Under the pieces are notes generated by a model. The model saw only the letters and a list, made by a program, of their open reading frames with translations. It was not told where the DNA came from and made no database searches. Source: Pseudomonadota bacterium (GTDB taxonomy: Bacteria > Bdellovibrionota > UBA2428). From it: a DNA stretch of 64,000 bases. Shown here piece after piece: positions 1 to 64,000 of the stretch (positions are counted from its first letter, which is position 1; every line of letters starts with the position of its first letter). Location of the stretch: the NCBI GenBank assembly GCA_018001635.1, contig JAGNHS010000006.1, forward strand, positions 2,905-66,904. Direction: 5' to 3'. Both the position numbers and the translations under genes were made by a program.

Positions 1-441
1 TTTTTCTAAGCTTCCTACGAGGTCGCTTTCAGAGTTTTCATAAAAATAACGAGTGCTTTCTTCGCAAAGAATTTGAAGATCGTTTTGCGTTTTAAAAAAA
101 TCTAAAAGAAGATCAAAAAGTTCCTTAGGGTAAAAGAAGCCATCGCAGATATTGGGATTACTGAGCCATACGGCTTTGAATTGATTTAAATTTAAACTTA
201 CAATTTGTTCGGGGTCTCTGGGAATTTCGATGAGTTTGATTTTTAGGGCTTGGGCAGCTTTCTCGAATATTTCGGGGTAGGGAGCAATCACTCCAACCAC
301 ATCATTTTCGGATATATTTTTAACTTTTGCCCAAGTCATTAAAGCTTCTACAGGTGTTGAATAAAAATAAACTTTTTCAGGATTTTTAACCCAGATAAGT
401 TTCTGCAAATTTTTGAGGTCCGTTGGCCATGATTGTTCCAT
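1..441 (-). CDS. N-terminal part of a PLP-dependent aminotransferase-like protein (continues beyond window start)
   Basis: Open minus-strand frame from ATG at 441-439 to position 1 (MEQSWPTDLKNLQKLIWVKNPEKVYFYSTP...AVWLSNPNICDGFFY...). The ATG directly abuts the stop of the upstream gene (TAAATG). The AVWLSNPN block resembles the class I/II aminotransferase hhhxNPxNPTG region, but NPTG itself is absent. Confidence 0.35.
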   Translation of the reverse strand, partial: MEQSWPTDLKNLQKLIWVKNPEKVYFYSTPVEALMTWAKVKNISENDVVGVIAPYPEIFEKAAQALKIKLIEIPRDPEQIVSLNLNQFKAVWLSNPNICDGFFYPKELFDLLLDFFKTQNDLQILCEESTRYFYENSESDLVGSLEK

Positions 442-1362
442 TTAGCGATACCCCGTTCTTTGTATAGTAAATTGTACATTTTGATCAGCGTCGGCCACAA
501 GGACAAAGTCCCAACGAATACTCACTAGTCCATCGTCTCCAATCATACCTTGAGGCGGGTTGGGGAAGGGGGCAGATTGTCTGAACGCATCTGTGGCTGC
601 TCTATCAAGTCCAGCTAAGCCAGAGCCTTCAAGAATTTGTATTTTTTGGAGTTGGCCTGAAGGAGAGAGAAAAACTCGAATGCTAGTTTTACGAGTTTGA
701 TTGGAGATGGGGTGTCCTTGAGATTGGAGCAGGGGAATTTCCTCTCTGAGTTTGACTTGCCAAGTTTCGCTAAGTTTTTCGCGGATGCGAGCGTAAAAAC
801 TATAATATTTAAACTCTTTGGCGTTCAGCAGAGTTTGAGCTCCAATGGCGACATCTTGGAGATAGTCGTCAGTGGCTGATTCACCCTCGCCTTTGGGCCC
901 ATCTTCGCTAGCAGGTCTTCTTAATCGACCTGTTGGGGCGCTCGCGGGTTCGCGTCCTTTAGGAGGACTTTCAGTGCTGTCTGTGATTTTTAAAAGTTGA
1001 GAGATCTTTTTTTGATCTCCCCCATTGGGATTTCCTTGATTGAATATATTTTTAAATTTTCCAAATTTAGCGGCACGAGTTTCGTTGTCGGCAATTTGAT
1101 TATGACTCGATAAGTATTTTGCCTTTTCACTTGGGGCTTCTTCACTTTTAAGTGAAGGGTCTATTTGTACAATTTGTTTTTCTTTTGAGTTCGCTTCTAA
1201 TTCACGTTTAAGAGCTTTTTGAAAATCTGCTTCACTGACTGATTTGACTTCGATAGCAGATGCAGGAGCATAATTTTCTTCATGCTTTATGAGTGATTGA
1301 ATCACTAGCAAAAGAAATAGAATTAAGTGGCCAACAAGTGACCAAAGCAGGGATCTCTTCAC
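442..1362 (-). CDS. TonB C-terminal domain protein (energy transducer TonB-like)
   Basis: N-terminal TM helix (LLWSLVGHLILFLLLVIQSLI), a Pro/Glu/Lys-rich middle, and a C-terminal TonB_C-like block (IRVFLSPSGQLQKIQILEGSGLAGLDRAATDAFRQSAPFPNPP). Confidence 0.6.
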   Translation of the reverse strand: MKRSLLWSLVGHLILFLLLVIQSLIKHEENYAPASAIEVKSVSEADFQKALKRELEANSKEKQIVQIDPSLKSEEAPSEKAKYLSSHNQIADNETRAAKFGKFKNIFNQGNPNGGDQKKISQLLKITDSTESPPKGREPASAPTGRLRRPASEDGPKGEGESATDDYLQDVAIGAQTLLNAKEFKYYSFYARIREKLSETWQVKLREEIPLLQSQGHPISNQTRKTSIRVFLSPSGQLQKIQILEGSGLAGLDRAATDAFRQSAPFPNPPQGMIGDDGLVSIRWDFVLVADADQNVQFTIQRTGYR

Positions 1363-1425
1363 CTAGGCTTATTCGGCAGCCTAGCTTAGGAATTAGAGTA
1401 GAAATGGCGTCAATAAATTAGGGGT

Positions 1426-2013
1426 CTATTTCTTGACGTTAGTGGCTTCAACACCGCTTACAATGGCCGTGGCGACTAAAACTTTAACAATTAGACCCGG
1501 AACAAAGGGGTAAAATCCCATAACAAGTAGGCTTTTCATAGGAACAAAAAAGCTTAGGCCCACTAAGCCGAAGCTAAAAATTATAGCTTTTCCTATTAGA
1601 GACGCCATGAGTGTGGAGCCAATGTTTTTAGTCCATCCACGATCGGCAAGAAGACCCACGACATAAGAAGCTGCAAGCATGCCCACTAAATATCCAGCAC
1701 TTGGAAACACTAAACCGCTTTTGAATTCAGCAAAAATAGGAAGTCCCGCCATACCCAAGCCTAAATAGCTAAGTGTGGTAGAAGTAGCTAAGCGTGAGCC
1801 ATAAAATAGTGCGATGAGAAGAACTCCCAAAGATTGACCTGTAATGGGAACAGGCGTGAAGGGAAGTGGAATGGAAACTTGAGCTAAAGCGCTGAGAAGA
1901 ATCACACCGCTTATGACAAAAGCAAGATTTAATAGTTTGAGTTGGCTAGCTTTTCGATTGAAAGCAATTCGTTGAATAAGAGTTTGGGGTTGTGCTTTGA
2001 CTTTGCTAATCAT
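1426..2013 (-). CDS. bioY: Biotin transporter BioY
   Basis: Polytopic 195-aa protein with BioY hallmarks (VSIPLPFTPVPITGQSLGVLLIALFYG; GLPIFAE; GYLVGMLAASYVVGLLADRGW). Confidence 0.85.
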   Translation of the reverse strand: MISKVKAQPQTLIQRIAFNRKASQLKLLNLAFVISGVILLSALAQVSIPLPFTPVPITGQSLGVLLIALFYGSRLATSTTLSYLGLGMAGLPIFAEFKSGLVFPSAGYLVGMLAASYVVGLLADRGWTKNIGSTLMASLIGKAIIFSFGLVGLSFFVPMKSLLVMGFYPFVPGLIVKVLVATAIVSGVEATNVKK

Positions 2014-2033
2014 GAACTTAATAAAGTCGATCC

Positions 2034-3176
2034 CTAGATTTTTGGCAAGCTTTGAAGATAGTCTTGTAATTCTTTGAAGGCTCCTGCCATTTGAAGAACT
2101 TCTAAAAGCCGTGTTCTAGCAATGGGAATGTATTGGGCATATTCAGGCTTGCCGCCTTCCGTCGAAAGTCTTCCGTAGGCGCCTAAGGCCTGCATGAGTC
2201 TTTGACTTGCTGCAGGGGCAAAATAGTCGTGCTTCCAATCTGAGTAATTGAGATTTTGAGGAAGCACTTTGATTTTTTTTAGGCGCTCAAAGGAGTTTTT
2301 TAATAAATTTTCGCGAATATTTGGCGCTATCGAAACGTATGGGTCGTAAAGCAAAGAAGCAATGTCGTATTCGGGGCGTCCTAATCGCATGCCTTGATAA
2401 TCTATAAAGCCAGGAGAACGAGGTGTGGGAAAAAGTATATTCTCGGATTGAAAGTCTCGATGTAAAAGAAATCGTTCTTGGGAAGCAATTTTTTCAATAA
2501 AGGATTTTTGTTCAGCTTCGGGTAAAAGTTTGCGGGCTTTTTCTGAGCTTAAGCCCATATCTTTTTCTAATAGTTTTTCGCGAAATAAATCCTGTTCCCA
2601 GAGGTAATAATCAAAGTTAAAGGGGGGTTCCAGCGGGGCTCCTGCTAATTCACTTTCTTTGAGTTTATGCATTTTTGCCACTTCTCTTAGGACGGCCTTA
2701 TAATCGCGCTCAATGTTTTGAGGGCTTTCTTCGACTCTACGTTTGAGAAGTTGATCGCCAAAATCTTCGAGCAAAAGAAATTCTTCGCTTCCTTCTAGTT
2801 TTTCGTGGGCAAAAACTTTTGGGACTTTGACTCCATGGCTTTGGAGAAAGTCTGTGGCTTTTACAAAATTGAGATTGTCAGCACGACTGTCATTAAAGCG
2901 CATCACGATGTAGGACTTAAGCTTTCCGTTTTCACGACGTGTGATTCTATAAAATCTTCGTCCAGAGCCGCGTATGTCCATAACTTCTTTTATGGTCCAG
3001 GGAGAATTGTTGTCTTTATTGAGATTGGGGATTTGCTTGAGTTTATCGAAAACTAAATTGAGTTCTCCGTTTTTTTGACAAGCGAGTGTGAGGGCACGAA
3101 TAGCGCTATTATTCTCGGCATGACTTAATGGAATGAGGAGAAATGCAACTAAAAGAAATAAGCCTTCCAATGTCAT
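2034..3176 (-). CDS. Aminoglycoside-phosphotransferase-fold kinase, AmgK-like (anomeric MurNAc/GlcNAc kinase family), with hydrophobic N-terminus
   Basis: SGRRFYRITR...YIVMRF...FLLLEDFGD N-lobe pattern. Catalytic/brace region HRDFQSENILF...GFIDYQGMRLGRPEYDIASLLYDPY is typical of AmgK-type APH kinases. N-terminus is MTLEGLFLLVAFLLIPLSHA. Confidence 0.7.
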   Translation of the reverse strand: MTLEGLFLLVAFLLIPLSHAENNSAIRALTLACQKNGELNLVFDKLKQIPNLNKDNNSPWTIKEVMDIRGSGRRFYRITRRENGKLKSYIVMRFNDSRADNLNFVKATDFLQSHGVKVPKVFAHEKLEGSEEFLLLEDFGDQLLKRRVEESPQNIERDYKAVLREVAKMHKLKESELAGAPLEPPFNFDYYLWEQDLFREKLLEKDMGLSSEKARKLLPEAEQKSFIEKIASQERFLLHRDFQSENILFPTPRSPGFIDYQGMRLGRPEYDIASLLYDPYVSIAPNIRENLLKNSFERLKKIKVLPQNLNYSDWKHDYFAPAASQRLMQALGAYGRLSTEGGKPEYAQYIPIARTRLLEVLQMAGAFKELQDYLQSLPKI

Positions 3177-3240
3177 AGTTTTATTTTGAGCTATGGCAAA
3201 ATTAACTACAAGTACGAATTTAGAAGTTTTTCACTTAAGA

Positions 3241-4209
3241 CTACTTATACAAACCAATTTCACGAAGTCTTTGTGCCAAATATTCGCCTGCAGTGGTGGC
3301 GGGGTCTTTGGGGGGATTCTCGGCACTTGTGCAAGTGTCGAGAGCTGCTAATGACATGTCCGAAATGGGGTGTAGAAAAAAGGGAATAGAAAAACGAGGC
3401 TTGCTCATAGCAGAGCGATCTGTTGGATTCACGACTTGGTGTGTGGTGCTTTTAAGTCTGTAATTAGTGAGACGCTGAAGCATGTCGCCCACGTTAACTA
3501 CGATTTCATCGCGTCCACTTTGAAGTGCGACCCATTCGCCTTTGCGGTTTTTAACTTGGAGGCCGGGTTCAGATGCGCCAATCAAAAGTGTGATGAGGTT
3601 GATGTCTTCATGTGCAGAGGATCTGTAGGCTTTGGGTTCTTCATCACCCCTAAGTGGAGGGTAGTGAATGGGGCGAAGTATAGAATTTCCGTAACGGACT
3701 TTTTCAGTAAAATAATCTTCTGGAACTTCAAGTATGATGGAGATAGCTCTGAGCATGTCGATGCCAAGTTCCAGTAAACCACTATAGAGATTTCTAAGTG
3801 TTTGATCGAAGTCTTTCACATCGGATACGGAAACGTTTTTGGGATAAACTTTTGATAGTGGGTTGCTTTCGGGAACCTCAACACCAACATGAAAGAATTC
3901 TTTAAGATCAAATACAGGATTGTCTTTGGCGTGCTCTGTTTTAAAAGGTGTGAAACCTCGGGCGCCACCAGTATTTGGAATGTGGTATTTCATTTTTGTC
4001 TCATTGGGGAGAGCAAAAAAGTTTTGAACCACTTCATAACTTTTTTCTTGCAACTGTGAACTCACCTTGTGACCTTTGATGATCACAAAACCAATGTCTT
4101 CGTAGGCCGTTCGTAATCCCTGAACAAAGGCCTTTTTATCGCTAGAATTATTAGAATAAAATTGGTTGATATCGAGTGTAAGAATTTGGCTCATAGGCCT
4201 CGAATACAT
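3241..4209 (-). CDS. 2-oxoglutarate/Fe(II)-dependent oxygenase (isopenicillin N synthase-like family)
   Basis: N-terminal DIOX_N-like region (FVQGLRTAYEDIGFVIIKGHKV) and 2OG-FeII_Oxy core (AHEDINLITLL...GDMLQRLTNYRLKSTTHQVVNP) with the HxD...H triad pattern. Confidence 0.8.
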   Translation of the reverse strand: MYSRPMSQILTLDINQFYSNNSSDKKAFVQGLRTAYEDIGFVIIKGHKVSSQLQEKSYEVVQNFFALPNETKMKYHIPNTGGARGFTPFKTEHAKDNPVFDLKEFFHVGVEVPESNPLSKVYPKNVSVSDVKDFDQTLRNLYSGLLELGIDMLRAISIILEVPEDYFTEKVRYGNSILRPIHYPPLRGDEEPKAYRSSAHEDINLITLLIGASEPGLQVKNRKGEWVALQSGRDEIVVNVGDMLQRLTNYRLKSTTHQVVNPTDRSAMSKPRFSIPFFLHPISDMSLAALDTCTSAENPPKDPATTAGEYLAQRLREIGLYK

Positions 4210-4292
4210 GGCTTCAAAGATTCTGGCAACTCAATAGCCCTTACATCCTGGACCCAAGGCCGCTGCCTAATAAATCTACGAAATTTAACCCT

Positions 4293-6071
4293 TTATAAAA
4301 GCTTTAATGGCCCCGCGACGAGCTCTCCACCTCTGTGAATACTCGCTTGGTTGGGGTGATTCAGAGCGATTCCTGGTGAAAGCTGTGCATAATTTTCAAC
4401 GCTAGTCATTGTTGCGCGAGTTTCATAGAGCGCTTGAATGGGCAGAATGAGGTCGGCTCTGTCTGTGTAAATGCTTTGAAAAGAATCAGCCACTATAACG
4501 AGAGGGGCGCTGGCAAGATATTGTGCGAGAGCTTCAGAGCGTTTTCTTTGCGTGCTTTGAGCAAATAAAAATATGGGGCCCTTAGCTTTTTGCCCTTGAA
4601 GAGAATTTTCCAAGTACTCAATAGGGGCGAGACCTTCATTTAGAAGTCCTCGAGAATTAGTGCCAGTCCAAAGCACAAGCTGTTGGCATTGTGCAGAGGC
4701 TTGAGACATGGCCTTGAGGTCAGTATCATTTTTAGGAGCTGATAAAAGCAATAAGTCTTCTGCGCCAAGTTTAGAAAATTCAGAAGAGTCTTTGTATTCA
4801 ATCCACTGCAATTTAGATTCTCTAACAGCTTGGGCAATTTTTAATTTTAAAATTGGAATGAGTTTTTCAAGTGTGTCTAAGGAAATTGGAGAATGAACTT
4901 TTTTGACTTGAGCCCAGTTAATTTGACCGGCACCTTGTGGAGTGGCGGCCAGAGTTTTCCAATAATTTAAGAGACTCGCCGAAGCTGGGCTCGGATTGAT
5001 GACTTCAACTTTTCGCCCTCGAGCGATCCAGGAATCTCTTAATTCTTTGGCCCAAGAAATTTCTTCGTGGGGGGCGGTGTCTTCTATCCAAAATTCCCAC
5101 GCATTTTGATTGGAGTATTCTTCAATGTTTCTTTGAATCTCTTTTAATGAAACTTCTTCGAGAGCTCCATTTTTTGATCGGCGTAACATTGGGGATTGAA
5201 GTCGAAGTTCGTCGTTATTGTGAAAGTGATATCCCCATCGTCCTTCGTCACACATCCACCAACGATTGATGTTTTGATTTTTGCGAGGAGTGAGTCGTAC
5301 AATTTTTGGATTAGGTGGAGCTTTGTCGGGGCGAACGATTCCAGGGTGGCGATGCTTGGTGTCGATTTCAACGTTGCAACCCATTGAGCATCCTGTGCAA
5401 ATAGCATCGTGGCTTTTAAGTTCCCAAGGACGCGCGGCAAATCTAAAATCCTGAGCTGTTAAGGCGCCCACAGGACAGAGATCGACGACGTTTCCTGAAA
5501 ATGCGGATTTTAAGGGAGCGTTGTTAAAGACGTCTATGACGTTGGAATTACCTCGGTTGTTGACAACAAGTTCTGCTTTGCCGTCAATTTCAGAGGAGAA
5601 TCGTACACAGCGAGTGCAGAGAATACATCGTTCTTGGTCGAGAACGATTTGGTCAGAAATGCTTTTATGTTTATCTCTCAAAACTTTTTCGTCTTCCATT
5701 CGAGAGAGTGGGGGGCCATATTGATAAGTGTAGTCTTGAAGTTTGCATTCTCCACCGCGATCGCAAATAGGGCAATCTAGAGGGTGATTGAGCAGTGTGA
5801 ATTCTAAAGACGCATTTTGTCCGCTTTGAACTTTTTCAGATTGAGTGATGACTTTCATGCCTTCGGCAACAGGGGTCGAGCAGGCTGTAGCCAATTTAGG
5901 CATGCCTTCAACTTCTACAAAACACATTCGGCATTGGCCCACTACCGTGAGGCCTTCATGATAGCAAAAATAGGGAACATGTTGTCCCGCTTTTTTGGTA
6001 GCCTTAATGATGTTGGACCCCTGGGGAACGCTAACTGGGATTCCGTCTACTGTAAGATTTATATCGCTCAC
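4293..6071 (-). CDS. nuoG: NADH-quinone oxidoreductase subunit G-like (short form, 592 aa)
   Basis: 2Fe-2S ferredoxin start (INLTVDGIPVSVPQGSNIIKA...CYHEGLTVVGQCRMCFVEVEG...ACSTP). His/Cys cluster HPLDCPICDRGGECKLQD. 4Fe-4S motifs CILCTRCVRF and DLCPVGAL, then CTGCSMGCN. The C-terminal molybdopterin-like region is short. Confidence 0.85.
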   Translation of the reverse strand: MSDINLTVDGIPVSVPQGSNIIKATKKAGQHVPYFCYHEGLTVVGQCRMCFVEVEGMPKLATACSTPVAEGMKVITQSEKVQSGQNASLEFTLLNHPLDCPICDRGGECKLQDYTYQYGPPLSRMEDEKVLRDKHKSISDQIVLDQERCILCTRCVRFSSEIDGKAELVVNNRGNSNVIDVFNNAPLKSAFSGNVVDLCPVGALTAQDFRFAARPWELKSHDAICTGCSMGCNVEIDTKHRHPGIVRPDKAPPNPKIVRLTPRKNQNINRWWMCDEGRWGYHFHNNDELRLQSPMLRRSKNGALEEVSLKEIQRNIEEYSNQNAWEFWIEDTAPHEEISWAKELRDSWIARGRKVEVINPSPASASLLNYWKTLAATPQGAGQINWAQVKKVHSPISLDTLEKLIPILKLKIAQAVRESKLQWIEYKDSSEFSKLGAEDLLLLSAPKNDTDLKAMSQASAQCQQLVLWTGTNSRGLLNEGLAPIEYLENSLQGQKAKGPIFLFAQSTQRKRSEALAQYLASAPLVIVADSFQSIYTDRADLILPIQALYETRATMTSVENYAQLSPGIALNHPNQASIHRGGELVAGPLKLL

Positions 6072-6086
6072 TTTTTAAAAAACCTC

Positions 6087-7793
6087 TTACCTATCAATTT
6101 CGCCTAAAACGGGATCGAGACTTGCAATGGTTGTGACCACATCGGCGATGAGTTTTCCTTTAACGAGTTCGGGAATAATTTGTACGCTTCTATAAGAAGG
6201 ACTGTGTATACGAGTGCGCACGGGTTTGTTGCCGCCATCACTTTTAATGAAAAATCCAAATTCTCCTTTGGGATTTTCAATGGCGGAATAAATCTGGCCC
6301 ACAGGAGCTTTGAAACCCTCGGAGATAATTTTAAAGTGCCAGATTAGAGCTTCCATTTGAGTGTAAACTTGATCTTTTGTTGGAATCACAACTTCAGGAA
6401 CATCGGCATTAACAGGGCCAGTAGGAAGATTGTTAATGGCTTGTTCGAGAATTTTGATACTCTCACGCATTTCAAGTTGGCGTACGAGATATCGATCGTA
6501 AGCATCGCCGTTGTCACCTAGGGGAACTTTAAAATCGAAATCTGAATAGGCCAAATAAGGCATGTTTTTTCGAAGATCCCAATTGATGCCAGTGGCTCTT
6601 AAGTTCGGACCACTAATTCCGTATTGCAGAGCTAGTTTTTGGCTTATGGCGCCTACACCGCTAGTGCGATCAATCCAGATACGATTGTTAGTAAGCAAAT
6701 GCTCCATGTCGTCGAGTGTGGCGGGTAATTGCTTTAGAAACGCTTGTAGTTCAGTAATGAATTCTTTGCTGGCGTCGCGAGCCACTCCACCAATGCGTGT
6801 ATAGCTTGTCGTGAATCGATGCCCAGCCAGTTTTTCAATGAGATCGTAAATTTTTTCACGTTCATCGAAGGTGTGGAAGAAAACTGTGCCGGCTCCAACG
6901 TCGAGAGCGTAAGTTCCAAGAGCCAATAGATGGGAACTAATTCTTGCTAATTCACAGGCGATCACTCTTACGTATTGAGCGCGTTTTGGAAGTTCAATTC
7001 CAAAAAGTTTTTCAACAGCCATGGCGTAGCTCACATTGTTAGAAAGCGGCGCTAAGTAGTCGAGTCGGTCAGTGTATGGAATAAATTGATGGAATCTTTT
7101 ATTTTCAGCAATTTTTTCGAAACCGCGATGGAGAAATCCAATATCGGGAATGCATTGAATCACTGTTTCGCCATCGATTTCTAGAATCATTCGGAGCACC
7201 CCGTGAGTGGAGGGGTGTTGTGGGCCCATGTTTAAAATTAAAGTGTCGTTATGCTTTTTTTGTATAGGAGTGCTGAGTTTTGGAAGGCTTAGCTTAACGG
7301 GTTCGTCGGATCGACTGATGGGATTTAATCCATGACTGCGCTTAATCTTTTTTTGCACCGTAAATAGAGCTTGCATGAGAGCTTCGGGACGGGGGGGACA
7401 ACCCGGAACATAAACATCTACGGGGAGAATGTGGTCGAGGCCCTGAACTACGGGATAGCTATCGAACATTCCCCCAGTGCAAAGACAGGTGCCCATGGCG
7501 ATGACCCATTTGGGTTCCATCATTTGCTCGTAAACACGTCGAACAACGGGCGCCATTTTGTATGTGAGAGTACCAGCCACGATCATAAGATCGGCTTGGC
7601 GCGGAGAGAATCGAAGCACTTCGCTTCCAAAGCGTGACATATCAAATTTAGGACCAACGGTGGCCATCATTTCGATAGCGCAACAAGAAATTCCCATAGG
7701 CATAGGCCACAGACTATTGGCCCGACCCCAATTGATGAGATCCTCCAAACGAGTTGTGATTATGGATTCGCCTAGTTTTGACTCAAGACCCAT
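6087..7793 (-). CDS. nuoBD: Fused NADH-quinone oxidoreductase subunits B and D (no NuoC segment)
   Basis: Residues 1 to about 160 are NuoB ([19 protein letters not shown]; [12 protein letters not shown]; [10 protein letters not shown]). After a roughly 40-aa linker comes a complete NuoD ([16 protein letters not shown]...GFLHRGFEK...[13 protein letters not shown]...[10 protein letters not shown]). Total length (568 aa) leaves no room for a NuoC domain. Confidence 0.9.
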
Positions 7794-7795
7794 TT

Positions 7796-8164
7796 TTACA
7801 AAGTCTCCTCAAGATGTTCGTCTGCATCATCTTCTTCGCTCAAAGCGGCAGGTTTTTTCTTCATATCTGACTTGGATTGAAACTGTCGAATAAGGTGTTC
7901 TTCTCTTTGAAGAAGTTTGTCGATATTTTCAATTTTAATAATGAGGCGATCGATTTGCAGATCGGATATTTTGCCCTCTTTAGTGTGTTGAACTGCAATC
8001 TCACCAATTTTTTGTAAAAATTGAAGGCGCTGTTGCTGAAGTCTGGTCGCGTCATAAAGAGTTTGTGCAATTTTTCCGGTTCTAGAGAGTTCTTCGGCCG
8101 GACGAGCAAAAAATCGCCGAAAAGCATTGCTGATACTACGGGTAAAACTCTTTGATGTGCTCAT
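7796..8164 (-). CDS. Hypothetical coiled-coil protein (122 aa), immediately upstream of nuoBD
   Basis: ORF ends 2 nt before the nuoBD start. Heptad-like, charged sequence with an acidic tail. No family recognised. Confidence 0.45.
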
Positions 8165-8260
8165 AGGATAGGATAGTTATACCCAGACTTGAAGCATAAC
8201 TCCAGACCAAGCTAAAATTGCTCTTAGATCTAAGATTGTCTTTAGTTTTCATCGTAGCTC

Positions 8261-8291
8261 TTGATAAAATTGAGGCTTCCACTTAGATAAT
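8261..8291 (+). promoter_or_regulatory. Candidate sigma-70-type promoter for tRNA-Leu
   Basis: TTGATA (8261-8266), a 17-nt spacer, then TAGATAAT (8284-8291), ending about 13 nt upstream of the tRNA 5' end. Motif match only. Confidence 0.3.
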
Positions 8292-8303
8292 ACTTTCCAA
8301 TAC

Positions 8304-8387
8304 GGCTCTTTGGCGGAACTGGTAGACGCAGTGGACTCAAAATCCACCGCCTTCACGGGCGTCCGAGTTCGACTCTCGGAGGAGCCA
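8304..8387 (+). tRNA. tRNA-Leu (anticodon CAA), class II with long variable arm
   Basis: Acceptor GGCTCTT pairs with AGGAGCC (one G-U). D arm is GCGGAACTGGTAGACGC. Anticodon stem GTGGA/TCCAC carries loop CTCAAAA. A long variable arm is present, and the T arm is CCGAG-TTCGACT-CTCGG. Discriminator is A. CCA is not encoded. Confidence 0.9.
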
Positions 8388-8389
8388 TT

Positions 8390-9256
8390 TTAATGCAGTG
8401 GTCGCTTTTTAATCATTCCACCTCGGGTGTCTTTAATTGAATGTTGAATAATAAAAGCTTCTGGATCGATCAATTCAACTGCACTCAAAAGTTGAGTGAC
8501 CTCGAGTCGAGTGACGGCACAAAATAGAGCTTTGCGTTCTTCGGTGTCGTGACCTTTTTTTCCATAGCCACCTTCAGTTTTATAAACGGTGACGCCTCGT
8601 TGAAGCTCGTTCGTGAGCATCTTTCTAATTTTTTCAAACTTGGGCGAAATAATAGTAACCCCTATGTATTCTTCTATTCCGTTTAAAACGAAATCAACAC
8701 TTTTGGATGCGGAAACATAAGTGAGCATGGAATACATGGCTGTTTCAAAATTTAGTAAGAACGCTACGCCAATAAATAAAATAAAATTAAACAAGGCTAT
8801 AAAATCGCCAACTGAAAGGCTCGATTTTCGACTTATTTGAACTGCAAGCACTTCGGTGCCGTCAATAACAGCACCACCGCGAATAGTGAGACCTATTCCA
8901 AGTCCCAAGAAAACTCCACCGAATACAGCAATAAGTAATTTATCTTGAGTGAATGCAGGTATGTGAATTGAGTGAACGGCCAGAGCCAATATCACAATGG
9001 CGATGGCGCTTTTAAGGGCAAACTCTAATGAAATTTGTTTAATACCCATGAGTACAAAGGGAATATTCACAAGCACAATAAAAATAGAGAGATCAATATT
9101 TATAAAGTGGTTGAGTAATAGAGATATTCCCATGGCGCCACCATCAAAAAATCCGTTAGGCAGGAGAAAGCCCTTAAGACCAATAGTGGCAAAAATTATT
9201 CCTAATAAAATTAAAATATTTTTAGAAACCCATATAAATTTAAGAGGCTTAGGCAT
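8390..9256 (-). CDS. YitT family membrane protein (with C-terminal DUF2179 domain)
   Basis: Polytopic N-terminal part (GFLLPNGFFDGGAMGISLLL) and C-terminal soluble DUF2179-like block (GVTVYKTEGGYGKKGHDTEERKALFCAVTRLEVTQL). Confidence 0.8.
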   Translation of the reverse strand: MPKPLKFIWVSKNILILLGIIFATIGLKGFLLPNGFFDGGAMGISLLLNHFINIDLSIFIVLVNIPFVLMGIKQISLEFALKSAIAIVILALAVHSIHIPAFTQDKLLIAVFGGVFLGLGIGLTIRGGAVIDGTEVLAVQISRKSSLSVGDFIALFNFILFIGVAFLLNFETAMYSMLTYVSASKSVDFVLNGIEEYIGVTIISPKFEKIRKMLTNELQRGVTVYKTEGGYGKKGHDTEERKALFCAVTRLEVTQLLSAVELIDPEAFIIQHSIKDTRGGMIKKRPLH

Positions 9257-9365
9257 AGAGATTATATTTTATCAAAAATAATAATAGAGCAAGGCTCACT
9301 TTAAATTTAAGCCTTTTAAGAGAATTGCCGAAGTCTTCTTGATTCATATGAGTAGGAGACTTCAG

Positions 9366-10040
9366 ATGAGATTTATCAACTTAAATTTAAAAACCTTTGG
9401 ATTTGTCATGCTAGGCTTTCTAGGTCTGTTTCAGACTCCATGGGTGCATGCGGGAAAACCTTCAAAGTCTCCTGTTGTTTTGTCTATGGATCCTAGGAAA
9501 TGGAATTTTTTATACAGTGTGGGAATGCCACGAAATCCGAGAGCAAGCTCATCGAATTCTTGGATTTTTGATTTCCCCGATATTAGCCAAGGGGAAATTG
9601 ATTATATAACTCAAAGCGTTTCTGGTGCAATTATGGGCACTCTCTTGAGAGCGGATATCAAAATTACAACTTTAGGGAATCCGGTGTTTGACTATAAAAC
9701 TGAGAGTGGAAACACGTGCGATTTTCCCGCTCATGCAAGATTCTACATTCAGCGTGCGTGGACAAATAATAATTATGATCGATGGTGGGCTAATCCCATT
9801 GCTTTCAAATTAGAATCTGCTTCTGCAACTTTGAGTGTGCCTTTAGATCCTAGCCAATGGACAGACACTTGGGGACATCGCGGAAGCGAAGATCTAGCTT
9901 CAGTGGCTGGTTTTAAGAAAGCTCTCAATGAGGTGACTCAAATTGGTTTAACCTTTGGTGGAGGTTGTTTTTTTGGACACGGGGTTAGAGTTGTTGGTGG
10001 CACCGCTGATTTTGAAGTGACTCAATTTAAAATTGAATAA
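9366..10040 (+). CDS. Exported hypothetical protein
   Basis: ATG at 9366 is preceded by AGGAGA, 6 nt upstream. It gives signal peptide MRFINLNLKTFGFVMLGFLGLFQTPWVHA|GK. The track ORF begins at an upstream TTG (9339). No family recognised. Confidence 0.6.
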   Translation: MRFINLNLKTFGFVMLGFLGLFQTPWVHAGKPSKSPVVLSMDPRKWNFLYSVGMPRNPRASSSNSWIFDFPDISQGEIDYITQSVSGAIMGTLLRADIKITTLGNPVFDYKTESGNTCDFPAHARFYIQRAWTNNNYDRWWANPIAFKLESASATLSVPLDPSQWTDTWGHRGSEDLASVAGFKKALNEVTQIGLTFGGGCFFGHGVRVVGGTADFEVTQFKIE

Positions 10041-10042
10041 CT

Positions 10043-12979
10043 TCAATTTAGAGGTAGAACTAAAACGACCCAGTCTTTATCGAGGTCATTGGGTGGATTG
10101 CCCAGGTCTTTACGGGCTCCCTTAGTTTTAATTTCTCGAATGCTACCATTTTCGAAATTTCCACCACTTCGAGGATTAAACCAGAGCACTCTATATTTTC
10201 CTTCGTAGAGTTCTAGGGTGATTTTCTTAACTTTTGAGTCTTTGTAAACTACATGTTCATTGTTTGGAGTAGTTGCAATTCTAATGGGGGGATCATTTCT
10301 CTCATTTGTTGTAATTCGTAAATCCCAAAATGGGATTTTAAATTTCACAAAAAAATCATGGGCGATCTTAACTTGTTTCCAGAGCTTTTCACGTGTTCGG
10401 AAATCTTCAAGAGATAAAGATCCATCACTACCATTTGTGATTAATTCAAAGCCAGCTCCACCGGCAATGAGAGTCGGCCAAATGAATTCCTCTCTTTCAA
10501 CGTTATGGTCGGGATCAAGGCTGTCGGCAAAACCTGTACGAACAGCAGTCCCAGGTTCGTCGAGTGTTACTACCCATGGATGCTGATTTTTATTGGACCA
10601 ATATATCCATTTATAAACACTGTCAGAGCTTGAAACAGAAATTTGTTGGTTGCGATAACCTACATCGAATTCTTCAACGTTGTTTTGAAGGGAAGCTCCG
10701 TCAATGTTTTTATCTCCGAGTAAGCCAGAGTAAATTTTGTTTTTTTGCTTAGGTCCTGTGTGCACCACAATTGGGTGTTTGTAGGGATCTAAATTTTTAA
10801 TATAAGCAGCGAATTCCTTCAGGCGATCTGTTTTGTGATTAGTTTCTTCTCCTAAATTCCAAAAGAGTGCTGGATGATGAGCGAATCTTGCGATGAGTTC
10901 TCGATAATAAAGTTTTCTTTCGAGTGCTAATTTACCTGAATCAAGAACTTGGTCGACTTCACTTTCTTCAAGAACAAGATGTTGGGCGACTCCCATTTTA
11001 TCCATATGATTAAAAACTAGGTTCCATTGGGAGAGTTTACTTACGTCAAATCGAGTTTTTTCATCGGGGTTTATCCAAGGGAAAACGTCGTTGCCGTCGC
11101 CCCCATCAGAGTTATAAGTGAGAAAGTATTGAGTGTTTATTCCTTGGGAAGAAAGATAATTGATAGCGCCTATAATTCCTTTTCCTTTGCCATCGTCCCA
11201 CGTGGGGTCGCTTTCTTTCCAATCTTGAATATGGGCAGAGTAGAGGTGAGTTCTGTCTCCAGAGTTTTTCAAGTTTGGAACATGATAGGTGTTGTCGAAT
11301 TCTTTATAGGCTAAAAAATTTTCAGGATCGCTCGTGCCTGCTTTTAGAAAATATTTACCATTTGAGAATTTAAAAGCATTTTTTCCTACATATTTCAGAA
11401 ATCCATAATTACTAAAATCTAAGCTGCTATCGGTTTGTTGAGGAGTGACTAAAAATTCTCCTTTGTAGCCATGAAAGGCGAGAGTCTGAGATGGATCTTT
11501 GCTGAGTGCTTGGTCGAATTCATGAGTCAGAGCAATATTGTTTCCATATCGGAAAGTGACTGTAAAAGAACAGTTTCCTTGTATCTCTGGGCGATAATAG
11601 GCACGCCAAATTCGCCCACTGCTGGAATGAGAATTTTCACTATATCCATCGGCCGCATAAAATCCAGGGATGAGTAAATTTTGACCGCTGCAATTCATGT
11701 AGACATCCATACGATAATTGCTAAAGGGATTGTCTTCGGATTTTTCATCTAGATTGGGTCCCTGACAATCCACTTGCCAAGTTTGCCATTTCTTAACAAC
11801 TTTGGCGGCTCTGCAAAGTTTTTGTCTTTCCTCTAAATAAACTTTTGGAAATACTTTTTTAGTTTTAACTAATGTTTTTATGGGCATTGAGTGATTGAGT
11901 TTTTCAAAAAATCTATTGAGAGCTTTAGAGGCAGGAGCTTCAGTGACCTGATTTATTCTGGCGATAACCATTTTCCATTCAGGAATCACAATACAGAGAT
12001 TGTTGTTGCTTCCCATGGCCGCAAACGTTTTGGCTGGAGCTTTGTCCCATAGGGGTTTTTCTAAGCCATTAACCCACCATAGATATCCGTAGTGGCCCGG
12101 CCCGCTATCCCAATCACCCTTTTCGCTCTGTAGATGCGGTGATATCTGATTCTTTGTAGCCGCTTCAATCCAAGTTTTTGAGAGAATTTGTTGGCCTTTC
12201 CAAACTCCTTTATTTAAATAAAGGTGGCCCAGTCGAGCCAAATCCAAGGCACTGATTTCAAGCCCACGATTATTTCCAGAGGCAGAAGAAACCGGAAAAT
12301 TAAAGCCATAGTTGTCGTCTGGGGTCCAGGCGGTTTCCCAGTTAAAATTTTGCATCTCTAGGGGGCGAGCTATGCGATCTATAAAAATTTCTGCAAAGTT
12401 TTTTTGTGCGGCTGCAGAGAGTGCAAAACCCAGTATGTTGACCGAGTCGTCAGAATAAGACCATTGCTCAGCGGGAGAAAACTTTTTTTCAATGGAAAGC
12501 CAAGGGGTTTTAGATCCATCGCCACCTTCATCGACTCTATAACGACTGCCTTCAGCAAGGTATCCGGATTGCATAGTGAGTAAGTGTTCTAGAGTGACTT
12601 CGGGATAATTTTTATTCATCCAAGGCAAAAGCTCTGAAGCCTTTTGATCGATATTTATTTTTTTATCGTCGATGAGAATTCCTGCAACAGTTGAGGTGAA
12701 AGTTTTTGTGGCCGACCAAATTCGGTGTGATTGAGCCGCTTGAGATCCTTGGTAAATCAGGCGCCCATCGACAGCTATAACGGCTTCATCCATGGGAAAG
12801 GATCTTGATAATTCTGAAAGTGCATCTTTAAAAAGAATGGGGCTAATTCCAAATTTTTCCGGTGATTCTGTTATCCAATTTTTTTCTGGATAAACAACAC
12901 TGTTTTCATTGGAGAGACTCTTAGATGAATTAACTAGAAAAATAAAAAATAAGCTTATTTGATATTTTTTCAAATTCAT
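10043..12979 (-). CDS. Exported fusion protein: N-terminal serine beta-lactamase/PBP-like hydrolase plus C-terminal DUF5060/GH5-like glycoside hydrolase
   Basis: Signal peptide is present. The SxxK motif (WSATKTFTS) sits in a class C beta-lactamase-like N-terminal domain of about 360 aa. Next is a DUF5060-like beta-sandwich (NPFSNYRMDVYMNCSGQNLLIPGFYAADG), then a TIM-barrel-like region (FLKAGTSDPENFLAYKEFDNTY; ALFWNLGEETN). Confidence 0.75.
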   Translation of the reverse strand: MNLKKYQISLFFIFLVNSSKSLSNENSVVYPEKNWITESPEKFGISPILFKDALSELSRSFPMDEAVIAVDGRLIYQGSQAAQSHRIWSATKTFTSTVAGILIDDKKINIDQKASELLPWMNKNYPEVTLEHLLTMQSGYLAEGSRYRVDEGGDGSKTPWLSIEKKFSPAEQWSYSDDSVNILGFALSAAAQKNFAEIFIDRIARPLEMQNFNWETAWTPDDNYGFNFPVSSASGNNRGLEISALDLARLGHLYLNKGVWKGQQILSKTWIEAATKNQISPHLQSEKGDWDSGPGHYGYLWWVNGLEKPLWDKAPAKTFAAMGSNNNLCIVIPEWKMVIARINQVTEAPASKALNRFFEKLNHSMPIKTLVKTKKVFPKVYLEERQKLCRAAKVVKKWQTWQVDCQGPNLDEKSEDNPFSNYRMDVYMNCSGQNLLIPGFYAADGYSENSHSSSGRIWRAYYRPEIQGNCSFTVTFRYGNNIALTHEFDQALSKDPSQTLAFHGYKGEFLVTPQQTDSSLDFSNYGFLKYVGKNAFKFSNGKYFLKAGTSDPENFLAYKEFDNTYHVPNLKNSGDRTHLYSAHIQDWKESDPTWDDGKGKGIIGAINYLSSQGINTQYFLTYNSDGGDGNDVFPWINPDEKTRFDVSKLSQWNLVFNHMDKMGVAQHLVLEESEVDQVLDSGKLALERKLYYRELIARFAHHPALFWNLGEETNHKTDRLKEFAAYIKNLDPYKHPIVVHTGPKQKNKIYSGLLGDKNIDGASLQNNVEEFDVGYRNQQISVSSSDSVYKWIYWSNKNQHPWVVTLDEPGTAVRTGFADSLDPDHNVEREEFIWPTLIAGGAGFELITNGSDGSLSLEDFRTREKLWKQVKIAHDFFVKFKIPFWDLRITTNERNDPPIRIATTPNNEHVVYKDSKVKKITLELYEGKYRVLWFNPRSGGNFENGSIREIKTKGARKDLGNPPNDLDKDWVVLVLPLN

Positions 12980-13064
12980 TTCGGGGCGTTTATAGCACGC
13001 CGTGGCAACTTTGTTTAAAATTTTTCAAGGCTAAAGTGATGATATTCAGAATTTTTGTGGAAGT

Positions 13065-14105
13065 TTATGATTTTACATAACTATTAAGCCATAAAGTTTT
13101 GTCTATATTGGGCTGATTGGCCATGAGCATGACTAATCTATCCACTCCAACGGCAATGCCTCCGGAGGGAGGCATACCTTCTTCCAGGGCTGCTAAAAAT
13201 TCTTCATCGATGGGATTTTTAGGAAAGGATTTTCCGTAAACTTGCTCACGCAAATTCATGTCCTCTTCAAAGCGTTTTCTTTGCTCAATTGGGTCGCAGA
13301 GTTCTTCAAAAGCATTTCCAAGTTCAAGCCCGCCGGCATAGGGCTCAAAGCGTTTTGCCCAGAAGCTTCCATCGGAGTTTTGCTCAAGCACACTTAAGGC
13401 CGCTTGAGAGGGAGGATAATGGTAAACAATAACTCCGCGATCATGGGGCAATTTGTTTTCAATAAAATTGAGCCAAATTTTAAAGTAAAGGTCGTCCCAT
13501 GTGTCAGCAGCATCAACATTGAGACCTAGTTTTTTGGCTTCTTCAGCCATGGACTCTTGGGTGCTTGCTTTTTTAATGTCGATTTGGGTGAATTCTAAAA
13601 ATAGATCGTAAACTTTTAAGCGTGTCCATGGGGCTTTGAGCTCAATGGGTTTTCCACAATATCTAATTTGGCTTGAGCCAGTAATTTGAATGGCTAGAAA
13701 TTCCATGAGTTCCTCGAAATCCTTCATGATGTCTTCATAGGAGGCATGGGCGCGATACCATTCAAGGAGTGTGAATTCAGGATGATGTTGAGGAGATTTT
13801 GGCTCGACTCTATAGGCGGGGCAAATCTGAAAAATTTTTTCTAAACCGCCTACCAAAAGCTTTTTCATGGAAAATTCTGGAGACGTGGCTAGATACTCTC
13901 CCGTGTTCAGTTGATAGGGGCGAATGTGGGTTTCCATTCCCGGTGAAACTACGATTGTGGGAGTGCGTACGTGTATAAATTCACGCATTTCAAAAAACTC
14001 ATGTATTCCCTTTTCAACCCTGCGACGAATTTTAGTGGCATGTTGGCGTTCGGGGTCTTGCACATGTTTTGACCAATAAGTGCTTTTGGGGGGCTTTTGA
14101 TTCAC
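13065..14105 (-). CDS. epmA: Elongation factor P--(R)-beta-lysine ligase (EpmA/GenX/PoxA), class II LysRS paralog
   Basis: Class II aaRS core without an anticodon-binding domain (FIHVRTPTIVVSPGMETHIRPY; FQICPAYRVEP...HHPEFTLLEWY; GNAFEELCDP; PPSGGIAVGVDRLVMLM). GTG start. Confidence 0.8.
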   Translation of the reverse strand: MNQKPPKSTYWSKHVQDPERQHATKIRRRVEKGIHEFFEMREFIHVRTPTIVVSPGMETHIRPYQLNTGEYLATSPEFSMKKLLVGGLEKIFQICPAYRVEPKSPQHHPEFTLLEWYRAHASYEDIMKDFEELMEFLAIQITGSSQIRYCGKPIELKAPWTRLKVYDLFLEFTQIDIKKASTQESMAEEAKKLGLNVDAADTWDDLYFKIWLNFIENKLPHDRGVIVYHYPPSQAALSVLEQNSDGSFWAKRFEPYAGGLELGNAFEELCDPIEQRKRFEEDMNLREQVYGKSFPKNPIDEEFLAALEEGMPPSGGIAVGVDRLVMLMANQPNIDKTLWLNSYVKS

Positions 14106-14168
14106 AATTAGGACTTATAAGAGGCTTTAGCTTTATTCAATGTGCTTTGTATCGTATTAAGGTTGGTC

Positions 14169-15353
14169 ATGTATCCATCCCAAAAAAAACATCTTTTAGA
14201 TCTTTGGGTGGAGTATTGGACTCAGTCGGCCTATCAAAAATTTGATTTGTTTTTAGCTCGAGCTTTTAAAAAGCGACCCTTTATGGGGAAGCGCGATAGG
14301 GCTTGGTATTCTGAACAATTATTTACAGCTTTGCGTTTTGGTCTTTTAGCCATGGATTTAAAAACCAGTGATGAAATTTTTAAAGATGCCTCAATGTTGG
14401 CCTCTAAAGTTGCAAAAGTTGATGAAAATTTTTTTGATAAGGTCGAAGAAATTTCAAAAAATTCTCAAAATCACAGTGACTCTTCTTTTGAGAGTTTTTC
14501 TTGGCATCCTGATTGGATTCCTTTTTTTGAAAAATCTGGCTTGGATTTTAATAGACTTTCAAATTTAAACACTCGGGCTCCACTTTGGTTGAGAGCTAAA
14601 AGTCTTGCTGATTTAGAAAATATTAAAAAAGATCTTTCGCAAAGAAACATCGAATTTATAGTGGATGGATTGGCGTTGAAGGTGAGTGGAAACCCAAAAC
14701 TCCATGAGTGGACGAGTTTTAAGATGGGATCCTTCGAAATTCAAGATTGGGCCAGTCAGCAGATTTCATTGCTGGCACCCTTAAAAAAGGATGCTCTGGT
14801 GTGGGATGCTTGTGCTGGGGGTGGGGGTAAAACTTTGCAATTATCCGCGATTTTAGAAAACACTGGCGCAGTGATTGCTTCTGATGTGAGAGCCTTTAAA
14901 TTTGATGAAATTAAAGCAAGGGCCCTTAAAGCTCGAGCTCAAAACATAAGTTGTGTGGCTTGGGATGGCCGGCCTCAAATGCCGAATTTTCCTCAAGCTG
15001 TTTCTGATCATGGTGGATTTGATTTAGTGCTAGTGGATGCTCCTTGTTCGTCTTCCGGAACGGTGAGAAGAAACCCAGAGATTAAATGGCAAAGTCCTCA
15101 TTTGAAGTTGAGGACTCTTTCACAAACTCAGCTTCACATTTTAGAGGCTGTAGAAAAATCTGTAAAAACAGGTGGTCATTTATTGTATGGCACCTGTAGC
15201 TTTTTAAATGATGAAAACGAAGAGATCGCAAAGAAGTTTGCTGAAAAAATGGGAGCTCGTTGGAAGTTTTTAGAATTTAAGAAGCTCGGTTACTCGAAAG
15301 ATAATGATTCTGATTTGATGTTTGCAGCAATTTTTCAAAAGCTGACAAAATAG
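14169..15353 (+). CDS. RsmB/RsmF (NOL1/NOP2/Sun) family rRNA cytosine-C5 methyltransferase
   Basis: SAM motif DACAGGGGKTLQL. Catalytic motifs VLVDAPCSSSGTVRRNPEIKW and LLYGTCSF. ATG at 14169 is preferred over the track's upstream GTG (14142). Confidence 0.8.
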   Translation: MYPSQKKHLLDLWVEYWTQSAYQKFDLFLARAFKKRPFMGKRDRAWYSEQLFTALRFGLLAMDLKTSDEIFKDASMLASKVAKVDENFFDKVEEISKNSQNHSDSSFESFSWHPDWIPFFEKSGLDFNRLSNLNTRAPLWLRAKSLADLENIKKDLSQRNIEFIVDGLALKVSGNPKLHEWTSFKMGSFEIQDWASQQISLLAPLKKDALVWDACAGGGGKTLQLSAILENTGAVIASDVRAFKFDEIKARALKARAQNISCVAWDGRPQMPNFPQAVSDHGGFDLVLVDAPCSSSGTVRRNPEIKWQSPHLKLRTLSQTQLHILEAVEKSVKTGGHLLYGTCSFLNDENEEIAKKFAEKMGARWKFLEFKKLGYSKDNDSDLMFAAIFQKLTK

Positions 15354-15463
15354 ATGTTTTGTTGTCTGAATCTGAATTTAAGTGGAGCAAACTTTTGGAA
15401 TATTTAAAATTCTGAGTTTTGTGCTTTGGTCTAATTTATTATTCAAATCTGCTAACCCCTTAA

Positions 15464-16048
15464 CTATGAAAACCCTGTGGAGCTAAGTTTTGTATTGTTT
15501 TCAATAAATTTAATTCTTTCATAAATTTCTCTAGCAGAAACTCTAGAGATTTTTAGATTAACTTCAATTCTATTAAGTTTTAAGTAATCAACGGCATTTT
15601 TAAAGTGACGTCCCCAGGAAATGATTCGACTCCAGGGCCGGGCGTCCCAGAATCTACGTTTTGAATCTTTCAATACAGCCGAATTTCTGTGAGCTCCTAG
15701 AACTTTTCGAGCTATTAGTGAAGATATAATTCTCAAAAACTTTCTAAATTCTCTGCGATTATGGGCTCGAAGGACCAAATGTATATGATTTCCAGCGTTC
15801 GCAATTTGGTAAATATTTACAAAAAAGCGATTGGCTTGCTTTCGTATTTCAGAATCAATTATTTTGCTTTTTAAAAGAAGTGAATACTTCCCTTTAGCTA
15901 AAGTAGATCTCAACACTACATGTTGTGCGTATTTTGAATGAAAAGGTCGTGCCACTTTGGCGTTGTTGCCGTTAAGTAGAGAGCCTCCAAATCCGTCTTT
16001 AGTCCATTTTTGTTCTTCTTTAATTAAAAAAAGCTTACGGTTTCTCAA
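15464..16048 (-). CDS. IS200/Y1-type HUH transposase-like protein (RAYT/REP-associated tyrosine transposase-like), solitary
   Basis: HUH motif in GNHIHLVLRA. Downstream candidate catalytic Tyr lies in AVDYLKLNRIE. Size (194 aa) is typical of RAYT/TnpA-REP proteins. No IS ends or flanking hairpins were seen. Confidence 0.65.
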   Translation of the reverse strand: MRNRKLFLIKEEQKWTKDGFGGSLLNGNNAKVARPFHSKYAQHVVLRSTLAKGKYSLLLKSKIIDSEIRKQANRFFVNIYQIANAGNHIHLVLRAHNRREFRKFLRIISSLIARKVLGAHRNSAVLKDSKRRFWDARPWSRIISWGRHFKNAVDYLKLNRIEVNLKISRVSAREIYERIKFIENNTKLSSTGFS

Positions 16049-16355
16049 TACGTTTAGTAATAATGTAGCTAATTAAATGTGTCAAATAGAAATTAAAAAT
16101 AGCTAAGGGATTTTTTGGAAGATTGAAAAGAATCGCATGCAAATAGACCCAGAAGTTCTGAGCTGAAAGATGAGCCTAGGGCACATCTATGTAATAAATG
16201 GATCTATCTTTTAGGTTCGGGTATTAGTTTTTAGTATAATCTTCATACAATATTCACATTCAAATGCCCTTATAAGAAATTTAGACAGTTTTTTAACCAT
16301 AATTTAACTTGGTCTTATTGGGCTCTGAACCGATAATAGTAAGTCGGGGGCGTGA

Positions 16356-18068
16356 ATGGGTTATACTTTTAATCTGCGTAAAATTCATGTCTCTTTAATG
16401 GGTGTCTTTTTAGCTTTGTCGACTCAAGCTGAAGTCTGTAAAAATCTGAAAATCACTCCTTCTATTATATCTACATTTAATAAATATAATAGAGCCACAA
16501 AAGACTATGAAAATCTTGGTCCTGAGGCTTTTGTAAATTCCATGGCTCTAACAAAGCTCGATTCAAAATTTATGATTTCCTTATTGAAGGGACTTCCTCC
16601 TCTTCCGAAACTTTCATGGGATCAAAAAGAGTTTTGGGTATTGCGCCTTAGAGATAAAAACAAAACAGCAGTTCTAGATTTTTGTAAAATTGATGATAAC
16701 GAAGTGAGTGTGAATGGGTATAAATTCAAAATATCCGAGAAAATGAGTGTAGAAGAATTGGCTCAGTTTTTAGAACCACTTTTTCCGAAACAAAACAATA
16801 TTGGGTTTCTTTTGTGGATACAAAATCAGATTATACCCTCTGCCGAAGCCGTAACAGTAATGGGCGGAGCCATGATTGGTGCCTTGGCGGGTCTTGCAGG
16901 TATGCTTCTTATGAATGTATTTAACGGAAATTCGTCTAGTAAAACGCAATCTCAACCCGCACCTCACATTACGGTGTCTGATGTGGGTTCAGGAGGCTCT
17001 CTACCTGGGCATACTGGCGCTGGAGCTTCTCCTGCTGGTGGAGCTCCTGCTGGGAGCGCGCCTGGAGAGGCTCCCCCAGATGCTCAAAATCCTGCTGGCG
17101 CAAATTCTGGGGGTGCACAACCTAATGGAGGAGCTGCCGGCTCAGGTGCGGGCGGAGCAAAACCCAATGCCACGCCAAACGCTCCATCAGCTAATAATGG
17201 CGAAACAAAGTGTAGCGATAAAACGACACCTATAGCAGGAGATAGAAAAGCAGAGCTCAGTAAACTTTCAGACGATCAAATCAAAAATTTTCAATGTTTT
17301 TCAAAATATCATGAATTTGGAAATTCAAAACTTCAAGTAGCCCAATGGAATGATGGTGAAGATTGGCTATCTCTAGGGGTGGGTCATTATATTTGGTATC
17401 CTAAGGAGGGAGAAAAAAAATATACTGAGAGCTTCCCGGATCTCATTAAATTTGCATGCAGTAATGGTTACACAGGCAGTCTACCCAAAGAGATTGGATA
17501 TACGGGAGGCAATCCAGTTTTAGGAGTCTGTCCTTGGAATAGCAAAAAGGAATTCGAAGATCCTAAAACTAAAAATTCAGATGAGTTAAAAAATATTCAG
17601 AACTTTTTATTAGGCCAAGATATGCAAAAGCAACAAGCGCTTTTTCAATACAACCGACTTTTAGATTTTATGGATAAGTGGAAACCAGCTAATAAAGTTG
17701 AAGAACATGCAAAAGAGTTTGCAGGTAGACTCATGCAAGATCCCAAAGGACTTTTGCAAATGATCGACTATGTGAATTTTAAAGGAGAGGGAACAGCTCC
17801 TGGTGAATACTATAAAAACAACAAGGGTGAAGTAGATCGGTGGGGTTTGAAACAGGTTTTAGAAACAGCAGTTAATGAAGGTCAGGGATTAACTTTTATT
17901 GAAGCCGCGAAAAGTACATTAAATAGAAAAATTAATACTGATCCCAAGATTTGTGAAAAACATACTAATCCTGAAGAATGTAAAAAAGACCTTAAAGCTG
18001 GTTGGGAAAAGAGAATCAACGACTATTCCAATATTGCTACGGCTCAATCGAAGTACAATTGTAAATAA
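16356..18068 (+). CDS. Exported/membrane protein with Gly/Ala/Pro-rich disordered linker and uncharacterised C-terminal domain
   Basis: Signal peptide (MGVFLALSTQA|EV) and an internal hydrophobic helix (VMGGAMIGALAGLAGMLLMNVF). A low-complexity segment of about 90 aa follows (GAGASPAGGAPAGSAPGEAPP...). The C-terminal domain of about 280 aa (WLSLGVGHYIWYPKEGEKKYTESFPD) was not confidently assigned. Confidence 0.6.
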   Translation: MGYTFNLRKIHVSLMGVFLALSTQAEVCKNLKITPSIISTFNKYNRATKDYENLGPEAFVNSMALTKLDSKFMISLLKGLPPLPKLSWDQKEFWVLRLRDKNKTAVLDFCKIDDNEVSVNGYKFKISEKMSVEELAQFLEPLFPKQNNIGFLLWIQNQIIPSAEAVTVMGGAMIGALAGLAGMLLMNVFNGNSSSKTQSQPAPHITVSDVGSGGSLPGHTGAGASPAGGAPAGSAPGEAPPDAQNPAGANSGGAQPNGGAAGSGAGGAKPNATPNAPSANNGETKCSDKTTPIAGDRKAELSKLSDDQIKNFQCFSKYHEFGNSKLQVAQWNDGEDWLSLGVGHYIWYPKEGEKKYTESFPDLIKFACSNGYTGSLPKEIGYTGGNPVLGVCPWNSKKEFEDPKTKNSDELKNIQNFLLGQDMQKQQALFQYNRLLDFMDKWKPANKVEEHAKEFAGRLMQDPKGLLQMIDYVNFKGEGTAPGEYYKNNKGEVDRWGLKQVLETAVNEGQGLTFIEAAKSTLNRKINTDPKICEKHTNPEECKKDLKAGWEKRINDYSNIATAQSKYNCK

Positions 18069-19174
18069 TGAAAAGTTTATTTGTAAAATTTTTTCTATCT
18101 CTAAGAAATCTTTCTCTTCTCAATCTTATAATTGTTAGCCGTGTTTTTGCTTTCCAAGATGCCAGCGAAGAAGCCGTGCGAGCTTGGTATGTGCAAGGTA
18201 ATCCTTTTTATCCAACAGAAAGCATCAACATTCCTTCAACTGTGAATACGGGGCATCCTGAAGGGCTCGCTGTTTTTAATAATGATTATTATTTAAGTCT
18301 CATGGATGAAGATAAAACTTCTTCAAAAATTGAATGCAAACAATCTCGAATTCTTCATTTTAAAAAATTTGATTCGTCTTTAGTTTTAAAAGACGAAAAA
18401 ATTATTAGCACCAATGAACGTAATGAGTGCCATTTGGGTGGGCTTGTGTGGGGTGCTAACTATAATGAACTTTGGACAGCGTTGGCGCAATTTAAAGCCT
18501 CATCTTCGAGCACTATGCTCGCGATAAATCCTAACGATTTAAGTATTAAAAAAGAATTAAAAATAATGGATCATATCGGCTCCCAGATTTACACTCGTGA
18601 TGCTCTTTACGCTTTTAGTTGGGATTCTAGGAAGCTTTATAAAGCGGATCTCTGTGAGCATGATTTATCTAAGTGTAAGGTGTCGAAAATTTCAGAATCC
18701 AAGGCTCGCTCCAGTGCCTATCAAGATTGCAAAACATTAATCAGTGATGGGCGACCCATCACCGCATTTTGTAGTGGCTTAGACTTTGAGCCCTGGTCTT
18801 GGAACGTGATTGGCTTTTTGCGATGGGATTTATGGTGGAAAAATCAAAAGAGCTGGGAATGGCCTTTAAAATTAGAACGAACGGGCTATTTAGATTGGAT
18901 TGAAATCGACTCTAAGGGGACTCACTTATTAGGCCGCTTTAATTCGCCTAAGGTAGACGGAGTCTTTTTATCTCGCAACCCCATGGCAATATGGGAAGAG
19001 CGAAAAGATCATAAATTTAATTTAAATTTTGCTTTTGTTCCCGACGATCATCCTCGTTCTAAGCTTCTTATTTATGAAAGTGGATGGTTGGAATTTGCTC
19101 CTGTTAAAGAGAGTTCTGGCATGATTCTCCGTAATTTGTCGGGCGATGTCGATAAAATTAACAGCGATAATTAG
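18068..19174 (+). CDS. Exported hypothetical protein (possibly beta-propeller-like)
   Basis: The ATG overlaps the upstream stop (TAATG). Signal peptide ends ...VSRVFA|FQ. Repetitive beta-strand-like sequence. No family assigned. Confidence 0.6.
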   Translation: MKSLFVKFFLSLRNLSLLNLIIVSRVFAFQDASEEAVRAWYVQGNPFYPTESINIPSTVNTGHPEGLAVFNNDYYLSLMDEDKTSSKIECKQSRILHFKKFDSSLVLKDEKIISTNERNECHLGGLVWGANYNELWTALAQFKASSSSTMLAINPNDLSIKKELKIMDHIGSQIYTRDALYAFSWDSRKLYKADLCEHDLSKCKVSKISESKARSSAYQDCKTLISDGRPITAFCSGLDFEPWSWNVIGFLRWDLWWKNQKSWEWPLKLERTGYLDWIEIDSKGTHLLGRFNSPKVDGVFLSRNPMAIWEERKDHKFNLNFAFVPDDHPRSKLLIYESGWLEFAPVKESSGMILRNLSGDVDKINSDN

Positions 19175-19288
19175 ACCGATAGCCTTTAAAACGCATTTAA
19201 ATGCTTATTAAGCCCCGGCACATAGCTTGCTTATGATTCAAGTGGATTTATATATTTGAAATTTTTTTGCCCTAATGGAGGATCGTTT

Positions 19289-19489
19289 ATGGAGTTTTCT
19301 AAATATTTTAGTTTTGTAATTTCAAACACCCTTAATTTTCGAAAAAAGCCTGTAAAAAAAGATGAAAAGCCAAACTCTTCCTTGAGGTTTCATGAAGAAA
19401 GCAAAATCATGCGTAGACCTTCAATCACCGAACAGGTGGAAATATTTCGCCAAAATCTTATAAAAAAATCTACCGAAGACAAATCTTGA
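19289..19489 (+). CDS. Small basic hypothetical protein (66 aa)
   Basis: ATG at 19289 is preceded by a strong GGAGG, 7 nt upstream. The track ORF starts at an upstream TTG (19256). Lys/Arg-rich with no homology recognised. Confidence 0.35.
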   Translation: MEFSKYFSFVISNTLNFRKKPVKKDEKPNSSLRFHEESKIMRRPSITEQVEIFRQNLIKKSTEDKS

Positions 19490-19490
19490 T

Positions 19491-19988
19491 TTATTGATTG
19501 AGTGAAATCAATTTGCCTTGAATGAGTTTGTAGTGAGCGGGGTCTTCTTCGTCGAAGGCCTCGAAGTTAATTTCTTTATTGTTAATTTTAATTTTTCGAG
19601 TTTCATCCAAAAGGGTTTTCTCGCCCTGAAATCTCAAGATTTTAAAAATATGATCATTTCCTACAGAAATCTCGCCTTTGTTTTCTGTGAATAAAAGCAC
19701 TCTTTCAATTTGGTTTTGAATGAGTGTTCCCGCAATTCCCGCGTCGTAATGTAACATGTAGACGCTCTCATCCGGACTAAATGTTTTATTTTCAATTTTT
19801 AAAAGTATGGGTTTTTCTGGACCAATAATTTGCAGGCTTCCTATTTCCTTGCCCTTCCATAACAATTTGCATGAGTTCGAAGAGCAGCTTTCGGCTAAAG
19901 TGAATTCATCAAGTTTTATTTCAGCTTGAGCAAGTGAAATAAAAAAGACTAAAAAAAGACTAATTAATATTAAATTAAAAAACTTCAT
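19491..19988 (-). CDS. Exported hypothetical protein (165 aa)
   Basis: Signal peptide MKFFNLILISLFLVFFISLAQA|E. The start overlaps the stop of the upstream 371-aa gene by 4 nt (ATGA), suggesting coupling. Confidence 0.55.
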   Translation of the reverse strand: MKFFNLILISLFLVFFISLAQAEIKLDEFTLAESCSSNSCKLLWKGKEIGSLQIIGPEKPILLKIENKTFSPDESVYMLHYDAGIAGTLIQNQIERVLLFTENKGEISVGNDHIFKILRFQGEKTLLDETRKIKINNKEINFEAFDEEDPAHYKLIQGKLISLNQ

Positions 19989-21100
19989 AAAATCCCCTGA
20001 AAAAATATAAAGTCTTTAGGGGGAATCTCTTGTTCCATAAAGCTACTGGTGAGTTCTCGTAATAGAATGATCGGGTGAGTGATAAGGGCGTCTTGTGCCG
20101 ACCATCTTGGCACGAGGGCTAGAAATTTTGGTTTCTCCTGAGGAATTCTAAGAACTTTTAATCTTGGATGTTTTTTATAGAGTTCTTTGAGTTCTAATTC
20201 CTTTTTTCGAGAATAACTGAGGAGGCTGGGGGTCATATAATGTCGGGAGTCTTGCTCATTCAGAGGTTTGGGAACTTCAATATCGCCAGTGCTCATTCTA
20301 AAAAGCACTCGGGCTAGAGCTTTTAGCGCGGCTTGATCGTAGACTTTTAGTTTAGCATCATCACCTTTGCCCACCATTTTAGGCCCGAGGGCAACTTCCG
20401 CTAGATTTGGGTCGAAGGGTTCAAAGGATGTGAATTGAAAGCGTTGGGTGGCTACTTGCCATTTAGTTTTATTTTCGCTTAGGGCCTTGTCGACTTCACC
20501 TAGATTCATATTCTTTTGTGTGCGATTTCTAAGAACTTGAATCACGCTGGCCATCTTAGCTTGAAGTAGCAGGGAGTCTTCACTCATGAGTCCCCCAAGA
20601 TTTCGTGTTTCGCCCCAGGCCGTCAAGGCTTCAGGGAGAATGGAGGCATAGGCTGGAAATTTTTCTTGAAAAACAGAAACGAAATTTATGAATTTTTTTC
20701 GTGCTTTAAACTTTTGGCTTCGATTTTGCTCATTGTAATTAGCCCTAAGAGTTTTTTGTTGAGCTGAATTTAATTTTTCTTCGTTGCTGAGATTTTTTAA
20801 AAAATTTTCAGAATCTGAAGTTTCTATTTTGGCCTCTCGGAGGAGCGCATCAGAAGGTTTCTTTCCTTGGCTCATTTGCCAAAAAAGTTTTAAAGAAGCT
20901 TCTATTTGAGCTTCACTTTGAATGGAAGAATTTTTATTGGAATTAATAGAGTTATTGAGATTGGGTAGAGTGCTTTCATTGTTAGATTTTAAAATATTAG
21001 GGCGATTTTCTGTTTGAGCGTTGTGAAGGCTATCGGCGCTTATTGATTGACCCACTAAAAACAATGCAGACAAGGCAAAGTAGGCTTGCTTTTTACCCAT
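19985..21100 (-). CDS. Exported protein with SleB/CwlJ-type (Hydrolase_2-like) cell wall hydrolase domain
   Basis: Signal peptide and an Asn/Ser/Gln-rich linker. The C-terminal half has Hydrolase_2-like blocks (AWGETRNLG...MASVIQVLRNRT; QRFQFTSF; RHYMTP). Confidence 0.5.
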   Translation of the reverse strand: MGKKQAYFALSALFLVGQSISADSLHNAQTENRPNILKSNNESTLPNLNNSINSNKNSSIQSEAQIEASLKLFWQMSQGKKPSDALLREAKIETSDSENFLKNLSNEEKLNSAQQKTLRANYNEQNRSQKFKARKKFINFVSVFQEKFPAYASILPEALTAWGETRNLGGLMSEDSLLLQAKMASVIQVLRNRTQKNMNLGEVDKALSENKTKWQVATQRFQFTSFEPFDPNLAEVALGPKMVGKGDDAKLKVYDQAALKALARVLFRMSTGDIEVPKPLNEQDSRHYMTPSLLSYSRKKELELKELYKKHPRLKVLRIPQEKPKFLALVPRWSAQDALITHPIILLRELTSSFMEQEIPPKDFIFFQGIL

Positions 21101-21165
21101 TTAATAATGATAACGGGAAAGCCTTTTCAAAGCCACCTAGTTGGGATTATTGTCGTTTGGCTAAG

Positions 21166-22239
21166 ATGAAAATTTTACATGTCATGCCTGCGCGATTTCC
21201 TATTCAACTTTACGGTGGCGCGGAGCGTGCTGCCTATAATTTAGCCAAAGGTTTGGCGGAATTAGGCCATGAAAACTATTTTTTGTGTTTAGAGGGAAGT
21301 GAAATTCCTTTTGCTAAAGTTATACCTTGGGATTTTTCCAAGGACTGGCAAAATGCTGTGCCTGATGGAATTGATATTGTTCAAGTCTACAATACGCCCA
21401 ATCGTAGGCCAGAATTTCCTTATTTAGTGTGTATCCAAGGTAATGGACGGCCTGGCGAACGGTTTCATGGCAACACTGTTTTTTTATCCGCAAATCATGC
21501 CAAAAGACATAATTGGACAGAGTATGTTTTTAATGGAATTGACCCTGCTGAATATCCCTTAGGAAAACATAAAAATCCTGGCCAGCTTCTATTTTTAGCA
21601 AAAGCATCTTGGCCCATTAAAAATCTCTATGGAGCTATGGATTTAACCGTTCAGTCTGGATGTCGTTTGGAAGTCTGCGGCGGTAAAGGAAGTTTATACT
21701 ATAAGATTTTTAGACCCTATGTTCATTTTAATGGCATGGTCGGTGGTGAGAAAAAAATTAAAATTTTACAAGAGTCCGAGGCTTTGTTGTTTCCTGTTCT
21801 TTGGCACGAGCCTTTTGGAATTGCGGTGATTGAAGCGATGGCTACGGGTGCGCCGGTTTTTGCCTCTAATCGCGGCAGTCTTCCCGAGTTGATTGATGAG
21901 AGCTCTGGGGCCATTTGTAATACCCGTGAAGAATTTATTGTGGCCATTAGTCGTCGGCATCAGTGGACGCCGGAGCAGTGTAGAGCGCGAGTTCTTAACA
22001 ACTTCACACATCGCCATCAAGCCGAACGCTATTTAGAAAAATACAAGATAATTATGAGTCAGGGACAATTGCGAGAGGGGCAAGCCTATTGTTCGGAAAA
22101 TTTCATTTCAGAAGAAATAAAATTAATCCCAAGACTGCGATCGACTTGGAAAATTGATTATAAATTGCTGAAGCAAAAAGAAGCTAAGATTGTGGCTCGG
22201 CGAAAGCGTGAAGACTTGCGTCTTTTAAAACCAGCCTAA
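21166..22239 (+). CDS. Glycosyltransferase family 4
   Basis: MKILHVMPARFP...GGAERAAYNLAKGLAELGHE N-terminus. The C-terminal GT-B EX7E region is LLFPVLWHEPFGIAVIEAMATGAPVFASNRGSLPELI. The track start at 21043 would overlap the divergent gene, so ATG 21166 is preferred. Confidence 0.8.
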   Translation: MKILHVMPARFPIQLYGGAERAAYNLAKGLAELGHENYFLCLEGSEIPFAKVIPWDFSKDWQNAVPDGIDIVQVYNTPNRRPEFPYLVCIQGNGRPGERFHGNTVFLSANHAKRHNWTEYVFNGIDPAEYPLGKHKNPGQLLFLAKASWPIKNLYGAMDLTVQSGCRLEVCGGKGSLYYKIFRPYVHFNGMVGGEKKIKILQESEALLFPVLWHEPFGIAVIEAMATGAPVFASNRGSLPELIDESSGAICNTREEFIVAISRRHQWTPEQCRARVLNNFTHRHQAERYLEKYKIIMSQGQLREGQAYCSENFISEEIKLIPRLRSTWKIDYKLLKQKEAKIVARRKREDLRLLKPA

Positions 22240-22701
22240 GTTTTTTAAAGCGCTTTGTGTTTCTTGGGCGTAATTTTTCCAAGACAACCATTTTAGAACT
22301 TTTACAATTTTTTGATTTTCGTCGATAAGAAATGTGACTCGATTCGCTTTACCTATGGGAAGTAAAACTTCATAATCTTTAGAAACTTTTTTAGAGTCAT
22401 CGGCTAAAATAGGAAAAGGTATTTTATGGTGCTCGGCAAATTCTGCGTGCTTAATAACGGAGTCCGTGCTGATTCCAATGACGGGAATTTTAGCTGTTCT
22501 AAAGGCTTCGAATTCATCTCGAAAGCTACAAGCTTCAGCTGTGCAGCCCATGGTAAAGTCGGCAGGATAAAAATAAAGAATAATTTTTTGCCCTTTAAAT
22601 TGTGAAAGACTTTGCTCGTGATTGTTTTGATCTTTTAAACAAAACTCAGGAGCTTGACTTCCCTCGGCTAAACCTTGACCTAAGAATGACATCAATCCCA
22701 T
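22225..22701 (-). CDS. bcp: Thioredoxin-dependent peroxiredoxin Bcp
   Basis: AhpC/TSA fold with peroxidatic Cys motif (ILYFYPADFTMGCTAEACSFRD). Confidence 0.85.
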   Translation of the reverse strand: MGLMSFLGQGLAEGSQAPEFCLKDQNNHEQSLSQFKGQKIILYFYPADFTMGCTAEACSFRDEFEAFRTAKIPVIGISTDSVIKHAEFAEHHKIPFPILADDSKKVSKDYEVLLPIGKANRVTFLIDENQKIVKVLKWLSWKNYAQETQSALKNLGWF

Positions 22702-22718
22702 AAGAAAAATCTAGCAAA

Positions 22719-23960
22719 TCATTTATCGTTAGTCGTGAGTATAATTTTAGAAGCAAGCATTATTGTGAGAAGAGCAATAAGTGCAATACTTTGATTCACT
22801 TCAAGCCAATAGGCGGCGTTTGTTCCAATGATAGATCGAGGGCTGAGCGCAAGAAATAAACAAAGTGCCCAGATGTGTTTTGTATATTGAGATTTTTGAT
22901 CACAATAAAACAAGGCCGGTAAAATTATCCAAAAAAAACCATAAATGTGTTGCCATGGAAGTGGATTGATTAAGAGCGATAATAATATCCAAACTAGGGA
23001 GAGCGTGACCATAGAAGTTTGGTGCTTTTTGTATTGGAGGATTTTTAAAGTCCTAAATAATAAAAGTCCAACAAAGGGTAAGGCTAATAATAAAGAAAGA
23101 TTGGATCTTGAAGGAAGTCCTAAAAAGTGGCTGCCCATAGCAAAGAAACCTTGAAAATAAATGGAGCGATCTGAGAATGGAAAGAAACCCGTTGTGCTTT
23201 TAATTTGTTCTAACCAATTTTTCCATAAAATGGGATTTGGGAGGAGGGCCACACAAAGGGCTCCAGCAAAGAGCAACCCATATCTTTTATTTTTAAAGTT
23301 AAGCGATTGAGGGGTTAAGCCCAAGAGAGGAGTGAGCTTAAATATTCCTCCAAACATAAATAAGAATATTCCGAAAAATTCTCTAAAAATATTTTTAGGA
23401 TTTTTTAATAAGACTAAGGACCATACAATCAAGGCATAGGTGAGTTGATTGATGTTCTTGCTGTGAAACTCATTGTCGATAAATCTCAGGCTGGCTATGA
23501 GTCCAGCAAAACTTGTTAAGAGAAATAGTCTTCTTTGATTTGGGTTATTGGGAATAAATTCATTGTTAAACACATAATGAAGGGCCCAAGGAATGCTCAA
23601 GCAAGCGCTTAAATTGATAAGACCTAAGACCCAGCGAGCGTGATCTATGCTGACTAAGGCGAGGGGAGAAAAAAATAAAATTGTGATGGGAGGATATTTA
23701 AAGGGAAAGGCATCGCTGCTTAAGTAAATAGGATCACCCTGAAGCCAGCGGCTTGCGCATAGATAAAAGGCTTCGAAATCATTGTTGGAGGGGTCTTTGT
23801 AGCGACTTAAGAAACTTACAATAATGGGGAGACAAATTAAGGCCATTAGAGCGTAAAAAGGTTTTTCGTTTAAGGCTTTGTAAGGTTTCATTGAAGCAAA
23901 ATATCTCTCAGTCAATTTTCTATCACGAATCGATGGAATTTTGACTTTCTTAAGAAGCAT
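22719..23960 (-). CDS. Polytopic membrane glycosyltransferase, GT87/DUF2029-like
   Basis: About 10 or more TM helices. The N-terminal loop motif DFEAFYLCASRWLQGDPIYL...FPFKYPPITILFFSPLAL is typical of DUF2029/GT-C enzymes. Confidence 0.6.
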   Translation of the reverse strand: MLLKKVKIPSIRDRKLTERYFASMKPYKALNEKPFYALMALICLPIIVSFLSRYKDPSNNDFEAFYLCASRWLQGDPIYLSSDAFPFKYPPITILFFSPLALVSIDHARWVLGLINLSACLSIPWALHYVFNNEFIPNNPNQRRLFLLTSFAGLIASLRFIDNEFHSKNINQLTYALIVWSLVLLKNPKNIFREFFGIFLFMFGGIFKLTPLLGLTPQSLNFKNKRYGLLFAGALCVALLPNPILWKNWLEQIKSTTGFFPFSDRSIYFQGFFAMGSHFLGLPSRSNLSLLLALPFVGLLLFRTLKILQYKKHQTSMVTLSLVWILLSLLINPLPWQHIYGFFWIILPALFYCDQKSQYTKHIWALCLFLALSPRSIIGTNAAYWLEVNQSIALIALLTIMLASKIILTTNDK

Positions 23961-24057
23961 TTTTCAGAGAAAGTTGAGAAAGGGTTTATTTTCCGATGCG
24001 CGTTTAACCTTTTTACGAAGGCTAAGGGTCTACATCAGGAAATAAGGGGGAAGAGCC

Positions 24058-24435
24058 ATGAATGCTCAAAATCTAGCTAAATATAAAAAGTTACTTTTAG
24101 AAAAGCGCGCGCAGATTCTTAACCGCGCTAATTCGAGATTCAAAGAAGCTCTTTCTATCAATCAAGAAGATTTAGTTGACGAGTCTGATCATGCGGCTGC
24201 TTTAATTCAGCAAGGCATGGCTATGGAAGTTCAAGAGCGCGATCGTTATGTTCTCCGAGAAATTGATCATGCTTTATCTAAAATGGAAGATGGCACTTAT
24301 GGAATTTGCGAAGAAAGTGAAGAGCCCATCGATGAAGCTCGTCTAGAAGCTCAACCTTGGACTCGATACAGTGTTGAAGAAGCCGAGAGAAGAGAGCAGC
24401 GAGCTAAGAGATACGTTAATCAAAAAGGTTCTTGA
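24058..24435 (+). CDS. DksA/TraR-family RNA polymerase-binding regulator, Cys4 zinc finger degenerate
   Basis: Coiled-coil tip DxxDxA is retained (DESDHA, about 24178-24195). The C-terminal region GTYGICEESEEPI...PWTRYSVE aligns with the CxxC-x17-CxxC finger, but only one Cys remains. Strong RBS (AAGGGGGAAG). Confidence 0.75.
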   Translation: MNAQNLAKYKKLLLEKRAQILNRANSRFKEALSINQEDLVDESDHAAALIQQGMAMEVQERDRYVLREIDHALSKMEDGTYGICEESEEPIDEARLEAQPWTRYSVEEAERREQRAKRYVNQKGS

Positions 24436-24439
24436 AAAA

Positions 24440-25477
24440 TTACTTTGTAGGTTGATTTTTTAAATGCTCTAAAACTTTATTAATGGAAATGGCTTCGTTT
24501 TCTTTTTCAAGTTTCTTAGTATGACTTTTTTCAGCTAAGTTGTTGAGCAGATAAGCCAGGCGAATTCCAGCTTTAAAGAGTCGCTCTTCAATCACGGGTA
24601 AAACTTTGGCTACGTAGCGTTTATCTAGTGTAGGAATTTTTGATTTTTTGTAATTTGTTTCGTTAATTTTATGAGTGGATGGGTCTACGAATTTGCAATA
24701 AGCACGAAGTTTGGGGTCGGAGATTGCAATTTTGTCGGGATATACAACGGAGTGAAGCGCTTGGGATTCCTCAAACCAAATCTCGGGAGTGGCTGAGGAA
24801 ATTTTGTTGAGTTCTTCTGGGCTAAAAGTCTTTTCAAAGTTTTTTTCTAAATAAGCTCCGAGATATGGATATTGAAAATAACCCATAAGCTTTTTTTCTT
24901 TTTTGGCATTTTCAATGACGAGTTCCTTGAGCTCATCGACCATGGAATTGTCCCAAAGATTATGGAGATTCGTTTCCTTGCTTAGAAAGGAGTTGCGTGC
25001 TCTAAATTTAACGTCGCAAAGGTTGGCGCCACGATCGAGCCCATTGCCAATGTGCAGGGGTTGGTGCACGTCGCCCACTATGTGCACGAGATATCGAAAG
25101 AGCAGGGCTTTGTCGTTGTTGGAGAGGCTATTGTCTAAAAGTAAGTTTGGAACATTTTCAATGATGCTGGCGGCATCCTTTGGAGCGCGCTTTTCTGGGC
25201 TGATATCTTTGAACTTCATGCCTAAGGGAATTTCCAAGTAATGAAAGGGGGCAAAGTCTGCGAAGCGTTCATCAGATCGAACGAGGTCGGGCCAGACCGC
25301 TGATACGGCTAAGGGTTCGCTTCCCATAAAACTATTGATGAATCCTTTGGCTTTTGCTGTGAGGCGAGTTTCGGCTAAATATCCTACGGTAGAGTGACCT
25401 AAATCTCCCCAAGCGAAAATCTTTGCGGGAGCTAAGATTAAAAAACAGAGTGAAAGAATTCGAGTGTTTAGATTCAT
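24440..25477 (-). CDS. Exported S1/P1 family nuclease
   Basis: Signal peptide followed by the mature N-terminus WGDLGHSTVGYLAE. Zinc ligand blocks FHYLEIP, HIVGDVHQPLH and NLHNLWD. Confidence 0.85.
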   Translation of the reverse strand: MNLNTRILSLCFLILAPAKIFAWGDLGHSTVGYLAETRLTAKAKGFINSFMGSEPLAVSAVWPDLVRSDERFADFAPFHYLEIPLGMKFKDISPEKRAPKDAASIIENVPNLLLDNSLSNNDKALLFRYLVHIVGDVHQPLHIGNGLDRGANLCDVKFRARNSFLSKETNLHNLWDNSMVDELKELVIENAKKEKKLMGYFQYPYLGAYLEKNFEKTFSPEELNKISSATPEIWFEESQALHSVVYPDKIAISDPKLRAYCKFVDPSTHKINETNYKKSKIPTLDKRYVAKVLPVIEERLFKAGIRLAYLLNNLAEKSHTKKLEKENEAISINKVLEHLKNQPTK

Positions 25478-25538
25478 TTTTATTGATTATCGATCCGCTT
25501 AATTTTTGTCTATGCCAAGAATCCCTTTGTTCAATGAT

Positions 25539-25730
25539 CTATTGTGCGCGAGGAAACGGGCCTGGCTTATGAGCACCAAAATTTATTAATATCTTTAAAT
25601 TCAAAGACTAGAGCATCTTGGGGTGAGCGATGAGGCAGCGCCTCGAGCTTCAGGGGTCGCCCAAGCCGCTCTAGTTTTTGAATTTAAAGGTATATATAGA
25701 TTTCCAGGCCCGGTTCTTCGCGCACAATAG
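25539..25730. repeat. Long intergenic imperfect palindrome (about 190 bp, composite hairpin)
   Basis: Outer arms are CTATTGTGCGCGAGGAAACGGGCCTGG (25539-25565) and CCAGGCCCGGTTCTTCGCGCACAATAG (25704-25730), with 2 mismatches. Inner arms are CTTTAAATTCAAAGACTAGAGC and GCTCTAGTTTTTGAATTTAAAG. Further pairing occurs near the centre (CTTGGG/CCCAAG). Confidence 0.7.
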
Positions 25731-25748
25731 TTCTAGAGCGGGAGGGGC

Positions 25749-26552
25749 TTAATCCAAAGTCCAGGTGGCGCGGGCTTGCGATTTGCGGATTTGCTCTTTG
25801 GCTTCTTTGAGATAATGCTTCCAAGTTTGCTCCACAATTCTTGCAGCTTCTTTGGGATCATCGGTAACATGGAGATCGTCGAGATCCTTGGGATTGATCA
25901 TTCCATCTTTTACGAGAGTTTCTCGAATGAACTCGAGCAAAGGTTTCCAATATTTTTTCCCCATGAGAATGACGGGGAAGTCGCTGACTTTTTTTGTTTG
26001 AATGAGAGTGAGAGCTTCAAACATTTCATCGAGTGTTCCAAGTCCGCCCGGACAGATAACAAAAGCGTGAGCATATTTTACGAGCATCACTTTTCGTACA
26101 AAAAAGAAATTAAACATTTCGCTATCGTCGAGATAAGGGTTGAGACTGTCTTCGAAAGGCAATTTTATTCCCAAACCTATCGAATTGGCGCCAGCATCTT
26201 GCGCTCCACGGTTAGCTGCCTCCATAACGCCGGGTCCGCCCCCTGTAATTATGGTAAAACCCTTTTTCCCAAGTTCAAATCCCACTTTTCTTGCCATGTT
26301 GTAATAGGGTGAATCTCTTTTGATACGGGCACTTCCGAAGATAGAAACACCTTTTGAAACTCCATAAAGTTTATCTAAACCCTTGATAAATTCAGAGAGA
26401 ATTCTAAAAACGCGCCAAGTTTCTTGCTCGAGCGAATCTTCGCCGGAAAGGAAGCGAAACTCCTCTAATTTGGGTTTTTCAGAGGAGCGAAAATTTTTTT
26501 TTGATTTTTTTTGCATAGAGCTAAGTTTATCAAATGACAATTTTTTTACCAC
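25749..26552 (-). CDS. LOG family protein (TIGR00730; cytokinin riboside 5'-monophosphate phosphoribohydrolase-like)
   Basis: GGGPGVMEAANRGA and PGGLGTLDEMFE signature motifs. Confidence 0.85.
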   Translation of the reverse strand: MVKKLSFDKLSSMQKKSKKNFRSSEKPKLEEFRFLSGEDSLEQETWRVFRILSEFIKGLDKLYGVSKGVSIFGSARIKRDSPYYNMARKVGFELGKKGFTIITGGGPGVMEAANRGAQDAGANSIGLGIKLPFEDSLNPYLDDSEMFNFFFVRKVMLVKYAHAFVICPGGLGTLDEMFEALTLIQTKKVSDFPVILMGKKYWKPLLEFIRETLVKDGMINPKDLDDLHVTDDPKEAARIVEQTWKHYLKEAKEQIRKSQARATWTLD

Positions 26553-26661
26553 AATTAACCTATTTTCTTGGCACCACTGTCAAAATACTTGAGACTCAAG
26601 AATTGACGCCTGAGAGTTTTGACTTTTTAATCGATAGTAGGGGATATCGTTTTCGGGGATC

Positions 26662-26678
26662 GATTAACTAAGTTAATC
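26662..26678. promoter_or_regulatory. Perfect 7-3-7 palindrome upstream of the sigma-54 activator gene (candidate operator)
   Basis: GATTAAC-TAA-GTTAATC lies about 30-45 nt upstream of the candidate start codons. A second palindrome, CTTGAG-A-CTCAAG, is at 26588-26600. Sequence symmetry only. Confidence 0.25.
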
Positions 26679-26706
26679 AAGTAAAACGCCGGTCTCAAGA
26701 ACATCC

Positions 26707-28620
26707 ATGGGGGGGGAACTAGGGATGGCACACGGACACGTGAGTATTGTCTTGGGGGTTCAATCGGGCTTAGGTCCGATTGTTCACATCTTCGAGAGTG
26801 TCAAAAAAGGGATAGGTCTTAATCAGAACCTAAACTTTGCGACAAAAAACCGAAGCAGTGATTTTGACATCCACAACATTTTGGCACAGTTGCTCCAGAT
26901 GGATCAATTGTTGCGTCGTGAAGAAGTCGACGTCAGTTGGTCGCTTTTGGGATCTAATCCAAGAGTGGAACTACCGTTGCTTTTTTCATGTTTAGGAATC
27001 AGTCAGGAGACTGGGAACATCATGGGGCTTGAAAGTATTCAAGACACGCCCACCGATGCTCTCGTCTACGTGCCTGTGGACGTGCTTCAGTCACGTCAAA
27101 TCGAGCAACTGGCTCGTTTGACCATGATTTGTCCGCGCACACGACACGTGACCTTTGCAGCGACTCCACGATGGAATCACATGCAATTGATGGCTCTTAA
27201 AGAAACTTGGGAGTGGGTCGATCCTAAAGCGACTCAAGCCGTAACAAAGTTTGCTGAAGATATTATTCGAGCTAATGGTGGCATCACTCAGAAAGATCTC
27301 GATAAAGTGCAAACATTAATGTCGAATGGTGCTTCAGGCTCGTCTTCTGCTTCGTCTAAAGAAAAGTCTGTAGAACCTAATATCATTATGCACTCACCTA
27401 AAATGAAAGAGCTCATTCATTTGGTAGACGCTGTTGCTGATTCCGATAGCACCATTTTAGTTTATGGTGAATCGGGAACAGGTAAGGAGCTTGTTGCTGA
27501 AAGAATTCATGCACGCTCTAATCGCAATGGACATCCACTTGTGGCTGTGAATTGCGGCGCGATTCCTTCGGAACTACTTGAAAGTGAATTGTTCGGTCAT
27601 GTTAAAGGCGCATTTACTGGCGCTATTTCGAATCGTGAAGGACGTTTTCAAGTGGCAGAAGGTGGAACTCTTTTTCTCGATGAAATCGGGGAAATGGGCA
27701 CTTCTCTTCAGGTAAAACTTTTACGCGTACTTCAAACTCGTAAATTCGAACCTGTAGGTTCGACTCAAGCTATCAATGCGAATGTGAGAATCATCGCAGC
27801 GACAAATCGTGATCTCGAAGAGATGGTTCGTCAGGGCCAATTTCGCGAAGATCTTTTTTATCGCCTCAATGTGATTCCAGTTCACATTCCATCACTCCGA
27901 GAAAAGAAAGAAGATATTCCTTATCTCGTAGAGTATTTCGTGCGGAAGTTTAATTCCGAAAAGAAAAGACGGGTAACCGGCGTAACACGCGCCGCTCTTA
28001 GGGCTATGGTCGCCTACGACTGGCCAGGCAACATACGCGAATTAGAAAATCTAATTGAACGTATGGTGATCTTAAAGAGCTCAGGCATGATAGACGCGCT
28101 GGATTTTCCGGAAAAATATCGAAGGCAGACTTTGTCTGAGATCGAATACGAGGATCTGATGAATCCTCAAAGAAAAGAACAAGCGTTGCATCAAGTTCAA
28201 ACTAAAGCCACAGGGGGGGATATGGCTATGGACGATAATAACACGACCTTTAATTACAATTCTTCGTTGTTCCAAAAGAAGAACATCGAGCAAAGTGCTT
28301 CAAACATTGAAGGCACAGCTTCGATTTCTGCAAACAACGCAAGCACCATTGGTGGAGAAGACATGGTTCGCATCGAAGATGCCATTCGTATGCTTTCTGA
28401 CCGCCTTCATTTTCCTGTTGAAGGTTTAGATTTTAATTCTGTGGTCGATCAATTTGAAAATATTTTGATCCTTCACGCTCTTGAACGTACTGGTTGGAAC
28501 CGTAATCGCGCTGCAGGTCTTTTGCGTTTGAACCGTACAACATTGGTAGAAAAGCTTAAAAAGAAGCAATTGATTCCTCCAATGCATGCACAAGAGGGAA
28601 TGACTAGCGGAAACGCTTAG
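26707..28620 (+). CDS. Sigma-54-dependent transcriptional activator (bacterial enhancer-binding protein) with unassigned N-terminal domain
   Basis: AAA+ core has Walker A (GESGTGKELVAERIH), GAFTGA, Walker B (LFLDEIGEM) and RIIAATNRDL. The C-terminal Fis-type HTH is ILHALERTGWNRNRAAGLLRLNRTTL. The N-terminal 230 aa or so match no sensor domain I recognise. An alternative start is ATG 26725. Confidence 0.9.
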   Translation: MGGELGMAHGHVSIVLGVQSGLGPIVHIFESVKKGIGLNQNLNFATKNRSSDFDIHNILAQLLQMDQLLRREEVDVSWSLLGSNPRVELPLLFSCLGISQETGNIMGLESIQDTPTDALVYVPVDVLQSRQIEQLARLTMICPRTRHVTFAATPRWNHMQLMALKETWEWVDPKATQAVTKFAEDIIRANGGITQKDLDKVQTLMSNGASGSSSASSKEKSVEPNIIMHSPKMKELIHLVDAVADSDSTILVYGESGTGKELVAERIHARSNRNGHPLVAVNCGAIPSELLESELFGHVKGAFTGAISNREGRFQVAEGGTLFLDEIGEMGTSLQVKLLRVLQTRKFEPVGSTQAINANVRIIAATNRDLEEMVRQGQFREDLFYRLNVIPVHIPSLREKKEDIPYLVEYFVRKFNSEKKRRVTGVTRAALRAMVAYDWPGNIRELENLIERMVILKSSGMIDALDFPEKYRRQTLSEIEYEDLMNPQRKEQALHQVQTKATGGDMAMDDNNTTFNYNSSLFQKKNIEQSASNIEGTASISANNASTIGGEDMVRIEDAIRMLSDRLHFPVEGLDFNSVVDQFENILILHALERTGWNRNRAAGLLRLNRTTLVEKLKKKQLIPPMHAQEGMTSGNA

Positions 28621-28663
28621 TCCTTAGGGCTGCAGGCCCTAATAAATTTTGGTTCCTATGGAA

Positions 28664-28706
28664 AAGGGTTTCCAAGCAAGTTGCGCTTGGAAACCCTTAG
28701 TTTTTT
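28664..28706 (+). terminator. Rho-independent terminator downstream of the sigma-54 activator gene
   Basis: 14-bp stem AAGGGTTTCCAAGC / GCTTGGAAACCCTT with a 7-nt loop, followed by AGTTTTTT. It is preceded by a smaller hairpin, TTAGGGC-TGCAG-GCCCTAA (28624-28642). It sits between convergent genes. Confidence 0.65.
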
Positions 28707-29817
28707 ATGAGTCAATGTCGGCCGGGATTAATTCAGAGTCGCAGTGTAGAAGGCTTGGTGCGCTGAGGCGATGCCCGATTTCATTGGGCTTGAGTTTGAC
28801 CTGAAAAAGCAAAAAGTAATTAGGAAAAGGAATTTTTGTAAATTCCATAGTGGCTAAATACGAATCTGTGAGTTGAAAGATGTCGGCTATTTCGACTTTC
28901 ATTCTTTGAAAGAGTTCATGAAGAAAATAAATTCGGTCTCTGAGTGAACGATTGCGAAGTTCATTCTGCCAAATTCGGGATCGGGTTTGTTTAAAGAAAT
29001 TGTCTGAGTCTGTTAAAATCAAAAATCGATTTGGGTTTCTAAAAGAATCTTCAAGGTCGACAAGACCATTTCTTTGCCCGCGATTAATGTCAAGAGTCTT
29101 AATGTTAAGCAGTGCTTGTCCATGTTCGGCGAAAGAAGCCGCATAGAGTTCGGCAAATAATTTACGGAATAATTGCATCACGTGATTGGCTAAATCGTAA
29201 CTATTCATGAGTTCATTGTTTTGTAAGAAGCCGTCTAAAGTTTTTAAATGACGTGATCTTTCTTCTTTGGCAATCGTTAGGTTGGCAATAAGATCGTCAT
29301 TGTCCTCGGGTTTGCCGGGAGCATTTGAAAACAATTTAAAATTTTTATTGTATTCATGTTCTGCCAATCTTAAATTTTGTTGGGCTTTAACAATTTTGTA
29401 GTAACTTTGATAGGTCCTGGAAACTTCAAAGCCATTATTGAGGATTTCAGAATCAAAGAGCGCTTGTCCCAGTGCAGTTAGGTTGAGAATCATTTCTGGG
29501 CTTAAAGCCTTTTCGGCGTTAGGAATTCTGATTTTTTTATCTAGGGTGACCGTTAATTCACCAGGCCTCGACTGAACTGATCTGGGATTGTTCTCAACCT
29601 TTAAATAAAGATTGTTTTTAAGCTTAAAAGGTTCTGAGAGAAATAAAATATGTTCCAGCTGCCGTTGTATTAGGTGGGCTTTAGTTTTGTTGACTTCGTG
29701 AGAGGGGAAGAGAGTGTCGATAAAGGGCCTCGGGTGAGCGCTTATGGCCCTTGGGGCTAAGCAAAAAAGTATTAAGGCGCCTATGTAGCGCAATAAGGGG
29801 GGCTTCCTTAAAGTCAC
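28705..29817 (-). CDS. Exported hypothetical protein (370 aa)
   Basis: Signal peptide (IGALILFCLAPRAISA|HP). Helical, Asn/Leu-rich. No family recognised. Confidence 0.55.
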   Translation of the reverse strand: MTLRKPPLLRYIGALILFCLAPRAISAHPRPFIDTLFPSHEVNKTKAHLIQRQLEHILFLSEPFKLKNNLYLKVENNPRSVQSRPGELTVTLDKKIRIPNAEKALSPEMILNLTALGQALFDSEILNNGFEVSRTYQSYYKIVKAQQNLRLAEHEYNKNFKLFSNAPGKPEDNDDLIANLTIAKEERSRHLKTLDGFLQNNELMNSYDLANHVMQLFRKLFAELYAASFAEHGQALLNIKTLDINRGQRNGLVDLEDSFRNPNRFLILTDSDNFFKQTRSRIWQNELRNRSLRDRIYFLHELFQRMKVEIADIFQLTDSYLATMEFTKIPFPNYFLLFQVKLKPNEIGHRLSAPSLLHCDSELIPADIDS

Positions 29818-29879
29818 TTGGGATCTTTAGCATCCGAGCTCTAGTCTCATCCCCTTAATAAGCCTTAATTATTAAAAGC

Positions 29880-30779
29880 TTATAGTAGTGATATATCGCA
29901 GGCTTCAGTTGGGTTGATGGCTAAATTAATCTCAGATTCTTCATCGGGGCTGATGGGGCGAGTTTTCATGTCTTTTAATAAGAAAAAATTATGATGAACT
30001 AACTCGTTACGTTTGAGGCCTGAATATCTTATGGCGATGTTGACGTTGGGCCAGCGATTCTTTTGAATTTCCGCCATGAGACCTTGAGAGACGTGACTGA
30101 TATAGGCGTAGCTATCGTCGGAGAATTCAAAATAATGCAAATCATTCCATTTTATTGCTTTGCTTTGTGCTTTAAGGGGTTTGGAATTTAAATTGTCGAG
30201 TAAGTCCATGAGAACCCATAGTTTTGCATCTGGAGCCATAAGCTTTGCCGTGGGCCCATATTGATAGGCAATGGTGTGAATGTTTTCTAATTTTGGAAGA
30301 TCCGTAATGATATTTTTATCTAATAGATACTTTAAACCTTCTAGAAATTGTTCAGGCGAATGACCTCTGGAGGTGACGATGTTTAAGGTCTCTAAGACTT
30401 TGGGGTTTTTTAATGCACTATAGAATCTTCGAAATGCAGGGCCCCTAAAGCTTTCATCATCGATATTAGTTTTGAGTAGAGCTTCTAAAAAATAATTTTT
30501 ATCGAGTGCATCCGTGAATCTATAAGATCCGGCAAAAGGATTGTCGGGATCCCTTCTTATTTCGTAGCCAGGATAGGCATCAGAAATTCTATCGCGGTGA
30601 AGGGCCAATTCAGCTGAGCTGATAATTAACTCTTCAGTATGAGAGTTAGAAATAGGAAAAAGAACAACTGGAGCCTCTAAGTGGGCAATGTGCAAATCCC
30701 AATCCATGGCGAGCACAATAAGATTGTCGCTTTGAGCATGGCTATTGCTAAGACTTAGTAAACTCATAAAGAAAGTCAT
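29880..30779 (-). CDS. Exported hypothetical protein (about 300 aa)
   Basis: The internal ATG at 30779 gives MTFFMSLLSLSNSHA|QS. The track start at 30854 would overlap the divergent gene. It contains VLAMDWDLHI and NIVTSRGHS, faintly reminiscent of HAD motifs I and II. Not assigned. Confidence 0.5.
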   Translation of the reverse strand: MTFFMSLLSLSNSHAQSDNLIVLAMDWDLHIAHLEAPVVLFPISNSHTEELIISSAELALHRDRISDAYPGYEIRRDPDNPFAGSYRFTDALDKNYFLEALLKTNIDDESFRGPAFRRFYSALKNPKVLETLNIVTSRGHSPEQFLEGLKYLLDKNIITDLPKLENIHTIAYQYGPTAKLMAPDAKLWVLMDLLDNLNSKPLKAQSKAIKWNDLHYFEFSDDSYAYISHVSQGLMAEIQKNRWPNVNIAIRYSGLKRNELVHHNFFLLKDMKTRPISPDEESEINLAINPTEACDISLL

Positions 30780-30843
30780 TAAGCTTTTGCACACGAGATT
30801 TCTCGTGTATATAGATAAAACTCTTTTCACAAGGAATATTTGT

Positions 30844-31854
30844 ATGAACTTCAAAAAGATTGTTATTATTCTCTCCGTTACTCTAAATTTTCAATCTAAT
30901 GCCGCGCTCCCGATGCCCGATCCTAGTGCTCCTGAGTTTTGTTCTTTCTATTTAGAAGCAGAAACAAGAGAGTTAACAGAAGATGATGCCCCTTTGATTC
31001 AAAGTTTAAAGGCTCAAGTCGAGAGTGTTTGGACAAGATTTAAAGAGCTTCATAAGGGCCCAGTGACTTTTAGTGGTCTTGATCCTGTTTTTAGAGATGA
31101 AGTTAATCAACTCAGTATAAAGTTAATTGAATTAGAGAGCGTCTTTGGTTTTGATAAGGTTGTTGAATTAGGTTTGCATGGAGCCACTCTTGCCCAAATT
31201 TCGAACTATGCGGGATTTCTTCCTACAAAAGACGATCTTATTCAGCTCCAGAGAGATTTTTTTTCAGGTGCGGAAAAGGCCCTCAATCCAAGTTTAAGTG
31301 CAGACAAGGCTTATGATTTGCTGGCTGAGGGGCTTTGGCAAATGGGAGCTCAATTGCAGCAACTTCCTACTCTATATAATGAAGTGTTTCCGGAAAATTC
31401 TTTTGAAAGAGATTATGAATATGAACAAAAAATTATGGGACAACTCATTGCTAAAATGCGATTGAGTGCGATTAAAGAAAATCAGTTAACCAGCATATTT
31501 AATAAAATTTGGAGCGCAGAAACTACAGCTTCTCCTTCTGATTGGACAGAAGAAAATCCTTCTTGGGGTCAGTGTGCAGTGACGGCTTTAGTGGTTCAAG
31601 ACATTTTAGGTGGTGAGATTGTTTGGGCTGAGGCAGAATTAGCCGATGGTCGTAAAATTTCTCATTATAAAAATCTCGTGGATGGACGAGAAATTGATTT
31701 TACGAATCAACAATTCCCGCCTGATACGACAATCCCTGCAGGTGTTCCAAAAACTAAAACTTACTCTAGCACTCGTGACTATGTTCTATCTTACGAGCCC
31801 ACACGAAAGCGTTATGACCTTTTAAAATCACGCCTTATGGAAACATTAAATTAG
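30844..31854 (+). CDS. Exported hypothetical protein
   Basis: ATG 30844 (AAGGA lies 9 nt upstream) gives signal peptide MNFKKIVIILSVTLNFQSNA|A. The C-terminal block is NPSWGQCAVTALVVQDILGGEIVWAE...FTNQQF. The track start at 30745 is rejected. Confidence 0.55.
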   Translation: MNFKKIVIILSVTLNFQSNAALPMPDPSAPEFCSFYLEAETRELTEDDAPLIQSLKAQVESVWTRFKELHKGPVTFSGLDPVFRDEVNQLSIKLIELESVFGFDKVVELGLHGATLAQISNYAGFLPTKDDLIQLQRDFFSGAEKALNPSLSADKAYDLLAEGLWQMGAQLQQLPTLYNEVFPENSFERDYEYEQKIMGQLIAKMRLSAIKENQLTSIFNKIWSAETTASPSDWTEENPSWGQCAVTALVVQDILGGEIVWAEAELADGRKISHYKNLVDGREIDFTNQQFPPDTTIPAGVPKTKTYSSTRDYVLSYEPTRKRYDLLKSRLMETLN

Positions 31855-31860
31855 GTGAAA

Positions 31861-31997
31861 TAGTTGCAAAGGGCCTGAAATAAATAAATTCTTAGCAACA
31901 ATCCGCAGATCCATACCGTTTTAAGCATTTGTTAAAAGTGTATTCTTGGATCGAGGACGTTGCTAAGAATTTGCTTCTTTCAGGCCCCTTGCAACAA
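31861..31997. repeat. Long intergenic imperfect palindrome (about 137 bp) filling a convergent-gene spacer
   Basis: Left arm is TAGTTGCAAAGGGCCTGAAA...AAATTCTTAGCAAC...GATCCA. Right arm is TGGATC...GTTGCTAAGAATTT...TTTCAGGCCCCTTGCAACAA. Blocks of 19/20 and 14/14 pair. Confidence 0.65.
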
Positions 31998-32002
31998 TTC
32001 GC

Positions 32003-33211
32003 TTAAAATGCTCTCCACTGGCTGGCCGAGACTTCCATCACGTAAGACAACGCCAATTTGGCAAACATCGCTGAGTGCTCAAAATTGATTTCCGCAGTGA
32101 TAGTGTCTTGTGGCGTGTGAATGTTGGGATTGTATTCATCCATATGCGATTCAAATGGAATTACAGTAGGAAATCCATTGCGATACCAAGAAGCATGGTC
32201 GCTGCATCCATAACCACATTCACTATGAATAACTTCGCCACCTACATAGAGAGTGTTCAAATCTTCGATGAGCTTGCGAAGAGTGGGCGTTGTGAAATCG
32301 GTCATGTTTGAAAACTTAAATAGGCCACTCCCTGGAAATGAAGTCATATCTAATTGCATAACGGCCACAACATTTTTTCCTTCATTTTTGTAAGACTCAG
32401 CAATTTCCGCAGAACCCAAGAGACCAGACTCTTCTCCAGCATAGAAGAATAAATGGATACTTCTTTCGGGCGTGAATCCTGTTTCAGAGATGACATTAAG
32501 CACTTCAACAATGTCGGCTGAACCAGAAGCATTGTCGTCAGCGCCTGGTGCGTTGCCTCTAAAGCTGATGGAATCGGCGTGGCCTCCAAGGACGACAATT
32601 TCGTTAGGTCGACTGCGACCTGGAATGATCACACGGAGGCTTTTTTGCCCGGTACTATCATGCTCGATAAAGTCTTGAGTCCAGTTTGGGTGCGACACTA
32701 AGACACTATCTTGAAGTCTTTTGGCCAGAGCTTGCATAGGTAAATTTGAATCACGGCTTTTATTGTTTCTATTGGGAAAGCTGCTAAACCAAGAAACAAA
32801 ATCCTTAATACGTTCTTTTTGAACAAGCTTAAGAGCCTCTCGAATTTCTCTTCTTTCAGCGAGATTCTCAGAAATGCCAGGACCGGCTAATTTAATGTCT
32901 TTTTGTAAGAGTAAATCGCGTTTTTGAAAACTTTTAATTTTAGAAAAAATTCCGGCAATTCTATTTTGATTAAAAGTTTCTTTTTGAGAAAGCACTTCAT
33001 AGCCGCCGCAGCGTCCGCGAGCATGGGCTAATTGATGTAACCTCATTTCTTGTAATGGGTTTAAAACGGCATAAGCCACTTTTGCAGAGAGATCTTCGTT
33101 TAGCGCGGCGACTCCCATTTCTTTAAGTAACCAGGGATCGGTTAGAACCGCTGTTTGTGAAAACGCAGAGAAGCTTAATAGAAGTGTTAAACTGGCGAAG
33201 ATGTTTTTCAT
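32003..33211 (-). CDS. Exported M28 family aminopeptidase (bacterial leucyl aminopeptidase-like)
   Basis: Signal peptide and zinc ligand blocks (VVLGGHADSI; APGADDNASGSA; FFYAGEESGLLGS; CGYGCSDHASW). Confidence 0.85.
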   Translation of the reverse strand: MKNIFASLTLLLSFSAFSQTAVLTDPWLLKEMGVAALNEDLSAKVAYAVLNPLQEMRLHQLAHARGRCGGYEVLSQKETFNQNRIAGIFSKIKSFQKRDLLLQKDIKLAGPGISENLAERREIREALKLVQKERIKDFVSWFSSFPNRNNKSRDSNLPMQALAKRLQDSVLVSHPNWTQDFIEHDSTGQKSLRVIIPGRSRPNEIVVLGGHADSISFRGNAPGADDNASGSADIVEVLNVISETGFTPERSIHLFFYAGEESGLLGSAEIAESYKNEGKNVVAVMQLDMTSFPGSGLFKFSNMTDFTTPTLRKLIEDLNTLYVGGEVIHSECGYGCSDHASWYRNGFPTVIPFESHMDEYNPNIHTPQDTITAEINFEHSAMFAKLALSYVMEVSASQWRAF

Positions 33212-33314
33212 ATTAGGTGAGTTTAACGTGGAACATTCGTATTAAATAGCTTGTTAAAAAATCTAAGAGCTTTTAAGGCAGATCATTACGAGAAAGTGTC
33301 AATGCGTTGACGTT

Positions 33315-34394
33315 TTAAGGATGAAGTGAGTTGATAAATCCTTCTGGAATGCCCGTCACTTCTAAAGCCAAAGCTTTTGGACAAGCGGCGAATTCTCCTT
33401 GGCTTAAATTTTTGATCTTTTCGCTATCTGGATTTCCAAAAACTACCGTGAATCGCCAGATGCTTTCTTCGGGTTTTGAAAAGTTTTGAGAAACTAATTC
33501 TGCAAGCACCTTTTGACCTCTGAAGAGTCGGCAATGAGTTTCTTTGATTTTTGGAGCAATTTTAAGCAGCTTTCTTTGCTCTTCGTTTAAATTTCTAATT
33601 CGAATGTTTATGAAGTTAGCGAAGATTGTATAAGTTGTTCCACTTTCAAGGCTAAAGTTAGTAGTGTTAAAGGGGTATTGATCGTTGAAAAGTTCAGAAA
33701 ACAAACGGTTGATGAAATATTCGTGGCCGTAAATTCCATTGTCTTCAATTATGGAATATTCAGGATAAAATTTTTCCCAAACTTCTAATAAAAATTTTTG
33801 ATCGCTAAAAATATAATCATCAAATCTTTCATGAAGTTCGTGAGTCAGCGCGTAGGCTGCTTGCATCACTAATGAATACTTTGTTGGGCCTAGGTGGCCC
33901 TGCCAGTCCCAATAAGTTGAGAGCATACTCATAAAAACTTCTTGAACAAGTTCTTTGGGAAGTTTTGAGTCATTGGTGAGGACTTCGAGCCAGTAAATCA
34001 TAGCCACTAGAAAGTGTTGCTGGTCTAAAAGTTGAGTTCCAAAGACTTTTTGAGCATAGTTTTTAGCGCCGTCGCTAATAGTGTTTGTGCCGCGATCACG
34101 CATGAAAAGGCGTGAGAATTTTAGTTCGCGATTAAATATTTCAAGAGCATTTCGTATGAAGATTTGGCGGTCTTCAATGTTGAATGCTTTAATTTTTGTT
34201 TCGTAGATAGTGTCTAAACCCTTGCTTAAAAAACTAAAATCATCCATTTGAGCTTGGCTTAGTGGACCGCCTGATAAATTCATTTCACATTTATCAAAGG
34301 GGCCAAAATCGAAACGGCTTGAGCTATTGGTGTCCTGATTGTCTGCCCAAGTTACTAAACAGCTTAAGGTTAAGATTAGACTTAGAGCACGCAT
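33315..34394 (-). CDS. Exported hypothetical protein (359 aa)
   Basis: Signal peptide MRALSLILTLSCLVTWA|DN. Helical. No family recognised. Confidence 0.5.
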   Translation of the reverse strand: MRALSLILTLSCLVTWADNQDTNSSSRFDFGPFDKCEMNLSGGPLSQAQMDDFSFLSKGLDTIYETKIKAFNIEDRQIFIRNALEIFNRELKFSRLFMRDRGTNTISDGAKNYAQKVFGTQLLDQQHFLVAMIYWLEVLTNDSKLPKELVQEVFMSMLSTYWDWQGHLGPTKYSLVMQAAYALTHELHERFDDYIFSDQKFLLEVWEKFYPEYSIIEDNGIYGHEYFINRLFSELFNDQYPFNTTNFSLESGTTYTIFANFINIRIRNLNEEQRKLLKIAPKIKETHCRLFRGQKVLAELVSQNFSKPEESIWRFTVVFGNPDSEKIKNLSQGEFAACPKALALEVTGIPEGFINSLHP

Positions 34395-34465
34395 CGCGCG
34401 GGACTTTAAAGGTTTTTTGGAGGCTAACGCAAATGCTATTTACTTAAAAAGCCTTACGAAAGAGT

Positions 34466-34494
34466 TTGACTGAAAGGGGTTAAAACGACTAAAT
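34466..34494 (+). promoter_or_regulatory. Candidate promoter abutting the guaB start codon
   Basis: TTGACT (34466-34471), a 17-nt spacer, then CTAAAT (34489-34494), with only 7 nt before the ATG at 34502. No Shine-Dalgarno is visible. Motif match only, and the -10 is weak. Confidence 0.3.
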
Positions 34495-34501
34495 CCTGAA
34501 T

Positions 34502-35992
34502 ATGGCGCTGGAAATTTCACCAACAAATTTCAGTCATTGTTTCGCATTCGACGACGTCTTGCTCAAACCCGGATATAGTGAATTAGTTCCTTCTGAGGTT
34601 AAAGTAGATTCTCGTTTGGGTTTAATCCCACTCAAAGTTCCTGTTTTATCGGCTGCGATGGACACTGTGACTGAGGCTCAAATGGCTATTGCTATGGCCT
34701 TGCTCGGCGGTGTGGGTGTGCTCCACAAAAACAACAGCATCGAAGAGCAAGCTTCTGATGTGAGTCGTGTTAAAAAATTCCAACATGCGGTGATCACCGA
34801 TCCTATTACTGTAAAAGCTGATTTCACTTTAGCTCAGGTCAAAGAACTTATTCGTGAAACGGGTATTACTGGATTTCCTGTCATCGATAATAGCGGGAAG
34901 TTAGTGGGCATGTGTACGGGGCGCGACATTCGTTATGCTGAAGATTCTCAGATTCGTGTTCAGGATGTGATGAGTTCTCCTGTTAAGAGTCTTCCCGAGG
35001 GAAGCGATCATAAGCAGGCCGTAGAATTTTTCCGAAAATACAAAGTTGAAAAGCTTCCTCTTGTTAATAAAGAGGGGCATTTAAAAGGTCTCATCACCTC
35101 TAAGGATTGGCGTCAGCAATCAGATCACCCTTTAGCTCTCAAAGATGATAGCGGAAGTTTGATTGTGGCCGCAGCCTTGGGTGTTGGAAATAAAGACGGA
35201 ATAGATCGAGCCATGGCATTGGTTAAAGCTAAGGTCGATTGTTTGGTTTTAGATTCGGCTCATGGTCACTCCAAAGGAATCATTGAAACTCTAAAAGATC
35301 TTCGTAAAAAATTTCCTGATGTCACTCTGATTGGTGGAAATGTGGCCACAGTTGAAGGCGCTCAAGCGCTTATTGATGCCGGTGCCAATGTCGTTAAGAT
35401 TGGTGTGGGGCCAGGTTCTATTTGTACGACTCGTATAGTGAGCGGTGCCGGAGTTCCTCAGCTCACTGCCATATACGAAATTTGCCAAAACTTAAGAGCT
35501 AAGCACCCCAATGTGAGCTTTATTGCTGATGGTGGAATTCGTTATTCGGGTGATATTACTAAAGCCCTTGCGGCTGGTGCGCACGCTGTGATGTTGGGTT
35601 CGCTTTTAGCGGGGACTGAAGAGAGTCCCGGTGAAACCATAATTTACATGGGTCGTTCTTATAAATTTTATCGTGGCATGGGTTCACTTTCAGCCATGAA
35701 AAAAGGTTCTAAAGATCGTTATCGTCAAGCCAGCGTAGAATCATCTAAATTAGTACCAGAGGGCGTGGAAGCTCGAGTGCCTTACCGAGGTAAGGTTCAA
35801 GATGTGATTTATCAACTCGTGGGTGGTCTACGTTCTGGAATGGGTTATGTGGGCGCAAAAGATTTAGAAGACTTAGTTAAGAAAGCTCAGTTTGTAAGAA
35901 TTTCTCAAGGTGCACTTAAAGAGAGCCATGTTCACGATGTTTCAATTGTGGCGGAGTCTCCTAATTACAGTGGAAGGCCCAAGGAAGAATGA
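34502..35992 (+). CDS. guaB: IMP dehydrogenase
   Basis: Full-length IMPDH with a CBS pair. Catalytic loop is [11 protein letters not shown]. Also has [17 protein letters not shown] and YRGMGS. Confidence 0.95.
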
Positions 35993-37512
35993 TTCTTCTA
36001 TTTGATTTTGGATCTCAATACACTCAGTTAATTGCTAAAGCCTTTCGTCATATGGGTTATCCCTGTGAAGTTGTCGCCGGAAAAACTTCTGCCTCAGCTG
36101 TGGATTTATCAAAAGTACGAGGCTTAGTTTTTTCGGGTTCTCCGATGAGTGTGAATAAAGATTGGACCCCCGATCCTAAAATTCTCGATCTCAATTTGCC
36201 AATACTAGCTATTTGCTACGGATATCACTTTATTGCTTCTCATTTTGGTGGCGACATAGTGTCGCAAAAAAATCGTGAGTATGGAGAAGCCTGGGTTACG
36301 AAAACTTCTTTTGGAAAATCAGATCCCTTGCTTTCAAAGTTTCCCGAGCGTTCAAGGGTCTGGATGAGTCATGGTGACTCCGTAGGAGGATTACCTCCTG
36401 GCGCCCAACTTCTTCTTGAGTCTGGAGATAAACCAGCGGCTTTTTGTCTTCCCAAAGAAAAGGTTTGGGCCCTTCAATTTCATCCTGAAGTGGCGCATTC
36501 TCATGATGGTTTAAAAATCTTAGAAGCTTTTGCCTCTGATATTGTAGGACATAAGCCTGAGTGGAAAATGACCACGGTGCTCGACGATCTTCGTGCCGAG
36601 CTCAAGCTTCAACTTAAGGGAATCGACGAAGTTTATTGTGGCGTTTCCGGCGGTGTGGATTCAACGGTGATGGCGGCTTTGCTTTCTGAGTTCTGCAAAG
36701 TTAAAGCGCTTTTTGTGGATCATGGATTTCTACGTGAATATGATTGGTCGGATTTGCAAGGGTATTTCGCCAATTTTAAAAATGTTGAACTTCAAAAAAT
36801 TGATGCGCGCGATATGTTTTGGAAAGAGCTTAAAGGATCTTTTGATCCCGAAACAAAAAGAAAAATCATTGGGCGACTTTTTGTAGAAGCTTTTTATTCA
36901 AAGATTCCTTCCGATCGTAAAATTCATTTAGCTCAAGGAACTATTTATTCAGACGTTATAGAAAGTGCCTCTAATGAATTGGGTCCTGCTCATAAAATAA
37001 AAAGCCATCACAACGTGGGTGGATTGCCTAAAGATTTAAAATTTCATTTGCTCGAACCCCTTCGAAAATTCTTTAAAGATGAAGTTCGAGAAATTGGAAA
37101 ACTATTAGGACTTGGCTCAGAACTTTTAGATCGTCATCCCTTTCCTGGTCCTGGACTCGCCATTCGATGTTTGGGTCCTTTAGAACCTGAGCGCATTGAA
37201 TTGCTGAGGCGGGCTGATACTGTATTTCATAGAGAATTAAATAAGCGCGATCTTTATAAAAAAACTTGGCAGGCCTTCGTTGTGTTGCTCCCGATTTCGA
37301 GCGTGGGAGTTATGGGTGATGAGCGGACTTATGAGTCCACCTTGGCCATACGCGCAGTTTCTTCTCGAGAAGCCATGACCGCAGAGGCCACGGAATTTCC
37401 ATGGGAAGAACTCAAGGGAATAGCTTCAATTATTATCAATGAAGTGCGGGGAATTAATCGTGTGGTTTACGATCTGACCAGCAAACCCCCAGGAACTATT
37501 GAATGGGAGTGA
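35989..37512 (+). CDS. guaA: GMP synthase (glutamine-hydrolysing)
   Basis: GATase domain (ILAICYGYHF; QFHPEV), ATP-PPase P-loop (GVSGGVDSTV) and C-terminal GTIEWE. ATGA overlap with guaB. Confidence 0.95.
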   Translation: MILLFDFGSQYTQLIAKAFRHMGYPCEVVAGKTSASAVDLSKVRGLVFSGSPMSVNKDWTPDPKILDLNLPILAICYGYHFIASHFGGDIVSQKNREYGEAWVTKTSFGKSDPLLSKFPERSRVWMSHGDSVGGLPPGAQLLLESGDKPAAFCLPKEKVWALQFHPEVAHSHDGLKILEAFASDIVGHKPEWKMTTVLDDLRAELKLQLKGIDEVYCGVSGGVDSTVMAALLSEFCKVKALFVDHGFLREYDWSDLQGYFANFKNVELQKIDARDMFWKELKGSFDPETKRKIIGRLFVEAFYSKIPSDRKIHLAQGTIYSDVIESASNELGPAHKIKSHHNVGGLPKDLKFHLLEPLRKFFKDEVREIGKLLGLGSELLDRHPFPGPGLAIRCLGPLEPERIELLRRADTVFHRELNKRDLYKKTWQAFVVLLPISSVGVMGDERTYESTLAIRAVSSREAMTAEATEFPWEELKGIASIIINEVRGINRVVYDLTSKPPGTIEWE

Positions 37513-38129
37513 AGCAGCCTTGGTTTGTGTTTTCTTCTTCGTCGGGAGAAACTTTTGAGAAACTTTATAATTCTTTAAGTCATGAGGCTAAAAACTCGCT
37601 TCAAGCTTTTTATGTGGATCGTGAGTGTGGAGCTTTTGAACGAGCTCAAAAGATTTTAGGCTCCGATAAAGTTAAAAGTTTTTCTAAAAAAGAATTTGAA
37701 GCTTCGGTTTTAAATTTACTAAAAAATTCGGGTCACTCTCAGGCCATTATTTTGTTATGCGGATTTTTTGGAATTCTCACTAAGGCCTTTTTAGATCAAT
37801 GTCCATTTACAGTGCTCAACACTCATCCTTCTTTGCTCCCAGCTTTTCCGGGCTTAGATAAAAAGGTTCATCAAGCTGTTTTTGATCAAGCTCATTTTAG
37901 TGGTTTTACTCTTCATTTGGTCAACGAAACCCTGGATGGGGGCGCCATCGTTTTTCAAAAATCACTTTCGATAAAAGAAACGAAAACTTGGGAAGAATGT
38001 CGCGATAAGGTTCGCGATTTGGAGCAAACAGAGCTTCCTAAAATATGGGATAAAGTCCTAGAATTAAGTTTTCGTCCCGAAGACCGTTACTCAACGGCCC
38101 GACAACTCCTTCAGAAATATAATTTTTGA
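37503..38129 (+). CDS. purN: Phosphoribosylglycinamide formyltransferase-like (PurN family)
   Basis: Formyl-transferase motifs LNTHPSLLPAFPG and GFTLHLVNETLDGGAIVFQ. Overlaps the guaA stop by 10 nt. The N-terminal region is divergent. Confidence 0.7.
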   Translation: MGVKQPWFVFSSSSGETFEKLYNSLSHEAKNSLQAFYVDRECGAFERAQKILGSDKVKSFSKKEFEASVLNLLKNSGHSQAIILLCGFFGILTKAFLDQCPFTVLNTHPSLLPAFPGLDKKVHQAVFDQAHFSGFTLHLVNETLDGGAIVFQKSLSIKETKTWEECRDKVRDLEQTELPKIWDKVLELSFRPEDRYSTARQLLQKYNF

Positions 38130-38142
38130 GAATTTAAATTTC

Positions 38143-39591
38143 TTATTTTGTACCTGCCAGCTTAGGGAGTGAGTCGATTGTGGCTTGTGAAATCGCATAG
38201 CCCCTAGTTTGAGCAAGTCTTGCAGAAAGTGCCGATACGTAGGGCACCATATGTTTTCCAGGGCAATCATGACCATCATTTACGTTGAGGCAAACTCCCG
38301 TTAGGCAATGTCCTTTATCTCTATGAGTTCGTACGTGTTCTATAGGATATTTCATAGCGATTTGATCTTGAAGTTTTGTGAGGAGAGTTACAACTTCTTC
38401 AGGCACGGCATCTTTATCGTAATCTCCTGCAATTGAAACTCCGATAGATCGAGCATTGCAATCAGACGCGTGACAACCGCGATAACCTAATGGAGTTCCT
38501 TCAAAAATTTTCCACTCTCCTCGAGCATCCTTCTTAATCACAAAATGATAACCCAAATCTTTAAAAGGTTTTTGAAAGCGGTGAAACAAACTCATATCGA
38601 CAAGATTGGGTGATTGAGATCCATCGGTGTGGTGAATAACTATTTCATCGTAGGTGAGTTCTTGTTTTCTTTCCTGGAACCATTTTGGGTCCTGAGAGCT
38701 GACAGTCTGAGTGCTATATTTTCTTTTTTTTCCATTCACAGAGGAAAGAGCGCGATACTTTTGTCCATGGGCTTCCTCAGACCACCATTGTGCGCGAGAT
38801 ACAATATTGACATTTGAATTTGGGCTAAATCTTCGAGAGCTCACTTTGCTTTTGGCATTTTTAAGAGCGTTTCTGTCATTTTCAACAAGGGATAGAAATT
38901 TTGAATGCTGATTTCGGTAATCACTACTAGATAAAGAGAGCCATAAACTGTCTTCAACACATTTAAATTTTTTAGAAATATTGGAATTTTTTAAGGCTTT
39001 AATGAGGGCCAATTGAGTCTGCGTGACTTCTTGTTCTAAGGAGTCATTCTTAACAAGGGCTTCTTGGTCCATTCCGTGGGTTTTCATTTTTACAAAAAAT
39101 CCCTTTTGCGAATGACTTAAAAAGAAATGTTCTTGCTTTTGAACGGCATTCAAATAATTTATAAGACTCAAGTTTAAGCTACTAATGGCGGACTTTGTTC
39201 GACTCTTTTGAGGCCCATCGCTGAGCTTAAGTTTGAGTCCTTCGATGAAAGAAATTCTTTCATCAAGGTGATCTTTGTTGATGTATATTGCAAGTTGATC
39301 GAGATCATTGACTAGACTTGAATCAGGACAGGCACCCTTGTTAAAAATAAATTCTATAGGATCTGAATCAGTTTTAATATTATTGTTTGAACTTTGAGGA
39401 GTTTTTGTGTTTTGAATTTCTTCTCTTGAGGTTGCTTTTGTTGTTGTGTTTTTGTTGCTGTTCGCCGGATTCCTGTGAAAAATTCTACTAAAAAAACTAT
39501 CTGTAGCTGAAAAAACTGCTGGTATTGAAATTAAATTCAACAAACCTAAAATAAAAAAAACAAATGAGTACTGAGTTTTTTTCATGCCCAC
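38143..39591 (-). CDS. Exported N-acetylmuramoyl-L-alanine amidase (Amidase_2/PGRP domain) with long N-terminal region
   Basis: Signal peptide is present. The C-terminal amidase_2 blocks are IVIHHTDGS, LGYHFVIKKDARGEWKIFEGTPLGYRGCHA and NARSIGVSIAGDY. Confidence 0.8.
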   Translation of the reverse strand: MGMKKTQYSFVFFILGLLNLISIPAVFSATDSFFSRIFHRNPANSNKNTTTKATSREEIQNTKTPQSSNNNIKTDSDPIEFIFNKGACPDSSLVNDLDQLAIYINKDHLDERISFIEGLKLKLSDGPQKSRTKSAISSLNLSLINYLNAVQKQEHFFLSHSQKGFFVKMKTHGMDQEALVKNDSLEQEVTQTQLALIKALKNSNISKKFKCVEDSLWLSLSSSDYRNQHSKFLSLVENDRNALKNAKSKVSSRRFSPNSNVNIVSRAQWWSEEAHGQKYRALSSVNGKKRKYSTQTVSSQDPKWFQERKQELTYDEIVIHHTDGSQSPNLVDMSLFHRFQKPFKDLGYHFVIKKDARGEWKIFEGTPLGYRGCHASDCNARSIGVSIAGDYDKDAVPEEVVTLLTKLQDQIAMKYPIEHVRTHRDKGHCLTGVCLNVNDGHDCPGKHMVPYVSALSARLAQTRGYAISQATIDSLPKLAGTK

Positions 39592-39759
39592 CCCTACTTT
39601 GTATTTTAAAGTAAATCGCTGAGATCTTGGAATGAATGTTAAGAAATTCTCTCTCAGAAATCGATAACTTATACTTACATCATGTTTATAAGAATGACAC
39701 TTTGTCTAATAGATCTACAATTTTCTTAACAATTGAGATGAAATGAAAACACACCCTAA

Positions 39760-42700
39760 TTATTTTTTCTTCTTATTCTCTGTTTTGAATAGTTTTCTAA
39801 GAAGTTTTACAACATTCACTTTTTCTTCTTCCTCGGAGATGAGTTGATAACCTACAAAGTTATCCATTTTAGCTTTCCCGATGAGGAATTGTCCAAGGGC
39901 ATCTTCTTCGCTGTAAGCTGTAAAGTTTATAGTTCCAAAGAATCGTGAATTGCCCATAACTTTTTCAATATTAGATTGAGCTGAATCGCTAAGATCTGCA
40001 ATGAGGTCGCCAAACATGAATGTGAAACGATCGTATTCAGAATCTGGAAATTTGGCTTGCACCTCTAAGGCTTTAGCCGCGCCCACTCCATAATCTGTGC
40101 CTCCACCCAGTTGGACTTTATAGAAGTCATTTTCATGGGCTTCGTCAAAATCATAAGCCACTCCGTCAAAAGCCACGTAGGTAAAAACGATGTTTTTATA
40201 TTTGTGTTTTAAAAGTGAGCGAATGTTGAAAATGATTTCCTTCATTTTCTCTACATATCCCATCATACTTCCTGATAGGTCAGAGATAATAGTGACATGG
40301 GCAGAGATGTCGGGGTCAGGTTGCTGCCGATGATTTTTAGAATGAATGTTTTTCTTCTGTAAAAAGTCCACGCCAACTTCGAAGGGGTCAAGCTCGGAGG
40401 TATCCTCGCCCTCTTCTTCTCGAAGGTTGATCACGCCGAGTCCGAGTTTAATGGCATCGCGAACAATTTTCTTAGCCACATAGGGTTTACGGTCTAAAGG
40501 TTGAGAGCCAACAAATATTTTACGCATTTGTTCGGTTTGTCCCTTGAGTGGTCTTAGGTTGGGTAACTCAACTTCATCCTTTATGAGGCTTTGATAAAGC
40601 TCTAATGGAATTTCAATATAAGAGGGGTCGCCACCGCCGCAGCCTTGACCATTTGAGGGTTTGCCTGTGTCACTATCCTCATCGCTACCTTCGTCGGGTT
40701 CTCCGTCGCCTTCACCATCACCGTCATTTCCATCGCCAGGCTGGTTTGAGGATTTTTCAACATAGTATTCCTTGTCCTTAAGACCTTGGGGCTGCAAAAG
40801 AAGTCCATCATCAGTTACAAAGGGATTGTTGTCTAAATCATTCACTTTTGAGAGTAATCTTTTTATTCCGTTTTGCGCACGTCGATCGAAGACTATTCCG
40901 CCAACTTCAGGCAGCACTTTGAGGCTATAGCCGCTGCCAGTTCGAGTGAGGCCACCATTGTTGGCCGCTTTTGAGAATGCCGCTAAAAATCTTTCTGCAA
41001 CTTTTTGGTGATATCGATTGAGTGCTTTGAGAATTCCGTGAGGAACTTCATTGAGTGCCATAGAACCTACAACATCGTTGATGTTTTTATAAATACTACC
41101 TAGAGGATCAATTTCAATTCCTTCTTTGTTTTTGAGAGTGCTGACAATTCCCTTTGGAACTTCAGTTTGATCGATATGGTAATCTATTAAAAATTCTCTT
41201 AAATTTTTAAATAGATGACCGTAAATTTCTTTGTCTACTGTAGATTTTTCTGCAGCCTCAGGAGTCCATTCTCTAAAGCTAGGCGTTTGATGAATTTCAA
41301 TTCCTTCTTCCCAAGAAGAATTACTATCCAATATTTCCATTTTTTTAAGAGTTGAGACGTTTATTTGTCCTTCAGGGTTGACTCTTATTTTCGCTCTAGC
41401 CAAGCGATATCCAATGACTTTCATTTTAGGTTTGAAACTAAACCAGTCCCACGTCACTTCTTTTATAACATCGATGATAAGTGTGGCTTCTAATTCAACA
41501 GTTTTCCTAAGTATTTTGGCCCAACTGAGTAGAGTAGGGGCTACAGTTTTTCTATTGATGGGTGTGAAGTAACCCATTTCATTACTCACAGATAATTTCG
41601 CAACATCATCTGTCTGATTGTGCAAATTATTCCAGACAACACGCGGATAGGCGTAGGAGAGGTTCCAGTCCTGTTGCACTTGATATCGAATACGTTCAGG
41701 ATCGTGAGTGATGACCTGATAGAGGGTGCCGTCCATATAATCTTGAGGAAGAGGAGCCCCTTGTTGAGCAAGTTGGAATTTTTCTTCGTTGCTGAATTTT
41801 TTAACTAGGGCTAGGTGCCTGTTTTTGATCCATTGATCAGTCAGCTTAGAAAAAATAAACATGACATTATTGCCAAGGTTTGGATTGTTTATGATTTCTC
41901 TAGCATAATTTATAAATTTTTGATCGCGCTCCATTCCTTCCAATTTAATGTTTTCAGGGCGCCTATTGAATTCTTCTCTAATTTCTCTCCAAATTTCGAG
42001 TCCGAGAAAATAAGGATTTGTGAGTGAGGGTCGCGCTACTCTTCCAGCGAGCATCCCAATTTCAGCAGCGTCACCAAAACTTCGTGCATAGTCGGGGTGA
42101 TGTGAGAAAATAATTTCCTCAACGAGCATGGCAAAACCTTCATTGAGTAACTTTGTGTTAACGGCACCAGGAATAAAGCGATTCATTTTTTCAAATTTTT
42201 TCGCCATTTCTAATTTCCAAGGTGCGATATCGCTTGGTAGTTCACTAACAAAGGCTTGAAGAAGGCTTACCGTTTGCTTTCCTGAACTCTGACTAGTCTG
42301 AACAAGGCCATCGCGCCATTGATTGAATCCTATGGGTCTGTCAGCCTTTAAGTCTTTAGGTTCTACATAGGCACCGCTCCAAACATCTTGTGCCATTTCA
42401 AGCGAAAGTAAATGGAAAAACCAATCCTCTACTTCTCGAGGATCTTCATATTTTCCAATATCTGTCATTAGTTCATCGAGCTCAACAGAAACTCCAACGC
42501 GATCATGGGAAGTTTTGTGTTTAAAGTAAGAATTCACATGGAAGAAATTATGGCCATAGACGTGAGCCAATATGTTCATGAATAATATGGGACTTAAGTT
42601 GCTCAAGTAATAGCTATGCTGTGTGCTGTGGCCCGAGAGTACAAATTCTAAAACCCCTTGAAGATTTCGTGCTTGATTGAAAATTGCGGCCCCGTCACTC

Positions 42701-42969
42701 CAGCTGCCGACAGGGTAACGATTCACCGCCGCCATTCCAGCCACTGAAGACGGATTGAGTAATTCTACAATATGTTTTTTTATGCCATTTAGAAGACCTA
42801 ATTTATCGGCGATGTCATGAACTTCAGCTAAACGTTTATGATATTCCGCTGCGTCAGGTTGGTTGTGCGAGTCCGCTATTAAGTGCTCTTGGCAGCTGAA
42901 AGAGTGTTGGGCAAAGATGAAGCTAAGGATACTGAGAAACTTTAGAGTGTTTAATCTAATAAAGCTCAT
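39760..42969 (-). CDS. Fusion protein: N-terminal SpoVR/YcgB-like domain plus C-terminal YeaH/YhbH (DUF444, vWA-like) domain, with signal-peptide-like N-terminus
   Basis: SpoVR block GVLEFVLSGHSTQHSYYLSNLSPILFMNILAHVYGHNFFHVNSYF (about 42540-42660). A Gly/Asp-rich linker (GDGNDGDGEGDGEPDEGSDEDSD) follows. DUF444 blocks are YIEIPLELYQSLIKDEVELPNL, PDPDISAHVTIISDLSGSM and QLGGGTDY. N-terminus is MSFIRLNTLKFLSILSFIFAQHS. Confidence 0.85.
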   Translation of the reverse strand: MSFIRLNTLKFLSILSFIFAQHSFSCQEHLIADSHNQPDAAEYHKRLAEVHDIADKLGLLNGIKKHIVELLNPSSVAGMAAVNRYPVGSWSDGAAIFNQARNLQGVLEFVLSGHSTQHSYYLSNLSPILFMNILAHVYGHNFFHVNSYFKHKTSHDRVGVSVELDELMTDIGKYEDPREVEDWFFHLLSLEMAQDVWSGAYVEPKDLKADRPIGFNQWRDGLVQTSQSSGKQTVSLLQAFVSELPSDIAPWKLEMAKKFEKMNRFIPGAVNTKLLNEGFAMLVEEIIFSHHPDYARSFGDAAEIGMLAGRVARPSLTNPYFLGLEIWREIREEFNRRPENIKLEGMERDQKFINYAREIINNPNLGNNVMFIFSKLTDQWIKNRHLALVKKFSNEEKFQLAQQGAPLPQDYMDGTLYQVITHDPERIRYQVQQDWNLSYAYPRVVWNNLHNQTDDVAKLSVSNEMGYFTPINRKTVAPTLLSWAKILRKTVELEATLIIDVIKEVTWDWFSFKPKMKVIGYRLARAKIRVNPEGQINVSTLKKMEILDSNSSWEEGIEIHQTPSFREWTPEAAEKSTVDKEIYGHLFKNLREFLIDYHIDQTEVPKGIVSTLKNKEGIEIDPLGSIYKNINDVVGSMALNEVPHGILKALNRYHQKVAERFLAAFSKAANNGGLTRTGSGYSLKVLPEVGGIVFDRRAQNGIKRLLSKVNDLDNNPFVTDDGLLLQPQGLKDKEYYVEKSSNQPGDGNDGDGEGDGEPDEGSDEDSDTGKPSNGQGCGGGDPSYIEIPLELYQSLIKDEVELPNLRPLKGQTEQMRKIFVGSQPLDRKPYVAKKIVRDAIKLGLGVINLREEEGEDTSELDPFEVGVDFLQKKNIHSKNHRQQPDPDISAHVTIISDLSGSMMGYVEKMKEIIFNIRSLLKHKYKNIVFTYVAFDGVAYDFDEAHENDFYKVQLGGGTDYGVGAAKALEVQAKFPDSEYDRFTFMFGDLIADLSDSAQSNIEKVMGNSRFFGTINFTAYSEEDALGQFLIGKAKMDNFVGYQLISEEEEKVNVVKLLRKLFKTENKKKK

Positions 42970-45900
42970 TTTTTCTCCTCAGGAATCAATAAATATTCGC
43001 AACGATCGCCGAATCCAGCATGATTTCTTTCCAATTCCGGAACCTTATCTCTTATGAGATCATTACCTTCTAAAAGTTGTGTGACGTATTCAACAGTAAG
43101 AGGTGAGAGTGGAGATTCTTCAGTTTTAAAGGCAAATTCAGCGAATTCAGCTCGGGTGCTGAGCGCGGGTTCGTCTATGATTTCTTCGAGCATTTTCATC
43201 ATGAAAACGTTGGCATTGTCCCAGGGTAGATTGGCAATGGCTTGGTCTATAGCCCAAAGAAAAATAATCGCTAAATCACTTGAGCTCAAATTTCTGTGGA
43301 GTCCTTTTTGTACTTCTTTGAGTTTGGGATTTAAAAAACCCTGATTAGAGACAAACATTTGAAAGAGGTCTCTTATTTTGTCTGTAGTGCTTGCAAATTC
43401 TTCACGCACTTCTTTTGAGTTTTTCATGGAATCAAGCCAAGCTTGAGAGTTGGATTCTTGAAATCCATTGGATTGATAAAATTTGTAAAACAAATTTTTC
43501 ATGAGCGATTCAATGTTGATAATTAAGCGGCTTATGTATTCACGTTGTCCTTCTTGTTCCTGAATTGAGCCTTTAATTTTTAAAAAATCATCTAGGGAAT
43601 CGCTCTCAAGAACGCTAGACGCGGGAAGTTTGAAAGGAATAACGGGTTTTGAATTATGATGAGCATCCATGAGGTCTTGGAATTCGGAAAGGAAACCAGA
43701 GTGGTTATTTATTTTTAATCGAACTGGGGATAGATCCAAATTCCAAAATCTTAATTCTGGACGATTTCTTAAGTTGAGATAGACTCCCGTGATGAGCGGT
43801 TTGAGGTAGTACATTTCATTTTGAAGACTCGCCCTAAAAAACTTATGATTTTGGATTGAGTTTATGAAATGATTATAAAAATTGATTCTAAAAGAGTTAG
43901 AATTAAATTCTGCGAAATCAAGTCTTCCGCGAAGGTTGTCAAAGGTGACTGGTTTTACAACAACATGTTTCTTAATTTGGTTTCTTAATGTGGTTGAATT
44001 TATAGTGGAACCACCTTCTTCCACTTGATGATCATCATTGTACCATTCATCAACATTCCAATCGTCTTTGAGGTCTTTGCTGTCATGGGTATCGCTTTTA
44101 GAGCTAGTCACATAATAGAGTGGAGCGGGGGCTAGAGAGTCATCTTTAGCTTCTGTGAATAGAGAGTTAGTAACGGGCATTAAAAAGTTTCGCGCGTGAG
44201 CTTTGGGGAAAATTTGTGCAATTTCAGAAAGAATATGTGGATTCACTAAAATCAGTTTGTTTGAAAGAGTTAATTCTTGGAGACTTCGAGCTCTGATTTT
44301 TGAAATCAAACCCGAGGCTTTGGCCTCACGTGGAAAATCACCAAAGTTAATGAGATCAGAAAAACGAGCTAAGATGGAGGGCTCATATTGAGCACCTTCA
44401 ACTTGTGAAAGTGCTGCAATGATTTGTGATTCAATAGAACTAGCATCATCGATATATTGATCTCTAATTTCACGATTGGATGCAGGGTTGATGGTTACAA
44501 ATAAAGAGATATTTCTAACAGGAATTTCGATGGTCATTTTATCTTCAAGACGAGAGACTCTGACCAAGTTGTTGTTCAGTAAGTTTTGGATATAAGACAT
44601 AACTCGACTGAGAACGTTGGCGTTCTTAGCTTTGTGAAGATCGTCAATAAGTATGAAACCTCGGTAGCCGAGAGGAAGTGATAAGAAATTGTCTAAGTGT
44701 TTCAGTGCGTCTTCAACATATAAACTTTTTCCAGTGGCTTCTTCTTTTTTATCTACCAAATCTTCTACTTTTAGGAAAAAGGCTTGAGCATTTTCATCTA
44801 AAGGTCTGTTGAAGTCGTAAACTTTTATATCGAGTAATTGGATGAGCTTCTCAAAGAAAAAAGTTTTTCCTAAACTTGTTTCACCGAAAAATACGGCTGA
44901 TGAGGGAATTTGCTTTGAACTATCGGACCCTTGAGTTTGCGAAAGAATAAGCCTGAAAATTCTTTCTTTGAGATCCAGTTGACCAGCATATCCTAGTTTT
45001 GTGAGATCCACTGCGGCTCGAGCGGTGTCTTTAATTTTATGAAGAACGTCTTCGGGTTCAAGGGATTTATAATTTAAGGGGATGGGGAAAACTTTGGCTA
45101 AAAATCTTTCTACATAGTTTTCGTCAATCACTCGACTTCTTCTGAGTTTATGGTCGTCGACTAATGATTTTCTAAAAATGGAATAGGAGCGTACAAAGGC
45201 TTCGATGGGTTCTTGATTGAGTGAATTGGCAACAGCTTCAATTCGATTGGCTAAAAATTTGGTGATGTTCAAAAACGGAGCGCTGTTTCTTTCGGCGCCA
45301 GATTCGTTTCCATTGTATCGAAATGAGTAATTCAGAGTTCTAATGTCTTCTCGATAGAATAAATTTCTCAAAATGTTAGAGCGGTGCTCTACGCTTGGAT
45401 ATTCAAGTCGAACTATTTCAAAATCTTTTTGAAGATCCATAAAATGCGACTCAAGGCCTAAATCTTTTTCTAAATCTTCGATTTGTTCAGGAGTGGCTAC
45501 AATAATTTCTGAAACGCTTGGGGTAGCTTCATCTCTTAAGCGCCATTGCTTTTTTAATTTAGGTTGGATTCTTCTACCTTCGGAGGCCAACCACCACATG
45601 ATGTGAGGGAAAATTGTATTGGGTTTGTCTATGTCGCTACGAGAAGAACTGTTTCCATCTTTGTCACTGCCTTCGTTGGGGCTGTTGGCGCTCGATTGAG
45701 CCTCGGAAGCCGTTTCAGCTAATAGCTCAGTTTTTTTCATGGCCGCAGGATCGCTAATTCTAAAAGGTTTGATGTCGCTTTTTTCTCCAACTAGTGGACG
45801 TTCATTGCGTAAAAGGTCGCTCGCATCTGCTAAAAGAACAACACTATTTTCTTGGCTGAGTCTTCTCATGGCGTCTAGATTGCCAAAGATTTCTTCTTGA

Positions 45901-48900
45901 TGAACTTTTCCACCTTGTGGATATCTGAATATTGAAAGATGGGGATTTCGAAAATTCCAGGAAGTGTTTAAATTTGGATTTCCATTAGTATCTCTTTCTA
46001 GGGCCACGTTGTAGCGACTCGACCAATGAGTCATTAAAAAGCGAAGCATGAGTTTTTTGATGTTTTCAGGGACAACTATGATTCTATGTTTAGGTTTTTC
46101 AGGTTTTTTAGAGAGCTCACTCAAAATGGGTCTTAAATTTGGGAAAACTTGAAGATCGTCTGAGGTGAGCGCACTCACCGACATTCTTCTGATGTCAGGA
46201 GTGGATCTCGGAGTGTTCGGAGGCCAGTTGTACCATTGTGAGGTTAAGAATCTTGCATCGATTTCAAATAGACCTTTGTCTACTAAGCCTGCTTTGAATT
46301 CATGAGGATGAGCTTCTTGAAGTTTTAAAAGTTTTTTAGGAGTTGTTAGAACAACAGTTGTCACAGATTTGAAGGAGTCTGATGGAGAGCTTAAATCTTT
46401 AAGGTGTCGTCCTTTTCCTTCCGTGGCTAAGAGAAAAAGTCCAGAAAGTTTATGGGGCGAAGAGGGATCGTAAATGTGATCAGACGAGGTTGAGCGTGCT
46501 GATTCGGAGAAGCTTTCTTCATCGAGTTCATCGCCACCTTGGTTTGTTTCTACAACTTCTGGTTCATCTTCTTCATGCTTGTGTTTAGTTCCTTTGTTTC
46601 TGCCGTCGTTCTCTTCTTCATCCTCTTCGTCATCTTCTGTCTTTTTGTTTGAAGCTTTAGACTCGGGATCATTATTAGCGCTTACGGTTTCGATTCCCAT
46701 TTGTCTTTCAGAGTCGCTTGAGGCGTAGTCGAGTATGCTAAACGAGGATGCACTGTCACTATCTTCAGAGTTTTTGCCGTCTGTTTCTAATATGAAAGTT
46801 TGTAAAAGCTCGTCGGAGCCTGCAAATAGTACGTTTTGTGTTGTTGATTCAGAGGCAAGTTTTAATTCCTTGCGCATTTCCCGAGCATCGGATTGATGGT
46901 CAAAGAAGTAGAGTTCAAAATCGTTTCCACCGGGTTTCCATTTAAGGGACCAACCTGTTTTTTTGTTATCGAGTTTAAGGAGCATGAGGTTATAAAAGTT
47001 GGCGTAGTCTTCGTCAGACACTACAAGGAAAGTTTTTTTACCTTTTTTAGAAGGATCTACGACTAAGGAATCTAGGTACTCGTCTAAGAGTGGGTAAAGT
47101 GGTCCTTTCCCCCCAGGTCCGAAATTTAAATCTTTATAAGTTTTAGCTTGCTCAGCTTCATTTCCGTCGAGTGCTTTGGAAAGTGTTGAATTAATTGAGC
47201 GTAATCCAGTGGAGGATGAAATGCTCCATCGACTTCCTATCCAAAATAAGCGACCCTCTTTTTCGTTTTCCTGAACAATTCTTTCTTTAAGGCGAATATT
47301 AATATTTTCTTTTGAGGGAACAACAAGTTTAGAGACGTAATTAAAACATCTCATTTTATATTTTGCAGAAAAATAATCTTCATTGGGAGTGTCAACCCAA
47401 TACAGGGCACCATTGCCATCGGGAAGCACTCGGTCGCTAATGCGATTGGCGGTCACATAACTTTTTGTAAGCCAACCTGAGGAATCTGGAATGTTGTTGG
47501 CTGTGAATTCAATTTTTCCAGCTTTGAGTTGAGATTGAATTTCGTATCCTAGCAGATACACGCCACCCGTGTTCTGACGAGTCCTTTTGAGAAAGAGCAT
47601 AACGTAAATGCTGTTAGCGTGCTTTCTTAAACCTTTAAAAACTCTTACACCCTCAATTTGAGAGAATGAAAATGGAAGCTCTCGTGTGGCGAAGAAAGTG
47701 TTCTTTATGTTTTCTCCAACTCGACCCTCGTAATTAAAAAGGGTCACAAGATTGAATTTTCCTTCTAAATTAGGTTGCTGAGAGTTGTTTGGAAGCATTC
47801 CAAACAAATGGATTTTGAAGGCTTCCAATTGCTTCGAAGATTCGCTGAGTGGAAGATGAATGTCAGTGGTGTATAGAACAGCACGAATGGAATCTTTGGA
47901 AATGGATGTTCTTGAATTTTTCTTTGTCTTTGTTTTTGAGCTATTGGAATAGATAAGCTGTCCGGGAATGAATGATGAATCATCTTTGTTTAAATGCGAT
48001 GTTGAATCAGCAGGTGTTTCGTGTCGATCTGCGGAATGCGTATCCTCAAGATAGACTCCGGTTTTTTCATTGAGTTGTGATTGTTTGTCGTTATTGAATT
48101 CTCGATAAACAACATGGGGGCTCATGATTACGGGAAACTCGTTTTTAGCTTGAAGAAATACTGTTTTCTTTTTGGGGTCGCTTTCAGAGACGTTAAGATA
48201 GGCGGTGACTCGCAGTCCTCCGGGATTTTTTTGAGAATCACTTCTATAGGTTTTGGGCCCCACGCGAGGAGTGCTGTTGTCGAAAACTAAACCAAGGTTT
48301 TCCACATTCTTGATTCGTAATTCTAGTTCTTCTTTGCTGAAACTGTACGTATTCGATATAACCTGCATGTCTTTAACGCTGACGTGACCCATGGATTCTT
48401 CAAGTTCAATCGCGAAAGTTCCCCCTCCAGGATAATATTGAGTTTTTCCTGATAAAATTAAATAATGTTTTTTGTAAACCGCACCAGAAATGAGTTCGTC
48501 ATCAGGGGTGTTGTCTGAAAATCCAAAAATGGGTGCTGATTTTCTTTTTTCGATTTTAGGTTGTGGAAGATCAAAGGACTCTAGAATTATAACGTTGTCG
48601 TTGTTGAAAGGGTCGAATTTGAGTTTGGTAAATTGTTCTTGAACTTCGACAACCTGAATACTTCTGTTTCTGGATTTTAGTCTTAACAGAATGCTTTTAT
48701 CCAATGAGAATAAAACCTCAACAGAGGAATCGTTTGAGAGAGATCGAGTTAAAAACTTTTTATTGTCTTGATCCCAGCTGAGTCTTCCTTTTTGGGGTGG
48801 AGTACCTTCATATTGAAAGGAGAGCCCATCTCCTAAGGGTTCAAAGAATTGAGTGACTCCCGAAATGGCCATGTTAGAAACTTGAGGTTCGGGTCTTTTC

Positions 48901-49844
48901 TCGAGGACATCCACTAAGGGAGGATTAGTGAGCACACTCAGTTTAAGAGATTTTCCAGAATTAATATCGATGTCTCTATATCGACTTGTAAAAGTTTTTT
49001 TATCGATTTTGGAATTGGGGTCGAGATAATCCAATAAAAGCTTCACTTTTTTTAACCAAATATCAACGAGAGGGTGCTCTTTGTCGTTTTTCCATTTTTC
49101 ATAAACTGTTTTTAGAAGATAGGGGGAGTATGCTTTGTCGGGTGAATAGTCGGCAAAAAGTCTTATGAGTCCTTGGTCTGTGGGGTGAAATCTATAATCG
49201 AGGAGCACCGGTTCAGATATTTTAAATTCACCTGTTTCGATGCCTCCGTTTTTAACAATAGCAAAAGTGATTCCGTCAGAACCCATTTGAGGAATGCCTT
49301 GCTTAACTGAGATGATATACATACACGAGTTGTCTACAGGGTATTGTACAATCGTGATGTCTTTGGGGTCCTTTATGTTTTCAAGATAAATTTTACGTTT
49401 CGTGAGAGGATCGATGATTGGGACGGGAGTGGCAAATTTGTTGGGTATTTTTTGGGATTCATTAGCGCCAATAATGAGTGAGCTGGCTGCTTTTTTTTCT
49501 GAAGTGTTTTTGTTAACGATATAAATTTGTCCATCGAGAATGACTAAGGCTTCTTGATTTCCTTGTTGAGTGACAGGAGCTAAGAGTACAAAAGTTTCAG
49601 CGGATCGCTTATTCACGCCAAGCACTTCTTTTTGAATCAGTGGAGTAGAGTTTTCAGCTCCAGTATTAAAAAAATAAATTCCCTTTTTTTTGCCATTGAG
49701 TTCAGTGTTGAATACCAACTCGTATAAGGCTCTTGCATTATGAGGATGTGGAAAAATGAAAGACCCCTCGTCGGCCGCGCGTAAGGCTCCACTTTGTCCG
49801 ACAAGTAGGGCGGCAAGGGCAATATGTTTGAGGAGGTGTCTCAT
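42966..49844 (-). CDS. Giant (2292 aa) protein: signal peptide, unassigned N-terminal region of about 880 aa, acidic linker, and Clp/Hsp100-like AAA+ modules (last one with intact Walker A/B)
   Basis: Uninterrupted 6.9-kb ORF with signal peptide MRHLLKHIALAALLVGQSGALRA|AD. Walker A is FFGETSLGKTFFFE (about 44863-44886) and Walker B is GFILIDDLHKA (about 44641-44665), followed by NISLFVTINPAS. An upstream Clp D1-like block is IIVATPEQIEDLEKDL...FEIVRLEYPSVEHRSNILRNLF. ATGA overlap with the downstream gene. Confidence 0.8.
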   Translation of the reverse strand: MRHLLKHIALAALLVGQSGALRAADEGSFIFPHPHNARALYELVFNTELNGKKKGIYFFNTGAENSTPLIQKEVLGVNKRSAETFVLLAPVTQQGNQEALVILDGQIYIVNKNTSEKKAASSLIIGANESQKIPNKFATPVPIIDPLTKRKIYLENIKDPKDITIVQYPVDNSCMYIISVKQGIPQMGSDGITFAIVKNGGIETGEFKISEPVLLDYRFHPTDQGLIRLFADYSPDKAYSPYLLKTVYEKWKNDKEHPLVDIWLKKVKLLLDYLDPNSKIDKKTFTSRYRDIDINSGKSLKLSVLTNPPLVDVLEKRPEPQVSNMAISGVTQFFEPLGDGLSFQYEGTPPQKGRLSWDQDNKKFLTRSLSNDSSVEVLFSLDKSILLRLKSRNRSIQVVEVQEQFTKLKFDPFNNDNVIILESFDLPQPKIEKRKSAPIFGFSDNTPDDELISGAVYKKHYLILSGKTQYYPGGGTFAIELEESMGHVSVKDMQVISNTYSFSKEELELRIKNVENLGLVFDNSTPRVGPKTYRSDSQKNPGGLRVTAYLNVSESDPKKKTVFLQAKNEFPVIMSPHVVYREFNNDKQSQLNEKTGVYLEDTHSADRHETPADSTSHLNKDDSSFIPGQLIYSNSSKTKTKKNSRTSISKDSIRAVLYTTDIHLPLSESSKQLEAFKIHLFGMLPNNSQQPNLEGKFNLVTLFNYEGRVGENIKNTFFATRELPFSFSQIEGVRVFKGLRKHANSIYVMLFLKRTRQNTGGVYLLGYEIQSQLKAGKIEFTANNIPDSSGWLTKSYVTANRISDRVLPDGNGALYWVDTPNEDYFSAKYKMRCFNYVSKLVVPSKENINIRLKERIVQENEKEGRLFWIGSRWSISSSTGLRSINSTLSKALDGNEAEQAKTYKDLNFGPGGKGPLYPLLDEYLDSLVVDPSKKGKKTFLVVSDEDYANFYNLMLLKLDNKKTGWSLKWKPGGNDFELYFFDHQSDAREMRKELKLASESTTQNVLFAGSDELLQTFILETDGKNSEDSDSASSFSILDYASSDSERQMGIETVSANNDPESKASNKKTEDDEEDEEENDGRNKGTKHKHEEDEPEVVETNQGGDELDEESFSESARSTSSDHIYDPSSPHKLSGLFLLATEGKGRHLKDLSSPSDSFKSVTTVVLTTPKKLLKLQEAHPHEFKAGLVDKGLFEIDARFLTSQWYNWPPNTPRSTPDIRRMSVSALTSDDLQVFPNLRPILSELSKKPEKPKHRIIVVPENIKKLMLRFLMTHWSSRYNVALERDTNGNPNLNTSWNFRNPHLSIFRYPQGGKVHQEEIFGNLDAMRRLSQENSVVLLADASDLLRNERPLVGEKSDIKPFRISDPAAMKKTELLAETASEAQSSANSPNEGSDKDGNSSSRSDIDKPNTIFPHIMWWLASEGRRIQPKLKKQWRLRDEATPSVSEIIVATPEQIEDLEKDLGLESHFMDLQKDFEIVRLEYPSVEHRSNILRNLFYREDIRTLNYSFRYNGNESGAERNSAPFLNITKFLANRIEAVANSLNQEPIEAFVRSYSIFRKSLVDDHKLRRSRVIDENYVERFLAKVFPIPLNYKSLEPEDVLHKIKDTARAAVDLTKLGYAGQLDLKERIFRLILSQTQGSDSSKQIPSSAVFFGETSLGKTFFFEKLIQLLDIKVYDFNRPLDENAQAFFLKVEDLVDKKEEATGKSLYVEDALKHLDNFLSLPLGYRGFILIDDLHKAKNANVLSRVMSYIQNLLNNNLVRVSRLEDKMTIEIPVRNISLFVTINPASNREIRDQYIDDASSIESQIIAALSQVEGAQYEPSILARFSDLINFGDFPREAKASGLISKIRARSLQELTLSNKLILVNPHILSEIAQIFPKAHARNFLMPVTNSLFTEAKDDSLAPAPLYYVTSSKSDTHDSKDLKDDWNVDEWYNDDHQVEEGGSTINSTTLRNQIKKHVVVKPVTFDNLRGRLDFAEFNSNSFRINFYNHFINSIQNHKFFRASLQNEMYYLKPLITGVYLNLRNRPELRFWNLDLSPVRLKINNHSGFLSEFQDLMDAHHNSKPVIPFKLPASSVLESDSLDDFLKIKGSIQEQEGQREYISRLIINIESLMKNLFYKFYQSNGFQESNSQAWLDSMKNSKEVREEFASTTDKIRDLFQMFVSNQGFLNPKLKEVQKGLHRNLSSSDLAIIFLWAIDQAIANLPWDNANVFMMKMLEEIIDEPALSTRAEFAEFAFKTEESPLSPLTVEYVTQLLEGNDLIRDKVPELERNHAGFGDRCEYLLIPEEKK

Positions 49845-49862
49845 TTTCCAGCTTTACTCAGT

Positions 49863-52463
49863 TTATTTTTTGTCGTGCTTGTTGACGTGCTCCACTAAGA
49901 ATCGAAGCGCTTGCACGAAAGATCTCTCGTTGTATCCGTATCTTTCCAAGTTGCTGAGTATCTTTTGCCCAGCCGTTTGAGTTTCAGTGGCCACGGATCT
50001 TCCTTGCATGAAATCAAGGAGGCTTTGGTAGCTGTTAGTTTTTAAGTTCTGACTCATCAACCAATCAGAAATAGCTTTTTCAAGCTTAATCCACATGGGG
50101 AGGGGTGATCCGTCAGTATTATGAAGCGCTAAATTGGCAACATAAGCTTGGAGATCTGGGGGATTAAGATCGTCGCCCCAGCGTTTTCTAAAGGCCTTTT
50201 TAATTTCAGTGAGTCTATCAAAATTGATGGCAGTAGGTATGTCGCCTTTTGATTTAGTGTGGTGTGTGGCTTTAGAGTCTTGCGCTAAGTGTGAAATTTC
50301 CGAAGTGACTGCATCGTAAATACTGCGCACTTTATTGGTGTCGTTAGCAATAATCGAGTTCACATCGTTCATGAGCTTAGGAAGTATGAGCTCTGCTGCA
50401 ATTCTCTCGGCGAGTTCGAGCCATTTAGCGTATTCAGGGCGTTCCTTTTGAAATTGGTTTTCGTGAAGGGTGAGTCTAAAGGCGTCTTTTATTTCTACAG
50501 GAGTTAAAGTGTTTGAATGTCCGGGAGATTGTGCGAGTTCAAGGGCCTTTTTAAAGACCACTTCAATATCGCGTTGTCCAATTCCATTATCGCCTTCATT
50601 GAGAAGAGCTTCCTTTGAGAATTCCGTTAAAGCCGCTAGAACTTCTTGATTCTCAACAACTTCATCTCCTGTGATAATTCGAAGACGGTCAATTGGGTCG
50701 GTGAACCATCTTAGATCGGGACGTGTGATACGAGTGAGAATGTTGGCGTCTTTGAGTTTATCGATATTTGTTTCAAGCGAAGAGCCTGCGGCAATGCATC
50801 CCAAGAAATATAGCGAATAGGGTGAAATATCGACAAAGGAACTTTTGCTAGCGCTGATTTCAGCTGGCGAATCAATTTTAACTCTTACGGCGTAATGACC
50901 CTCAGGGCCTGAAATATTTCCATTGCTGTCGGGTTCTGCATAAATTTCCTTGATGAGGGGTGAATTTGAGCTTTCGTTTAGTGTGGCGAGATTTTTGTGT
51001 TCTGTTGAATCCAATTTGCGTGCACTAAAGTTATTGGGTTTGAGAGTGAGTAAAAGTGCAAGCTCTCTCCATCTTGGATGGAGGAGGTTTTTCATGGCAA
51101 TATGTTGTAAGCGAGATAGAAGAGCGTCGGTGTCCATGCGTTTTTTGGAATCTGCAATGGAACTATAGTTTGCAGAAAACACATTAAAGGTGTCCATCGC
51201 TAAAGCGGGGGTGTCTGAACCTTTGGCGACGCCTTCTTGTAATACAGAAAGTAGGAAGTGGAGAACTACGGGGTCGTTTCGAGTAACGTCGTCCCAAATG
51301 ATCATGGAGCCATCGTTTTGAGAGAGGGGTCCGTTAAAATGGAAGCCGAGAGTGTTATTGGCGCCTTTAATTCTTGCGGCTACGTTGGCAGTTCCAATTA
51401 AAGAAGAGGTGTCGGGGGCTTCTTCCATAGGACGAATAATGGGATCGCGATTGGAGGCAAGGCTGATGTCTTTTCTTGCAATACCCACAAAATTTTCAAA
51501 TATGGCTAAATAGTCAGCTACGGTGAGAGAAGTTGCTTTTGTGGCTTTTAAAATATGTTTTTTATAAAAAGGAATGAGAAATTCTCTTAGGATATCTTCT
51601 GCATGAGAATCGCGGGCGACAGCTTGGCCAGGATTTCTTTCGTAGAAATCACCAATGTCGAAACCTAACATTTTAGAGGCGGTGGCACCTAGAGTTTTTG
51701 CGTAAGCCACTTTGAGTTCGGTGGGAAGTAGGCTGAAGGGACTTCTTTGAAGGCTTGTAACATTAAGGCGATCGCTATCTTTGACTAAGAATTGATCGAG
51801 TCTTTGACCTAATGAAGGATCAGTTTGTTTTATCATGTCCAAATTTTTCCAAAAATAGGTGTATTCCTTGAATAGAGGATCTCGAACTGAGAGGTGGGCT
51901 AGGGCATATCGAATGACGTATTCGAGAACTGTTTTTCCAGTTCCTGGAGGTCCCTTTAAAAGTGGTCCTTTACTTCCGCGCATACCTTGTGCGGCTTCGG
52001 AGATGATTTTTGCCAAGCTCGAGCTAGCTTCATATTGGCCTACGAGAAAAAGTCCGCCAGTTGCGGGCAAGGCATCATGATAGACTTTGGGAACATTATA
52101 ATATTGGTGCTTGTAGACGGGGTCTAAAACTCGGCGATATCCAAAATTATTCAAGACCGCTAATTGTTTTTGATCAGCATTCATTAAAAGTAAGGGATGC
52201 TCTTTTATGAGATCGGGTAATTTTGAAAAAGGATACTCTACGGCGTATTCTTCGGTGCCGGCAATAGCTAGTTGAGCCACTGTTTCGGGCACTAAAAGAG
52301 TTGAGCATAATTTTGGATCAACATGAAAACTTTTAGGAGTGCTAGTTGTTGATTTAGCCGCGGATGCTTTTTTGCTTTCTGCTGCAAATGAAAAATTTTC
52401 TAAGCTCATTAAAAAAATAACGACGTGTGTAATTTTTAGAATTGTAGGTAGGCTTTTTCTCAT
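49863..52463 (-). CDS. PrkA/YeaG-like AAA+ protein (866 aa) with signal-peptide-like N-terminus
   Basis: PrkA-type N-terminal AAA blocks are SLAKIISEAAQGMRGSKGPLLKGPPGTGKT (Walker A about 51932-51955) and DGSMIIWDDVTRNDPVVLHFLLSVLQEGVAKGSDTPALAMDTFNVFSANYSS. A long helical C-terminal region follows. N-terminus is MRKSLPTILKITHVVIFLMSLENFSFA|AE. Confidence 0.75.
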   Translation of the reverse strand: MRKSLPTILKITHVVIFLMSLENFSFAAESKKASAAKSTTSTPKSFHVDPKLCSTLLVPETVAQLAIAGTEEYAVEYPFSKLPDLIKEHPLLLMNADQKQLAVLNNFGYRRVLDPVYKHQYYNVPKVYHDALPATGGLFLVGQYEASSSLAKIISEAAQGMRGSKGPLLKGPPGTGKTVLEYVIRYALAHLSVRDPLFKEYTYFWKNLDMIKQTDPSLGQRLDQFLVKDSDRLNVTSLQRSPFSLLPTELKVAYAKTLGATASKMLGFDIGDFYERNPGQAVARDSHAEDILREFLIPFYKKHILKATKATSLTVADYLAIFENFVGIARKDISLASNRDPIIRPMEEAPDTSSLIGTANVAARIKGANNTLGFHFNGPLSQNDGSMIIWDDVTRNDPVVLHFLLSVLQEGVAKGSDTPALAMDTFNVFSANYSSIADSKKRMDTDALLSRLQHIAMKNLLHPRWRELALLLTLKPNNFSARKLDSTEHKNLATLNESSNSPLIKEIYAEPDSNGNISGPEGHYAVRVKIDSPAEISASKSSFVDISPYSLYFLGCIAAGSSLETNIDKLKDANILTRITRPDLRWFTDPIDRLRIITGDEVVENQEVLAALTEFSKEALLNEGDNGIGQRDIEVVFKKALELAQSPGHSNTLTPVEIKDAFRLTLHENQFQKERPEYAKWLELAERIAAELILPKLMNDVNSIIANDTNKVRSIYDAVTSEISHLAQDSKATHHTKSKGDIPTAINFDRLTEIKKAFRKRWGDDLNPPDLQAYVANLALHNTDGSPLPMWIKLEKAISDWLMSQNLKTNSYQSLLDFMQGRSVATETQTAGQKILSNLERYGYNERSFVQALRFLVEHVNKHDKK

Positions 52464-52469
52464 GACGCA

Positions 52470-52499
52470 CCATTAGTGCTTTGTGAATAAATGTGTCAA
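52470..52499 (-). promoter_or_regulatory. Candidate promoter close to the PrkA-like gene start
   Basis: On the minus strand: TTGACA (52499-52494), an 18-nt spacer, then TAATGG (52475-52470), only 6 nt before the ATG. The -35 is perfect but the -10 is poor. Motif match only. Confidence 0.2.
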
Positions 52500-52573
52500 A
52501 AGCATATTGCATAAAGTCAGGATGTAAGGCGAATTAAGATTTAACGCAAATCGTCACGATGGAAAACAAAAAA

Positions 52574-52602
52574 TACAAAGTGTCATTGATGCCGACTATA
52601 TT
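52574..52602 (+). promoter_or_regulatory. Candidate promoter abutting the DUF3299 gene start
   Basis: TACAAA (52574-52579), a 17-nt spacer, then TATATT (52597-52602), with 6 nt before the ATG at 52609. Motif match only. Confidence 0.25.
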
Positions 52603-52608
52603 TGCGGA

Positions 52609-53148
52609 ATGCGAGTCGTTTTTGTTTTTTCTTTTTTATGGGCTGCGCTTCTTTATTCTGCCACAACGAGTCAAGATTCTGCGAGCACTATATATTTTAA
52701 GGTGCTCAAGGGTTTTGATGTAGAAAAAAAGAAATCAAATGCTGAAGTAGACGCATTAGTCGGCAAAAAAATTCGCATTCCTGGATTTATGGTTCCTCTT
52801 GAATATAAATCTCAAAAGGTGACTGAGTTTTTGTTAGTACAGTCTCTTCCCTCTTGCATTCACGTACCTCCCCCCTCTCCTAATCAAACCATTATGGTGA
52901 AGATGAAGGATAAAAAAACAGTGTCTTTGAGTATGGATCCCATTTGGGTGACAGGAATCTTAAAATTGGTCAAACAAGACAAATATACATTTGGTGATGC
53001 CGTTTATAGCATTGAGGGCGAGTCTTCTGCTCCTGTAGATTCAAAAGACTTTAATAAAGTGGGTTTATTTATGGGAGATCAGGTGGATATGGCTCCTTTA
53101 GAGGAGAATCCTTTTGGTGGTGAGAGTAAAACTAAGAAAAAGAAATAG
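52609..53148 (+). CDS. Exported DUF3299 domain protein
   Basis: Signal peptide is present. The DUF3299-like core is KKIRIPGFMVPLEYKSQKVTEFLLVQSLPSCIHVPPPSPNQTIMVKM...PIWVTGILK. Confidence 0.65.
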   Translation: MRVVFVFSFLWAALLYSATTSQDSASTIYFKVLKGFDVEKKKSNAEVDALVGKKIRIPGFMVPLEYKSQKVTEFLLVQSLPSCIHVPPPSPNQTIMVKMKDKKTVSLSMDPIWVTGILKLVKQDKYTFGDAVYSIEGESSAPVDSKDFNKVGLFMGDQVDMAPLEENPFGGESKTKKKK

Positions 53149-53185
53149 AAATAGTTTAAGAAATAGACTTAAAGGGTACGACATT

Positions 53186-53761
53186 ATGAAAAAGCATTTT
53201 TTAAAATCCCTAACATTAAGTTTGTGTCTCTCAATAACTTTGATGGCCAAAGAAAAACATCATCATCATGAGTCTTTGGCAAAGCATATTCACGGTGAAG
53301 CTAATCTCAATTTGATACTTGAAGATGATAAAAAGGGTGAGCTTGAATTTGAGGCCCCTGGCATGGATGTCGTTGGATTTGAATACGATGCCAAAACACC
53401 CAAGGAAAAAGAGAAGCTCAATCAAGTTTTGTCAGAATTTAAAAGCAAAGCTCAAGAATTATTTGTTTTGGATGCAAGTCTAAAATGCGTTTTAACTCCT
53501 AAAGAGGTGGCCTGGGAATCGGAGGATCACGAAGAGCCTGAAGGCGTTCATAGAGATCATGAAAAACAGCCCGTCGCAGAACATCATGCGATTGAAGCTT
53601 CTTACTCTATAAATTGTCAAAAGCCTCTTAAGGGGACTCGTTTTAATTTGGAGCTTTTCAAAAAATTTAAATCGTTAAAAAAAGTCAATTTTCAGTATAT
53701 GGGCAGCAATCTTCAGCGGGCCAGCGAGTTGTCTGCTGGAAAGTCTAGCATTGAGCTCTAA
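53186..53761 (+). CDS. Exported His-rich DUF2796 protein (ZrgA-like periplasmic zinc-binding protein)
   Basis: ATG 53186 gives signal peptide MKKHFLKSLTLSLCLSITLMA. Then KEKHHHHESLAKHIHGEANLNLILEDD...LEFEAPGMDVVGFEY, typical of DUF2796. More His/Glu lies in the middle (HEEPEGVHRDHEKQPVAEHH). Confidence 0.7.
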   Translation: MKKHFLKSLTLSLCLSITLMAKEKHHHHESLAKHIHGEANLNLILEDDKKGELEFEAPGMDVVGFEYDAKTPKEKEKLNQVLSEFKSKAQELFVLDASLKCVLTPKEVAWESEDHEEPEGVHRDHEKQPVAEHHAIEASYSINCQKPLKGTRFNLELFKKFKSLKKVNFQYMGSNLQRASELSAGKSSIEL

Positions 53762-54455
53762 AGAGTCCATTTCTGTAGAGGCTTTAGAGTTTTCATATGT
53801 AAGAAATTCTAAGCCCTTGTTAAAAATTCCTGATTTAAAAATATTAAATGGAGATAGAGTTTTTTTATTTGGCCCAAGTGGTTCCGGAAAAAGCACCTTG
53901 CTTTCATTGCTCACTGGAGTTTTGAAACCTCAAAAAGGCAAGATAACACTTTTAAATAATTTTGAAATATCTCAGGCTAATACTATGGCGGCCGATATTT
54001 TTCGGGGGGCGCATATGGGGTATATATTCCAGCAGTTTAATTTGCTTCCTCATTTAAGCGTGCGCGAAAATATTTCATTAGTTTTGGATTTAAATCCTCT
54101 CCGATTAAATAAAGTTTTAAAATCAAGCACTGTTGAATTGGAAATTAAAAGATTAGCTCAACATTTAGAGATTGAAAATATCTTAGATCGCTCTGCAATG
54201 GCTATTAGTGTTGGTCAGCAACAACGAGTTGCCGCTGCTCGTGCCTTAATTGGTGCTCCGGACATTATTATTGCTGATGAACCCACATCTTCTTTGGATA
54301 CAGATCGCCGAGATCTTTTTATGAAAATGATTCTTAGTGAAGTTGAATTGAGTCAAAGCACTTTGATTTTTGTGAGTCATGATCAAAGTTTGATGAAGCA
54401 TTTTAATAAGCATTTTTCTATTCTGGATTGGAGTGCAGAGGGAGTCGTGCAGTGA
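53751..54455 (+). CDS. ABC transporter ATP-binding protein (MacB/LolD-type)
   Basis: Walker A GPSGSGKST, Q-loop, signature SVGQQQRVAAARAL, Walker B IIIADEPTSSLD and H-loop VSHD. The TTG start overlaps the upstream stop. Confidence 0.9.
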   Translation: MSSKESISVEALEFSYVRNSKPLLKIPDLKILNGDRVFLFGPSGSGKSTLLSLLTGVLKPQKGKITLLNNFEISQANTMAADIFRGAHMGYIFQQFNLLPHLSVRENISLVLDLNPLRLNKVLKSSTVELEIKRLAQHLEIENILDRSAMAISVGQQQRVAAARALIGAPDIIIADEPTSSLDTDRRDLFMKMILSEVELSQSTLIFVSHDQSLMKHFNKHFSILDWSAEGVVQ

Positions 54456-55711
54456 TTTGGTGGCGTTTGGCGATTCGTTCTCTTGTCTTTCGTTGGCAGG
54501 CTTCATTACTAACTGTAGTTTCTATGGCGCTCAGTGTGGCGCTTTATTGTTCGGTTGAATCTCTGCGGTTGGGGGTTCATGAAACTTTTGAACAAACTGT
54601 AAGTCAAACAGATCTTATCGTGGGTGCTCGAAGCTCACCTCTGAATATTATTTTATACACCCTTTTTCATATGGGCGATGCTACGAACAATCTTCGTTAT
54701 GAAACTTTTAAGAAAATTTCATCGCATCCCGTAGTTCGATGGAGCATTCCTTTTTCTTTGGGTGATTCCCATCGTGGCTTTAGGGTGATGGCCACTAATG
54801 AAAGTTTTTATGAGTTTTTTCAATTTCGTGGGAATTGGCATATTGAATTTAATTCTGGAACTTTAGCCAAAGATGTTTTCGATGTTGTTTTAGGTTCCGA
54901 AGTGGCGGCCCGCTTGAATTACAAACTGAATGACAGAGTTGTGATTGCCCATGGAATGAGTTCAGAGAAGGGTGCTTTTTCAGAGCACAGTGATAAACCA
55001 TTTCATGTGGTGGGTATTTTGAAGCGCACAGGGACACCGGTCGATCGGGCTCTTTTTATAACTCTTGAAGGAATGGAAGCTATTCATATTAATTGGAAGG
55101 ATGGCTCAGCAGATGAATCTTCAACTCCTAAAGCGATAACAAAAGATCAGATTAAGGTGACACAAATCACATCTTTTCTATTGGGGCTGAAGTCGCGTGT
55201 TGCAGTTTTACATATGCAAAGGATGATTCAAAATTATGCGGATGAGTCTCTTGAGGCGGCTATTCCTGGTTTTGTACTGAGCCGCTTTTGGGAAAGTCTT
55301 GGAGCCTTTGAGCGCACTTTAAGTTTAATGACTCTAGCTATCTTTATAGTGGGGCTTATAGGTATGTTGATTGCATTGCTGACGTCTTTGGATCAGAGGC
55401 GAAGAGAAATGGCTGTCTTGAGGGCTTTGGGTTCTAGGGCTTTTCAAATATTTATTTTACTTTTAAGCGAAGCTTATTTTTTGATGGCTTCTTCTATTGT
55501 TGCAGGTTTGGGTCTCTATTCTCTTTTGTTCTTTCTCTTTCGTGATTTTGTTGAGTCAAAATATGGTGTGGTTTTAGTCTTGTGGCCCTTTGATTCTGAG
55601 AATCTCTATATTCTTTTAGGTCTCTTTGTGGCGGGAACTATCGCGGCATTAATACCTGCAGCTGTTGCCTACCTTAGAAGTGTTTCAGATGGATTGCAGC
55701 AAAGAACTTAG
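54428..55711 (+). CDS. ABC transporter permease, FtsX/MacB-type
   Basis: N-terminal TM, a large periplasmic domain, and a C-terminal FtsX 3-TM bundle (RRREMAVLRALGSRAFQIFILLLSEA...). The likely true start is the in-frame GTG at 54452, which overlaps the ATPase stop (GTGA). Confidence 0.85.
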   Translation: MECRGSRAVIWWRLAIRSLVFRWQASLLTVVSMALSVALYCSVESLRLGVHETFEQTVSQTDLIVGARSSPLNIILYTLFHMGDATNNLRYETFKKISSHPVVRWSIPFSLGDSHRGFRVMATNESFYEFFQFRGNWHIEFNSGTLAKDVFDVVLGSEVAARLNYKLNDRVVIAHGMSSEKGAFSEHSDKPFHVVGILKRTGTPVDRALFITLEGMEAIHINWKDGSADESSTPKAITKDQIKVTQITSFLLGLKSRVAVLHMQRMIQNYADESLEAAIPGFVLSRFWESLGAFERTLSLMTLAIFIVGLIGMLIALLTSLDQRRREMAVLRALGSRAFQIFILLLSEAYFLMASSIVAGLGLYSLLFFLFRDFVESKYGVVLVLWPFDSENLYILLGLFVAGTIAALIPAAVAYLRSVSDGLQQRT

Positions 55712-55865
55712 TTTAAAAAGTATTTGGTTTAATAGAAAAGCATGTCATAATAATTTTGCTTAGGTTCATAATTACAGGATTTAAATGATATGAAGTTTTT
55801 CATTAATTTAAATAGTGAAATTCTTTTAGAATTTAAAATTGTCTGTTCAAAGTTTTAGGTGAGAG

Positions 55866-57881
55866 ATGAATGTGGGGAGATTGTTGAATTTTAACTTTGT
55901 ATTGCAAGAAAAGTCATTTTCATTTTTAAAAAAAATTGTTTTTAACATCTCCTGGTGTTTATTGTTGACGCTTTCAGCCTCTTCTTTAACCTATTATTGT
56001 CAGGATGGAGTTAATTGCTATTTGTCCGATGGAGCCACTACAACTTTTCATAATTATGGCACAGACTGGAAGGCTAGTGCTAGCACTGGTTATGCCGGAG
56101 ACATCGGTGTCATTTCGACTGACGGAAGCATAAGAGTGACGTCTTCGGTGGCTTTAGCTGGTGCAGTGGCTTCTATTCAGTTCACTTCAGGTTCTTATAT
56201 AGTTGAATTGATATCGAGCGGAGGTCATGGTTCTGCGTTTCAACATGCAGCACATATGTGGGGTGAATGTGGTTTTGCCACTGAATGTGATAATCCAACG
56301 GAAGCAGGTTCGTTGGATGATGACTTCACTAAAGATCCCAGTACTGGGTTAGCCAAAAAAGAAACTTGGGGCGATCCAGTAAAAGCAAATTTATTGTCAA
56401 CGAAAGGGTTTCATGGGGTTGAAGGTTCTACAGATGGCTCGTCTAGTAGCCGAATTCATACATTTGAAGTTTTGCAAAATCCAGATACGGGTGCACAAAA
56501 TAGAATTCACTCTATAGTAAATATGGCTAATTTTGTAGCCCCCGATGGACGATCGGAATATAATTGGTGCAAGCCAAAACATTTATTGAATGTGCCTTCA
56601 ACTCAACCCATGGGGGATTGGTTGGAGAAATGGGTTGATGTTGGTGTGAATTTAAACGGCACACTATACCCTGATATCATTAGAACCAAATCTCGTTTTG
56701 TACCAGGTAGAGGAGCTCCGTTTGCAGATAATCGATTGATTGCTTATTTGAATGCTGGAGTTTTTACATGGCAAGCATTGTATAATCCTCGCACTGATAA
56801 ATATGTTGACCTTTTAGCTATAAGTCGTGACCTTGGATATTATGATTATTTATATAAATTAAATAAAGATTTTCAGGATACAGCACTTTGGCTTTCAACT
56901 GCTGTAGCAAGCGGAGTCAGTGCGGCAGATATTGAACTAGGAAAATCTTATCAAGAAACTCGCATCAAGCAATTAACGGATCTTCATCAAGCTTTCGAAA
57001 CTGAAAAATATGAGCGTATGAAAAAGGCGACACCTCCATCGGAGCTTGATAATTTTATTTATCAACCCTGGGTTGCTATAGCTACCAATCCTGATGGAAA
57101 TGTTGCAATGGGAATGATGGTTATGCCAACGTCGAGAGACGTGAATCATGTTATTTGGCAAGTGTCTTATACCGACGCCTCTTGGCAGATTGCCAATCCC
57201 AACTACCCTTATAGTTATGTTACTTTGAATGCACATGATTTTTACCGTAATGTAAAAAAAGATCAGGAATATATTATGAATTCCTATGCATTTGTTGGAA
57301 CTTTTGATCGTGTTAAAACCTTAGCTAAAGCAGTCTGCAAATCAAAAAATCTTTGCGGTTCAGATACAAGTTTATTGCAAAAACCCCCTGAAGACCCGAG
57401 CTTTTTTACCTCAGATAGTAACACTCTACCAGTTTGTCGGTACTATAGTGTAGATACGGGAAGATATACCGAACTTTCTTACGGGCGATATGGAAGTGGA
57501 AGTTCTTGGTTTGGGGGAAATTGGTATATTGGAATACCTGGAGATATTTACGCTGGAGGTTATTCCATTGCTAAATTGGCAAATCCTGATGATGGTAAAT
57601 TCGCCATTGTTGGTGCAGATATTCCACTTTATCGTTGTCTTTATGGTCATGCAAAAAGTGGGACTTATTTTACATTTGTTTCTAAAGATGAAAAATGCGA
57701 AGGCCAAGTGAAGCAAGATATTTTAGGATATGGCTGGTCCTCCAATACGGGAGGGTTAAAAGAGTTGGCTAGGTGCTTTAGGTCAACGCCTTCACAGACT
57801 TCGATATTAACTACTAACCCCGGATCTGATTGTTCTGGATGGAGTGAAATTATACATTTAGGGGTGTGGGCTATACCATGA
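55866..57881 (+). CDS. Large exported hypothetical protein (671 aa), translationally coupled to a prepilin gene
   Basis: Hydrophobic N-terminus (ISWCLLLTLSASS). Gly/aromatic-rich. The Cys-containing C-terminal part has repeated motifs (VCRYYSVDTGRYTELSYG; PLYRCLYGHAKSGTYFTFVSKDEKCEG). The stop overlaps the next ATG (ATGA at 57878-57881). Confidence 0.6.
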   Translation: MNVGRLLNFNFVLQEKSFSFLKKIVFNISWCLLLTLSASSLTYYCQDGVNCYLSDGATTTFHNYGTDWKASASTGYAGDIGVISTDGSIRVTSSVALAGAVASIQFTSGSYIVELISSGGHGSAFQHAAHMWGECGFATECDNPTEAGSLDDDFTKDPSTGLAKKETWGDPVKANLLSTKGFHGVEGSTDGSSSSRIHTFEVLQNPDTGAQNRIHSIVNMANFVAPDGRSEYNWCKPKHLLNVPSTQPMGDWLEKWVDVGVNLNGTLYPDIIRTKSRFVPGRGAPFADNRLIAYLNAGVFTWQALYNPRTDKYVDLLAISRDLGYYDYLYKLNKDFQDTALWLSTAVASGVSAADIELGKSYQETRIKQLTDLHQAFETEKYERMKKATPPSELDNFIYQPWVAIATNPDGNVAMGMMVMPTSRDVNHVIWQVSYTDASWQIANPNYPYSYVTLNAHDFYRNVKKDQEYIMNSYAFVGTFDRVKTLAKAVCKSKNLCGSDTSLLQKPPEDPSFFTSDSNTLPVCRYYSVDTGRYTELSYGRYGSGSSWFGGNWYIGIPGDIYAGGYSIAKLANPDDGKFAIVGADIPLYRCLYGHAKSGTYFTFVSKDEKCEGQVKQDILGYGWSSNTGGLKELARCFRSTPSQTSILTTNPGSDCSGWSEIIHLGVWAIP

Positions 57882-58525
57882 AATTAAAAACTAATTATTA
57901 CGGATTTACTATTGTAGAAGTTGTTATGAGTGTTGGAATCGGGGCTATTGCTTTGGTTCTTTTGGCGACGATCATAAACAATGGAATGAAATCTTTAAAT
58001 AAGATTGAAGTCAGTCAAGACCGAGATGAGGCTTTACGTTTAGCAAGGTTGGTATTATTGCAGCCAGGCCAATGTCGATGCAATTTTAAGGAATTGGTGT
58101 TGTCTGATACGGCACCAACACCAGTTAGCGCTATATCTCTATTTGCCAACACTCAAACGTGTGCCAATCCTACGGTAATTTTAAAAATAGGGCAAAAAGT
58201 GGGACAAGCAACTAAAAATATTTCTTCGATGGAATTACGTAAAATGGCTAATTTTGGAATTAAATCTACTTTAGCAGAGTTAAATGTTTTAATTTCTGGG
58301 GAATCTAATCCTGATACAGTTTTGTTCGGCGTTGACTATGGACCGTCCGGTATGAAAATTGCTCGATGTTACTTGGATCACCCCGCTACAGTCTCTAGAA
58401 TATGTAATACTTTTGTTAGCTCTACAGTCAACTCAAGCACTTGCCAAACAGGATGTACGCCCTTTGTTACTTCAGATGCCGGTGGATTGAAGTCAGGAAT
58501 TTGCTTGGAAGCTGCTACATTTTAA
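57878..58525 (+). CDS. Type IV prepilin-like protein (canonical class III signal peptide)
   Basis: MKLKTNYYG|FTIVEVVMSVGIGAIALVLLATII has Gly at -1, Phe at +1 and Glu at +5, followed by a hydrophobic helix. The C-terminal domain contains several Cys. Confidence 0.8.
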   Translation: MKLKTNYYGFTIVEVVMSVGIGAIALVLLATIINNGMKSLNKIEVSQDRDEALRLARLVLLQPGQCRCNFKELVLSDTAPTPVSAISLFANTQTCANPTVILKIGQKVGQATKNISSMELRKMANFGIKSTLAELNVLISGESNPDTVLFGVDYGPSGMKIARCYLDHPATVSRICNTFVSSTVNSSTCQTGCTPFVTSDAGGLKSGICLEAATF

Positions 58526-58533
58526 AAAATATT

Positions 58534-59181
58534 ATGAGAATGAAAAATAATTCAGGATCAATTCTAATGGCGGCGATTTTTACGGTAATATTTTTAGGAA
58601 TAATTGGATACACATTGCCCATTATTATTAAAAATTTTTCCACTAATAGATTAAACGAGGTCAAGGTACAGGCAGTAAAAGATTTGCATAGGCAACTCGT
58701 TTTGATCAGTACCTTAAGATCCAGTAAAGATTGTTGGATTAAGGATGTTCCAGATTCAAGCATTTTAAATTGGACCGATTTAAAAATTTACTCAGACAAT
58801 ACGTGTAGCTCATTTCAAAAATTATGGGAAGTTGGAAAAAATATTGGTTACTTAAAGTTAGAAAAAATCCAATGGAAGTTTAATTCTTTAGTCAATGGAT
58901 TTAGGGAAGGTAAATTAGTGCTTTCAGTATCTTCGAGCGCGTCCCCAAACTTGACCAAAACAATTGAATTAGATCTTGTTGCAAGGGTGGTGAGTGCTAA
59001 GTTTGTGTCTCTAAAATTAAAAAAAGCTCCTGATGGAGGTGGTGTTTGTCGAAGCTTCGCGCAAAATGCTTCAAGCCCTTTTACAATTTCTTGCCCCTCT
59101 GAATGCTTTCCATTTGTCACGCAAACAATAAACTCTGGTTTGAGTAATAAATTTTTTCGTGGACTGTGTTTAAGGTTATAG
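58534..59181 (+). CDS. Minor pilin-like protein lacking Glu+5 (PilX/GspK-like N-terminus)
   Basis: ATG 58534 gives MRMKNNSG|SILMAAIFTVIFLGIIGYTLPIII: a short basic leader, Gly at -1, a hydrophobic helix and no Glu at +5. The track start at 58441 overlaps the upstream gene and is rejected. Confidence 0.5.
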   Translation: MRMKNNSGSILMAAIFTVIFLGIIGYTLPIIIKNFSTNRLNEVKVQAVKDLHRQLVLISTLRSSKDCWIKDVPDSSILNWTDLKIYSDNTCSSFQKLWEVGKNIGYLKLEKIQWKFNSLVNGFREGKLVLSVSSSASPNLTKTIELDLVARVVSAKFVSLKLKKAPDGGGVCRSFAQNASSPFTISCPSECFPFVTQTINSGLSNKFFRGLCLRL

Positions 59182-59263
59182 GTGCTACGCGTTAGTGTTT
59201 GTGTTGATGCTTCAGTCTACTTTAAGAAAGATCAGATAAACTGTAATTGAAATTTAGATTAAA

Positions 59264-60385
59264 ATGATAAAAAAAATAGTCAGAAAAAAAAATGCATTTA
59301 CAATAGTACAAGTTATGGTCGCCCTTGCTCTGGCGGGTCTGTTGATGCTCAGTGTTTCTCAAATTGTTAGTTATATAAATAATGCGAGCGTTCAATCGAA
59401 GTCTACAGCGACACTTAATTTTCTTAAAAGCCAAGCTATTTCTATTCAAAAAGATCTTCCTTCATGGTTAGAAAAACTTCGGCTATCAAATTCATTATTA
59501 GCAAATTGCATTCCTTCTGGAAGTGTCACTCTTTTTTCTTGCCCGCCAGGAGGTGTTAATGACCCTCAAATCACGGCATTGTTTTCAGGACAAATTATTA
59601 CAAGTGTTGCATTAGTCGACTTTTTTCAAAAACCCTTAACAGGTACTGAGACTAGTCCACTTTATTTGGATATTTCTGGATCTCCTTGTATGACTACATC
59701 TTGTCAAAAGTTCTCACTTGTTGGATATATGGCTCGCGAAAATACATCTGGTAATCCAGGATCTATTGAATTTGCCTATAAAATCGTAACTTTTAAAACT
59801 CAGGTGAATGAAGTGCCAACAAAAGAAGTTATTGTAAGAATCCCTGTAGGAAAAAACTGGACAGACATGTCGGGACAATGTCCTCCAGCTGGATTCCCAA
59901 AACGAACATTAATGACTGGTATAGATTCTAATAGAATTCCAATTTGTATCGAGCCACCTCCTATTCCTCTGAGTTGTCCTCCTAACCATATATTGGCTCC
60001 CAATGGAAGTGGTGGCTTAATGTGTGCACTAATTCCACTTCCTAAAATAGTATGTACTGTGAGATCTTCTGATTTGTCGGGATTAGGATTTCCGGGCGCT
60101 ACTTGCCAAGCGGGTGAAGTATTAACAGGAGGAGGTTTTAAAGCTCACAATCCTAATGTTGCCTCGGAAACTTTTAGTAATTGTATAAAGACTTATAAAA
60201 CTCCTACAGCAGTAACTTCTGAAACAATTGGTTGGCCACATTCGATGGAGCCCATTGGTAATCAAATATGGGTAAATTTTTGGAGAGGACAGGTTGAACC
60301 AAAGGCTGATGGTGTTGGAAATACTGTTCACGAATATGATACTTGTGGAATTTCTTATGCCATTTGTTGTAAAATCTCACATTAA
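59264..60385 (+). CDS. Large pilin-like protein (373 aa) with variant class III signal peptide (Ala-1, Gln+5)
   Basis: MIKKIVRKKNA|FTIVQVMVALALAGLLMLSVSQIV has the prepilin architecture, with Ala at -1 and Gln replacing Glu at +5. The large C-terminal domain is Cys/Pro-rich. Confidence 0.6.
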   Translation: MIKKIVRKKNAFTIVQVMVALALAGLLMLSVSQIVSYINNASVQSKSTATLNFLKSQAISIQKDLPSWLEKLRLSNSLLANCIPSGSVTLFSCPPGGVNDPQITALFSGQIITSVALVDFFQKPLTGTETSPLYLDISGSPCMTTSCQKFSLVGYMARENTSGNPGSIEFAYKIVTFKTQVNEVPTKEVIVRIPVGKNWTDMSGQCPPAGFPKRTLMTGIDSNRIPICIEPPPIPLSCPPNHILAPNGSGGLMCALIPLPKIVCTVRSSDLSGLGFPGATCQAGEVLTGGGFKAHNPNVASETFSNCIKTYKTPTAVTSETIGWPHSMEPIGNQIWVNFWRGQVEPKADGVGNTVHEYDTCGISYAICCKISH

Positions 60386-60470
60386 ATATAATTGATTTTA
60401 GTCAATTCTGATTTTCATTTGGATGTATTTAGAATAGCTATTTTTGTTTTGTGTCAAATACAGAGAAAGG

Positions 60471-61766
60471 CTAATTAATTTTGTTAGTCTCTTCTACATA
60501 GGAGAGAATGCTCTTTTTAATTTCATTCACATCATCGCTGTCGACAACGTTGTCTAGGGGGTTGCCGGCAATTTCTTTAGTATTAATGTTGCTTTCCTTT
60601 ATGTAAATTTCCCAAATGCTTTGATTTTCAGCGCGGTCTCTATCGATGGACTTTCCTAGTTGATTGATTTTCAGTAAACCAAGTGAGCCTGTGTGATAGA
60701 AAAAGGCATTGTCTTTTTCGTTTTGTGTTTCGTTTGTAAGATCGCCAAGATTTTTAATTCCCATAGATAATATGGTTTTATGTTTTACAAAATCGGCCGC
60801 ACCTTCAGCGTATTCAAGGTGCCGTAGCATCTTATAAGTTTCGGGATATTTTGATTTAAGCTCTTTGAGGCACCACTCAATTTTGCTGAGAGACATTTTT
60901 TCTTCTTCGGGATTGGGTTGCGGGATGGATGTGATTTTAAAAACTTCTTTTTTATAAAGTTGGAGTAACTTGAAAACCTCAGGTTTGTTGTTCACTTCTT
61001 TTAATGTGTCTTCATCGGAATAATTTTCAGTAGTTTTACCAAAAGGTGGATTTTCTTCTCTGTTTCTGTCGCCTTCTATTACATGAAAGCTTTCATGGAT
61101 AAATGTTTCAAAAAAAATATTTCCTGATCCCTTTGGAAATTGTTTTTGATAGAAACTTTCGTTGGGAAAAAGTTTGCGTATAGGAGTTTCGTCTGGGGAG
61201 TAAATCGGCATTGTCTCAGCGCCAAGAGCTACGCGTAGAGGATGTTTTTTGTCGAAGTAATTTTCGTTAAAGGGGAGTGGAACAGGGAATCTCGCCCCTT
61301 GAAGATAAGTGAAGCCTAGAATCTCTCCCGTTCCTTGTTGCGAATCAATGTTTTGAGTGTTGATATTTTTTAATTCGTAGACTTTTCGGCCCATTCTTTG
61401 AGAGAGTTCTGGATTTTCCTTCATTCCAGCAACGGGTTCTTTATCCCAATTGAAAATATAAAGTGTAGCTATACCTTTTTCAGCTTTTCCAACTAAGCCA
61501 ATGGGACTTTTGCTGAGATTAAATTCTTTAAGGGTAGGGCCCATGTAGGCTTCGAGCGGGTGTTCTTGGTGTTCTTTAAGAAGATTTAGAAAATCTTCGA
61601 CTTTTTGATTTTCGTCTTTATTTAAATTCGGAATGATAGATTTATTGTCTGAAGTTTCTTGGCGGGGAGTGCTTTCATTTACATTTTTTGAGCTTTTGTT
61701 TGCGGTGTGTTCAGCCCAAGCGCTTATGTTAAGGATCAGTGAAACAAGTATGGCAAATAGACACAT
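60471..61766 (-). CDS. Exported hypothetical protein with HExxH motif (putative zinc metallopeptidase)
   Basis: Signal peptide MCLFAILVSLILNISAWA|EH. A single HESFH motif (61082-61096) lies in FFETFIHESFHVIEGD. No family assigned. Confidence 0.5.
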   Translation of the reverse strand: MCLFAILVSLILNISAWAEHTANKSSKNVNESTPRQETSDNKSIIPNLNKDENQKVEDFLNLLKEHQEHPLEAYMGPTLKEFNLSKSPIGLVGKAEKGIATLYIFNWDKEPVAGMKENPELSQRMGRKVYELKNINTQNIDSQQGTGEILGFTYLQGARFPVPLPFNENYFDKKHPLRVALGAETMPIYSPDETPIRKLFPNESFYQKQFPKGSGNIFFETFIHESFHVIEGDRNREENPPFGKTTENYSDEDTLKEVNNKPEVFKLLQLYKKEVFKITSIPQPNPEEEKMSLSKIEWCLKELKSKYPETYKMLRHLEYAEGAADFVKHKTILSMGIKNLGDLTNETQNEKDNAFFYHTGSLGLLKINQLGKSIDRDRAENQSIWEIYIKESNINTKEIAGNPLDNVVDSDDVNEIKKSILSYVEETNKIN

Positions 61767-61897
61767 TATTAATGCCTATCGGTAGCCATACTTGCTGTCT
61801 CAATGGCGGAATTAAATTAAATTTATTAGAGGAAAATCCGCGTTAATGTCTTGAGCTTAATAGGAATAATTAATTAATCTTAACTAAGTATTTTTAC

Positions 61898-62040
61898 GGA
61901 TTCTACTGTGCGACGTAAAGAGTGGGGCATGTGTGGGACCTGATCAATTGAGAGGGAGAGTCGTGGCGAGGGCTCGAAGGAGATCTGCATTTTTCCTAAG
62001 CATTTTGCTTCAAACACTCTTAACGTCGCACAGTAGATTC
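61898..62040. repeat. Intergenic element bounded by 26-27-bp inverted repeats (about 143 bp)
   Basis: Left arm is GGATTCTACTGTGCGACGTAAAGAGTG (61898-61924). Right arm is CACTCTTAACGTCGCACAGTAGATTC (62015-62040). They show 1-2 mismatches. The roughly 90-bp interior is not obviously self-complementary. A partial direct copy, GATTCTGTGCGA, follows immediately (62036-62047). Confidence 0.7.
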
Positions 62041-62175
62041 TGTGCGATCTTGATGGATTGGGGTTGAATTATCATGTGATTACATGTGTTTACCGTGAGT
62101 TCATAATCTAATTGTTATCTTGGGTTGAGCGACTTTAGATTGAGACTCTATCTTTAGTCTGCTAAGGCTTTGTCC

Positions 62176-62907
62176 ATGTTTGAGAGTCTTTTTGCCTATT
62201 TATCCTCGGCATTTTTATTGGGAGTCTCTCATAGTCTTCAGCCCGGACATGGTAAAACCACAGCCCTAACTTTCGGAACCGATCTCAAGCGCAATTGGGT
62301 TGATCTCGTGATTTTGTCTTTTTCAGCGGCGGCCTTTCAGTTGGCGCTGCTTTTATTTTTAGGTTTGGTTCTTCAGTGGAGCCTTTTTTCATTCTTTAAA
62401 ACAGAGACTAAAACGATTTTTGCTTTAGGTGCTGCTGGGCTTATGGCTTTATGGGGAATTGTTGAAACCATTAGGGCCTCTTTGCAGTATCATTTTAGAA
62501 ATCGTCATCCCGTGAGTCCTTCTGAGTGTTCGTTGATGAAAAAACCATGGCTTCATAAAATTCTAGAACGATCTGTGATTTCTCGTTCTCGATATTTCTC
62601 AAGTTTTTTGGTGGGACTCAGCATTGGACTTATTCCTTGCCCTGTAGCCTTTAGTGGTTTGATGACCAGTCTTTTGAGTAAAGGAATGTTTGCGGCGCTT
62701 ATTTATTCTTCTATGTTTTGTTTGGGAATCGGTTCTGTTTTGCTTTTTTGCGCGAGCTCATTGCGTTGGCCTTTGCCTTTTACAAAAAAGCTTTATGTAT
62801 CTCTTTTGCACTTTGACGATAGGCATCCTTATGCGTTGTCTTTTATGCGTGGAATTGTCCTACTTTTTACGGCACTTTCACTCTTTTTAAATCTCTCTCC
62901 TGCTTGA
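62176..62907 (+). CDS. NicO/RcnA-family nickel/cobalt transporter-like membrane protein
   Basis: Signature HSLQPGHGKT in TM1 and GLIPCP in a later TM. Six or so TM helices. No His-rich loop. ATG 62176 is preferred to the track's TTG at 62170. Confidence 0.7.
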   Translation: MFESLFAYLSSAFLLGVSHSLQPGHGKTTALTFGTDLKRNWVDLVILSFSAAAFQLALLLFLGLVLQWSLFSFFKTETKTIFALGAAGLMALWGIVETIRASLQYHFRNRHPVSPSECSLMKKPWLHKILERSVISRSRYFSSFLVGLSIGLIPCPVAFSGLMTSLLSKGMFAALIYSSMFCLGIGSVLLFCASSLRWPLPFTKKLYVSLLHFDDRHPYALSFMRGIVLLFTALSLFLNLSPA

Positions 62908-63019
62908 GGAGCGCTACGCCCCGCAGCACTCGGGCTTAGAAAATTCACTCTGAAAAAAGTGTGGTAGAGGATAGTAGTCGTGCATGCTATCTTCGCTGCA
63001 GGGAAAGACACCTCTGAAA

Positions 63020-64000
63020 ATGAGCGAAAAACAAAAAATGACATTTAGTCCCTTGGATGGTCGCTATCGAAACGATTTGCCTTGGGAACTTTCAGAAGAG
63101 GCCTCATTATTTTTTCAACTAGAAGTTGAAAAAGCCTGGTTTAAAATACTTATTGAAAAAGGTTTAACTCCAAAAATTTCAGACTCAGATTTAAATAAAG
63201 TTTTCTCAGCCGTGACCCAAGAGAAAATAGATGAAATTGAAAAGACCACTCGGCATGCAACTCGAGCCTTGGTTGAGGCCATCGCAAATGAATTTAAAGC
63301 CCTTGGACAAGTCGATGCGGCTCGTTGGGTTCACGTAGGTCTTACCAGTTTTGATACGGTCGATACTGCGCAAAGATTGCGTTTACGGGCTTATATGGAA
63401 AAAGCCTTTCATCCCGCCTTGGATTCGTTGAAAAAAACTCTTCGCGATTTAGCTCGAAAAAACAAAGACACACTTCAGTGTGGCCGAACTCACGGACAGT
63501 GGGCCGTGCCAACCTTGTTTGGACTAGTCTTCGCAAAGGCTCACGAGCGAATTAGTCAGATTGAGGAGAATCTTAAAAAAGCTACTGAAAGCCTTACGGG
63601 TAAATCCTCTGGTGCCATTGGTGGCTATCATGCTTCGGGACTTCTTTTTGAAAATCCAATTGAAATTGAATCAGAGTTTTTAAAAAAATTGAGCTTAAAG
63701 CGACATTTGTCTTCAACTCAAATTTTACCACCGGAAGATCTTTTGAGTGTGGCTCAGCTTACTTATCAAATTGGATCGGTCGTGGCTAAACTAGCAGAAG
63801 ACCTGCGCCATCTTTCACGTTCAGAAATTGCGGAAGTTGCTGAGGGTTTAGCGCCGGGACAAGTGGGCTCTTCCACTATGCCGCAAAAAAGAAATCCCTG
63901 GAATTTTGAACATGTTTGTTCGCTTTATAAAATTTTACTGACAAAGCTTCAGCTTTTAGAGCTAGACACCATTAGTGAGCATCAAAGAGATTTAACAAAT
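63020..64000 (+). CDS. purB: Adenylosuccinate lyase (5' part, continues beyond window end)
   Basis: Open frame from ATG 63020 (alternative 63038) to the window end. Contains SPLDGRY, TRHATRALVEA, GRTHGQWAVPTLFG and the fumarate-lyase signature GSSTMPQKRNP. Confidence 0.9.
   Translation, partial: MSEKQKMTFSPLDGRYRNDLPWELSEEASLFFQLEVEKAWFKILIEKGLTPKISDSDLNKVFSAVTQEKIDEIEKTTRHATRALVEAIANEFKALGQVDAARWVHVGLTSFDTVDTAQRLRLRAYMEKAFHPALDSLKKTLRDLARKNKDTLQCGRTHGQWAVPTLFGLVFAKAHERISQIEENLKKATESLTGKSSGAIGGYHASGLLFENPIEIESEFLKKLSLKRHLSSTQILPPEDLLSVAQLTYQIGSVVAKLAEDLRHLSRSEIAEVAEGLAPGQVGSSTMPQKRNPWNFEHVCSLYKILLTKLQLLELDTISEHQRDLTN

Follow-up and report, generated by a model that had tools for sequence, protein, structure and literature searches.

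The canonical PrkA/YeaG, YhbH/YeaH and SpoVR/YcgB proteins are cytoplasmic. Cofitness has been found among YeaG, YeaH and YcgB (10.1101/072470), and a canonical copy of the module is among the attack-phase core genes of Bdellovibrio (PMC5430801). Pairs of AAA+ and vWA proteins are known to act as chaperone and co-chaperone (Kaur et al. 2020, PMC7159879), and in some AAA+/vWA systems a third large component is an inactive NTPase, a double FtsH AAA+ protein or a beta-propeller (PMC7159879). Here we describe, in a 64,000-nucleotide stretch of DNA (the window) from a predatory-type bacterium of the Bdellovibrionota, an operon that co-encodes the same three domain families as the canonical PrkA module, together with a giant protein that represents a previously undescribed family and a new variant of Clp-like machine in an apparently exported PrkA module.

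Results

A fixed three-gene operon

49863..52463, minus strand: divergent PrkA-like AAA+ protein, 866 aa, signal-peptide-like N-terminus, upstream of the giant (Pfam)
42966..49844, minus strand: giant gene, 2292 aa (ORF list and translation)
39760..42969, minus strand: fusion of SpoVR (N-terminal) and DUF444/YhbH vWA (C-terminal), 1069 aa, signal-peptide-like N-terminus, downstream of the giant (Pfam, NCBIfam)

The giant occupies the middle position in an operon of three genes that is fixed in composition and translationally coupled. Its 2292-aa reading frame at 42966-49844, confirmed on the minus strand by the ORF list and the translation, begins after a gap of 18 nt from the end of the PrkA-like gene, and its stop is overlapped by 4 nt by the start of the fusion gene. 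The order PrkA-like, giant, SpoVR-DUF444 fusion was seen in the window and in all nine other loci examined (L001-L009), with the PrkA-like gene always preceding the giant and the fusion gene following it wherever the contig continues; no other flanking gene was conserved across the loci compared. A preliminary description of this DNA had placed the giant inside the PrkA module and raised the question whether its orthologues always sit beside prkA/spoVR. The placement in a PrkA/SpoVR-YhbH module holds, based on Pfam and NCBIfam matches of the neighbours, and the three genes are present in 9/9 other loci.

The PrkA-like protein matches the Pfam PrkA C-terminal domain with 26.6 bits (cut-off 25) and AAA_PrkA with 20.5 bits, and its Walker A (G..GTGK) is conserved in eight orthologues. 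The fusion protein matches Pfam SpoVR (E 2.7e-12) and DUF444 (E 1.7e-16) and, in part, NCBIfam spore_yhbH, and retains conserved MIDAS-like D.SGSM, GGGT and GD motifs. The operon departs from the canonical module in several respects: SpoVR and YhbH form a single fused protein of ~1050 aa; the PrkA-like protein exceeds its canonical counterpart by ~200 aa and has diverged strongly, with Pfam scores at or under the cut-offs; a Clp-like gene of 2000 aa lies between the partners; and all products are cysteine-poor with signal-peptide-like N-termini.

Domain architecture and family

49776..49844, minus strand: signal-peptide-like N-terminus, residues 1-23, MRHLLKHIALAALLVGQSGALRA, followed by ADEG (read from the sequence)
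47205..49775, minus strand: beta-rich N-terminal region, ~residues 24-880 (without confident match)
46248..47099, minus strand: pseudo-ATPase unit 1, ~residues 916-1199, an extra copy of the D1-like large subdomain without P-loop
46458..46784, minus strand: acidic Asp/Glu/Ser tract, residues 1021-1129 (composition, charge, pLDDT)
45399..46148, minus strand: pseudo-ATPase unit 2, residues 1233-1482, D1-like large subdomain (AF2 model, Foldseek, family logos)
44991..45398, minus strand: helical lid and linker of the D1-like module, ~residues 1483-1618, opening with EYPSVE...ILRNL (helices at model residues 253-384)
44340..44990, minus strand: intact D2-type AAA+ large subdomain, ~residues 1619-1835 (model and motif conservation)
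43947..44339, minus strand: D2 small (lid) domain, mixed alpha/beta, ~residues 1836-1966 (model residues 604-734)
42969..43934, minus strand: all-helical C-terminal domain, ~residues 1971-2292 (helical at high confidence, model residues 739-1054)

From its N-terminus, the giant consists of a predicted Sec-type signal peptide, a beta-rich region of ~850 aa, two pseudo-ATPase units, an intact D2-type AAA+ module and a helical tail. The view that it is a pseudo-ATPase/ATPase array joined to a large novel domain inside a PrkA module proved essentially right in light of folds, profiles and gene context, and all motifs quoted in support of it were recovered, displaced by a few bases at most:

46980-47039, residues 936-955: KKTFLVVSDEDYANFYNLML
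46803-46832, residues 1005-1014: VLFAGSDELL
46038-46091, residues 1252-1269: KHRIIVVPENIKKLMLRF
45810-45842, residues 1335-1345: VVLLADASDLL
residues 1447-1462: IIVATPEQIEDLEKDL
residues 1475-1496: FEIVRLEYPSVEHRSNILRNLF
44862-44891, residues 1652-1661: FFGETSLGKT
44628-44660, residues 1729-1739: GFILIDDLHKA
44478-44513, residues 1778-1789: NISLFVTINPAS

The first ~880 aa after the signal peptide, initially reported to be without recognisable relatives, had no confident match in our analysis either, and this beta-rich region is probably beta-propeller-like. At the opposite end, the helical domain is conserved across the family (including W2136, W2208 and F2239), returned nothing in a Pfam search, and had zero similarity to PrkA-like or SpoVR-DUF444 profiles by profile comparison. 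The AF2 model of the C-terminal part of the giant has a pLDDT of 84.9 and a pTM of 0.75.

An exhaustive HMM search retrieved 206 cluster representatives at E<=1e-3 (154 at E<=1e-30); family members range from about 1750 to 2330 aa, and the architecture recurs in more than 100 full-length relatives. Source names, as far as they go, assign the family to Bdellovibrionota: all named representatives carry the names Bdellovibrionota, Bdellovibrionaceae, Pseudobdellovibrionaceae or Bdellovibrionales, and relatives are found in Bacteriovoracaceae and Oligoflexales MAGs.

An intact D2 module of Clp type

44862-44885: Walker A, G1654-T1661
44634-44657: Walker B, residues 1730-1737, with D1734 and D1735
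44487-44489: sensor-1 N1786
44364-44366: Arg1827

The proposal that the C-terminal module is an intact AAA+ domain of the Clp D2 type is supported by the AF2 model, which contains a pre-sensor-1 hairpin and an alpha/beta small domain, and by Foldseek. The best 50 PDB matches of the model are all ClpC1, ClpA, ClpC, Hsp104 or ClpB (E 6e-13 to 5e-11), in alignments of 700-750 columns against targets of ~570 residues that cover D1 and D2. TM-scores to these structures are low (0.2-0.46), as only one tier superposes at a time. The Clp profile matches expected for the C-terminal half, on the other hand, did not appear: no Clp-specific sequence profile (including AAA_2 and ClpB_D2-small) matches the giant, Pfam AAA_22 on D2 (E 8e-5, below threshold) is the sole profile match, and a PDB profile search was weak, with ClpC D2 as best result (E 0.037).

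K1660, D1734, D1735, N1786 and R1827 are each present in 123/123 relatives, and a sensor-2-like Ala-Arg in the lid is nearly as well conserved (A1884 in 107/123; R1885, at 44190-44192, in 118/123). The Walker B, however, is an invariant Asp-Asp rather than Asp-Glu, and due to this difference ATP hydrolysis by D2 may be slow or absent. The pore-loop-1 equivalent (~residues 1697-1707) is variable and gapped across the family, without a conserved aromatic-hydrophobic-Gly motif; the variability of this segment argues against threading.

Like class I Clp/Hsp100 proteins (ClpA, ClpB, ClpC and Hsp104, the top structural matches of both the D1-like and the D2 parts), the giant has a tandem D1-D2 layout with lids, and its D2 resembles theirs in the pre-sensor-1 hairpin, sensor-1 Asn, trans Arg, sensor-2 Ala-Arg and alpha/beta small domain. 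It differs from them in a D1 that lacks the P-loop in every family member, in the Asp-Asp Walker B, in the absence of a Clp N-domain, M-domain, conserved pore-loop motif or Clp Pfam match, in the addition of a signal peptide, an 850-aa beta-rich head and a 320-aa helical tail, and in being more than twice their size.

Two degenerate D1 units

Both pseudo-ATPase units have the Clp/Hsp100 D1 fold. Unit 2 is modelled as a five-stranded beta-alpha-beta fold with V-P-E-E-L-K in place of the P-loop, and keeps Clp D1-like G/A-T and E-x-R-F remnants (T1451 in 101/123 and E1465 in 120/123 sequences in the family logos); GK[TS] occurs in the D1-like units of 0/123. A degenerate D1-like module with its lid had been proposed upstream of D2, in agreement with Foldseek alignments that span both. 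The lid residue P1483 is conserved in 117/123 relatives, and the EYPSVE...ILRNL stretch presumably corresponds to the 'EPSVE..ILRGL' of Clp D1, a likeness recovered by none of our sequence searches.

An internal repeat had also been suggested. Self-BLAST does not detect it and a Smith-Waterman comparison within the one sequence gives marginal scores (z 1.4-2.9), but it is highly significant at the level of family profiles: hhalign aligned unit 1 with unit 2 over 218 columns (99.7% probability, E 1.1e-26; five unrelated regions used as controls scored 0.1-0.4%), and an HMM of unit 2, built from 58 other proteins and leaving out the window sequence, matched window residues 917-1063 (E 7e-6) and 1111-1190 (E 2e-5) colinearly. 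The second, more N-terminal degenerate copy is therefore confirmed. As for the claimed triplication of AAA+ modules, one intact and two degenerate modules are present, but the degenerate units duplicate each other and not D2 (hhalign 0.6-1.5% probability). D1 is duplicated in about half of the family, each protein having one or two dead copies.

The acidic tract (18% Ser, 17% Glu, 14% Asp; net charge -24) has a pLDDT below 50 over model residues 989-1097. A tract of ~100 aa was correctly noted before, but hhalign and the model identify it as a disordered insertion in unit 1, after the third strand and before the next helix, rather than as a spacer between units; hhalign pairs it with a shorter Ser-rich loop of unit 2 (1379-1406).

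Evidence for export

N-termini were read in eight loci, and in each of these all three proteins begin with signal-peptide-like sequences. A home-made heuristic, which also flags 28/46 ORFs of the window, scored 96/116 full-length giant relatives as positive, and those failing were mostly truncated or narrow misses of the rule. No internal membrane segment was found in the three proteins beyond the N-terminus. Their cysteine content is 0.13-0.23%, versus 1.0-1.9% in the cytoplasmic GuaB, GuaA and PurN of the same window, and the mean across the giant family is 0.17%. Judging from these sequence features, all three products appear to be exported. The signal peptides of the two neighbours had gone unmentioned in the preliminary description.

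Discussion

The best overall explanation, to which we give a little better than an even chance, is that the giant is a Clp derivative with one active D2 and dead D1 that belongs to an exported, operon-encoded machine remodelling an extracytoplasmic structure. The giant's AAA+ tiers would mediate its oligomerisation, as a ring or in another form, and ATP would be bound and hydrolysed at the D2 sites only; catalysis between subunits is implied by the conserved trans-acting Arg1827 and sensor-2 Arg1885. The dead D1 tiers would have a scaffolding role, with acidic disordered loops that might be ligands for the MIDAS metal site of the partner's vWA domain, and target binding would fall to the beta-rich head. 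With the PrkA-like ATPase and the SpoVR-YhbH fusion as partners, the giant could then remodel or assemble an extracytoplasmic protein or envelope structure, possibly in the predator's periplasm or the prey compartment.

An ATP-driven machine may thus be working outside the cytoplasm. To our knowledge, the bacterial periplasm is generally held to be without ATP, and export of two ATPases is hard to reconcile with this view and with perfectly conserved catalytic sites. It is conceivable, albeit unlikely, that the same architecture is cytoplasmic, with N-termini that are uncleaved anchors or non-functional, and that a membrane-associated complex uses cytoplasmic ATP as the canonical PrkA-YhbH-SpoVR proteins do; conserved catalytic sites in both ATPases fit an ATP-containing compartment. 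All three proteins, however, retain a basic n-region, a short h-region and an Ala-x-Ala-type c-region in loci only 24% identical, the h-regions of the three window proteins fall short of the 19 residues of a membrane span, a positive N-terminus would leave the bulk of the protein facing outward with no second membrane segment to return the ATPase inside, and cysteine is strongly depleted compared to cytoplasmic neighbours.

We consider it rather improbable that the giant is a classical threading Clp/Hsp100 unfoldase or disaggregase, a hexamer pulling polypeptides through its pore with the PrkA-like protein (reported to be Lon-like) as protease. Its top structural matches are such machines, the family conserves Walker A, sensor 1, the Arg finger and sensor 2, and B. 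subtilis PrkA has been reported to be an ATP-dependent protease (PMC9512850); protease or kinase activity of B. anthracis PrkA, however, was negligible (PMC13001217), D1 is dead in all members, and AAA_2 and ClpB_D2-small fail to match. Because it has neither a conserved aromatic pore loop nor a Clp N-domain, the giant is unlikely to feed substrates into a protease by threading, in the manner of a classical Clp unfoldase.

Very little speaks for an anti-phage or conflict system of the NTPase and vWA type (STAND/Avs-like or MoxR-vWA ternary), with the giant as sensor or effector. MoxR-vWA pairs and ternary systems likewise combine an AAA+ ATPase, a MIDAS-bearing vWA protein and a large third component (PMC7159879), but the present operon has an ATPase of PrkA type rather than MoxR and includes a SpoVR domain, and its components are predicted to be exported. 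This operon type is not among the systems given in that paper, where PrkA, SpoVR and YeaH are unmentioned (PMC7159879). PADLOC matches none of the three proteins, an Avs5 match is explained by the common P-loop fold and does not surpass the Clp NBD1 matches, signal peptides on every component ill suit an intracellular sensor, and the three-gene composition is fixed, without variable effector domains in the loci compared.

That the giant is a chimera, mis-assembly or pseudogene read-through, as its unusual length and the single homologue from a k-mer-seeded search might suggest, is almost certainly wrong and already refuted by a 2291-aa orthologue in an independent MAG assembly (L002; 96 alignment columns differ), by more than 100 full-length relatives with the same domain order, by invariant catalytic residues and by a high-confidence AF2 model across domain boundaries.

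For a putatively exported Clp-derived machine there is a eukaryotic analogue. Torsins, AAA+ proteins of the ER lumen related to Clp D2, carry a Clp-D2-like module behind a signal sequence, act outside the cytosol and depend on partners; they are small and single-module, lack an arginine finger of their own, and reside in a lumen that contains ATP. They are absent among the best 50 PDB Foldseek matches of the giant's model, and the placement of a Clp-D2-like module behind a signal sequence in both is an analogy rather than family membership.

An array of Clp-like tiers in a giant protein

Our analysis shows that the 2292-codon ORF on the minus strand of the window (42966..49844) encodes an array derived from Clp/Hsp100 proteins, hereafter the giant, in which one live AAA+ tier stands beside two dead ones, and that the giant belongs to a fixed operon whose other members are a further AAA+ protein and a fusion of vWA and SpoVR. 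From its N-terminus, the giant consists of a beta-rich head, two pseudo-ATPase units resembling the first Clp/Hsp100 tier, D1 (units 1 and 2), an intact AAA+ module, D2, and a helical tail. The preliminary description had read a pseudo-ATPase/ATPase array from nine peptide motifs; all nine were found within a few bases of the positions assigned to them, and the interpretation is supported, with corrections, the finding being real. Motifs lie at the following residues.

Motif positions in the giant
936-955 with 1005-1014: degenerate motif pair
1252-1269 with 1335-1345: degenerate motif pair
1652-1661: P-loop FFGETSLGKT
1729-1739: GFILIDDLHKA
1778-1789: NISLFVTINPAS

An assembly artefact, that is, a chimeric ORF, is ruled out by an independent MAG contig labelled uncultured Bacteriovoracaceae (L002), where a 2291-aa orthologue that differs in 96 alignment columns is found among neighbours identical in kind. 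This match places the window in a Bacteriovoracaceae-like lineage of Bdellovibrionota. A fast, word-seeded search had returned a single homologue (P0001, 24% identity across giant residues 1233-2256) and had thus suggested an orphan, a reading overturned when 1.84 billion cluster representatives were searched exhaustively with HMMER, the query being a profile of two sequences that covers the C-terminal 1060 residues. This search recovered 206 representatives at E<=1e-3, with 154 at E<=1e-30, mostly proteins of 1750-2330 aa matched over their C-terminal 1000 residues. The few members with a named source are annotated as 'AAA family ATPase [Bdellovibrionota bacterium]' or as hypothetical proteins of Bdellovibrionaceae/Pseudobdellovibrionaceae and Bdellovibrionales, and a further carrier in the genome collection is an Oligoflexales MAG. 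A literature search found no published description of this family.

Fold and sequence compared with Clp/Hsp100

The kinship to Clp proposed in the preliminary description proved to reside in the fold, and no Clp-specific profile matched the sequence. In Pfam the giant matches AAA_22 at E 8e-5, under that model's cut-off, and AAA at E 0.11, while AAA_2, ClpB_D2-small, AAA_lid_9 and Clp_N are all unmatched, and the NCBIfam search gave no match. In the PDB, a 3-sequence profile, the family profile of 41 sequences and the D1-like fragment were used as queries and returned, at best, weak matches at the level of the P-loop (ClpC D2 at E 0.037, ClpX at E 0.042, and also ORC5 at E>=0.04), and nothing was found with the D1-like region alone. 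Sequence profiles, then, recognise only a generic P-loop in the giant, and membership of the Clp family on sequence grounds was rejected.

Residues 1233-2292 were modelled with AlphaFold2 from a 41-sequence alignment (mean pLDDT 84.9, pTM 0.75). The model begins with a five-stranded beta-alpha-beta domain, which is unit 2, and a helical lid; it continues with a second AAA+ domain that has a pre-sensor-1 beta-hairpin, then a mixed alpha/beta small domain, and it ends in an all-helical domain of ~320 residues. When this model was compared with the PDB by Foldseek, 610 matches were obtained at E<=1e-3, and the best 50 were all ClpC1, ClpA, ClpC, Hsp104 or ClpB, with E values from 6e-13 to 5e-11. 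With 693-784 aligned columns for chains 548-810 residues long, these matches extend over D1 and D2 alike, so that two tandem AAA+ modules with lids, as in class I Clp/Hsp100 proteins, are present at the level of fold. The TM-scores were low (0.2-0.46), as expected where two tiers differ in relative angle. A separate model of residues 33-1232 (pLDDT 76.4) is beta-rich to about residue 880 and then forms unit 1, whose strands and helices follow each other as in unit 2, with a disordered acidic insertion in addition. Since unit 2 and D2 were excluded from this second model, unit 1 is, in the predicted structure, a D1-like AAA+ fold in its own right.

Several features set the giant apart from class I Clp/Hsp100 proteins in spite of this fold. 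Where these have a nucleotide-binding D1 with a GxxxxGK[ST] Walker A, the D1-like units of the giant family are without a P-loop; where Clp D2 has an Asp-Glu Walker B (hhhhDE), the giant has Asp-Asp-x-His, its Asp-Asp pair being invariant in 123 relatives; and the G-Y-V-G-type aromatic pore loop has no conserved counterpart, as the presumed pore-loop stretch (about 1697-1707) is variable and gapped in the 123 relatives and lacks any conserved aromatic-hydrophobic-Gly motif. The giant is Clp-like in fold, and by sequence, motif set, architecture and predicted location it is not of the Clp family.

One intact tier and two degenerate ones

The claim that only the last module is catalytically intact is supported, at the level of motifs, by the conservation of D2 sites, counted across the aligned C-termini of 123 family members.

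Conservation of D2 sites in the family
Walker A Gly1654: 122/123
Walker A Gly1659: 119/123
Walker A Lys1660: 123/123
Thr/Ser1661: 123/123
Walker B Asp1734: 123/123
Walker B Asp1735: 123/123
His1737: 108/123
Sensor-1 Asn1786: 123/123
Arg1827: 123/123
Sensor-2-like Ala1884: 107/123
Sensor-2-like Arg1885: 118/123

This pattern indicates that selection has preserved nucleotide binding in D2 and, in view of the conserved trans-acting Arg, catalysis between subunits. The position of the P-loop in unit 2 reads V-P-[ED]-E-L-[KR] in the family, with GK[TS] in 0 of 123 members and none in unit 1 either. Unit 2 nevertheless keeps Thr1451 (101/123), Glu1465 (120/123), Arg/Lys1467 (69/123) and Pro1483 (117/123), residues which we take to recall the 'GATT', 'ERRF' and 'EPS' stretches of Clp D1, a resemblance that was not recovered in a search with the D1-like fragment.

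The internal duplication suspected earlier for the two degenerate units is evident when family profiles are compared, as unit 1 (900-1232) matches unit 2 (1233-1500) with 99.7% probability (E 1.1e-26, 218 columns), compared to 0.1-0.4% in five control comparisons of unrelated regions and only 0.6-1.5% for either unit against D2. To guard against contamination of the alignments, an independent HMM of unit 2 was built from 58 other proteins, with units delimited by their distance to Walker A, and it matched residues 917-1063 (E 7e-6) and 1111-1190 (E 2e-5) of the window protein in colinear order. Of 107 full-length relatives, 57 possess the extra unit. The duplication came to light only with family profiles, since self-BLAST of the single sequence did not find it and Smith-Waterman comparison gave a z of only 1.4-2.9. 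The acidic tract, which had been described as separating the two units, does exist (residues 1021-1129; Ser+Glu+Asp 49%, net charge -24) but is not a spacer: it sits inside unit 1, where unit 2 has a shorter Ser-rich loop. The family offers a clean natural case of pseudo-ATPase tiers kept hundreds of residues long beside one live tier.

A fixed three-gene operon

The giant lies between two genes on the same strand.

Genes of the module
49863..52463, minus strand: 866-aa divergent PrkA-like protein, 18 nt upstream of the giant (Pfam PrkA 26.6 bits, AAA_PrkA 20.5 bits)
42966..49844, minus strand: the giant
39760..42969, minus strand: 1069-aa fusion of SpoVR (E 2.7e-12) and DUF444/YhbH (E 1.7e-16), downstream of the giant with a 4-nt overlap

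The same genes in the same order were found at 9/9 other loci with giant homologues (L001-L009; the contig of L005 ends early), with BLAST identifying the partners at two loci that had no precomputed Pfam hits, so the proposed embedding of the giant in a PrkA/SpoVR module holds wherever we looked. An all-against-all BLAST of flanking genes at the sampled loci yielded no further conserved member of the operon. The PrkA-like proteins retain G..GTGK and Walker B, and the fusions retain the HV.GHN and NEG motifs of SpoVR and the MIDAS-like D.SGSM, GGGT and GD of the vWA domain. In L008 the fusion (13946-18079) measures 1377 aa instead of the usual ~1050; it has no precomputed Pfam hit, and by BLAST both of its halves are homologous to the window fusion, with ~300 extra residues between them.

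That the giant might be a PrkA paralogue was rejected, as D2, unit 2 and the C-terminal domain, when compared by hhalign with alignments of the PrkA-like and SpoVR-DUF444 proteins, gave only one match, of 46 columns at the P-loop (66% probability). A defence system was likewise rejected, PADLOC matching none of the three module proteins; the only bpMoxR match has an E of 0.12, in L003.

The PrkA-YhbH-SpoVR module is widespread, from Bacillus sporulation to E. coli nitrogen starvation. In the window and the nine loci, as in that module, a PrkA-type AAA+ protein, DUF444 (vWA) and SpoVR are encoded together. The canonical triad, however, consists of three separate cytoplasmic proteins and no other component, whereas here SpoVR is joined to DUF444 in one protein, a giant Clp-like gene stands between the partners, and all three products have signal-peptide-like N-termini. 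The canonical proteins act together according to cofitness data (10.1101/072470) and their genes are counted in the attack-phase core set of Bdellovibrio (PMC5430801), and the biochemistry of PrkA is disputed, the protein having been reported as a protease (PMC9512850) and with negligible activity (PMC13001217). Pairing of AAA+ and vWA proteins with a large third component is a known design (PMC7159879). In those MoxR-vWA ternary conflict systems the vWA MIDAS motif is likewise found in the partner of an AAA+ protein, but the ATPase is of the MoxR clade, not PrkA-type, and the third component is variable and effector-bearing; PMC7159879 makes no mention of PrkA or SpoVR and does not cover the system in the window.

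Evidence for export

All three module proteins of the window and of seven other loci start with one or more basic residues, followed by a short hydrophobic core and then a small-x-small site. The sole exception among the N-termini read is the giant of L007 (8001-13181), whose called start has no signal peptide and is probably mis-called, as the NCBI cluster member MAF90542.1 extends 34 residues further and the called gene has 178 nt of unused sequence before it. A signal-peptide heuristic was positive for 96 of 116 full-length family members, most negatives being truncated or narrow misses. The same heuristic was negative for GuaB, GuaA and PurN, yet it picked out 28 of the 46 window ORFs that reach 120 aa, one of them encoding an M28 peptidase (32003-33211). 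Either the heuristic is too permissive, or exported proteins are unusually common in this stretch of the genome, as would be expected of a predator.

That a second membrane segment brings the ATPase part back into the cytoplasm was rejected, since there is no 19-residue hydrophobic stretch in the three window proteins and no conserved internal one in the family. Bacterial proteins that are exported are known to be depleted in cysteine. Cysteine makes up 0.13% of the giant (3 in 2292), 0.17% of the family on average, 0.23% of the PrkA-like protein and 0.19% of the fusion, compared to 1.0-1.9% in the cytoplasmic controls GuaB, GuaA and PurN. Export of the three module proteins is, on such sequence features, probable but not proven.

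Possible function

We envisage that the giant oligomerises via its AAA+ tiers and would use ATP at D2 only, with the dead tiers acting as scaffolds and the head binding a target, that the acidic loops may feed the metal site of the vWA domain, and that the complex might remodel or assemble something in the envelope or the prey. The lack of a conserved pore-loop motif makes us prefer remodelling to processive threading. That the ATP would come from the prey, in the bdelloplast, is speculation. The fusion of SpoVR and YhbH and the added Clp-like motor show which parts of the module act together and suggest that the function of the PrkA-YhbH-SpoVR module is protein remodelling rather than purely signalling.

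In bacteria, AAA+ unfoldases and remodellers are regarded as confined strictly to the cytoplasm, since the periplasm is held to have no ATP. This conflicts with a family of more than 200 sequence clusters in which the ATP site is perfectly conserved behind an apparent secretion signal that both partners show as well. Unless the premise of an ATP-free periplasm is mistaken, the family points to prey, with its supply of ATP, as the place of action. It is possible, although we regard it as rather doubtful, that Bdellovibrionota possess a complete ATP-dependent protein machine, made of the PrkA-like AAA+ protein, the giant with its one live and one or two dead tiers, and the SpoVR-vWA fusion, that acts outside the cytoplasm, in the predator periplasm or in the invaded prey compartment with leaked prey ATP. 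If so, it would be the first AAA+ system of bacteria placed outside the cytoplasm and a prokaryotic counterpart of torsins, and would open a way into the biochemistry of the PrkA-YhbH-SpoVR triad.

Other features of the window

The window has a G+C content of ~40%. Promoter-like sites were not in excess (26, compared to 29.8 ± 6.7 in shuffled sequence), and terminator-like sites were in modest excess (18, compared to 12.9 ± 3.2), none informatively placed. The genes around the module include the following.

Neighbouring genes
34502-38129, plus strand: ordinary guaB - guaA - purN-like cluster, converging on the module strand
38143-39591, minus strand: 482-aa protein with an N-acetylmuramoyl-L-alanine amidase domain (Amidase_2 E 3e-16), 168 nt downstream of the module on its strand
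52609-55711, plus strand: DUF3299 (E 3e-28), ZrgA-family zinc uptake protein (E 1e-37), ABC ATPase and MacB/FtsX-type permease
57866-58525, plus strand: product with N-terminus MGYTMKLKTNYYGFTIVEVVMSVGIG...
59264-60385, plus strand: product with N-terminus MIKKIVRKKNAFTIVQVMVALALAG...

The products of the last two genes had no Pfam match at E<=1e-4; their N-termini look like prepilin leaders of type IV pilins or pseudopilins. The cluster at 52609-55711, divergent from the module, is a probable zinc-uptake or export cluster. Cell-wall genes near the module had no conserved position across loci in the BLAST of flanking genes; the amidase has a signal-peptide-like N-terminus, and elsewhere M23 peptidases (L004, L007) and a polysaccharide deacetylase with BacA (L004) lie near the module.

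What the first reader, a model, noticed from the sequence alone, without database searches (positions are those of the whole stretch)
49863..52463. PrkA-like AAA+ protein that is about 200 aa longer than usual and starts with a signal-peptide-like sequence
Seen: PrkA-type Walker A context (AAQG...GPLLKGPPGTGKT) and the conserved LLSVLQEG...FSANYSS block are present. However, they begin only around residue 150, after MRKSLPTILKITHVVIFLMSLENFSFA|AESKKASAAKSTTSTPKS and an extra N-terminal region. Established: PrkA/YeaG proteins are cytoplasmic ATP-dependent enzymes of about 630-690 aa. Inference: an ATP-dependent enzyme targeted outside the cytoplasm is unexpected. It would make sense only if it acts inside another cell (for example, prey) or if the N-terminus is a membrane anchor.
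Basis: partly seen in the sequence, partly recalled or inferred. Interest (0 to 1): 0.55.

Follow-up and report, generated by a model that had tools for sequence, protein, structure and literature searches.

The report
Exported PrkA-type ATPase module in predators
A predatory bacterium encodes a PrkA/YeaG-type ATP-driven enzyme and two partner proteins that all carry export signals, so a normally cytoplasmic stress module seems to have been copied and sent outside the cytoplasm, where ATP is not supposed to be available.

Summary

- **Identity.** It is a full-length, very divergent PrkA/YeaG homologue (hhalign 99.3% against E. coli YeaG). All the ATPase residues are intact.
- **N-terminus.** It starts with a Sec-type signal peptide (predicted cleavage FSFA27|A28), then a disordered tether. 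No dedicated predictor was available, so this rests on heuristics.
- **Not a start-codon artefact.** The protein belongs to a discrete family of 197 clusters, median length 834 aa. Named members are Bacteriovoracaceae, Bdellovibrionales or Oligoflexia. About 94% of 125 full-length members have the same N-terminal pattern.
- **Operon.** In nine independent loci the gene heads a three-gene operon. It is followed by a 1800-2300 aa protein with a conserved P-loop, then a SpoVR+DUF444(vWA) fusion. Both partners had classical signal peptides in all eight loci with DNA.
- **Cysteines.** All three proteins are about five-fold depleted in Cys. Each keeps one conserved terminal Cys-x3-Leu motif.

Best reading: an exported paralogue of the cytoplasmic PrkA-YeaH-SpoVR module. 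I infer it is assembled outside the predator's cytoplasm and may be fuelled by prey nucleotides. Export, ATP use and function are predictions only. I found no description of it in the literature searched.

The parts
49863..52463 (-). Gene for the 866-aa PrkA/YeaG-type AAA+ protein (precursor).
   Evidence: ORF list and translation. Pfam PF06798 scores 26.6 bits against a cut-off of 25; PF08298 scores 20.5 bits, below threshold. hhalign of the family against YeaG gives 99.3%, E 2e-20, over YeaG residues 12-634. AF2 model pLDDT 91.1.
52383..52463 (-). Predicted Sec signal peptide, aa 1-27 (MRKSLPTILKITHVVIFLMSLENFSFA), with cleavage after A27.
   Evidence: Heuristic n/h/c analysis. Modelled as a helix over residues 5-27 that precedes a disordered stretch, residues 29-47 in model numbering, which is true numbering minus 1. 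The pattern is conserved across the family.
52323..52382 (-). Low-complexity Lys/Ser/Thr/Ala-rich tether, aa 28-47.
   Evidence: pLDDT below 50 for model residues 29-47. It is the most variable segment between the window and the 97% identical L001.
52293..52307 (-). Cys53-x3-Leu57 motif (CSTLL).
   Evidence: Cys is present in 117 of 125 family members, with L/F/M/V/I at +4 in 106 of 117.
51930..51953 (-). Walker A, GPPGTGKT (aa 171-178).
   Evidence: K177 is invariant in 125 of 125 members.
51288..51305 (-). Walker B, MIIWDD (aa 387-392).
   Evidence: D391 is D in 119 of 125 members. Position 392 is E in 118 of 125 and D in this clade.
51105..51179 (-). Sensor-1 N432 (in FSANYSS) and arginine finger R451 (in LLSRLQ).
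   Evidence: Both are invariant in 125 of 125 members. They align to YeaG ...HSNESEW... and ...AFLDR.... The roles are assigned by position.
50334..50690 (-). PrkA C-terminal domain match (aa 592-710).
   Evidence: Pfam PF06798, E 5.7e-6.
42966..49844 (-). Second operon gene: a 2292-aa protein. Features: signal peptide aa 1-23 (49776-49844); Walker A GETSLGKT (44862-44885); Walker B ILIDDLH (44634-44654); C-terminal CEYLL motif (42987-43001).
   Evidence: The weak Pfam AAA_22 hit is. The gene starts 18 nt after the PrkA-like stop.
39760..42969 (-). Third operon gene: a 1069-aa SpoVR + DUF444/YhbH (vWA) fusion. Features: signal peptide aa 1-25 (42895-42969); CQEHL motif (42880-42894); SpoVR domain (41779-42672); DUF444 domain (39778-40371); MIDAS DLSGS (40267-40281).
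   Evidence: Pfam SpoVR 46.6 bits and DUF444 60.7 bits, both above cut-off. TIGR02877 scores 62 bits, far below its cut-off. Invariant residues are and coordinates. The start overlaps the upstream stop by 4 nt.

Best explanation
**What it is.** The gene encodes a precursor whose first 27 residues form a Sec-type signal peptide, predicted to be removed by signal peptidase I after FSFA27. The mature protein of about 839 aa has three parts:
- a disordered Lys/Ser/Thr-rich tether;
- a short helix carrying the single conserved Cys (C53-x3-L57);
- a complete PrkA/YeaG-type AAA+ ATPase with a PrkA C-terminal domain.

**Operon.** It is the first gene of a translationally coupled operon. The partners are an exported 2292-aa protein with its own conserved P-loop domain, and an exported SpoVR-DUF444(vWA/MIDAS) fusion.

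**Inferred biology.** Together they form an extracytoplasmic paralogue of the cytoplasmic PrkA-YeaH(YhbH)-YcgB(SpoVR) module, confined as far as sampled to Bdellovibrionota. I infer three further steps:
- The chains are exported separately and assemble outside the cytoplasm through their shared terminal Cys-x3-Leu motifs, by disulfide or a shared metal site.
- The AAA+ ring, by analogy with AAA+/vWA pairs, remodels or unfolds a target that the vWA/MIDAS partner holds.
- ATP comes from prey, either in the bdelloplast or in the prey cytoplasm.

**Shown versus inferred.** Shown by computation: homology, intact ATPase motifs, conserved signal-peptide pattern, operon conservation, Cys pattern. Inferred: actual export and cleavage, complex formation, ATP source, substrate.
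For: **Homology.**
- hhalign of the family against YeaG gives 99.3%, E 2.1e-20, 596 aligned columns over YeaG residues 12-634.
- Pfam PrkA C-terminal domain is above its cut-off.
- The AF2 model has pLDDT 91.1 and pTM 0.88.

**ATPase site under selection.** K177, N432 and R451 are invariant in 125 of 125 members. Walker B is D in 119 and E in 118 of 125.

**Signal peptide is a family hallmark.**
- 117 of 125 members have a hydrophobic core in the first 70 aa.
- At the chosen site, -1 is A82/G17/S14 and -3 is A62/V26/S13. Position -2, which my scoring ignored apart from a proline penalty, is bulky or aromatic.
- [AVS]-x-A occurs in 72 of 116 members, against 38.0 +/- 4.4 in shuffles (maximum 47).
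- The n-region net charge is +1.66, against -0.75 for the first 15 mature residues. The n-region is more positive in 87 members and less positive in 16.

**Operon conservation.** PrkA-like, giant, then SpoVR+DUF444 occur in the window and in L002/L003, L006, L008, L010, L012, L013, L014 and the P0152 locus.

**Partners are export-tagged.** Both carry classical signal peptides, mostly followed by acidic or neutral mature N-termini, in all eight loci with DNA (L008 holds only the first 60 residues of its fusion gene).

**Cysteine pattern.**
- The operon has 7 Cys in 4227 aa (0.17%). Cytoplasmic proteins of the same window have 1.1%, and YeaG has 0.93%.
- One conserved terminal Cys-x3-[LF] motif is present in each of the three proteins. 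In L013 it is the only Cys in 2299 aa.

**Organism.** A Bacteriovoracaceae MAG holds a 97% identical copy. Named relatives are Bdellovibrionales, Bacteriovoracaceae and Oligoflexia.
Against: - No dedicated predictor (SignalP, DeepTMHMM) could be run, and export is not shown experimentally.
- The periplasm is held to contain no ATP (PMC7391070). A Sec substrate is translocated unfolded (established knowledge), so it could not carry a bound nucleotide across.
- In this protein the early mature region is Lys-rich (AESKKASAAKS, net +2 in 15 residues). From my own knowledge, this would slow Sec export in E. coli.
- This clade has Asp instead of the catalytic Glu in Walker B (DD), which may weaken hydrolysis.
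- One locus (L007) has the PrkA-like gene alone.
- All members sampled come from uncultured genomes. Predation is therefore assumed from taxonomy, and 'Oligoflexia' may include non-predators.
- ATP availability in the bdelloplast is not established. Only uptake of prey nucleoside monophosphates is documented (references listed in PMC7529429).
Confidence: 0.55

Rival explanations
1. The module is exported, but it works in the predator's own periplasm or envelope without ATP turnover. The P-loop sites would bind nucleotide or another phosphate ligand only structurally or as a sensor. The module would act in envelope or peptidoglycan maintenance, echoing the cortex phenotypes reported for SpoVR and CbgA.
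For: - There is no ATP in the periplasm (PMC7391070).
- spoVR mutants in Bacillus and cbgA mutants in Myxococcus affect spore cortex (cited in PMC5430801).
- A signal-peptide-bearing N-acetylmuramoyl-L-alanine amidase gene lies directly downstream in the window.
- This clade has DD instead of DE in Walker B.
- The enzymatic activity of canonical PrkA is itself disputed (PMC9512850; PMC13001217).
Against: - Walker A Lys, sensor-1 Asn and the Arg finger are invariant in 125 of 125 members, and Walker B DE is kept in about 94%. Such full conservation of the whole site fits catalysis better than mere binding.
- The giant partner also keeps Walker A and Walker B in the five loci aligned; a Walker A pattern is present in all eight.
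- The downstream amidase gene is not conserved in other loci.
Confidence: 0.2
2. The N-terminal hydrophobic segment is an uncleaved membrane anchor. The ATPase body stays in the cytoplasm (N-out/C-in), tethered to the inner membrane.
For: - Several members have uncharged stretches of 18-25 residues (median 19).
- Many members, including this one, have Lys-rich stretches shortly after the hydrophobic segment.
- This topology would remove the ATP paradox.
Against: - The window protein has only 11 uncharged residues between K10 and E22, which is too short to span a bilayer.
- The family-wide charge bias is positive before the core and negative after it, in 87 members against 16.
- An A-x-A-type site is enriched after the core (about 7.7 sd above the shuffle mean).
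- The two partner proteins have textbook cleavable signals, mostly with acidic or neutral mature ends.
- Cys is depleted five-fold.
Confidence: 0.1
3. The start codon is mis-assigned. Translation starts at M19 or later, and the protein is an ordinary cytoplasmic PrkA paralogue.
For: - M19 is an in-frame ATG and aligns with a Met in P0002.
- There is no strong Shine-Dalgarno sequence before M1. The GGTG in the window is GCTG in L001.
Against: - 117 of 125 independently called relatives encode the same n/h/c pattern, which random upstream sequence would not give.
- P0003 (45% identical) has no internal Met in its hydrophobic segment.
- There is no purine-rich site before M19.
- Codons 1-26 show no substitution against L001, while the upstream intergenic region differs at about 7% of positions.
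- Starts at V58 or later would delete the conserved Cys53.
Confidence: 0.03

Closest known systems
Canonical PrkA/YeaG - YhbH/YeaH (DUF444) - SpoVR/YcgB module (B. subtilis sporulation, E. coli starvation response)
   Same: - Full-length homology to YeaG, with the AAA+ N-terminal part and the PrkA C-terminal domain.
- Genetically linked to DUF444 (vWA) and SpoVR domains.
   Different: - All three proteins carry signal peptides.
- The PrkA-like protein is about 220 aa longer, with insertions.
- SpoVR and DUF444 are fused, in the reverse of the canonical gene order.
- A 1800-2300 aa P-loop protein is inserted between them.
- The proteins are Cys-depleted, each with a conserved terminal Cys motif.
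- Sequence divergence is extreme: a profile of this protein and two close relatives pulled out only 197 clusters, the best 150 of which fit this family by length.
- BALOs appear to keep a separate canonical operon, bd0228-bd0231 (BSR 0.68 to B. marinus). These are attack-phase core genes (PMC5430801).
MoxR-type AAA+ / vWA pairs (NorQ-NorD, CbbQ-CbbO, RavA-ViaA)
   Same: - An AAA+ ATPase is genetically coupled to a vWA/MIDAS protein.
- The MIDAS motif DxSGS is present in the fusion protein.
   Different: - Those systems are cytoplasmic (from my own knowledge).
- Here the ATPase has a large PrkA C-terminal domain.
- Membership in the MoxR clade was not established; sigma-54 activators, ClpB and Lon score equally well.
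AAA+ ATPases that work outside the cytosol: Plasmodium PTEX HSP101 (parasitophorous vacuole) and torsins (ER lumen)
   Same: - From my own knowledge, both are AAA+ proteins with signal sequences that act beyond the producing cell's cytosol.
- From my own knowledge, HSP101 acts at a parasite-host interface.
   Different: - These are eukaryotic and not specifically related.
- This is an analogy of logic, not membership.
[quoted passage not shown]
   Same: It is a precedent for a signal-peptide-bearing, ATP-dependent enzyme in bacteria (bioRxiv 10.64898/2026.03.22.713542 and PMC10799422).
   Different: - It has an unrelated fold.
- As a ligase it acts through an enzyme-AMP adduct (from my own knowledge); an AAA+ motor needs continuous ATP supply.

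Membership tests
PrkA/YeaG family (Pfam PF08298 AAA_PrkA + PF06798 PrkA) | N-terminal AAA_PrkA ATPase domain with Walker A/B, sensor-1 and Arg finger | tested here: met
   Pfam PF08298 scores only 20.5 bits, below its cut-off of 25. Profile-profile alignment to YeaG gives 99.3%, with the motifs in register. The catalytic residues are invariant in the family.
PrkA/YeaG family (Pfam PF08298 AAA_PrkA + PF06798 PrkA) | PrkA C-terminal domain | tested here: met
   PF06798 scores 26.6 bits against a cut-off of 25, over aa 592-710. The hhalign alignment extends to YeaG residue 634 of 644.
PrkA/YeaG family (Pfam PF08298 AAA_PrkA + PF06798 PrkA) | Cytoplasmic protein of about 630-690 aa without a signal peptide | tested here: not met
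   The protein is 866 aa, and the family median is 834 aa. It has a signal-peptide-like N-terminus. The YeaG N-terminus, MNIFDHYRQRYEAAKDEEF, has no hydrophobic segment.
PrkA/YeaG family (Pfam PF08298 AAA_PrkA + PF06798 PrkA) | Operon or regulon link with separate DUF444 (YeaH/YhbH) and SpoVR (YcgB) genes | tested here: inconclusive
   Both domains are present in the operon. They are fused into one exported protein, and a giant gene is intercalated.
PrkA/YeaG family (Pfam PF08298 AAA_PrkA + PF06798 PrkA) | ATPase, kinase or protease activity | not testable with these tools
   The activity is contested even for canonical members (PMC9512850; PMC13001217).
Sec-dependent cleavable (SPase I) signal peptide | Positively charged n-region, hydrophobic h-region of about 7-15 residues, and small residues at -3 and -1 | tested here: met
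   In the window protein: R2, K3 and K10; the core ITHVVIFLMSL; S at -3 and A at -1 (FSFA|A). The scoring is my own heuristic, not a trained predictor.
Sec-dependent cleavable (SPase I) signal peptide | Experimental export and cleavage, or classification by SignalP/DeepTMHMM | not testable with these tools
   No such predictor or experiment was available.
Bacterial lipoprotein (SPase II lipobox) | L-[AS]-[GA]-C lipobox, with the Cys at +1 of the cleavage site | tested here: not met
   The conserved Cys usually lies about 7-30 residues after the A-x-A site, behind a low-complexity linker.
Tat signal peptide | Twin-arginine S/T-R-R-x-F-L-K motif in the n-region | tested here: not met
   There is no RR motif in the window protein (MRKSLPTILK). 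By eye, no RR consensus is seen in the family N-termini.
Known anti-phage defence systems (PADLOC) | Match to any PADLOC model | tested here: not met
   None of the three proteins gives a hit.

The most novel reading that the evidence does not exclude
Bdellovibrionota export a three-protein, two-ATPase machine: a PrkA-type AAA+ ring, a giant P-loop scaffold, and a SpoVR-vWA adaptor, stapled together through single terminal cysteines. The machine would operate at the predator-prey interface on prey-derived ATP. It would unfold, extract or translocate prey macromolecules, as a bacterial counterpart of the Plasmodium PTEX HSP101 logic. This would be the first AAA+ motor shown to work outside a bacterial cytoplasmic membrane.
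Probability: 0.2. Interest if true: 0.9.

Novelty: new variant of a known kind. Interest (0 to 1): 0.72.

Why it matters
Textbook envelope biology holds that no ATP-driven machine can work beyond the bacterial inner membrane, because the periplasm has no ATP.

Here a whole phylum of mostly predatory bacteria conserves an operon in which two P-loop ATPases and their vWA/SpoVR partner are all tagged for export. Two outcomes are possible:
- There is a usable nucleotide pool where these proteins end up, for example a leaking prey cell.
- PrkA-type proteins have an ATP-independent role.

Either answer would help in two ways. It would give a new handle on the unresolved function of the widespread PrkA-YeaH-SpoVR module. 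It would also bear on how intraperiplasmic predators process prey contents. The single conserved cysteines give a simple, testable assembly hypothesis.

Tried and rejected
**Searches that led nowhere.**
- Word-index homologue search with the single protein found only 2 relatives.
- The same search with the 125-sequence alignment was swamped by generic Walker-A words and gave nothing new.
- With P0013 as query it found only unnamed metagenomic relatives.
- The genome-contig scan found only the 97% identical MAG copy.
With A6 it used only the Walker A pattern and returned one irrelevant locus, L011.
- PDB sequence searches found no PrkA-type structure. For the giant protein they found nothing significant.
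- The afdb50 library was unavailable.
- hhalign of the giant against the PrkA family showed only P-loop-level similarity.
- The promoter and terminator scan gave counts equal to shuffles and was uninformative.
- PADLOC gave no hits, so a defence-system reading was dropped.

**Ideas considered and rejected.**
- Equating this operon with B. bacteriovorus bd0228-bd0231. That operon has three separate genes and a BSR of 0.68 to Bacteriovorax. This is far too conserved for this family, which is only about 25% identical between orders. It is therefore probably the canonical cytoplasmic copy. This is an inference.
- Lipoprotein and Tat readings (see the membership tests).
Full report
**1. Observation**

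The ORF at 49863..52463 is real, but it lies on the minus strand (866 aa, ATG at 52463).
- AAQG...GPLLKGPPGTGKT at aa 157-178.
- LLSVLQEG at aa 404-411.
- FSANYSS at aa 429-435.

An in-frame TAA four codons upstream makes M1 the first possible start. The only other candidates before the conserved Cys53 are M1 and M19.

The N-terminus is MRKSLPTILKITHVVIFLMSLENFSFA|AESKK. It has a positive n-region, an 11-residue uncharged core, and Ser at -3 / Ala at -1. E. coli YeaG is 644 aa with its Walker A Lys at position 116. Here the Lys is K177.

**2. What the protein is**

Pfam gives only a marginal PrkA C-terminal hit (26.6 bits against a cut-off of 25) and a sub-threshold AAA_PrkA hit. NCBIfam gives nothing.

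A profile of 125 relatives aligns to YeaG over nearly its whole length. Family columns 66-821 align to YeaG residues 12-634, with probability 99.3% and E 2.1e-20. The protein is therefore a genuine, very divergent, full-length PrkA/YeaG homologue.

Only about 57-61 of the extra residues are N-terminal. The rest are internal insertions.

The AF2 model is confident (pLDDT 91.1, pTM 0.88). It shows a helix over residues 5-27, a disordered segment at 29-47, and a folded body from about residue 48. These are model numbers, which equal true numbering minus 1.

**3. A discrete family**

An exhaustive HMMER search of 1.84 billion representatives found 197 clusters at E <= 1e-3, of which 132 had E <= 1e-30. 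The full-length ones among the best 150 are 790-940 aa long; the shorter hits look like fragments. The median of 125 full-length members is 834 aa.

Named members are 'Bacteriovoracaceae', 'Bdellovibrionales', 'Oligoflexia', 'Deltaproteobacteria' or simply 'bacterium' MAGs. No cultured organism turned up. The exact window protein is also present in NCBI assembly GCA_020050275.1.

The ATPase residues are strongly conserved:
- K177, N432 (sensor-1 position) and R451 (Arg-finger position) are invariant in 125 of 125 members.
- Walker B is D in 119 and E in 118 of 125 members.
- The window clade has D-D at Walker B.

**4. The signal peptide is a family hallmark**

Nearly every full-length member starts with an n/h/c pattern. 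My heuristic scoring gave these results:
- 117 of 125 members have a strongly hydrophobic 8-mer in the first 70 residues.
- 103 of 125 also have a positive n-region and a (-3,-1) site.
- At the best site after the core, -1 is A82/G17/S14 and -3 is A62/V26/S13.
- Position -2, which the scoring ignored apart from a proline penalty, is bulky or aromatic (L, F, H, Y, W). This is typical of SPase I sites.
- [AVS]-x-A occurs in 72 of 116 members, against 38.0 +/- 4.4 (maximum 47) when the following 40 residues are shuffled.
- The n-region net charge is +1.66, against -0.75 for the first 15 mature residues. The n-region is the more positive side in 87 members and the less positive in 16.

As a control, 20 of 46 window ORFs pass the crude test, while GuaA, GuaB, PurN, the sigma-54 activator and the class II aminoacyl-tRNA synthetase homologue do not. 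One positive is therefore unremarkable. A 94% family rate is remarkable for a family whose canonical relatives are studied as soluble cytoplasmic proteins.

Two further points argue against a mis-called start. P0003 has no internal Met in its hydrophobic segment. Codons 1-26 are identical between the window and L001, while the upstream spacer differs at about 7% of positions.

**5. The operon**

Directly downstream on the same strand lie two more genes:
- A 2292-aa ORF, 18 nt after the PrkA-like stop. Its only Pfam signal is a weak AAA_22 hit.
- A 1069-aa ORF whose start overlaps the upstream stop by 4 nt. It is an N-terminal SpoVR domain (46.6 bits) fused to a C-terminal DUF444/YhbH domain (60.7 bits).

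The same three-gene order is found in L002/L003, L006 (Oligoflexia, 527-kb contig), L008 (Bdellovibrionales), L010, L012, L013, L014 and the locus of the most distant listed member, P0152. L007 has the PrkA-like gene alone.

In all eight loci with DNA, both partners start with a classical signal peptide, mostly followed by an acidic or neutral mature N-terminus; L008 holds only the first 60 residues of its fusion gene. Examples are MRHLLKHIALAALLVGQSGALRA|ADE and MKTFLIILALSFSFVSIA|ADK.

The giant protein keeps an invariant Walker A (G1654...GKT1661) and Walker B (D1734-D1735). The fusion protein keeps an H-V-x-G-H motif in its SpoVR part, and a MIDAS motif in its vWA part (D897-x-S-G-S, T958, D988).

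**6. Cysteine pattern (new, unexplained)**

The three window proteins contain 7 Cys in 4227 residues (0.17%). For comparison:
- 11 cytoplasmic proteins of the same window have 1.1%.
- 9 other export-tagged proteins of the window have 0.9%.
- YeaG has 0.93%.
- The family as a whole averages 0.20%.

What remains is one conserved Cys per protein, always in a terminal C-x-x-x-[L/F/M] motif:
- After the signal peptide and tether in the PrkA-like protein. The Cys is present in 117 of 125 members, with a hydrophobic residue at +4 in 106 of 117.
- Shortly after the signal peptide in the fusion protein: CQEHL, CEKKF, CIETM, CERLL, CENDL, CEARL, CRNAL, CHKIL.
- Some 7-18 residues from the C-terminus of the giant protein: CEYLL, CEYLF, CASLL, CDKML, CQKFL, CERYL, CQSLL, CSGLL. 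In L013 it is the only Cys in 2299 aa.

Purging of stray cysteines while keeping single ones fits an oxidising compartment. It suggests intermolecular disulfides or a shared metal site that holds the complex together. This is an inference.

**7. Relation to what is known**

- BALOs have an attack-phase 'core' operon, bd0228-bd0231, annotated as serine protein kinase, hypothetical protein and SpoVR (PMC5430801). Its BSR of 0.68 to Bacteriovorax is far higher than this family allows, since members are only about 25% identical between orders. That operon is therefore most likely the canonical cytoplasmic copy, and the operon described here a second, exported paralogue. This is an inference.
- The activity of canonical PrkA is disputed. 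It has been described as a kinase, as an ATP-dependent protease (PMC9512850), and as an AAA+ ATPase with neither activity (PMC13001217).
- 'There is no ATP in the periplasm' (PMC7391070).
- Lig E is a precedent for a periplasm-targeted ATP-dependent enzyme.
- I found no paper describing an exported PrkA module.

**8. Mechanism, with likelihoods**

- **Most likely (0.55).** This is a Sec-exported PrkA-type AAA+ ATPase that forms an extracytoplasmic complex with the giant P-loop protein and the SpoVR-vWA fusion. I infer that it works at the predator-prey interface on prey-derived nucleotides. Bdellovibrio is known to take up prey nucleoside monophosphates intact (references listed in PMC7529429), but ATP availability there is not shown.
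- **Rival (0.2).** Exported, but without ATP turnover in its own periplasm.
- **Rival (0.1).** An uncleaved N-out/C-in anchor with a cytoplasmic ATPase. Arguments against: the 11-residue core in this protein, the family charge bias, A-x-A enrichment, the partners' signals and the Cys depletion.
- **Rival (0.03).** A mis-called start codon.

**Caveats**
- The early mature region of this protein is Lys-rich.
- This clade has DD at Walker B.
- All evidence for export is heuristic.
- All relatives sampled are uncultured.

**9. Verdict**

The finding is a new variant of a known kind. It is of high interest because it either challenges the 'no ATP outside the inner membrane' rule or points to a prey-directed AAA+ machine.

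Noticed in passing
window 2034..3176 (-): A 380-aa ORF with a Pfam APH phosphotransferase (kinase) domain (83 bits). It has a signal-peptide-like N-terminus, MTLEGLFLLVAFLLIPLSHA|ENNS. This is a second ATP-using enzyme family in the window with an export-like start, though its n-region lacks a positive charge.
   Followed up: no
window 6087..7793 (-): A single 568-aa ORF combines NuoB (Oxidored_q6, aa 37-144) and NuoD (Complex1_49kDa, aa 298-568). It is a fused NADH dehydrogenase subunit, next to a NuoG-like ORF at 4293..6071.
   Followed up: no
window 55866..60385 (+): A 671-aa ORF without any Pfam hit is followed by ORFs with type IV pilin-like N-termini (..YGFTIVEVVMSVGIG....NAFTIVQVMVALALAG..). 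This looks like a minor-pilin cluster.
   Followed up: no
window 38143..39591 (-): A 482-aa protein with a signal peptide and a C-terminal N-acetylmuramoyl-L-alanine amidase domain lies 168 nt downstream of the operon on the same strand. This neighbour is not conserved in the other loci.
   Followed up: partly
window 52609..55711 (+): A DUF3299 / ZrgA / ABC ATPase / FtsX-MacB permease cluster, probably for zinc uptake, is transcribed divergently from the PrkA-like gene. The same neighbours appear in L015 but not in distant loci.
   Followed up: partly
window 24440..25477 (-) and 10043..12979 (-): Two signal-peptide-bearing proteins, typical of a predator's secreted hydrolase repertoire. One is an S1/P1 nuclease. 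The other is a 978-aa protein with a beta-lactamase fold, DUF5060 and a collagen-binding-like domain.
   Followed up: no
L007 10001..12463 and 21594..22463: This is the one locus (1.6-Mb contig) where the PrkA-like gene stands alone, without the giant and fusion genes. An ankyrin-repeat protein gene lies nearby.
   Followed up: no
window 42987..43001, 42880..42894, 52293..52307 (-): The same short Cys-x3-Leu motif sits at a terminus of all three operon proteins. These proteins are otherwise almost free of cysteine. Its role is unexplained.
   Followed up: partly

Follow-up and report, generated by a model that had tools for sequence, protein, structure and literature searches.

The four-gene cluster on the forward strand of the window (the whole stretch of 64,000 nucleotides that was analyzed) may be interpreted, tentatively, as an accessory minor-pilin "tip" module with a glycan-active partner. 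In concept, it is nearest to the Kil/Tad "Tip" clusters and to the minor-pilin/PilY1 sets, and it is a member of neither. The nearest relatives of the cluster were from a Bdellovibrionota MAG.

Operon organization and the strain-variable block

The preliminary description had reported four co-directional genes, and the ORFs could be found as described. The first gene, g1 (55866-57881, forward strand), was identified from its ORF and a strong Shine-Dalgarno site (AGGTGAgagATG) and encodes a 671-amino-acid (aa) exported protein (MBP7843667.1) annotated as hypothetical. It is followed on the same strand by g2 (57878-58525), which encodes a 215-aa canonical prepilin-like protein, g3 (58534-59181), which encodes a 215-aa pilin-like paralog of g2 with the motif G|SILMA and an ambiguous start, and g4 (59264-60385), which encodes a large pilin-like protein of 373 aa with the motif A|FTIVQ. 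The g1 stop and the g2 start share the ATGA at 57878-57881, as also described previously, and this 4-bp overlap argues for coupled translation of g1 and g2. The gap between g2 and g3 was 8 nt and that between g3 and g4 was 82 nt, and no internal terminator was found in the g1-g4 operon. All mature proteins had an even number of cysteines (12 in g1, 8 in g2, 6 in g3, and 14 in g4). The AT-rich intergenic region upstream of g1 (55712-55865, forward strand), noted by direct reading of the sequence, is presumed to be the promoter region; this placement is inferred, as a consensus scan upstream of g1 gave nothing exceeding shuffled expectation.

The four genes and the intergenic regions on both sides constitute a strain-variable block of 4761 bp (55712-60472, forward strand). 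Contigs L085, L097, L098, and L099, four sisters at 89-94% nucleotide identity, lack the block and all show the same junction (window 55711 joined to 60469-60473), while contig L086 (99.7% identical) carries it. The G+C content of the block was 0.372 vs 0.403 elsewhere in the window, and its tetranucleotide distance of 0.249 vs a mean of 0.154 (sd 0.024) ranked first among 60 windows. Neither repeats nor IS features flank the block. The 4.8-kb block is interpreted as a single accessory operon, probably acquired horizontally, and since it occurs in one lineage and is missing in a ~90%-identical sister lineage, it would be an exchangeable specificity cassette.

The exported protein g1 and its domain family

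The N-terminus of g1 is of the Sec type (KK-IVFNISWCLLLTL-SAS|S). No Pfam or NCBIfam family matched g1 (for Pfam, none at E<=1), and comparison with PDB chains gave no sequence-level match. The AF2 model of g1 had a pLDDT of 68, with the core above 85. Two independent methods agreed on the predicted core, which was confirmed as a GalM-like (galactose-mutarotase-like) beta-supersandwich domain (56043-57365, forward strand; residues ~60-500) closest to the fold of GH174 endo-1,3-fucanases. Within it, the AF2 secondary structure revealed a helical hairpin (56811-57059, forward strand; residues 316-398) with helices at 325-348 and 353-387 (pLDDT 57-74); judging by their length, the ~300-aa family members would be too short for this hairpin. 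The likeness to GH174 is one of fold only, and membership was rejected by sequence, with 9-11% identity of g1 to Fun174A and Fun174Sb (PDB 8jd7, 9k1g). The residues reported as critical in Fun174A are D119/E120/E218 (PMC11943901). An invariant motif of its own, GGHG/Q/H/EC-NPT-AG/DD, marks the g1 family. Enzymatic activity of g1 is only putative because supersandwich domains are also found in non-catalytic roles, YidC P1 being an example.

The C-terminal part of g1 (57423-57878, forward strand; residues ~520-671) consists of three ~45-aa Cys-containing, DUF5648-like repeats, for which the AF2 model was poor. Residues 501-671 gave no Pfam match to DUF5648 (PF18885) at E<=1, and the link is transitive only: protein P0051, which matches g1 residues 587-654, has DUF5648 at E 2.7e-12, and the region of P0017 aligned with g1 has a weak DUF5648 match. 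In published work, DUF5648 is regarded as auxiliary to GH70 and GH25 enzymes, and it was described as a putative cell-wall-binding domain in one study (PMC11299179; bioRxiv 10.64898/2026.04.26.720912). The repeats can be regarded as a putative glycan- or cell-wall-binding module.

The family signature motif (56148-56324, forward strand; g1 residues 95-153) reads S-x-ALAGAxAS ... GGHG-x-x-x-Q ... H ... EC-x-NPT(E/Q)AG ... DD, with near-invariant columns at G119, G120, H121, G122, Q126, E140, C141, N143, P144, T145, G148, D152, and D153 in g1 numbering. The domain had 198 matches in reference genomes, chiefly in Opitutales and Planctomycetota, and most members were ~300 aa long. Most sequences with an intact N-terminus start like exported proteins or lipoproteins, as assessed by eye over the first 50 residues. 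On sequence comparison, g1 is a member of a sizeable, widely distributed, unnamed exported domain family. The earlier statement that no family could be recognized holds for the curated sequence libraries only. In ~80 other genomic loci, the domain occurs as a stand-alone ~300-aa protein, and none of these loci had an adjoining pilin-like gene; a relaxed prepilin motif matched in 8 of them, kilobases off and mostly not at an N-terminus. Therefore, the g1 domain does not generally need pilins.

The preliminary description had further suggested a PilY1-like role for the 671-aa protein, but neither its sequence nor its fold is like that of PilY1. The PilY1/PilC family is defined by a C-terminal seven-bladed beta-propeller, PF05567 (PMC13190605), while g1 has a supersandwich core, ends in DUF5648-like repeats, and contains neither PF05567 nor a vWA domain. 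Its gene also precedes the pilin genes, unlike that of PilY1, which lies downstream of a pilX-like gene. Like PilY1/PilC, g1 is encoded in a minor-pilin cluster, with its 4-bp overlap with g2. By analogy with minor-pilin/PilY1 tip complexes, which provide the precedent in concept (PMC13190605), a PilY1-like role as the non-pilin partner of a tip complex is possible for g1.

Pilin-like features of g2, g3, and g4

The g2 protein starts with MKLKTNYYG|FTIVEVV, which comprises a 9-aa basic leader with G-1, F+1, and E+5, followed by a hydrophobic helix of ~21 aa. Pfam N_methyl scored 18.5 bits (E 1.4e-3), under the cutoff of 21.2, and no homologs of g2 were detected among 5.8 billion proteins. The match to the gspI profile was weak and N-terminal (E 0.042, 14.4 bits vs a cutoff of 44). 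The Verru_Chthon cassette profiles TIGR02598 and TIGR02599 scored 21.8 vs 51.4 and 15.3 vs 256.5, over the N-terminal 34-50 residues only, and assignment of g2 as a Verru_Chthon cassette protein B/C was rejected on these scores under the curated cutoffs.

Three candidate starts are present for g3 (58534, 58540, and 58567). The start is ambiguous because the NCBI annotation uses Met12 (58567), with AGGA 9 nt upstream, instead of 58534; the latter, 8 nt past the g2 stop, is favored because it keeps the alignment with g2 in register and both proteins at 215 aa. From 58534, g3 reads MRMKNNSG|SILMAAIF, with G-1, Ser+1, and Ala+5, and its N-terminus, without Phe+1 and Glu+5, resembles the PilX/GspK style. 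Smith-Waterman alignment of g2 and g3 without the N-terminal helix scored 62 vs 30.4 +/- 4.9, a score reached by 0/1000 shuffles, and a C-terminal motif, C-x3-C-x-PFVT ... G-x-CL, is common to both. This significant alignment marks g3 as a degenerate paralog of g2.

The g4 protein starts with MIKKIVRKKNA|FTIVQVM, with Ala-1 and Gln+5, and continues for ~200 residues into a Pro-rich linker, a Cys-bounded loop, and a Cys-rich C-terminal module. Pfam N_methyl gave E 0.042 (13.9 bits, under the 21.2 cutoff), and NF007848 matched residues 5-65 (E 1.6e-4, 21 bits vs a cutoff of 120). A full-length ortholog with 40% identity could be found in a Bdellovibrionota MAG (locus L004, 15245-16459). It starts with G|FSIVQVMVA, so Gln+5 is kept in both proteins while the ortholog has Gly-1, and it carries the Cys-bounded loop SCP-N--L-PNGSGG--CA twice.

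The N-terminal motifs of the preliminary description agree with these sequences: the canonical prepilin G|FTIVE is seen in g2, A|FTIVQ at the g4 N-terminus, and G|SILMA without Glu+5 fits the g3 start at 58534, ambiguous as that start is. On the suggested inspection for class III signals, g2 is complete for all elements, g4 departs from them by Ala-1 and Gln+5, and g3 keeps Gly-1 and departs by Ser+1 and Ala+5. In each of the three proteins, the N-terminus holds the only clear hydrophobic segment; a second hydrophobic window in g4 near residue 103 was marginal (1.64 vs a cut-off of 1.6). A relaxed prepilin regular expression applied to the six-frame translation of the 64 kb matched g2 and g4 only, and N_methyl at E<=1e-3 was reached by none of 37 further ORFs (>=120 aa) scanned in the window. 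The N_methyl and machinery Pfam scans covered all but five ORFs of this size, namely four beside the cluster, with precomputed Pfam assignments of DUF3299, ZrgA, ABC ATPase, and FtsX, and an M28 peptidase (32003-33211). In the remaining large ORFs of the window, these scans revealed no T2SSE ATPase, platform protein, secretin, or A24 peptidase, in agreement with the preliminary description, and no Tad genes were present in the window. Therefore, the term "orphan" holds for this window.

The globular parts of g2-g4 matched no pilin, pseudopilin, or TadE/F/G profile in Pfam or NCBIfam, and neither TadE nor any other Tad-type profile gave a match at E<=1. PilX_N and GspK had no Pfam match in g2-g4, and no FimU/PilV/PilW/PilX or GspH/I/J/K profile exceeded its cutoff, the matches being N-terminal only. 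The profile search proposed earlier for these families and PilY1 thus reached no family, with PF05567 absent, and the cluster does not correspond to a standard annotated T2SS pseudopilin operon. For g2-g4, no PDB sequence matches were obtained. An AF2 single-sequence model of concatenated g2+g3+g4 showed long N-terminal helices and was unreliable (mean pLDDT 35).

Related loci, known systems, and competing interpretations

The pairing of a large exported protein with pilin-like genes, as claimed previously, is borne out by the ATGA overlap and by its recurrence in locus L002. There, downstream of a distant g1 homolog (a lipoprotein with 29% identity), a 363-aa G|FSIIE pilin-like gene, which reaches the N_methyl and TIGR02532 cutoffs, and a 142-aa G|FSIMAA gene follow within 48 nt. 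In L004, a distance of 2.7 kb separates the sole g4 ortholog detected from two g1-domain paralogs, one of which has a TadA/VirB11-type ATPase 327 nt upstream; the ortholog itself belongs to another transcription unit, next to an ECF sigma factor. The linkage of g1 with pilins rests on three loci, and the L004 genes are not in one operon.

Like the T4aP sets (fimU-pilVWXY1E; Myxococcus clusters 1-3; PMC13190605, PMC8833165), the cluster combines pilin-like genes with a large exported non-pilin, and, as in PilX, Glu+5 is missing from one subunit. In T4aP sets, some PilY1 N-terminal domains bind sugar (DUF4114). The cluster differs from these sets in that its pilin-like genes number three instead of four or five and in that it has no FimU/PilV/W/X match. 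Orphan "Tip" clusters of three disulfide-rich pilins, one of them large and modular, have been reported from predatory bacteria, with structural analogs in Bdellovibrio (PMC12075869). The present cluster resembles these Kil/Tad Tips (kilL-kilM-kilN; Myxococcus and other predators) in its short, intermediate, and large modular pilin-like genes, the variable distal domain on the large subunit, the many cysteines, the location away from the machinery, and the occurrence of several interchangeable or variable sets. The TadA/VirB11-type ATPase in L004 is a further likeness. Unlike Kil/Tad, the N-terminal motif is G|F-T-I-V-E, as for PilD-class peptidases, and not of the Flp/TadE type, and the large non-pilin partner g1 is additional; the section on the four Myxococcus tip clusters makes no mention of such a partner. 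Membership of g2-g4 in TadE/F/G-KilL/M/N was rejected, with no profile match and no Tad genes in the window, and the resemblance is in the three-subunit plan only.

GspK, the largest subunit of the T2SS minor pseudopilin cap, lacks Glu+5. The cluster is similar to the GspI-GspJ-GspK (plus GspH) cap in its small subunit set and in its largest subunit, g4, with Gln+5 and not Glu+5; it differs in that two of three subunits lack Glu+5, no gsp genes lie nearby, and the GspI match is weak and N-terminal. Modular type IV pilins consist of a pilin domain and a grafted functional module, and g4, with its ~200 residues, Pro-rich linker, and Cys-rich module, may resemble them in layout. Unlike in modular pilins, the g4 module belongs to no recognizable family, and its pilin domain is putative.

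As a tip module, g2-g4 would be processed by a prepilin peptidase encoded elsewhere, and their N-terminal helices would bundle into a small minor-pilin priming/tip complex capping a type IV filament (T4aP, T2SS-like, or Tad/Kil-like), with the motor and channel outside the window. The Sec-exported, disulfide-rich, ~70-kDa g1 would be produced in fixed proportion to g2 via translational coupling, dock on the g2-g4 complex, and be displayed at the fibre end. There, it may bind, and possibly cleave, the surface polysaccharide of a prey cell, capsule, EPS, or particle. It would then fill the job of PilY1 in T4aP tips, or of the KilN distal domain in Kil "Tips", with an unrelated carbohydrate-active fold. 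A more specific version, in which a horizontally exchangeable cassette arms the filament with a catalytic glycan-cleaving enzyme of an unnamed supersandwich glycosidase-/lyase-like family, giving an "enzymatic pilus tip" that would recognize a polysaccharide layer of prey or substrate and digest it locally, and two non-Glu5 subunits sit in an unusual three-member cap, is improbable.

The genes may have been acquired together without working together, g1 being an independent Sec-secreted glycan-active or -binding protein and g2-g4 a spare set of minor pilins unrelated to it, on the same island. This is somewhat unlikely: the pilin-free ~80 loci and the separate transcription unit of the g4 ortholog in L004 favor it, whereas the coupled translation suggested by the ATGA overlap, the recurrence of the pairing in L002 at only 29% identity, and the position of the single g4 ortholog within 3 kb of g1 paralogs count against it. 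Unlikely, too, is a dedicated secretion cassette, in which g2-g4 would serve a T2SS-like piston as pseudopilins and g1 would be its soluble glycan-degrading cargo, released to the medium or cell surface. It would suit the appearance of g1, that of a secreted CAZyme bearing a binding module, the surface retention implied by the lipoprotein homolog in L002, the pseudopilin-like best full-family hints for g2 (weak GspI and the Verru_Chthon cassette), and a subunit set, three with two lacking Glu+5, nearer to the GspI/J/K cap than to the five-member T4aP set. Against it, the window contains neither a GspG-like major pseudopilin gene nor any T2SS gene, and T2SS substrates are not normally translationally coupled with minor pseudopilins.

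It is very improbable that g2-g4 are not pilins at all and are instead N-anchored or Sec-cleaved periplasmic or envelope proteins with prepilin-resembling N-termini. The N_methyl scores under the Pfam gathering cutoff, the deviating residues of g3 and g4, and the lack of a pilin fold in the unreliable AF2 model are in line with such proteins, but g2 shows a full class III signal including a 21-aa hydrophobic stretch, the g4 ortholog has a canonical G|FSIVQ, L002 has the same motifs with its 363-aa gene above the cutoffs, and the rest of the 64 kb is free of the motif.

Whatever the answer for the pilins, the g1 family can reasonably be put forward as a candidate new family of carbohydrate-active proteins. 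If g1-g4 work together, they would represent a tip/priming module with a carbohydrate-active non-pilin partner, in place of a PilY1 propeller or a KilN-type pilin domain, and would add to the known ways to functionalize type IV filaments. The presence and absence of the block between ~90%-identical lineages would, if this is true, be a natural example of tip-specificity exchange.

Gene organization and genomic setting of the cluster

Four co-directional genes, g1 to g4, were located on the forward strand, and an ORF check confirmed the anatomy given in the preliminary description. The first gene, g1 (55866-57881), encodes a 671-aa protein with a Sec-type N-terminus and is preceded by a strong Shine-Dalgarno site. 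The g1 stop and the g2 start share the ATGA at 57878-57881. The g2 protein begins with MKLKTNYYG/FTIVEVV (the slash separates positions -1 and +1). A gap of 8 nt separates the g2 stop from g3, whose protein begins with MRMKNNSG/SILMAAIF; the g3 start is ambiguous, the NCBI start being Met12 with AGGA upstream. The last gene, g4 (59264-60385), begins with MIKKIVRKKNA/FTIVQVM. Exact protein look-up placed the window on the 80-kb contig JAHZTO010000398.1 of MAG GCA_020049755.1, which is labelled "Proteobacteria bacterium", and all four genes are annotated as hypothetical by NCBI. Promoter and terminator scans revealed nothing above shuffled expectation. The reported lack of assembly machinery was upheld by Pfam analysis, which detected no secretion ATPase, platform protein, secretin or prepilin peptidase in 37 of the 42 remaining ORFs with a length of at least 120 aa; the five ORFs outside those scans were one M28 peptidase and the four genes directly upstream of the cluster, which precomputed Pfam results identify as DUF3299, ZrgA, an ABC ATPase and FtsX.

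The cluster is carried on a block of 4761 bp (55712-60472). In four sister-lineage contigs with 89-94% nucleotide identity (L085, L097 of MAG GCA_964609695.1, L098 and L099), the FtsX stop is joined directly to the stop of g5, the next gene on the reverse strand, with ~20 bp in place of the block and an identical junction in all four. Both g4 and g5 are present on a 99.7%-identical contig of a sister assembly. The G+C content of the block is 0.372 vs 0.403, its GC3 is also lower, and in tetranucleotide composition it deviates more than any other segment of the same size, lying ~4 sd off the mean. No direct or inverted terminal repeats, adjacent tRNA or integrase could be found at its borders. 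Horizontal gain of the block is the simpler reading, and its loss in the sister lineage is a possible alternative.

The neighbouring g5 (60471-61766) encodes an exported hypothetical protein of 431 aa in which the HExxH motif takes the form HESFH; the gene is conserved in the sister lineage, with variable DNA on either side. The interval between g5 and a 243-aa gene is only ~30 bp long in the window (61825-61855) but holds two additional genes, of 306 aa and 148/220 aa, in the sister contigs. Further genes of note lie on the reverse strand. Three large consecutive genes at 39760-52463 encode an 866-aa PrkA-like protein, a 2292-aa protein with a weak AAA_22 match only, and a 1069-aa protein with SpoVR and DUF444 matches, both domains in one protein. 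A 568-aa ORF (6087-7793) joins NADH-dehydrogenase 20-kDa (NuoB-type) and 49-kDa (NuoD-type) domains in one polypeptide, and a 978-aa protein (10043-12979) unites a beta-lactamase-fold domain with DUF5060 and a collagen-binding-like C-terminus.

Features of the pilin-like proteins

Hydrophobicity analysis revealed one clear segment, N-terminal in each case, in g2, g3 and g4, with an additional marginal window near residue 103 of g4. When all six frames of the window were translated and scanned with a relaxed prepilin pattern, g2 and g4 alone matched. Pfam and NCBIfam searches with g1 to g4 produced only sub-threshold N-terminal matches: Pfam N_methyl fell below the cutoff for g2 (E 1.4e-3) and g4 (E 0.042), and other weak matches among g2 to g4 were to Verru_Chthon cassette B/C, GspI and the prepilin-peptidase-dependent protein NF007848. 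Profile searches did not place the proteins in FimU/PilVWX or GspH-K, the families of the operons with which the cluster had been compared, at the sequence level. PDB sequence searches with g2, g3 and g4 gave no matches. A word-indexed search of 5.8 billion proteins retrieved zero homologs of g2 and, for g4, its own cluster alone; this search overlooked a full-length g4 ortholog with 40% identity on L004 (15245-16459), a contig of a Bdellovibrionota MAG. A metagenome scan using the g4 alignment produced 149 pattern matches, none of which was confirmed. The AF2 model of g2, g3 and g4 as one chain, built with no alignment, had a pLDDT of 35 and was unusable for judging the pilin fold.

The g2 and g3 proteins are paralogs of the same length, and their alignment stays in register from Met1 onward. 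It scored 62 when the N-terminal helix was excluded, against 30.4 +/- 4.9 in 1000 shuffles, and a C-terminal motif, C-x3-C-x-PFVT...G-x-CL, is common to both. This paralogy indicates that g3 descends from a canonical prepilin-type gene, with loss of Phe+1 and Glu+5. The L004 ortholog of g4 begins with RMKG/FSIVQVMVA, which has the canonical Gly-1 and, as in g4, Gln at +5; thus the Glu-to-Gln change in g4 is conserved and no sequencing accident. Cysteine counts are even in all mature proteins (g1, 12; g2, 8; g3, 6; g4, 14), which fits disulfide-bonded extracytoplasmic proteins. One copy of a Cys-bounded loop, SCP-N--L-PNGSGG--CA, is present in g4 and two in the L004 ortholog, a difference which suggests that the pilin-like part and the C-terminal module are joined by a linker with a variable number of repeats.

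The exported domain family represented by g1

A HMMER search of 1.84 billion representatives (E<=1e-3) retrieved 37 proteins including the g1 query. All matches but two shared g1 residues ~80-310 only; the two exceptions, P0047 and P0051, matched the C-terminal repeats. The shared region contains a near-invariant motif (S-x-ALAGAxAS, GGHG-xxx-Q, H, EC-x-NPT(E/Q)AG, DD), located at 56148-56324 in the window and found in the family loci L005-L084. Neither g1 nor its family profile had a Pfam, NCBIfam or meaningful PDB sequence match, and the word-indexed search of 5.8 billion proteins gave one remote match. Scanning GTDB species genomes with ECxNPTEAG yielded 198 relatives. Most are stand-alone proteins of ~300 aa in Opitutales, other Verrucomicrobiota and Planctomycetota; Bacteroidales contribute a few, and one Bdellovibrionota MAG is also represented. 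Judged by eye from the first 50 residues, most relatives with an intact N-terminus appear exported or lipidated. In one Opitutales locus, a PL10 pectate lyase lies ~770 bp from the family gene.

The AF2 model of g1, built on the family alignment, was confident at residues ~80-155, 190-320 and 400-500, and Foldseek matched it to the GH174 endo-fucanase structure 8jd7 (E 8e-7), then to the YidC P1 domain and GalM. The C-terminal 150 residues consist of three Cys-containing repeats of ~45 aa, which match DUF5648-carrying proteins. DUF5648, a (beta3-alpha)3 auxiliary domain, has been described on GH70 enzymes and on a single GH25 endolysin, and in one study it is given as a putative cell-wall-binding domain (PMC11299179; bioRxiv 10.64898/2026.04.26.720912). 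At the sequence level, g1 could be assigned to neither GH174 nor DUF5648. Based on the predicted fold and the DUF5648-type repeats, g1 is built like a secreted carbohydrate-active protein, unlike PilY1, which is defined by a C-terminal seven-bladed propeller (PMC13190605). The PilY1 analogy proposed for the 671-aa protein fails at the level of fold, though it may survive as a functional one. The N-terminal domain of g1 represents an unnamed, GH174-like exported domain family without a Pfam or NCBIfam model.

Linkage of g1 to pilin-like genes and its interpretation

Two further loci speak for the association. The 5-kb contig L002 encodes an 825-aa homolog of g1 that shares 29% identity with it and carries a lipobox; 48 nt downstream comes a 363-aa G/FSIIE gene, which a 142-aa G/FSIMAA gene overlaps. 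The 363-aa gene reached the N_methyl and TIGR02532 cutoffs; it was rejected as a g4 homolog, since profile comparison supports the N-terminal helix only (probability 16%). L004 carries g1-domain paralogs of 791 and 559 aa 2.7 kb upstream of the g4 ortholog; the first of them is preceded, at a distance of 327 nt, by a gene for a TadA/VirB11-type ATPase. The L004 contig (MAG JTS-AC59) runs from this lone ATPase (6594-7673) through the two paralogs (within 8001-12584), a Ser/Thr kinase and an ECF sigma factor to the g4 ortholog. Tandem repeats of ~120 aa are N-terminal in one L004 paralog and also occur in P0017, another g1-related protein. Against the association, no adjoining pilin-like gene was found in ~80 other genomic loci with the g1 domain; in the 8 of these where the relaxed prepilin motif fired, the hits lay kilobases away from the family gene and in most cases did not coincide with the start of an ORF. 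A metagenome scan with the g1-domain alignment gave 8 short contigs, none with pilin neighbours. The g1-pilin association looks specific to this lineage; the domain family as a whole does not share it. A predatory context is putative: housekeeping proteins in 90% clusters were labelled no more finely than "Proteobacteria/Pseudomonadota bacterium", and it is only the closest relatives of g1 and g4 that come from a Bdellovibrionota MAG.

In the best-supported reading, the four genes form an accessory operon for a small complex of minor pilins or pseudopilins and for its glycan-binding, possibly glycan-cleaving, partner g1. The subunits of the complex would be a canonical protein, its degenerate paralog and a large modular protein without Glu+5. 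Filament machinery encoded elsewhere would serve the complex, which would present or escort g1. Mere co-location of g1 and the pilin-like genes on the island is unlikely: the ATGA overlap between g1 and g2 speaks for linkage, whereas the separate transcription units of the g1 paralogs and the g4 ortholog in L004 speak against it. A T2SS-like cassette with g1 as its cargo is a somewhat weaker candidate; the sub-threshold GspI match is in keeping with it, and the standard T2SS pseudopilin operon was rejected, as no Gsp family profile reached its cutoff and no gsp gene lies nearby. That g2 to g4 are non-pilin signal-anchor proteins is improbable and the least likely of the three. The mechanism proposed for the accessory operon builds on linkage in three loci and on putative pilin folds.

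The published concept that comes closest is that of the Kil/Tad "Tip" clusters in predatory bacteria, interchangeable orphan loci for three minor pilins that include a large modular one and have many disulfides (PMC12075869), followed by minor-pilin/PilY1 complexes (PMC13190605, PMC8833165). When tested at the sequence level, g2 to g4 did not belong to TadE/F/G, nor g1 to PilY1. Since none of the PilY1, FimU/PilVWX, GspH-K, TadE/F/G, GH174 or DUF5648 families could be assigned, the likeness to known systems is one of architecture and not of family. The cluster is best classed as a variation on the minor-pilin tip-module theme.
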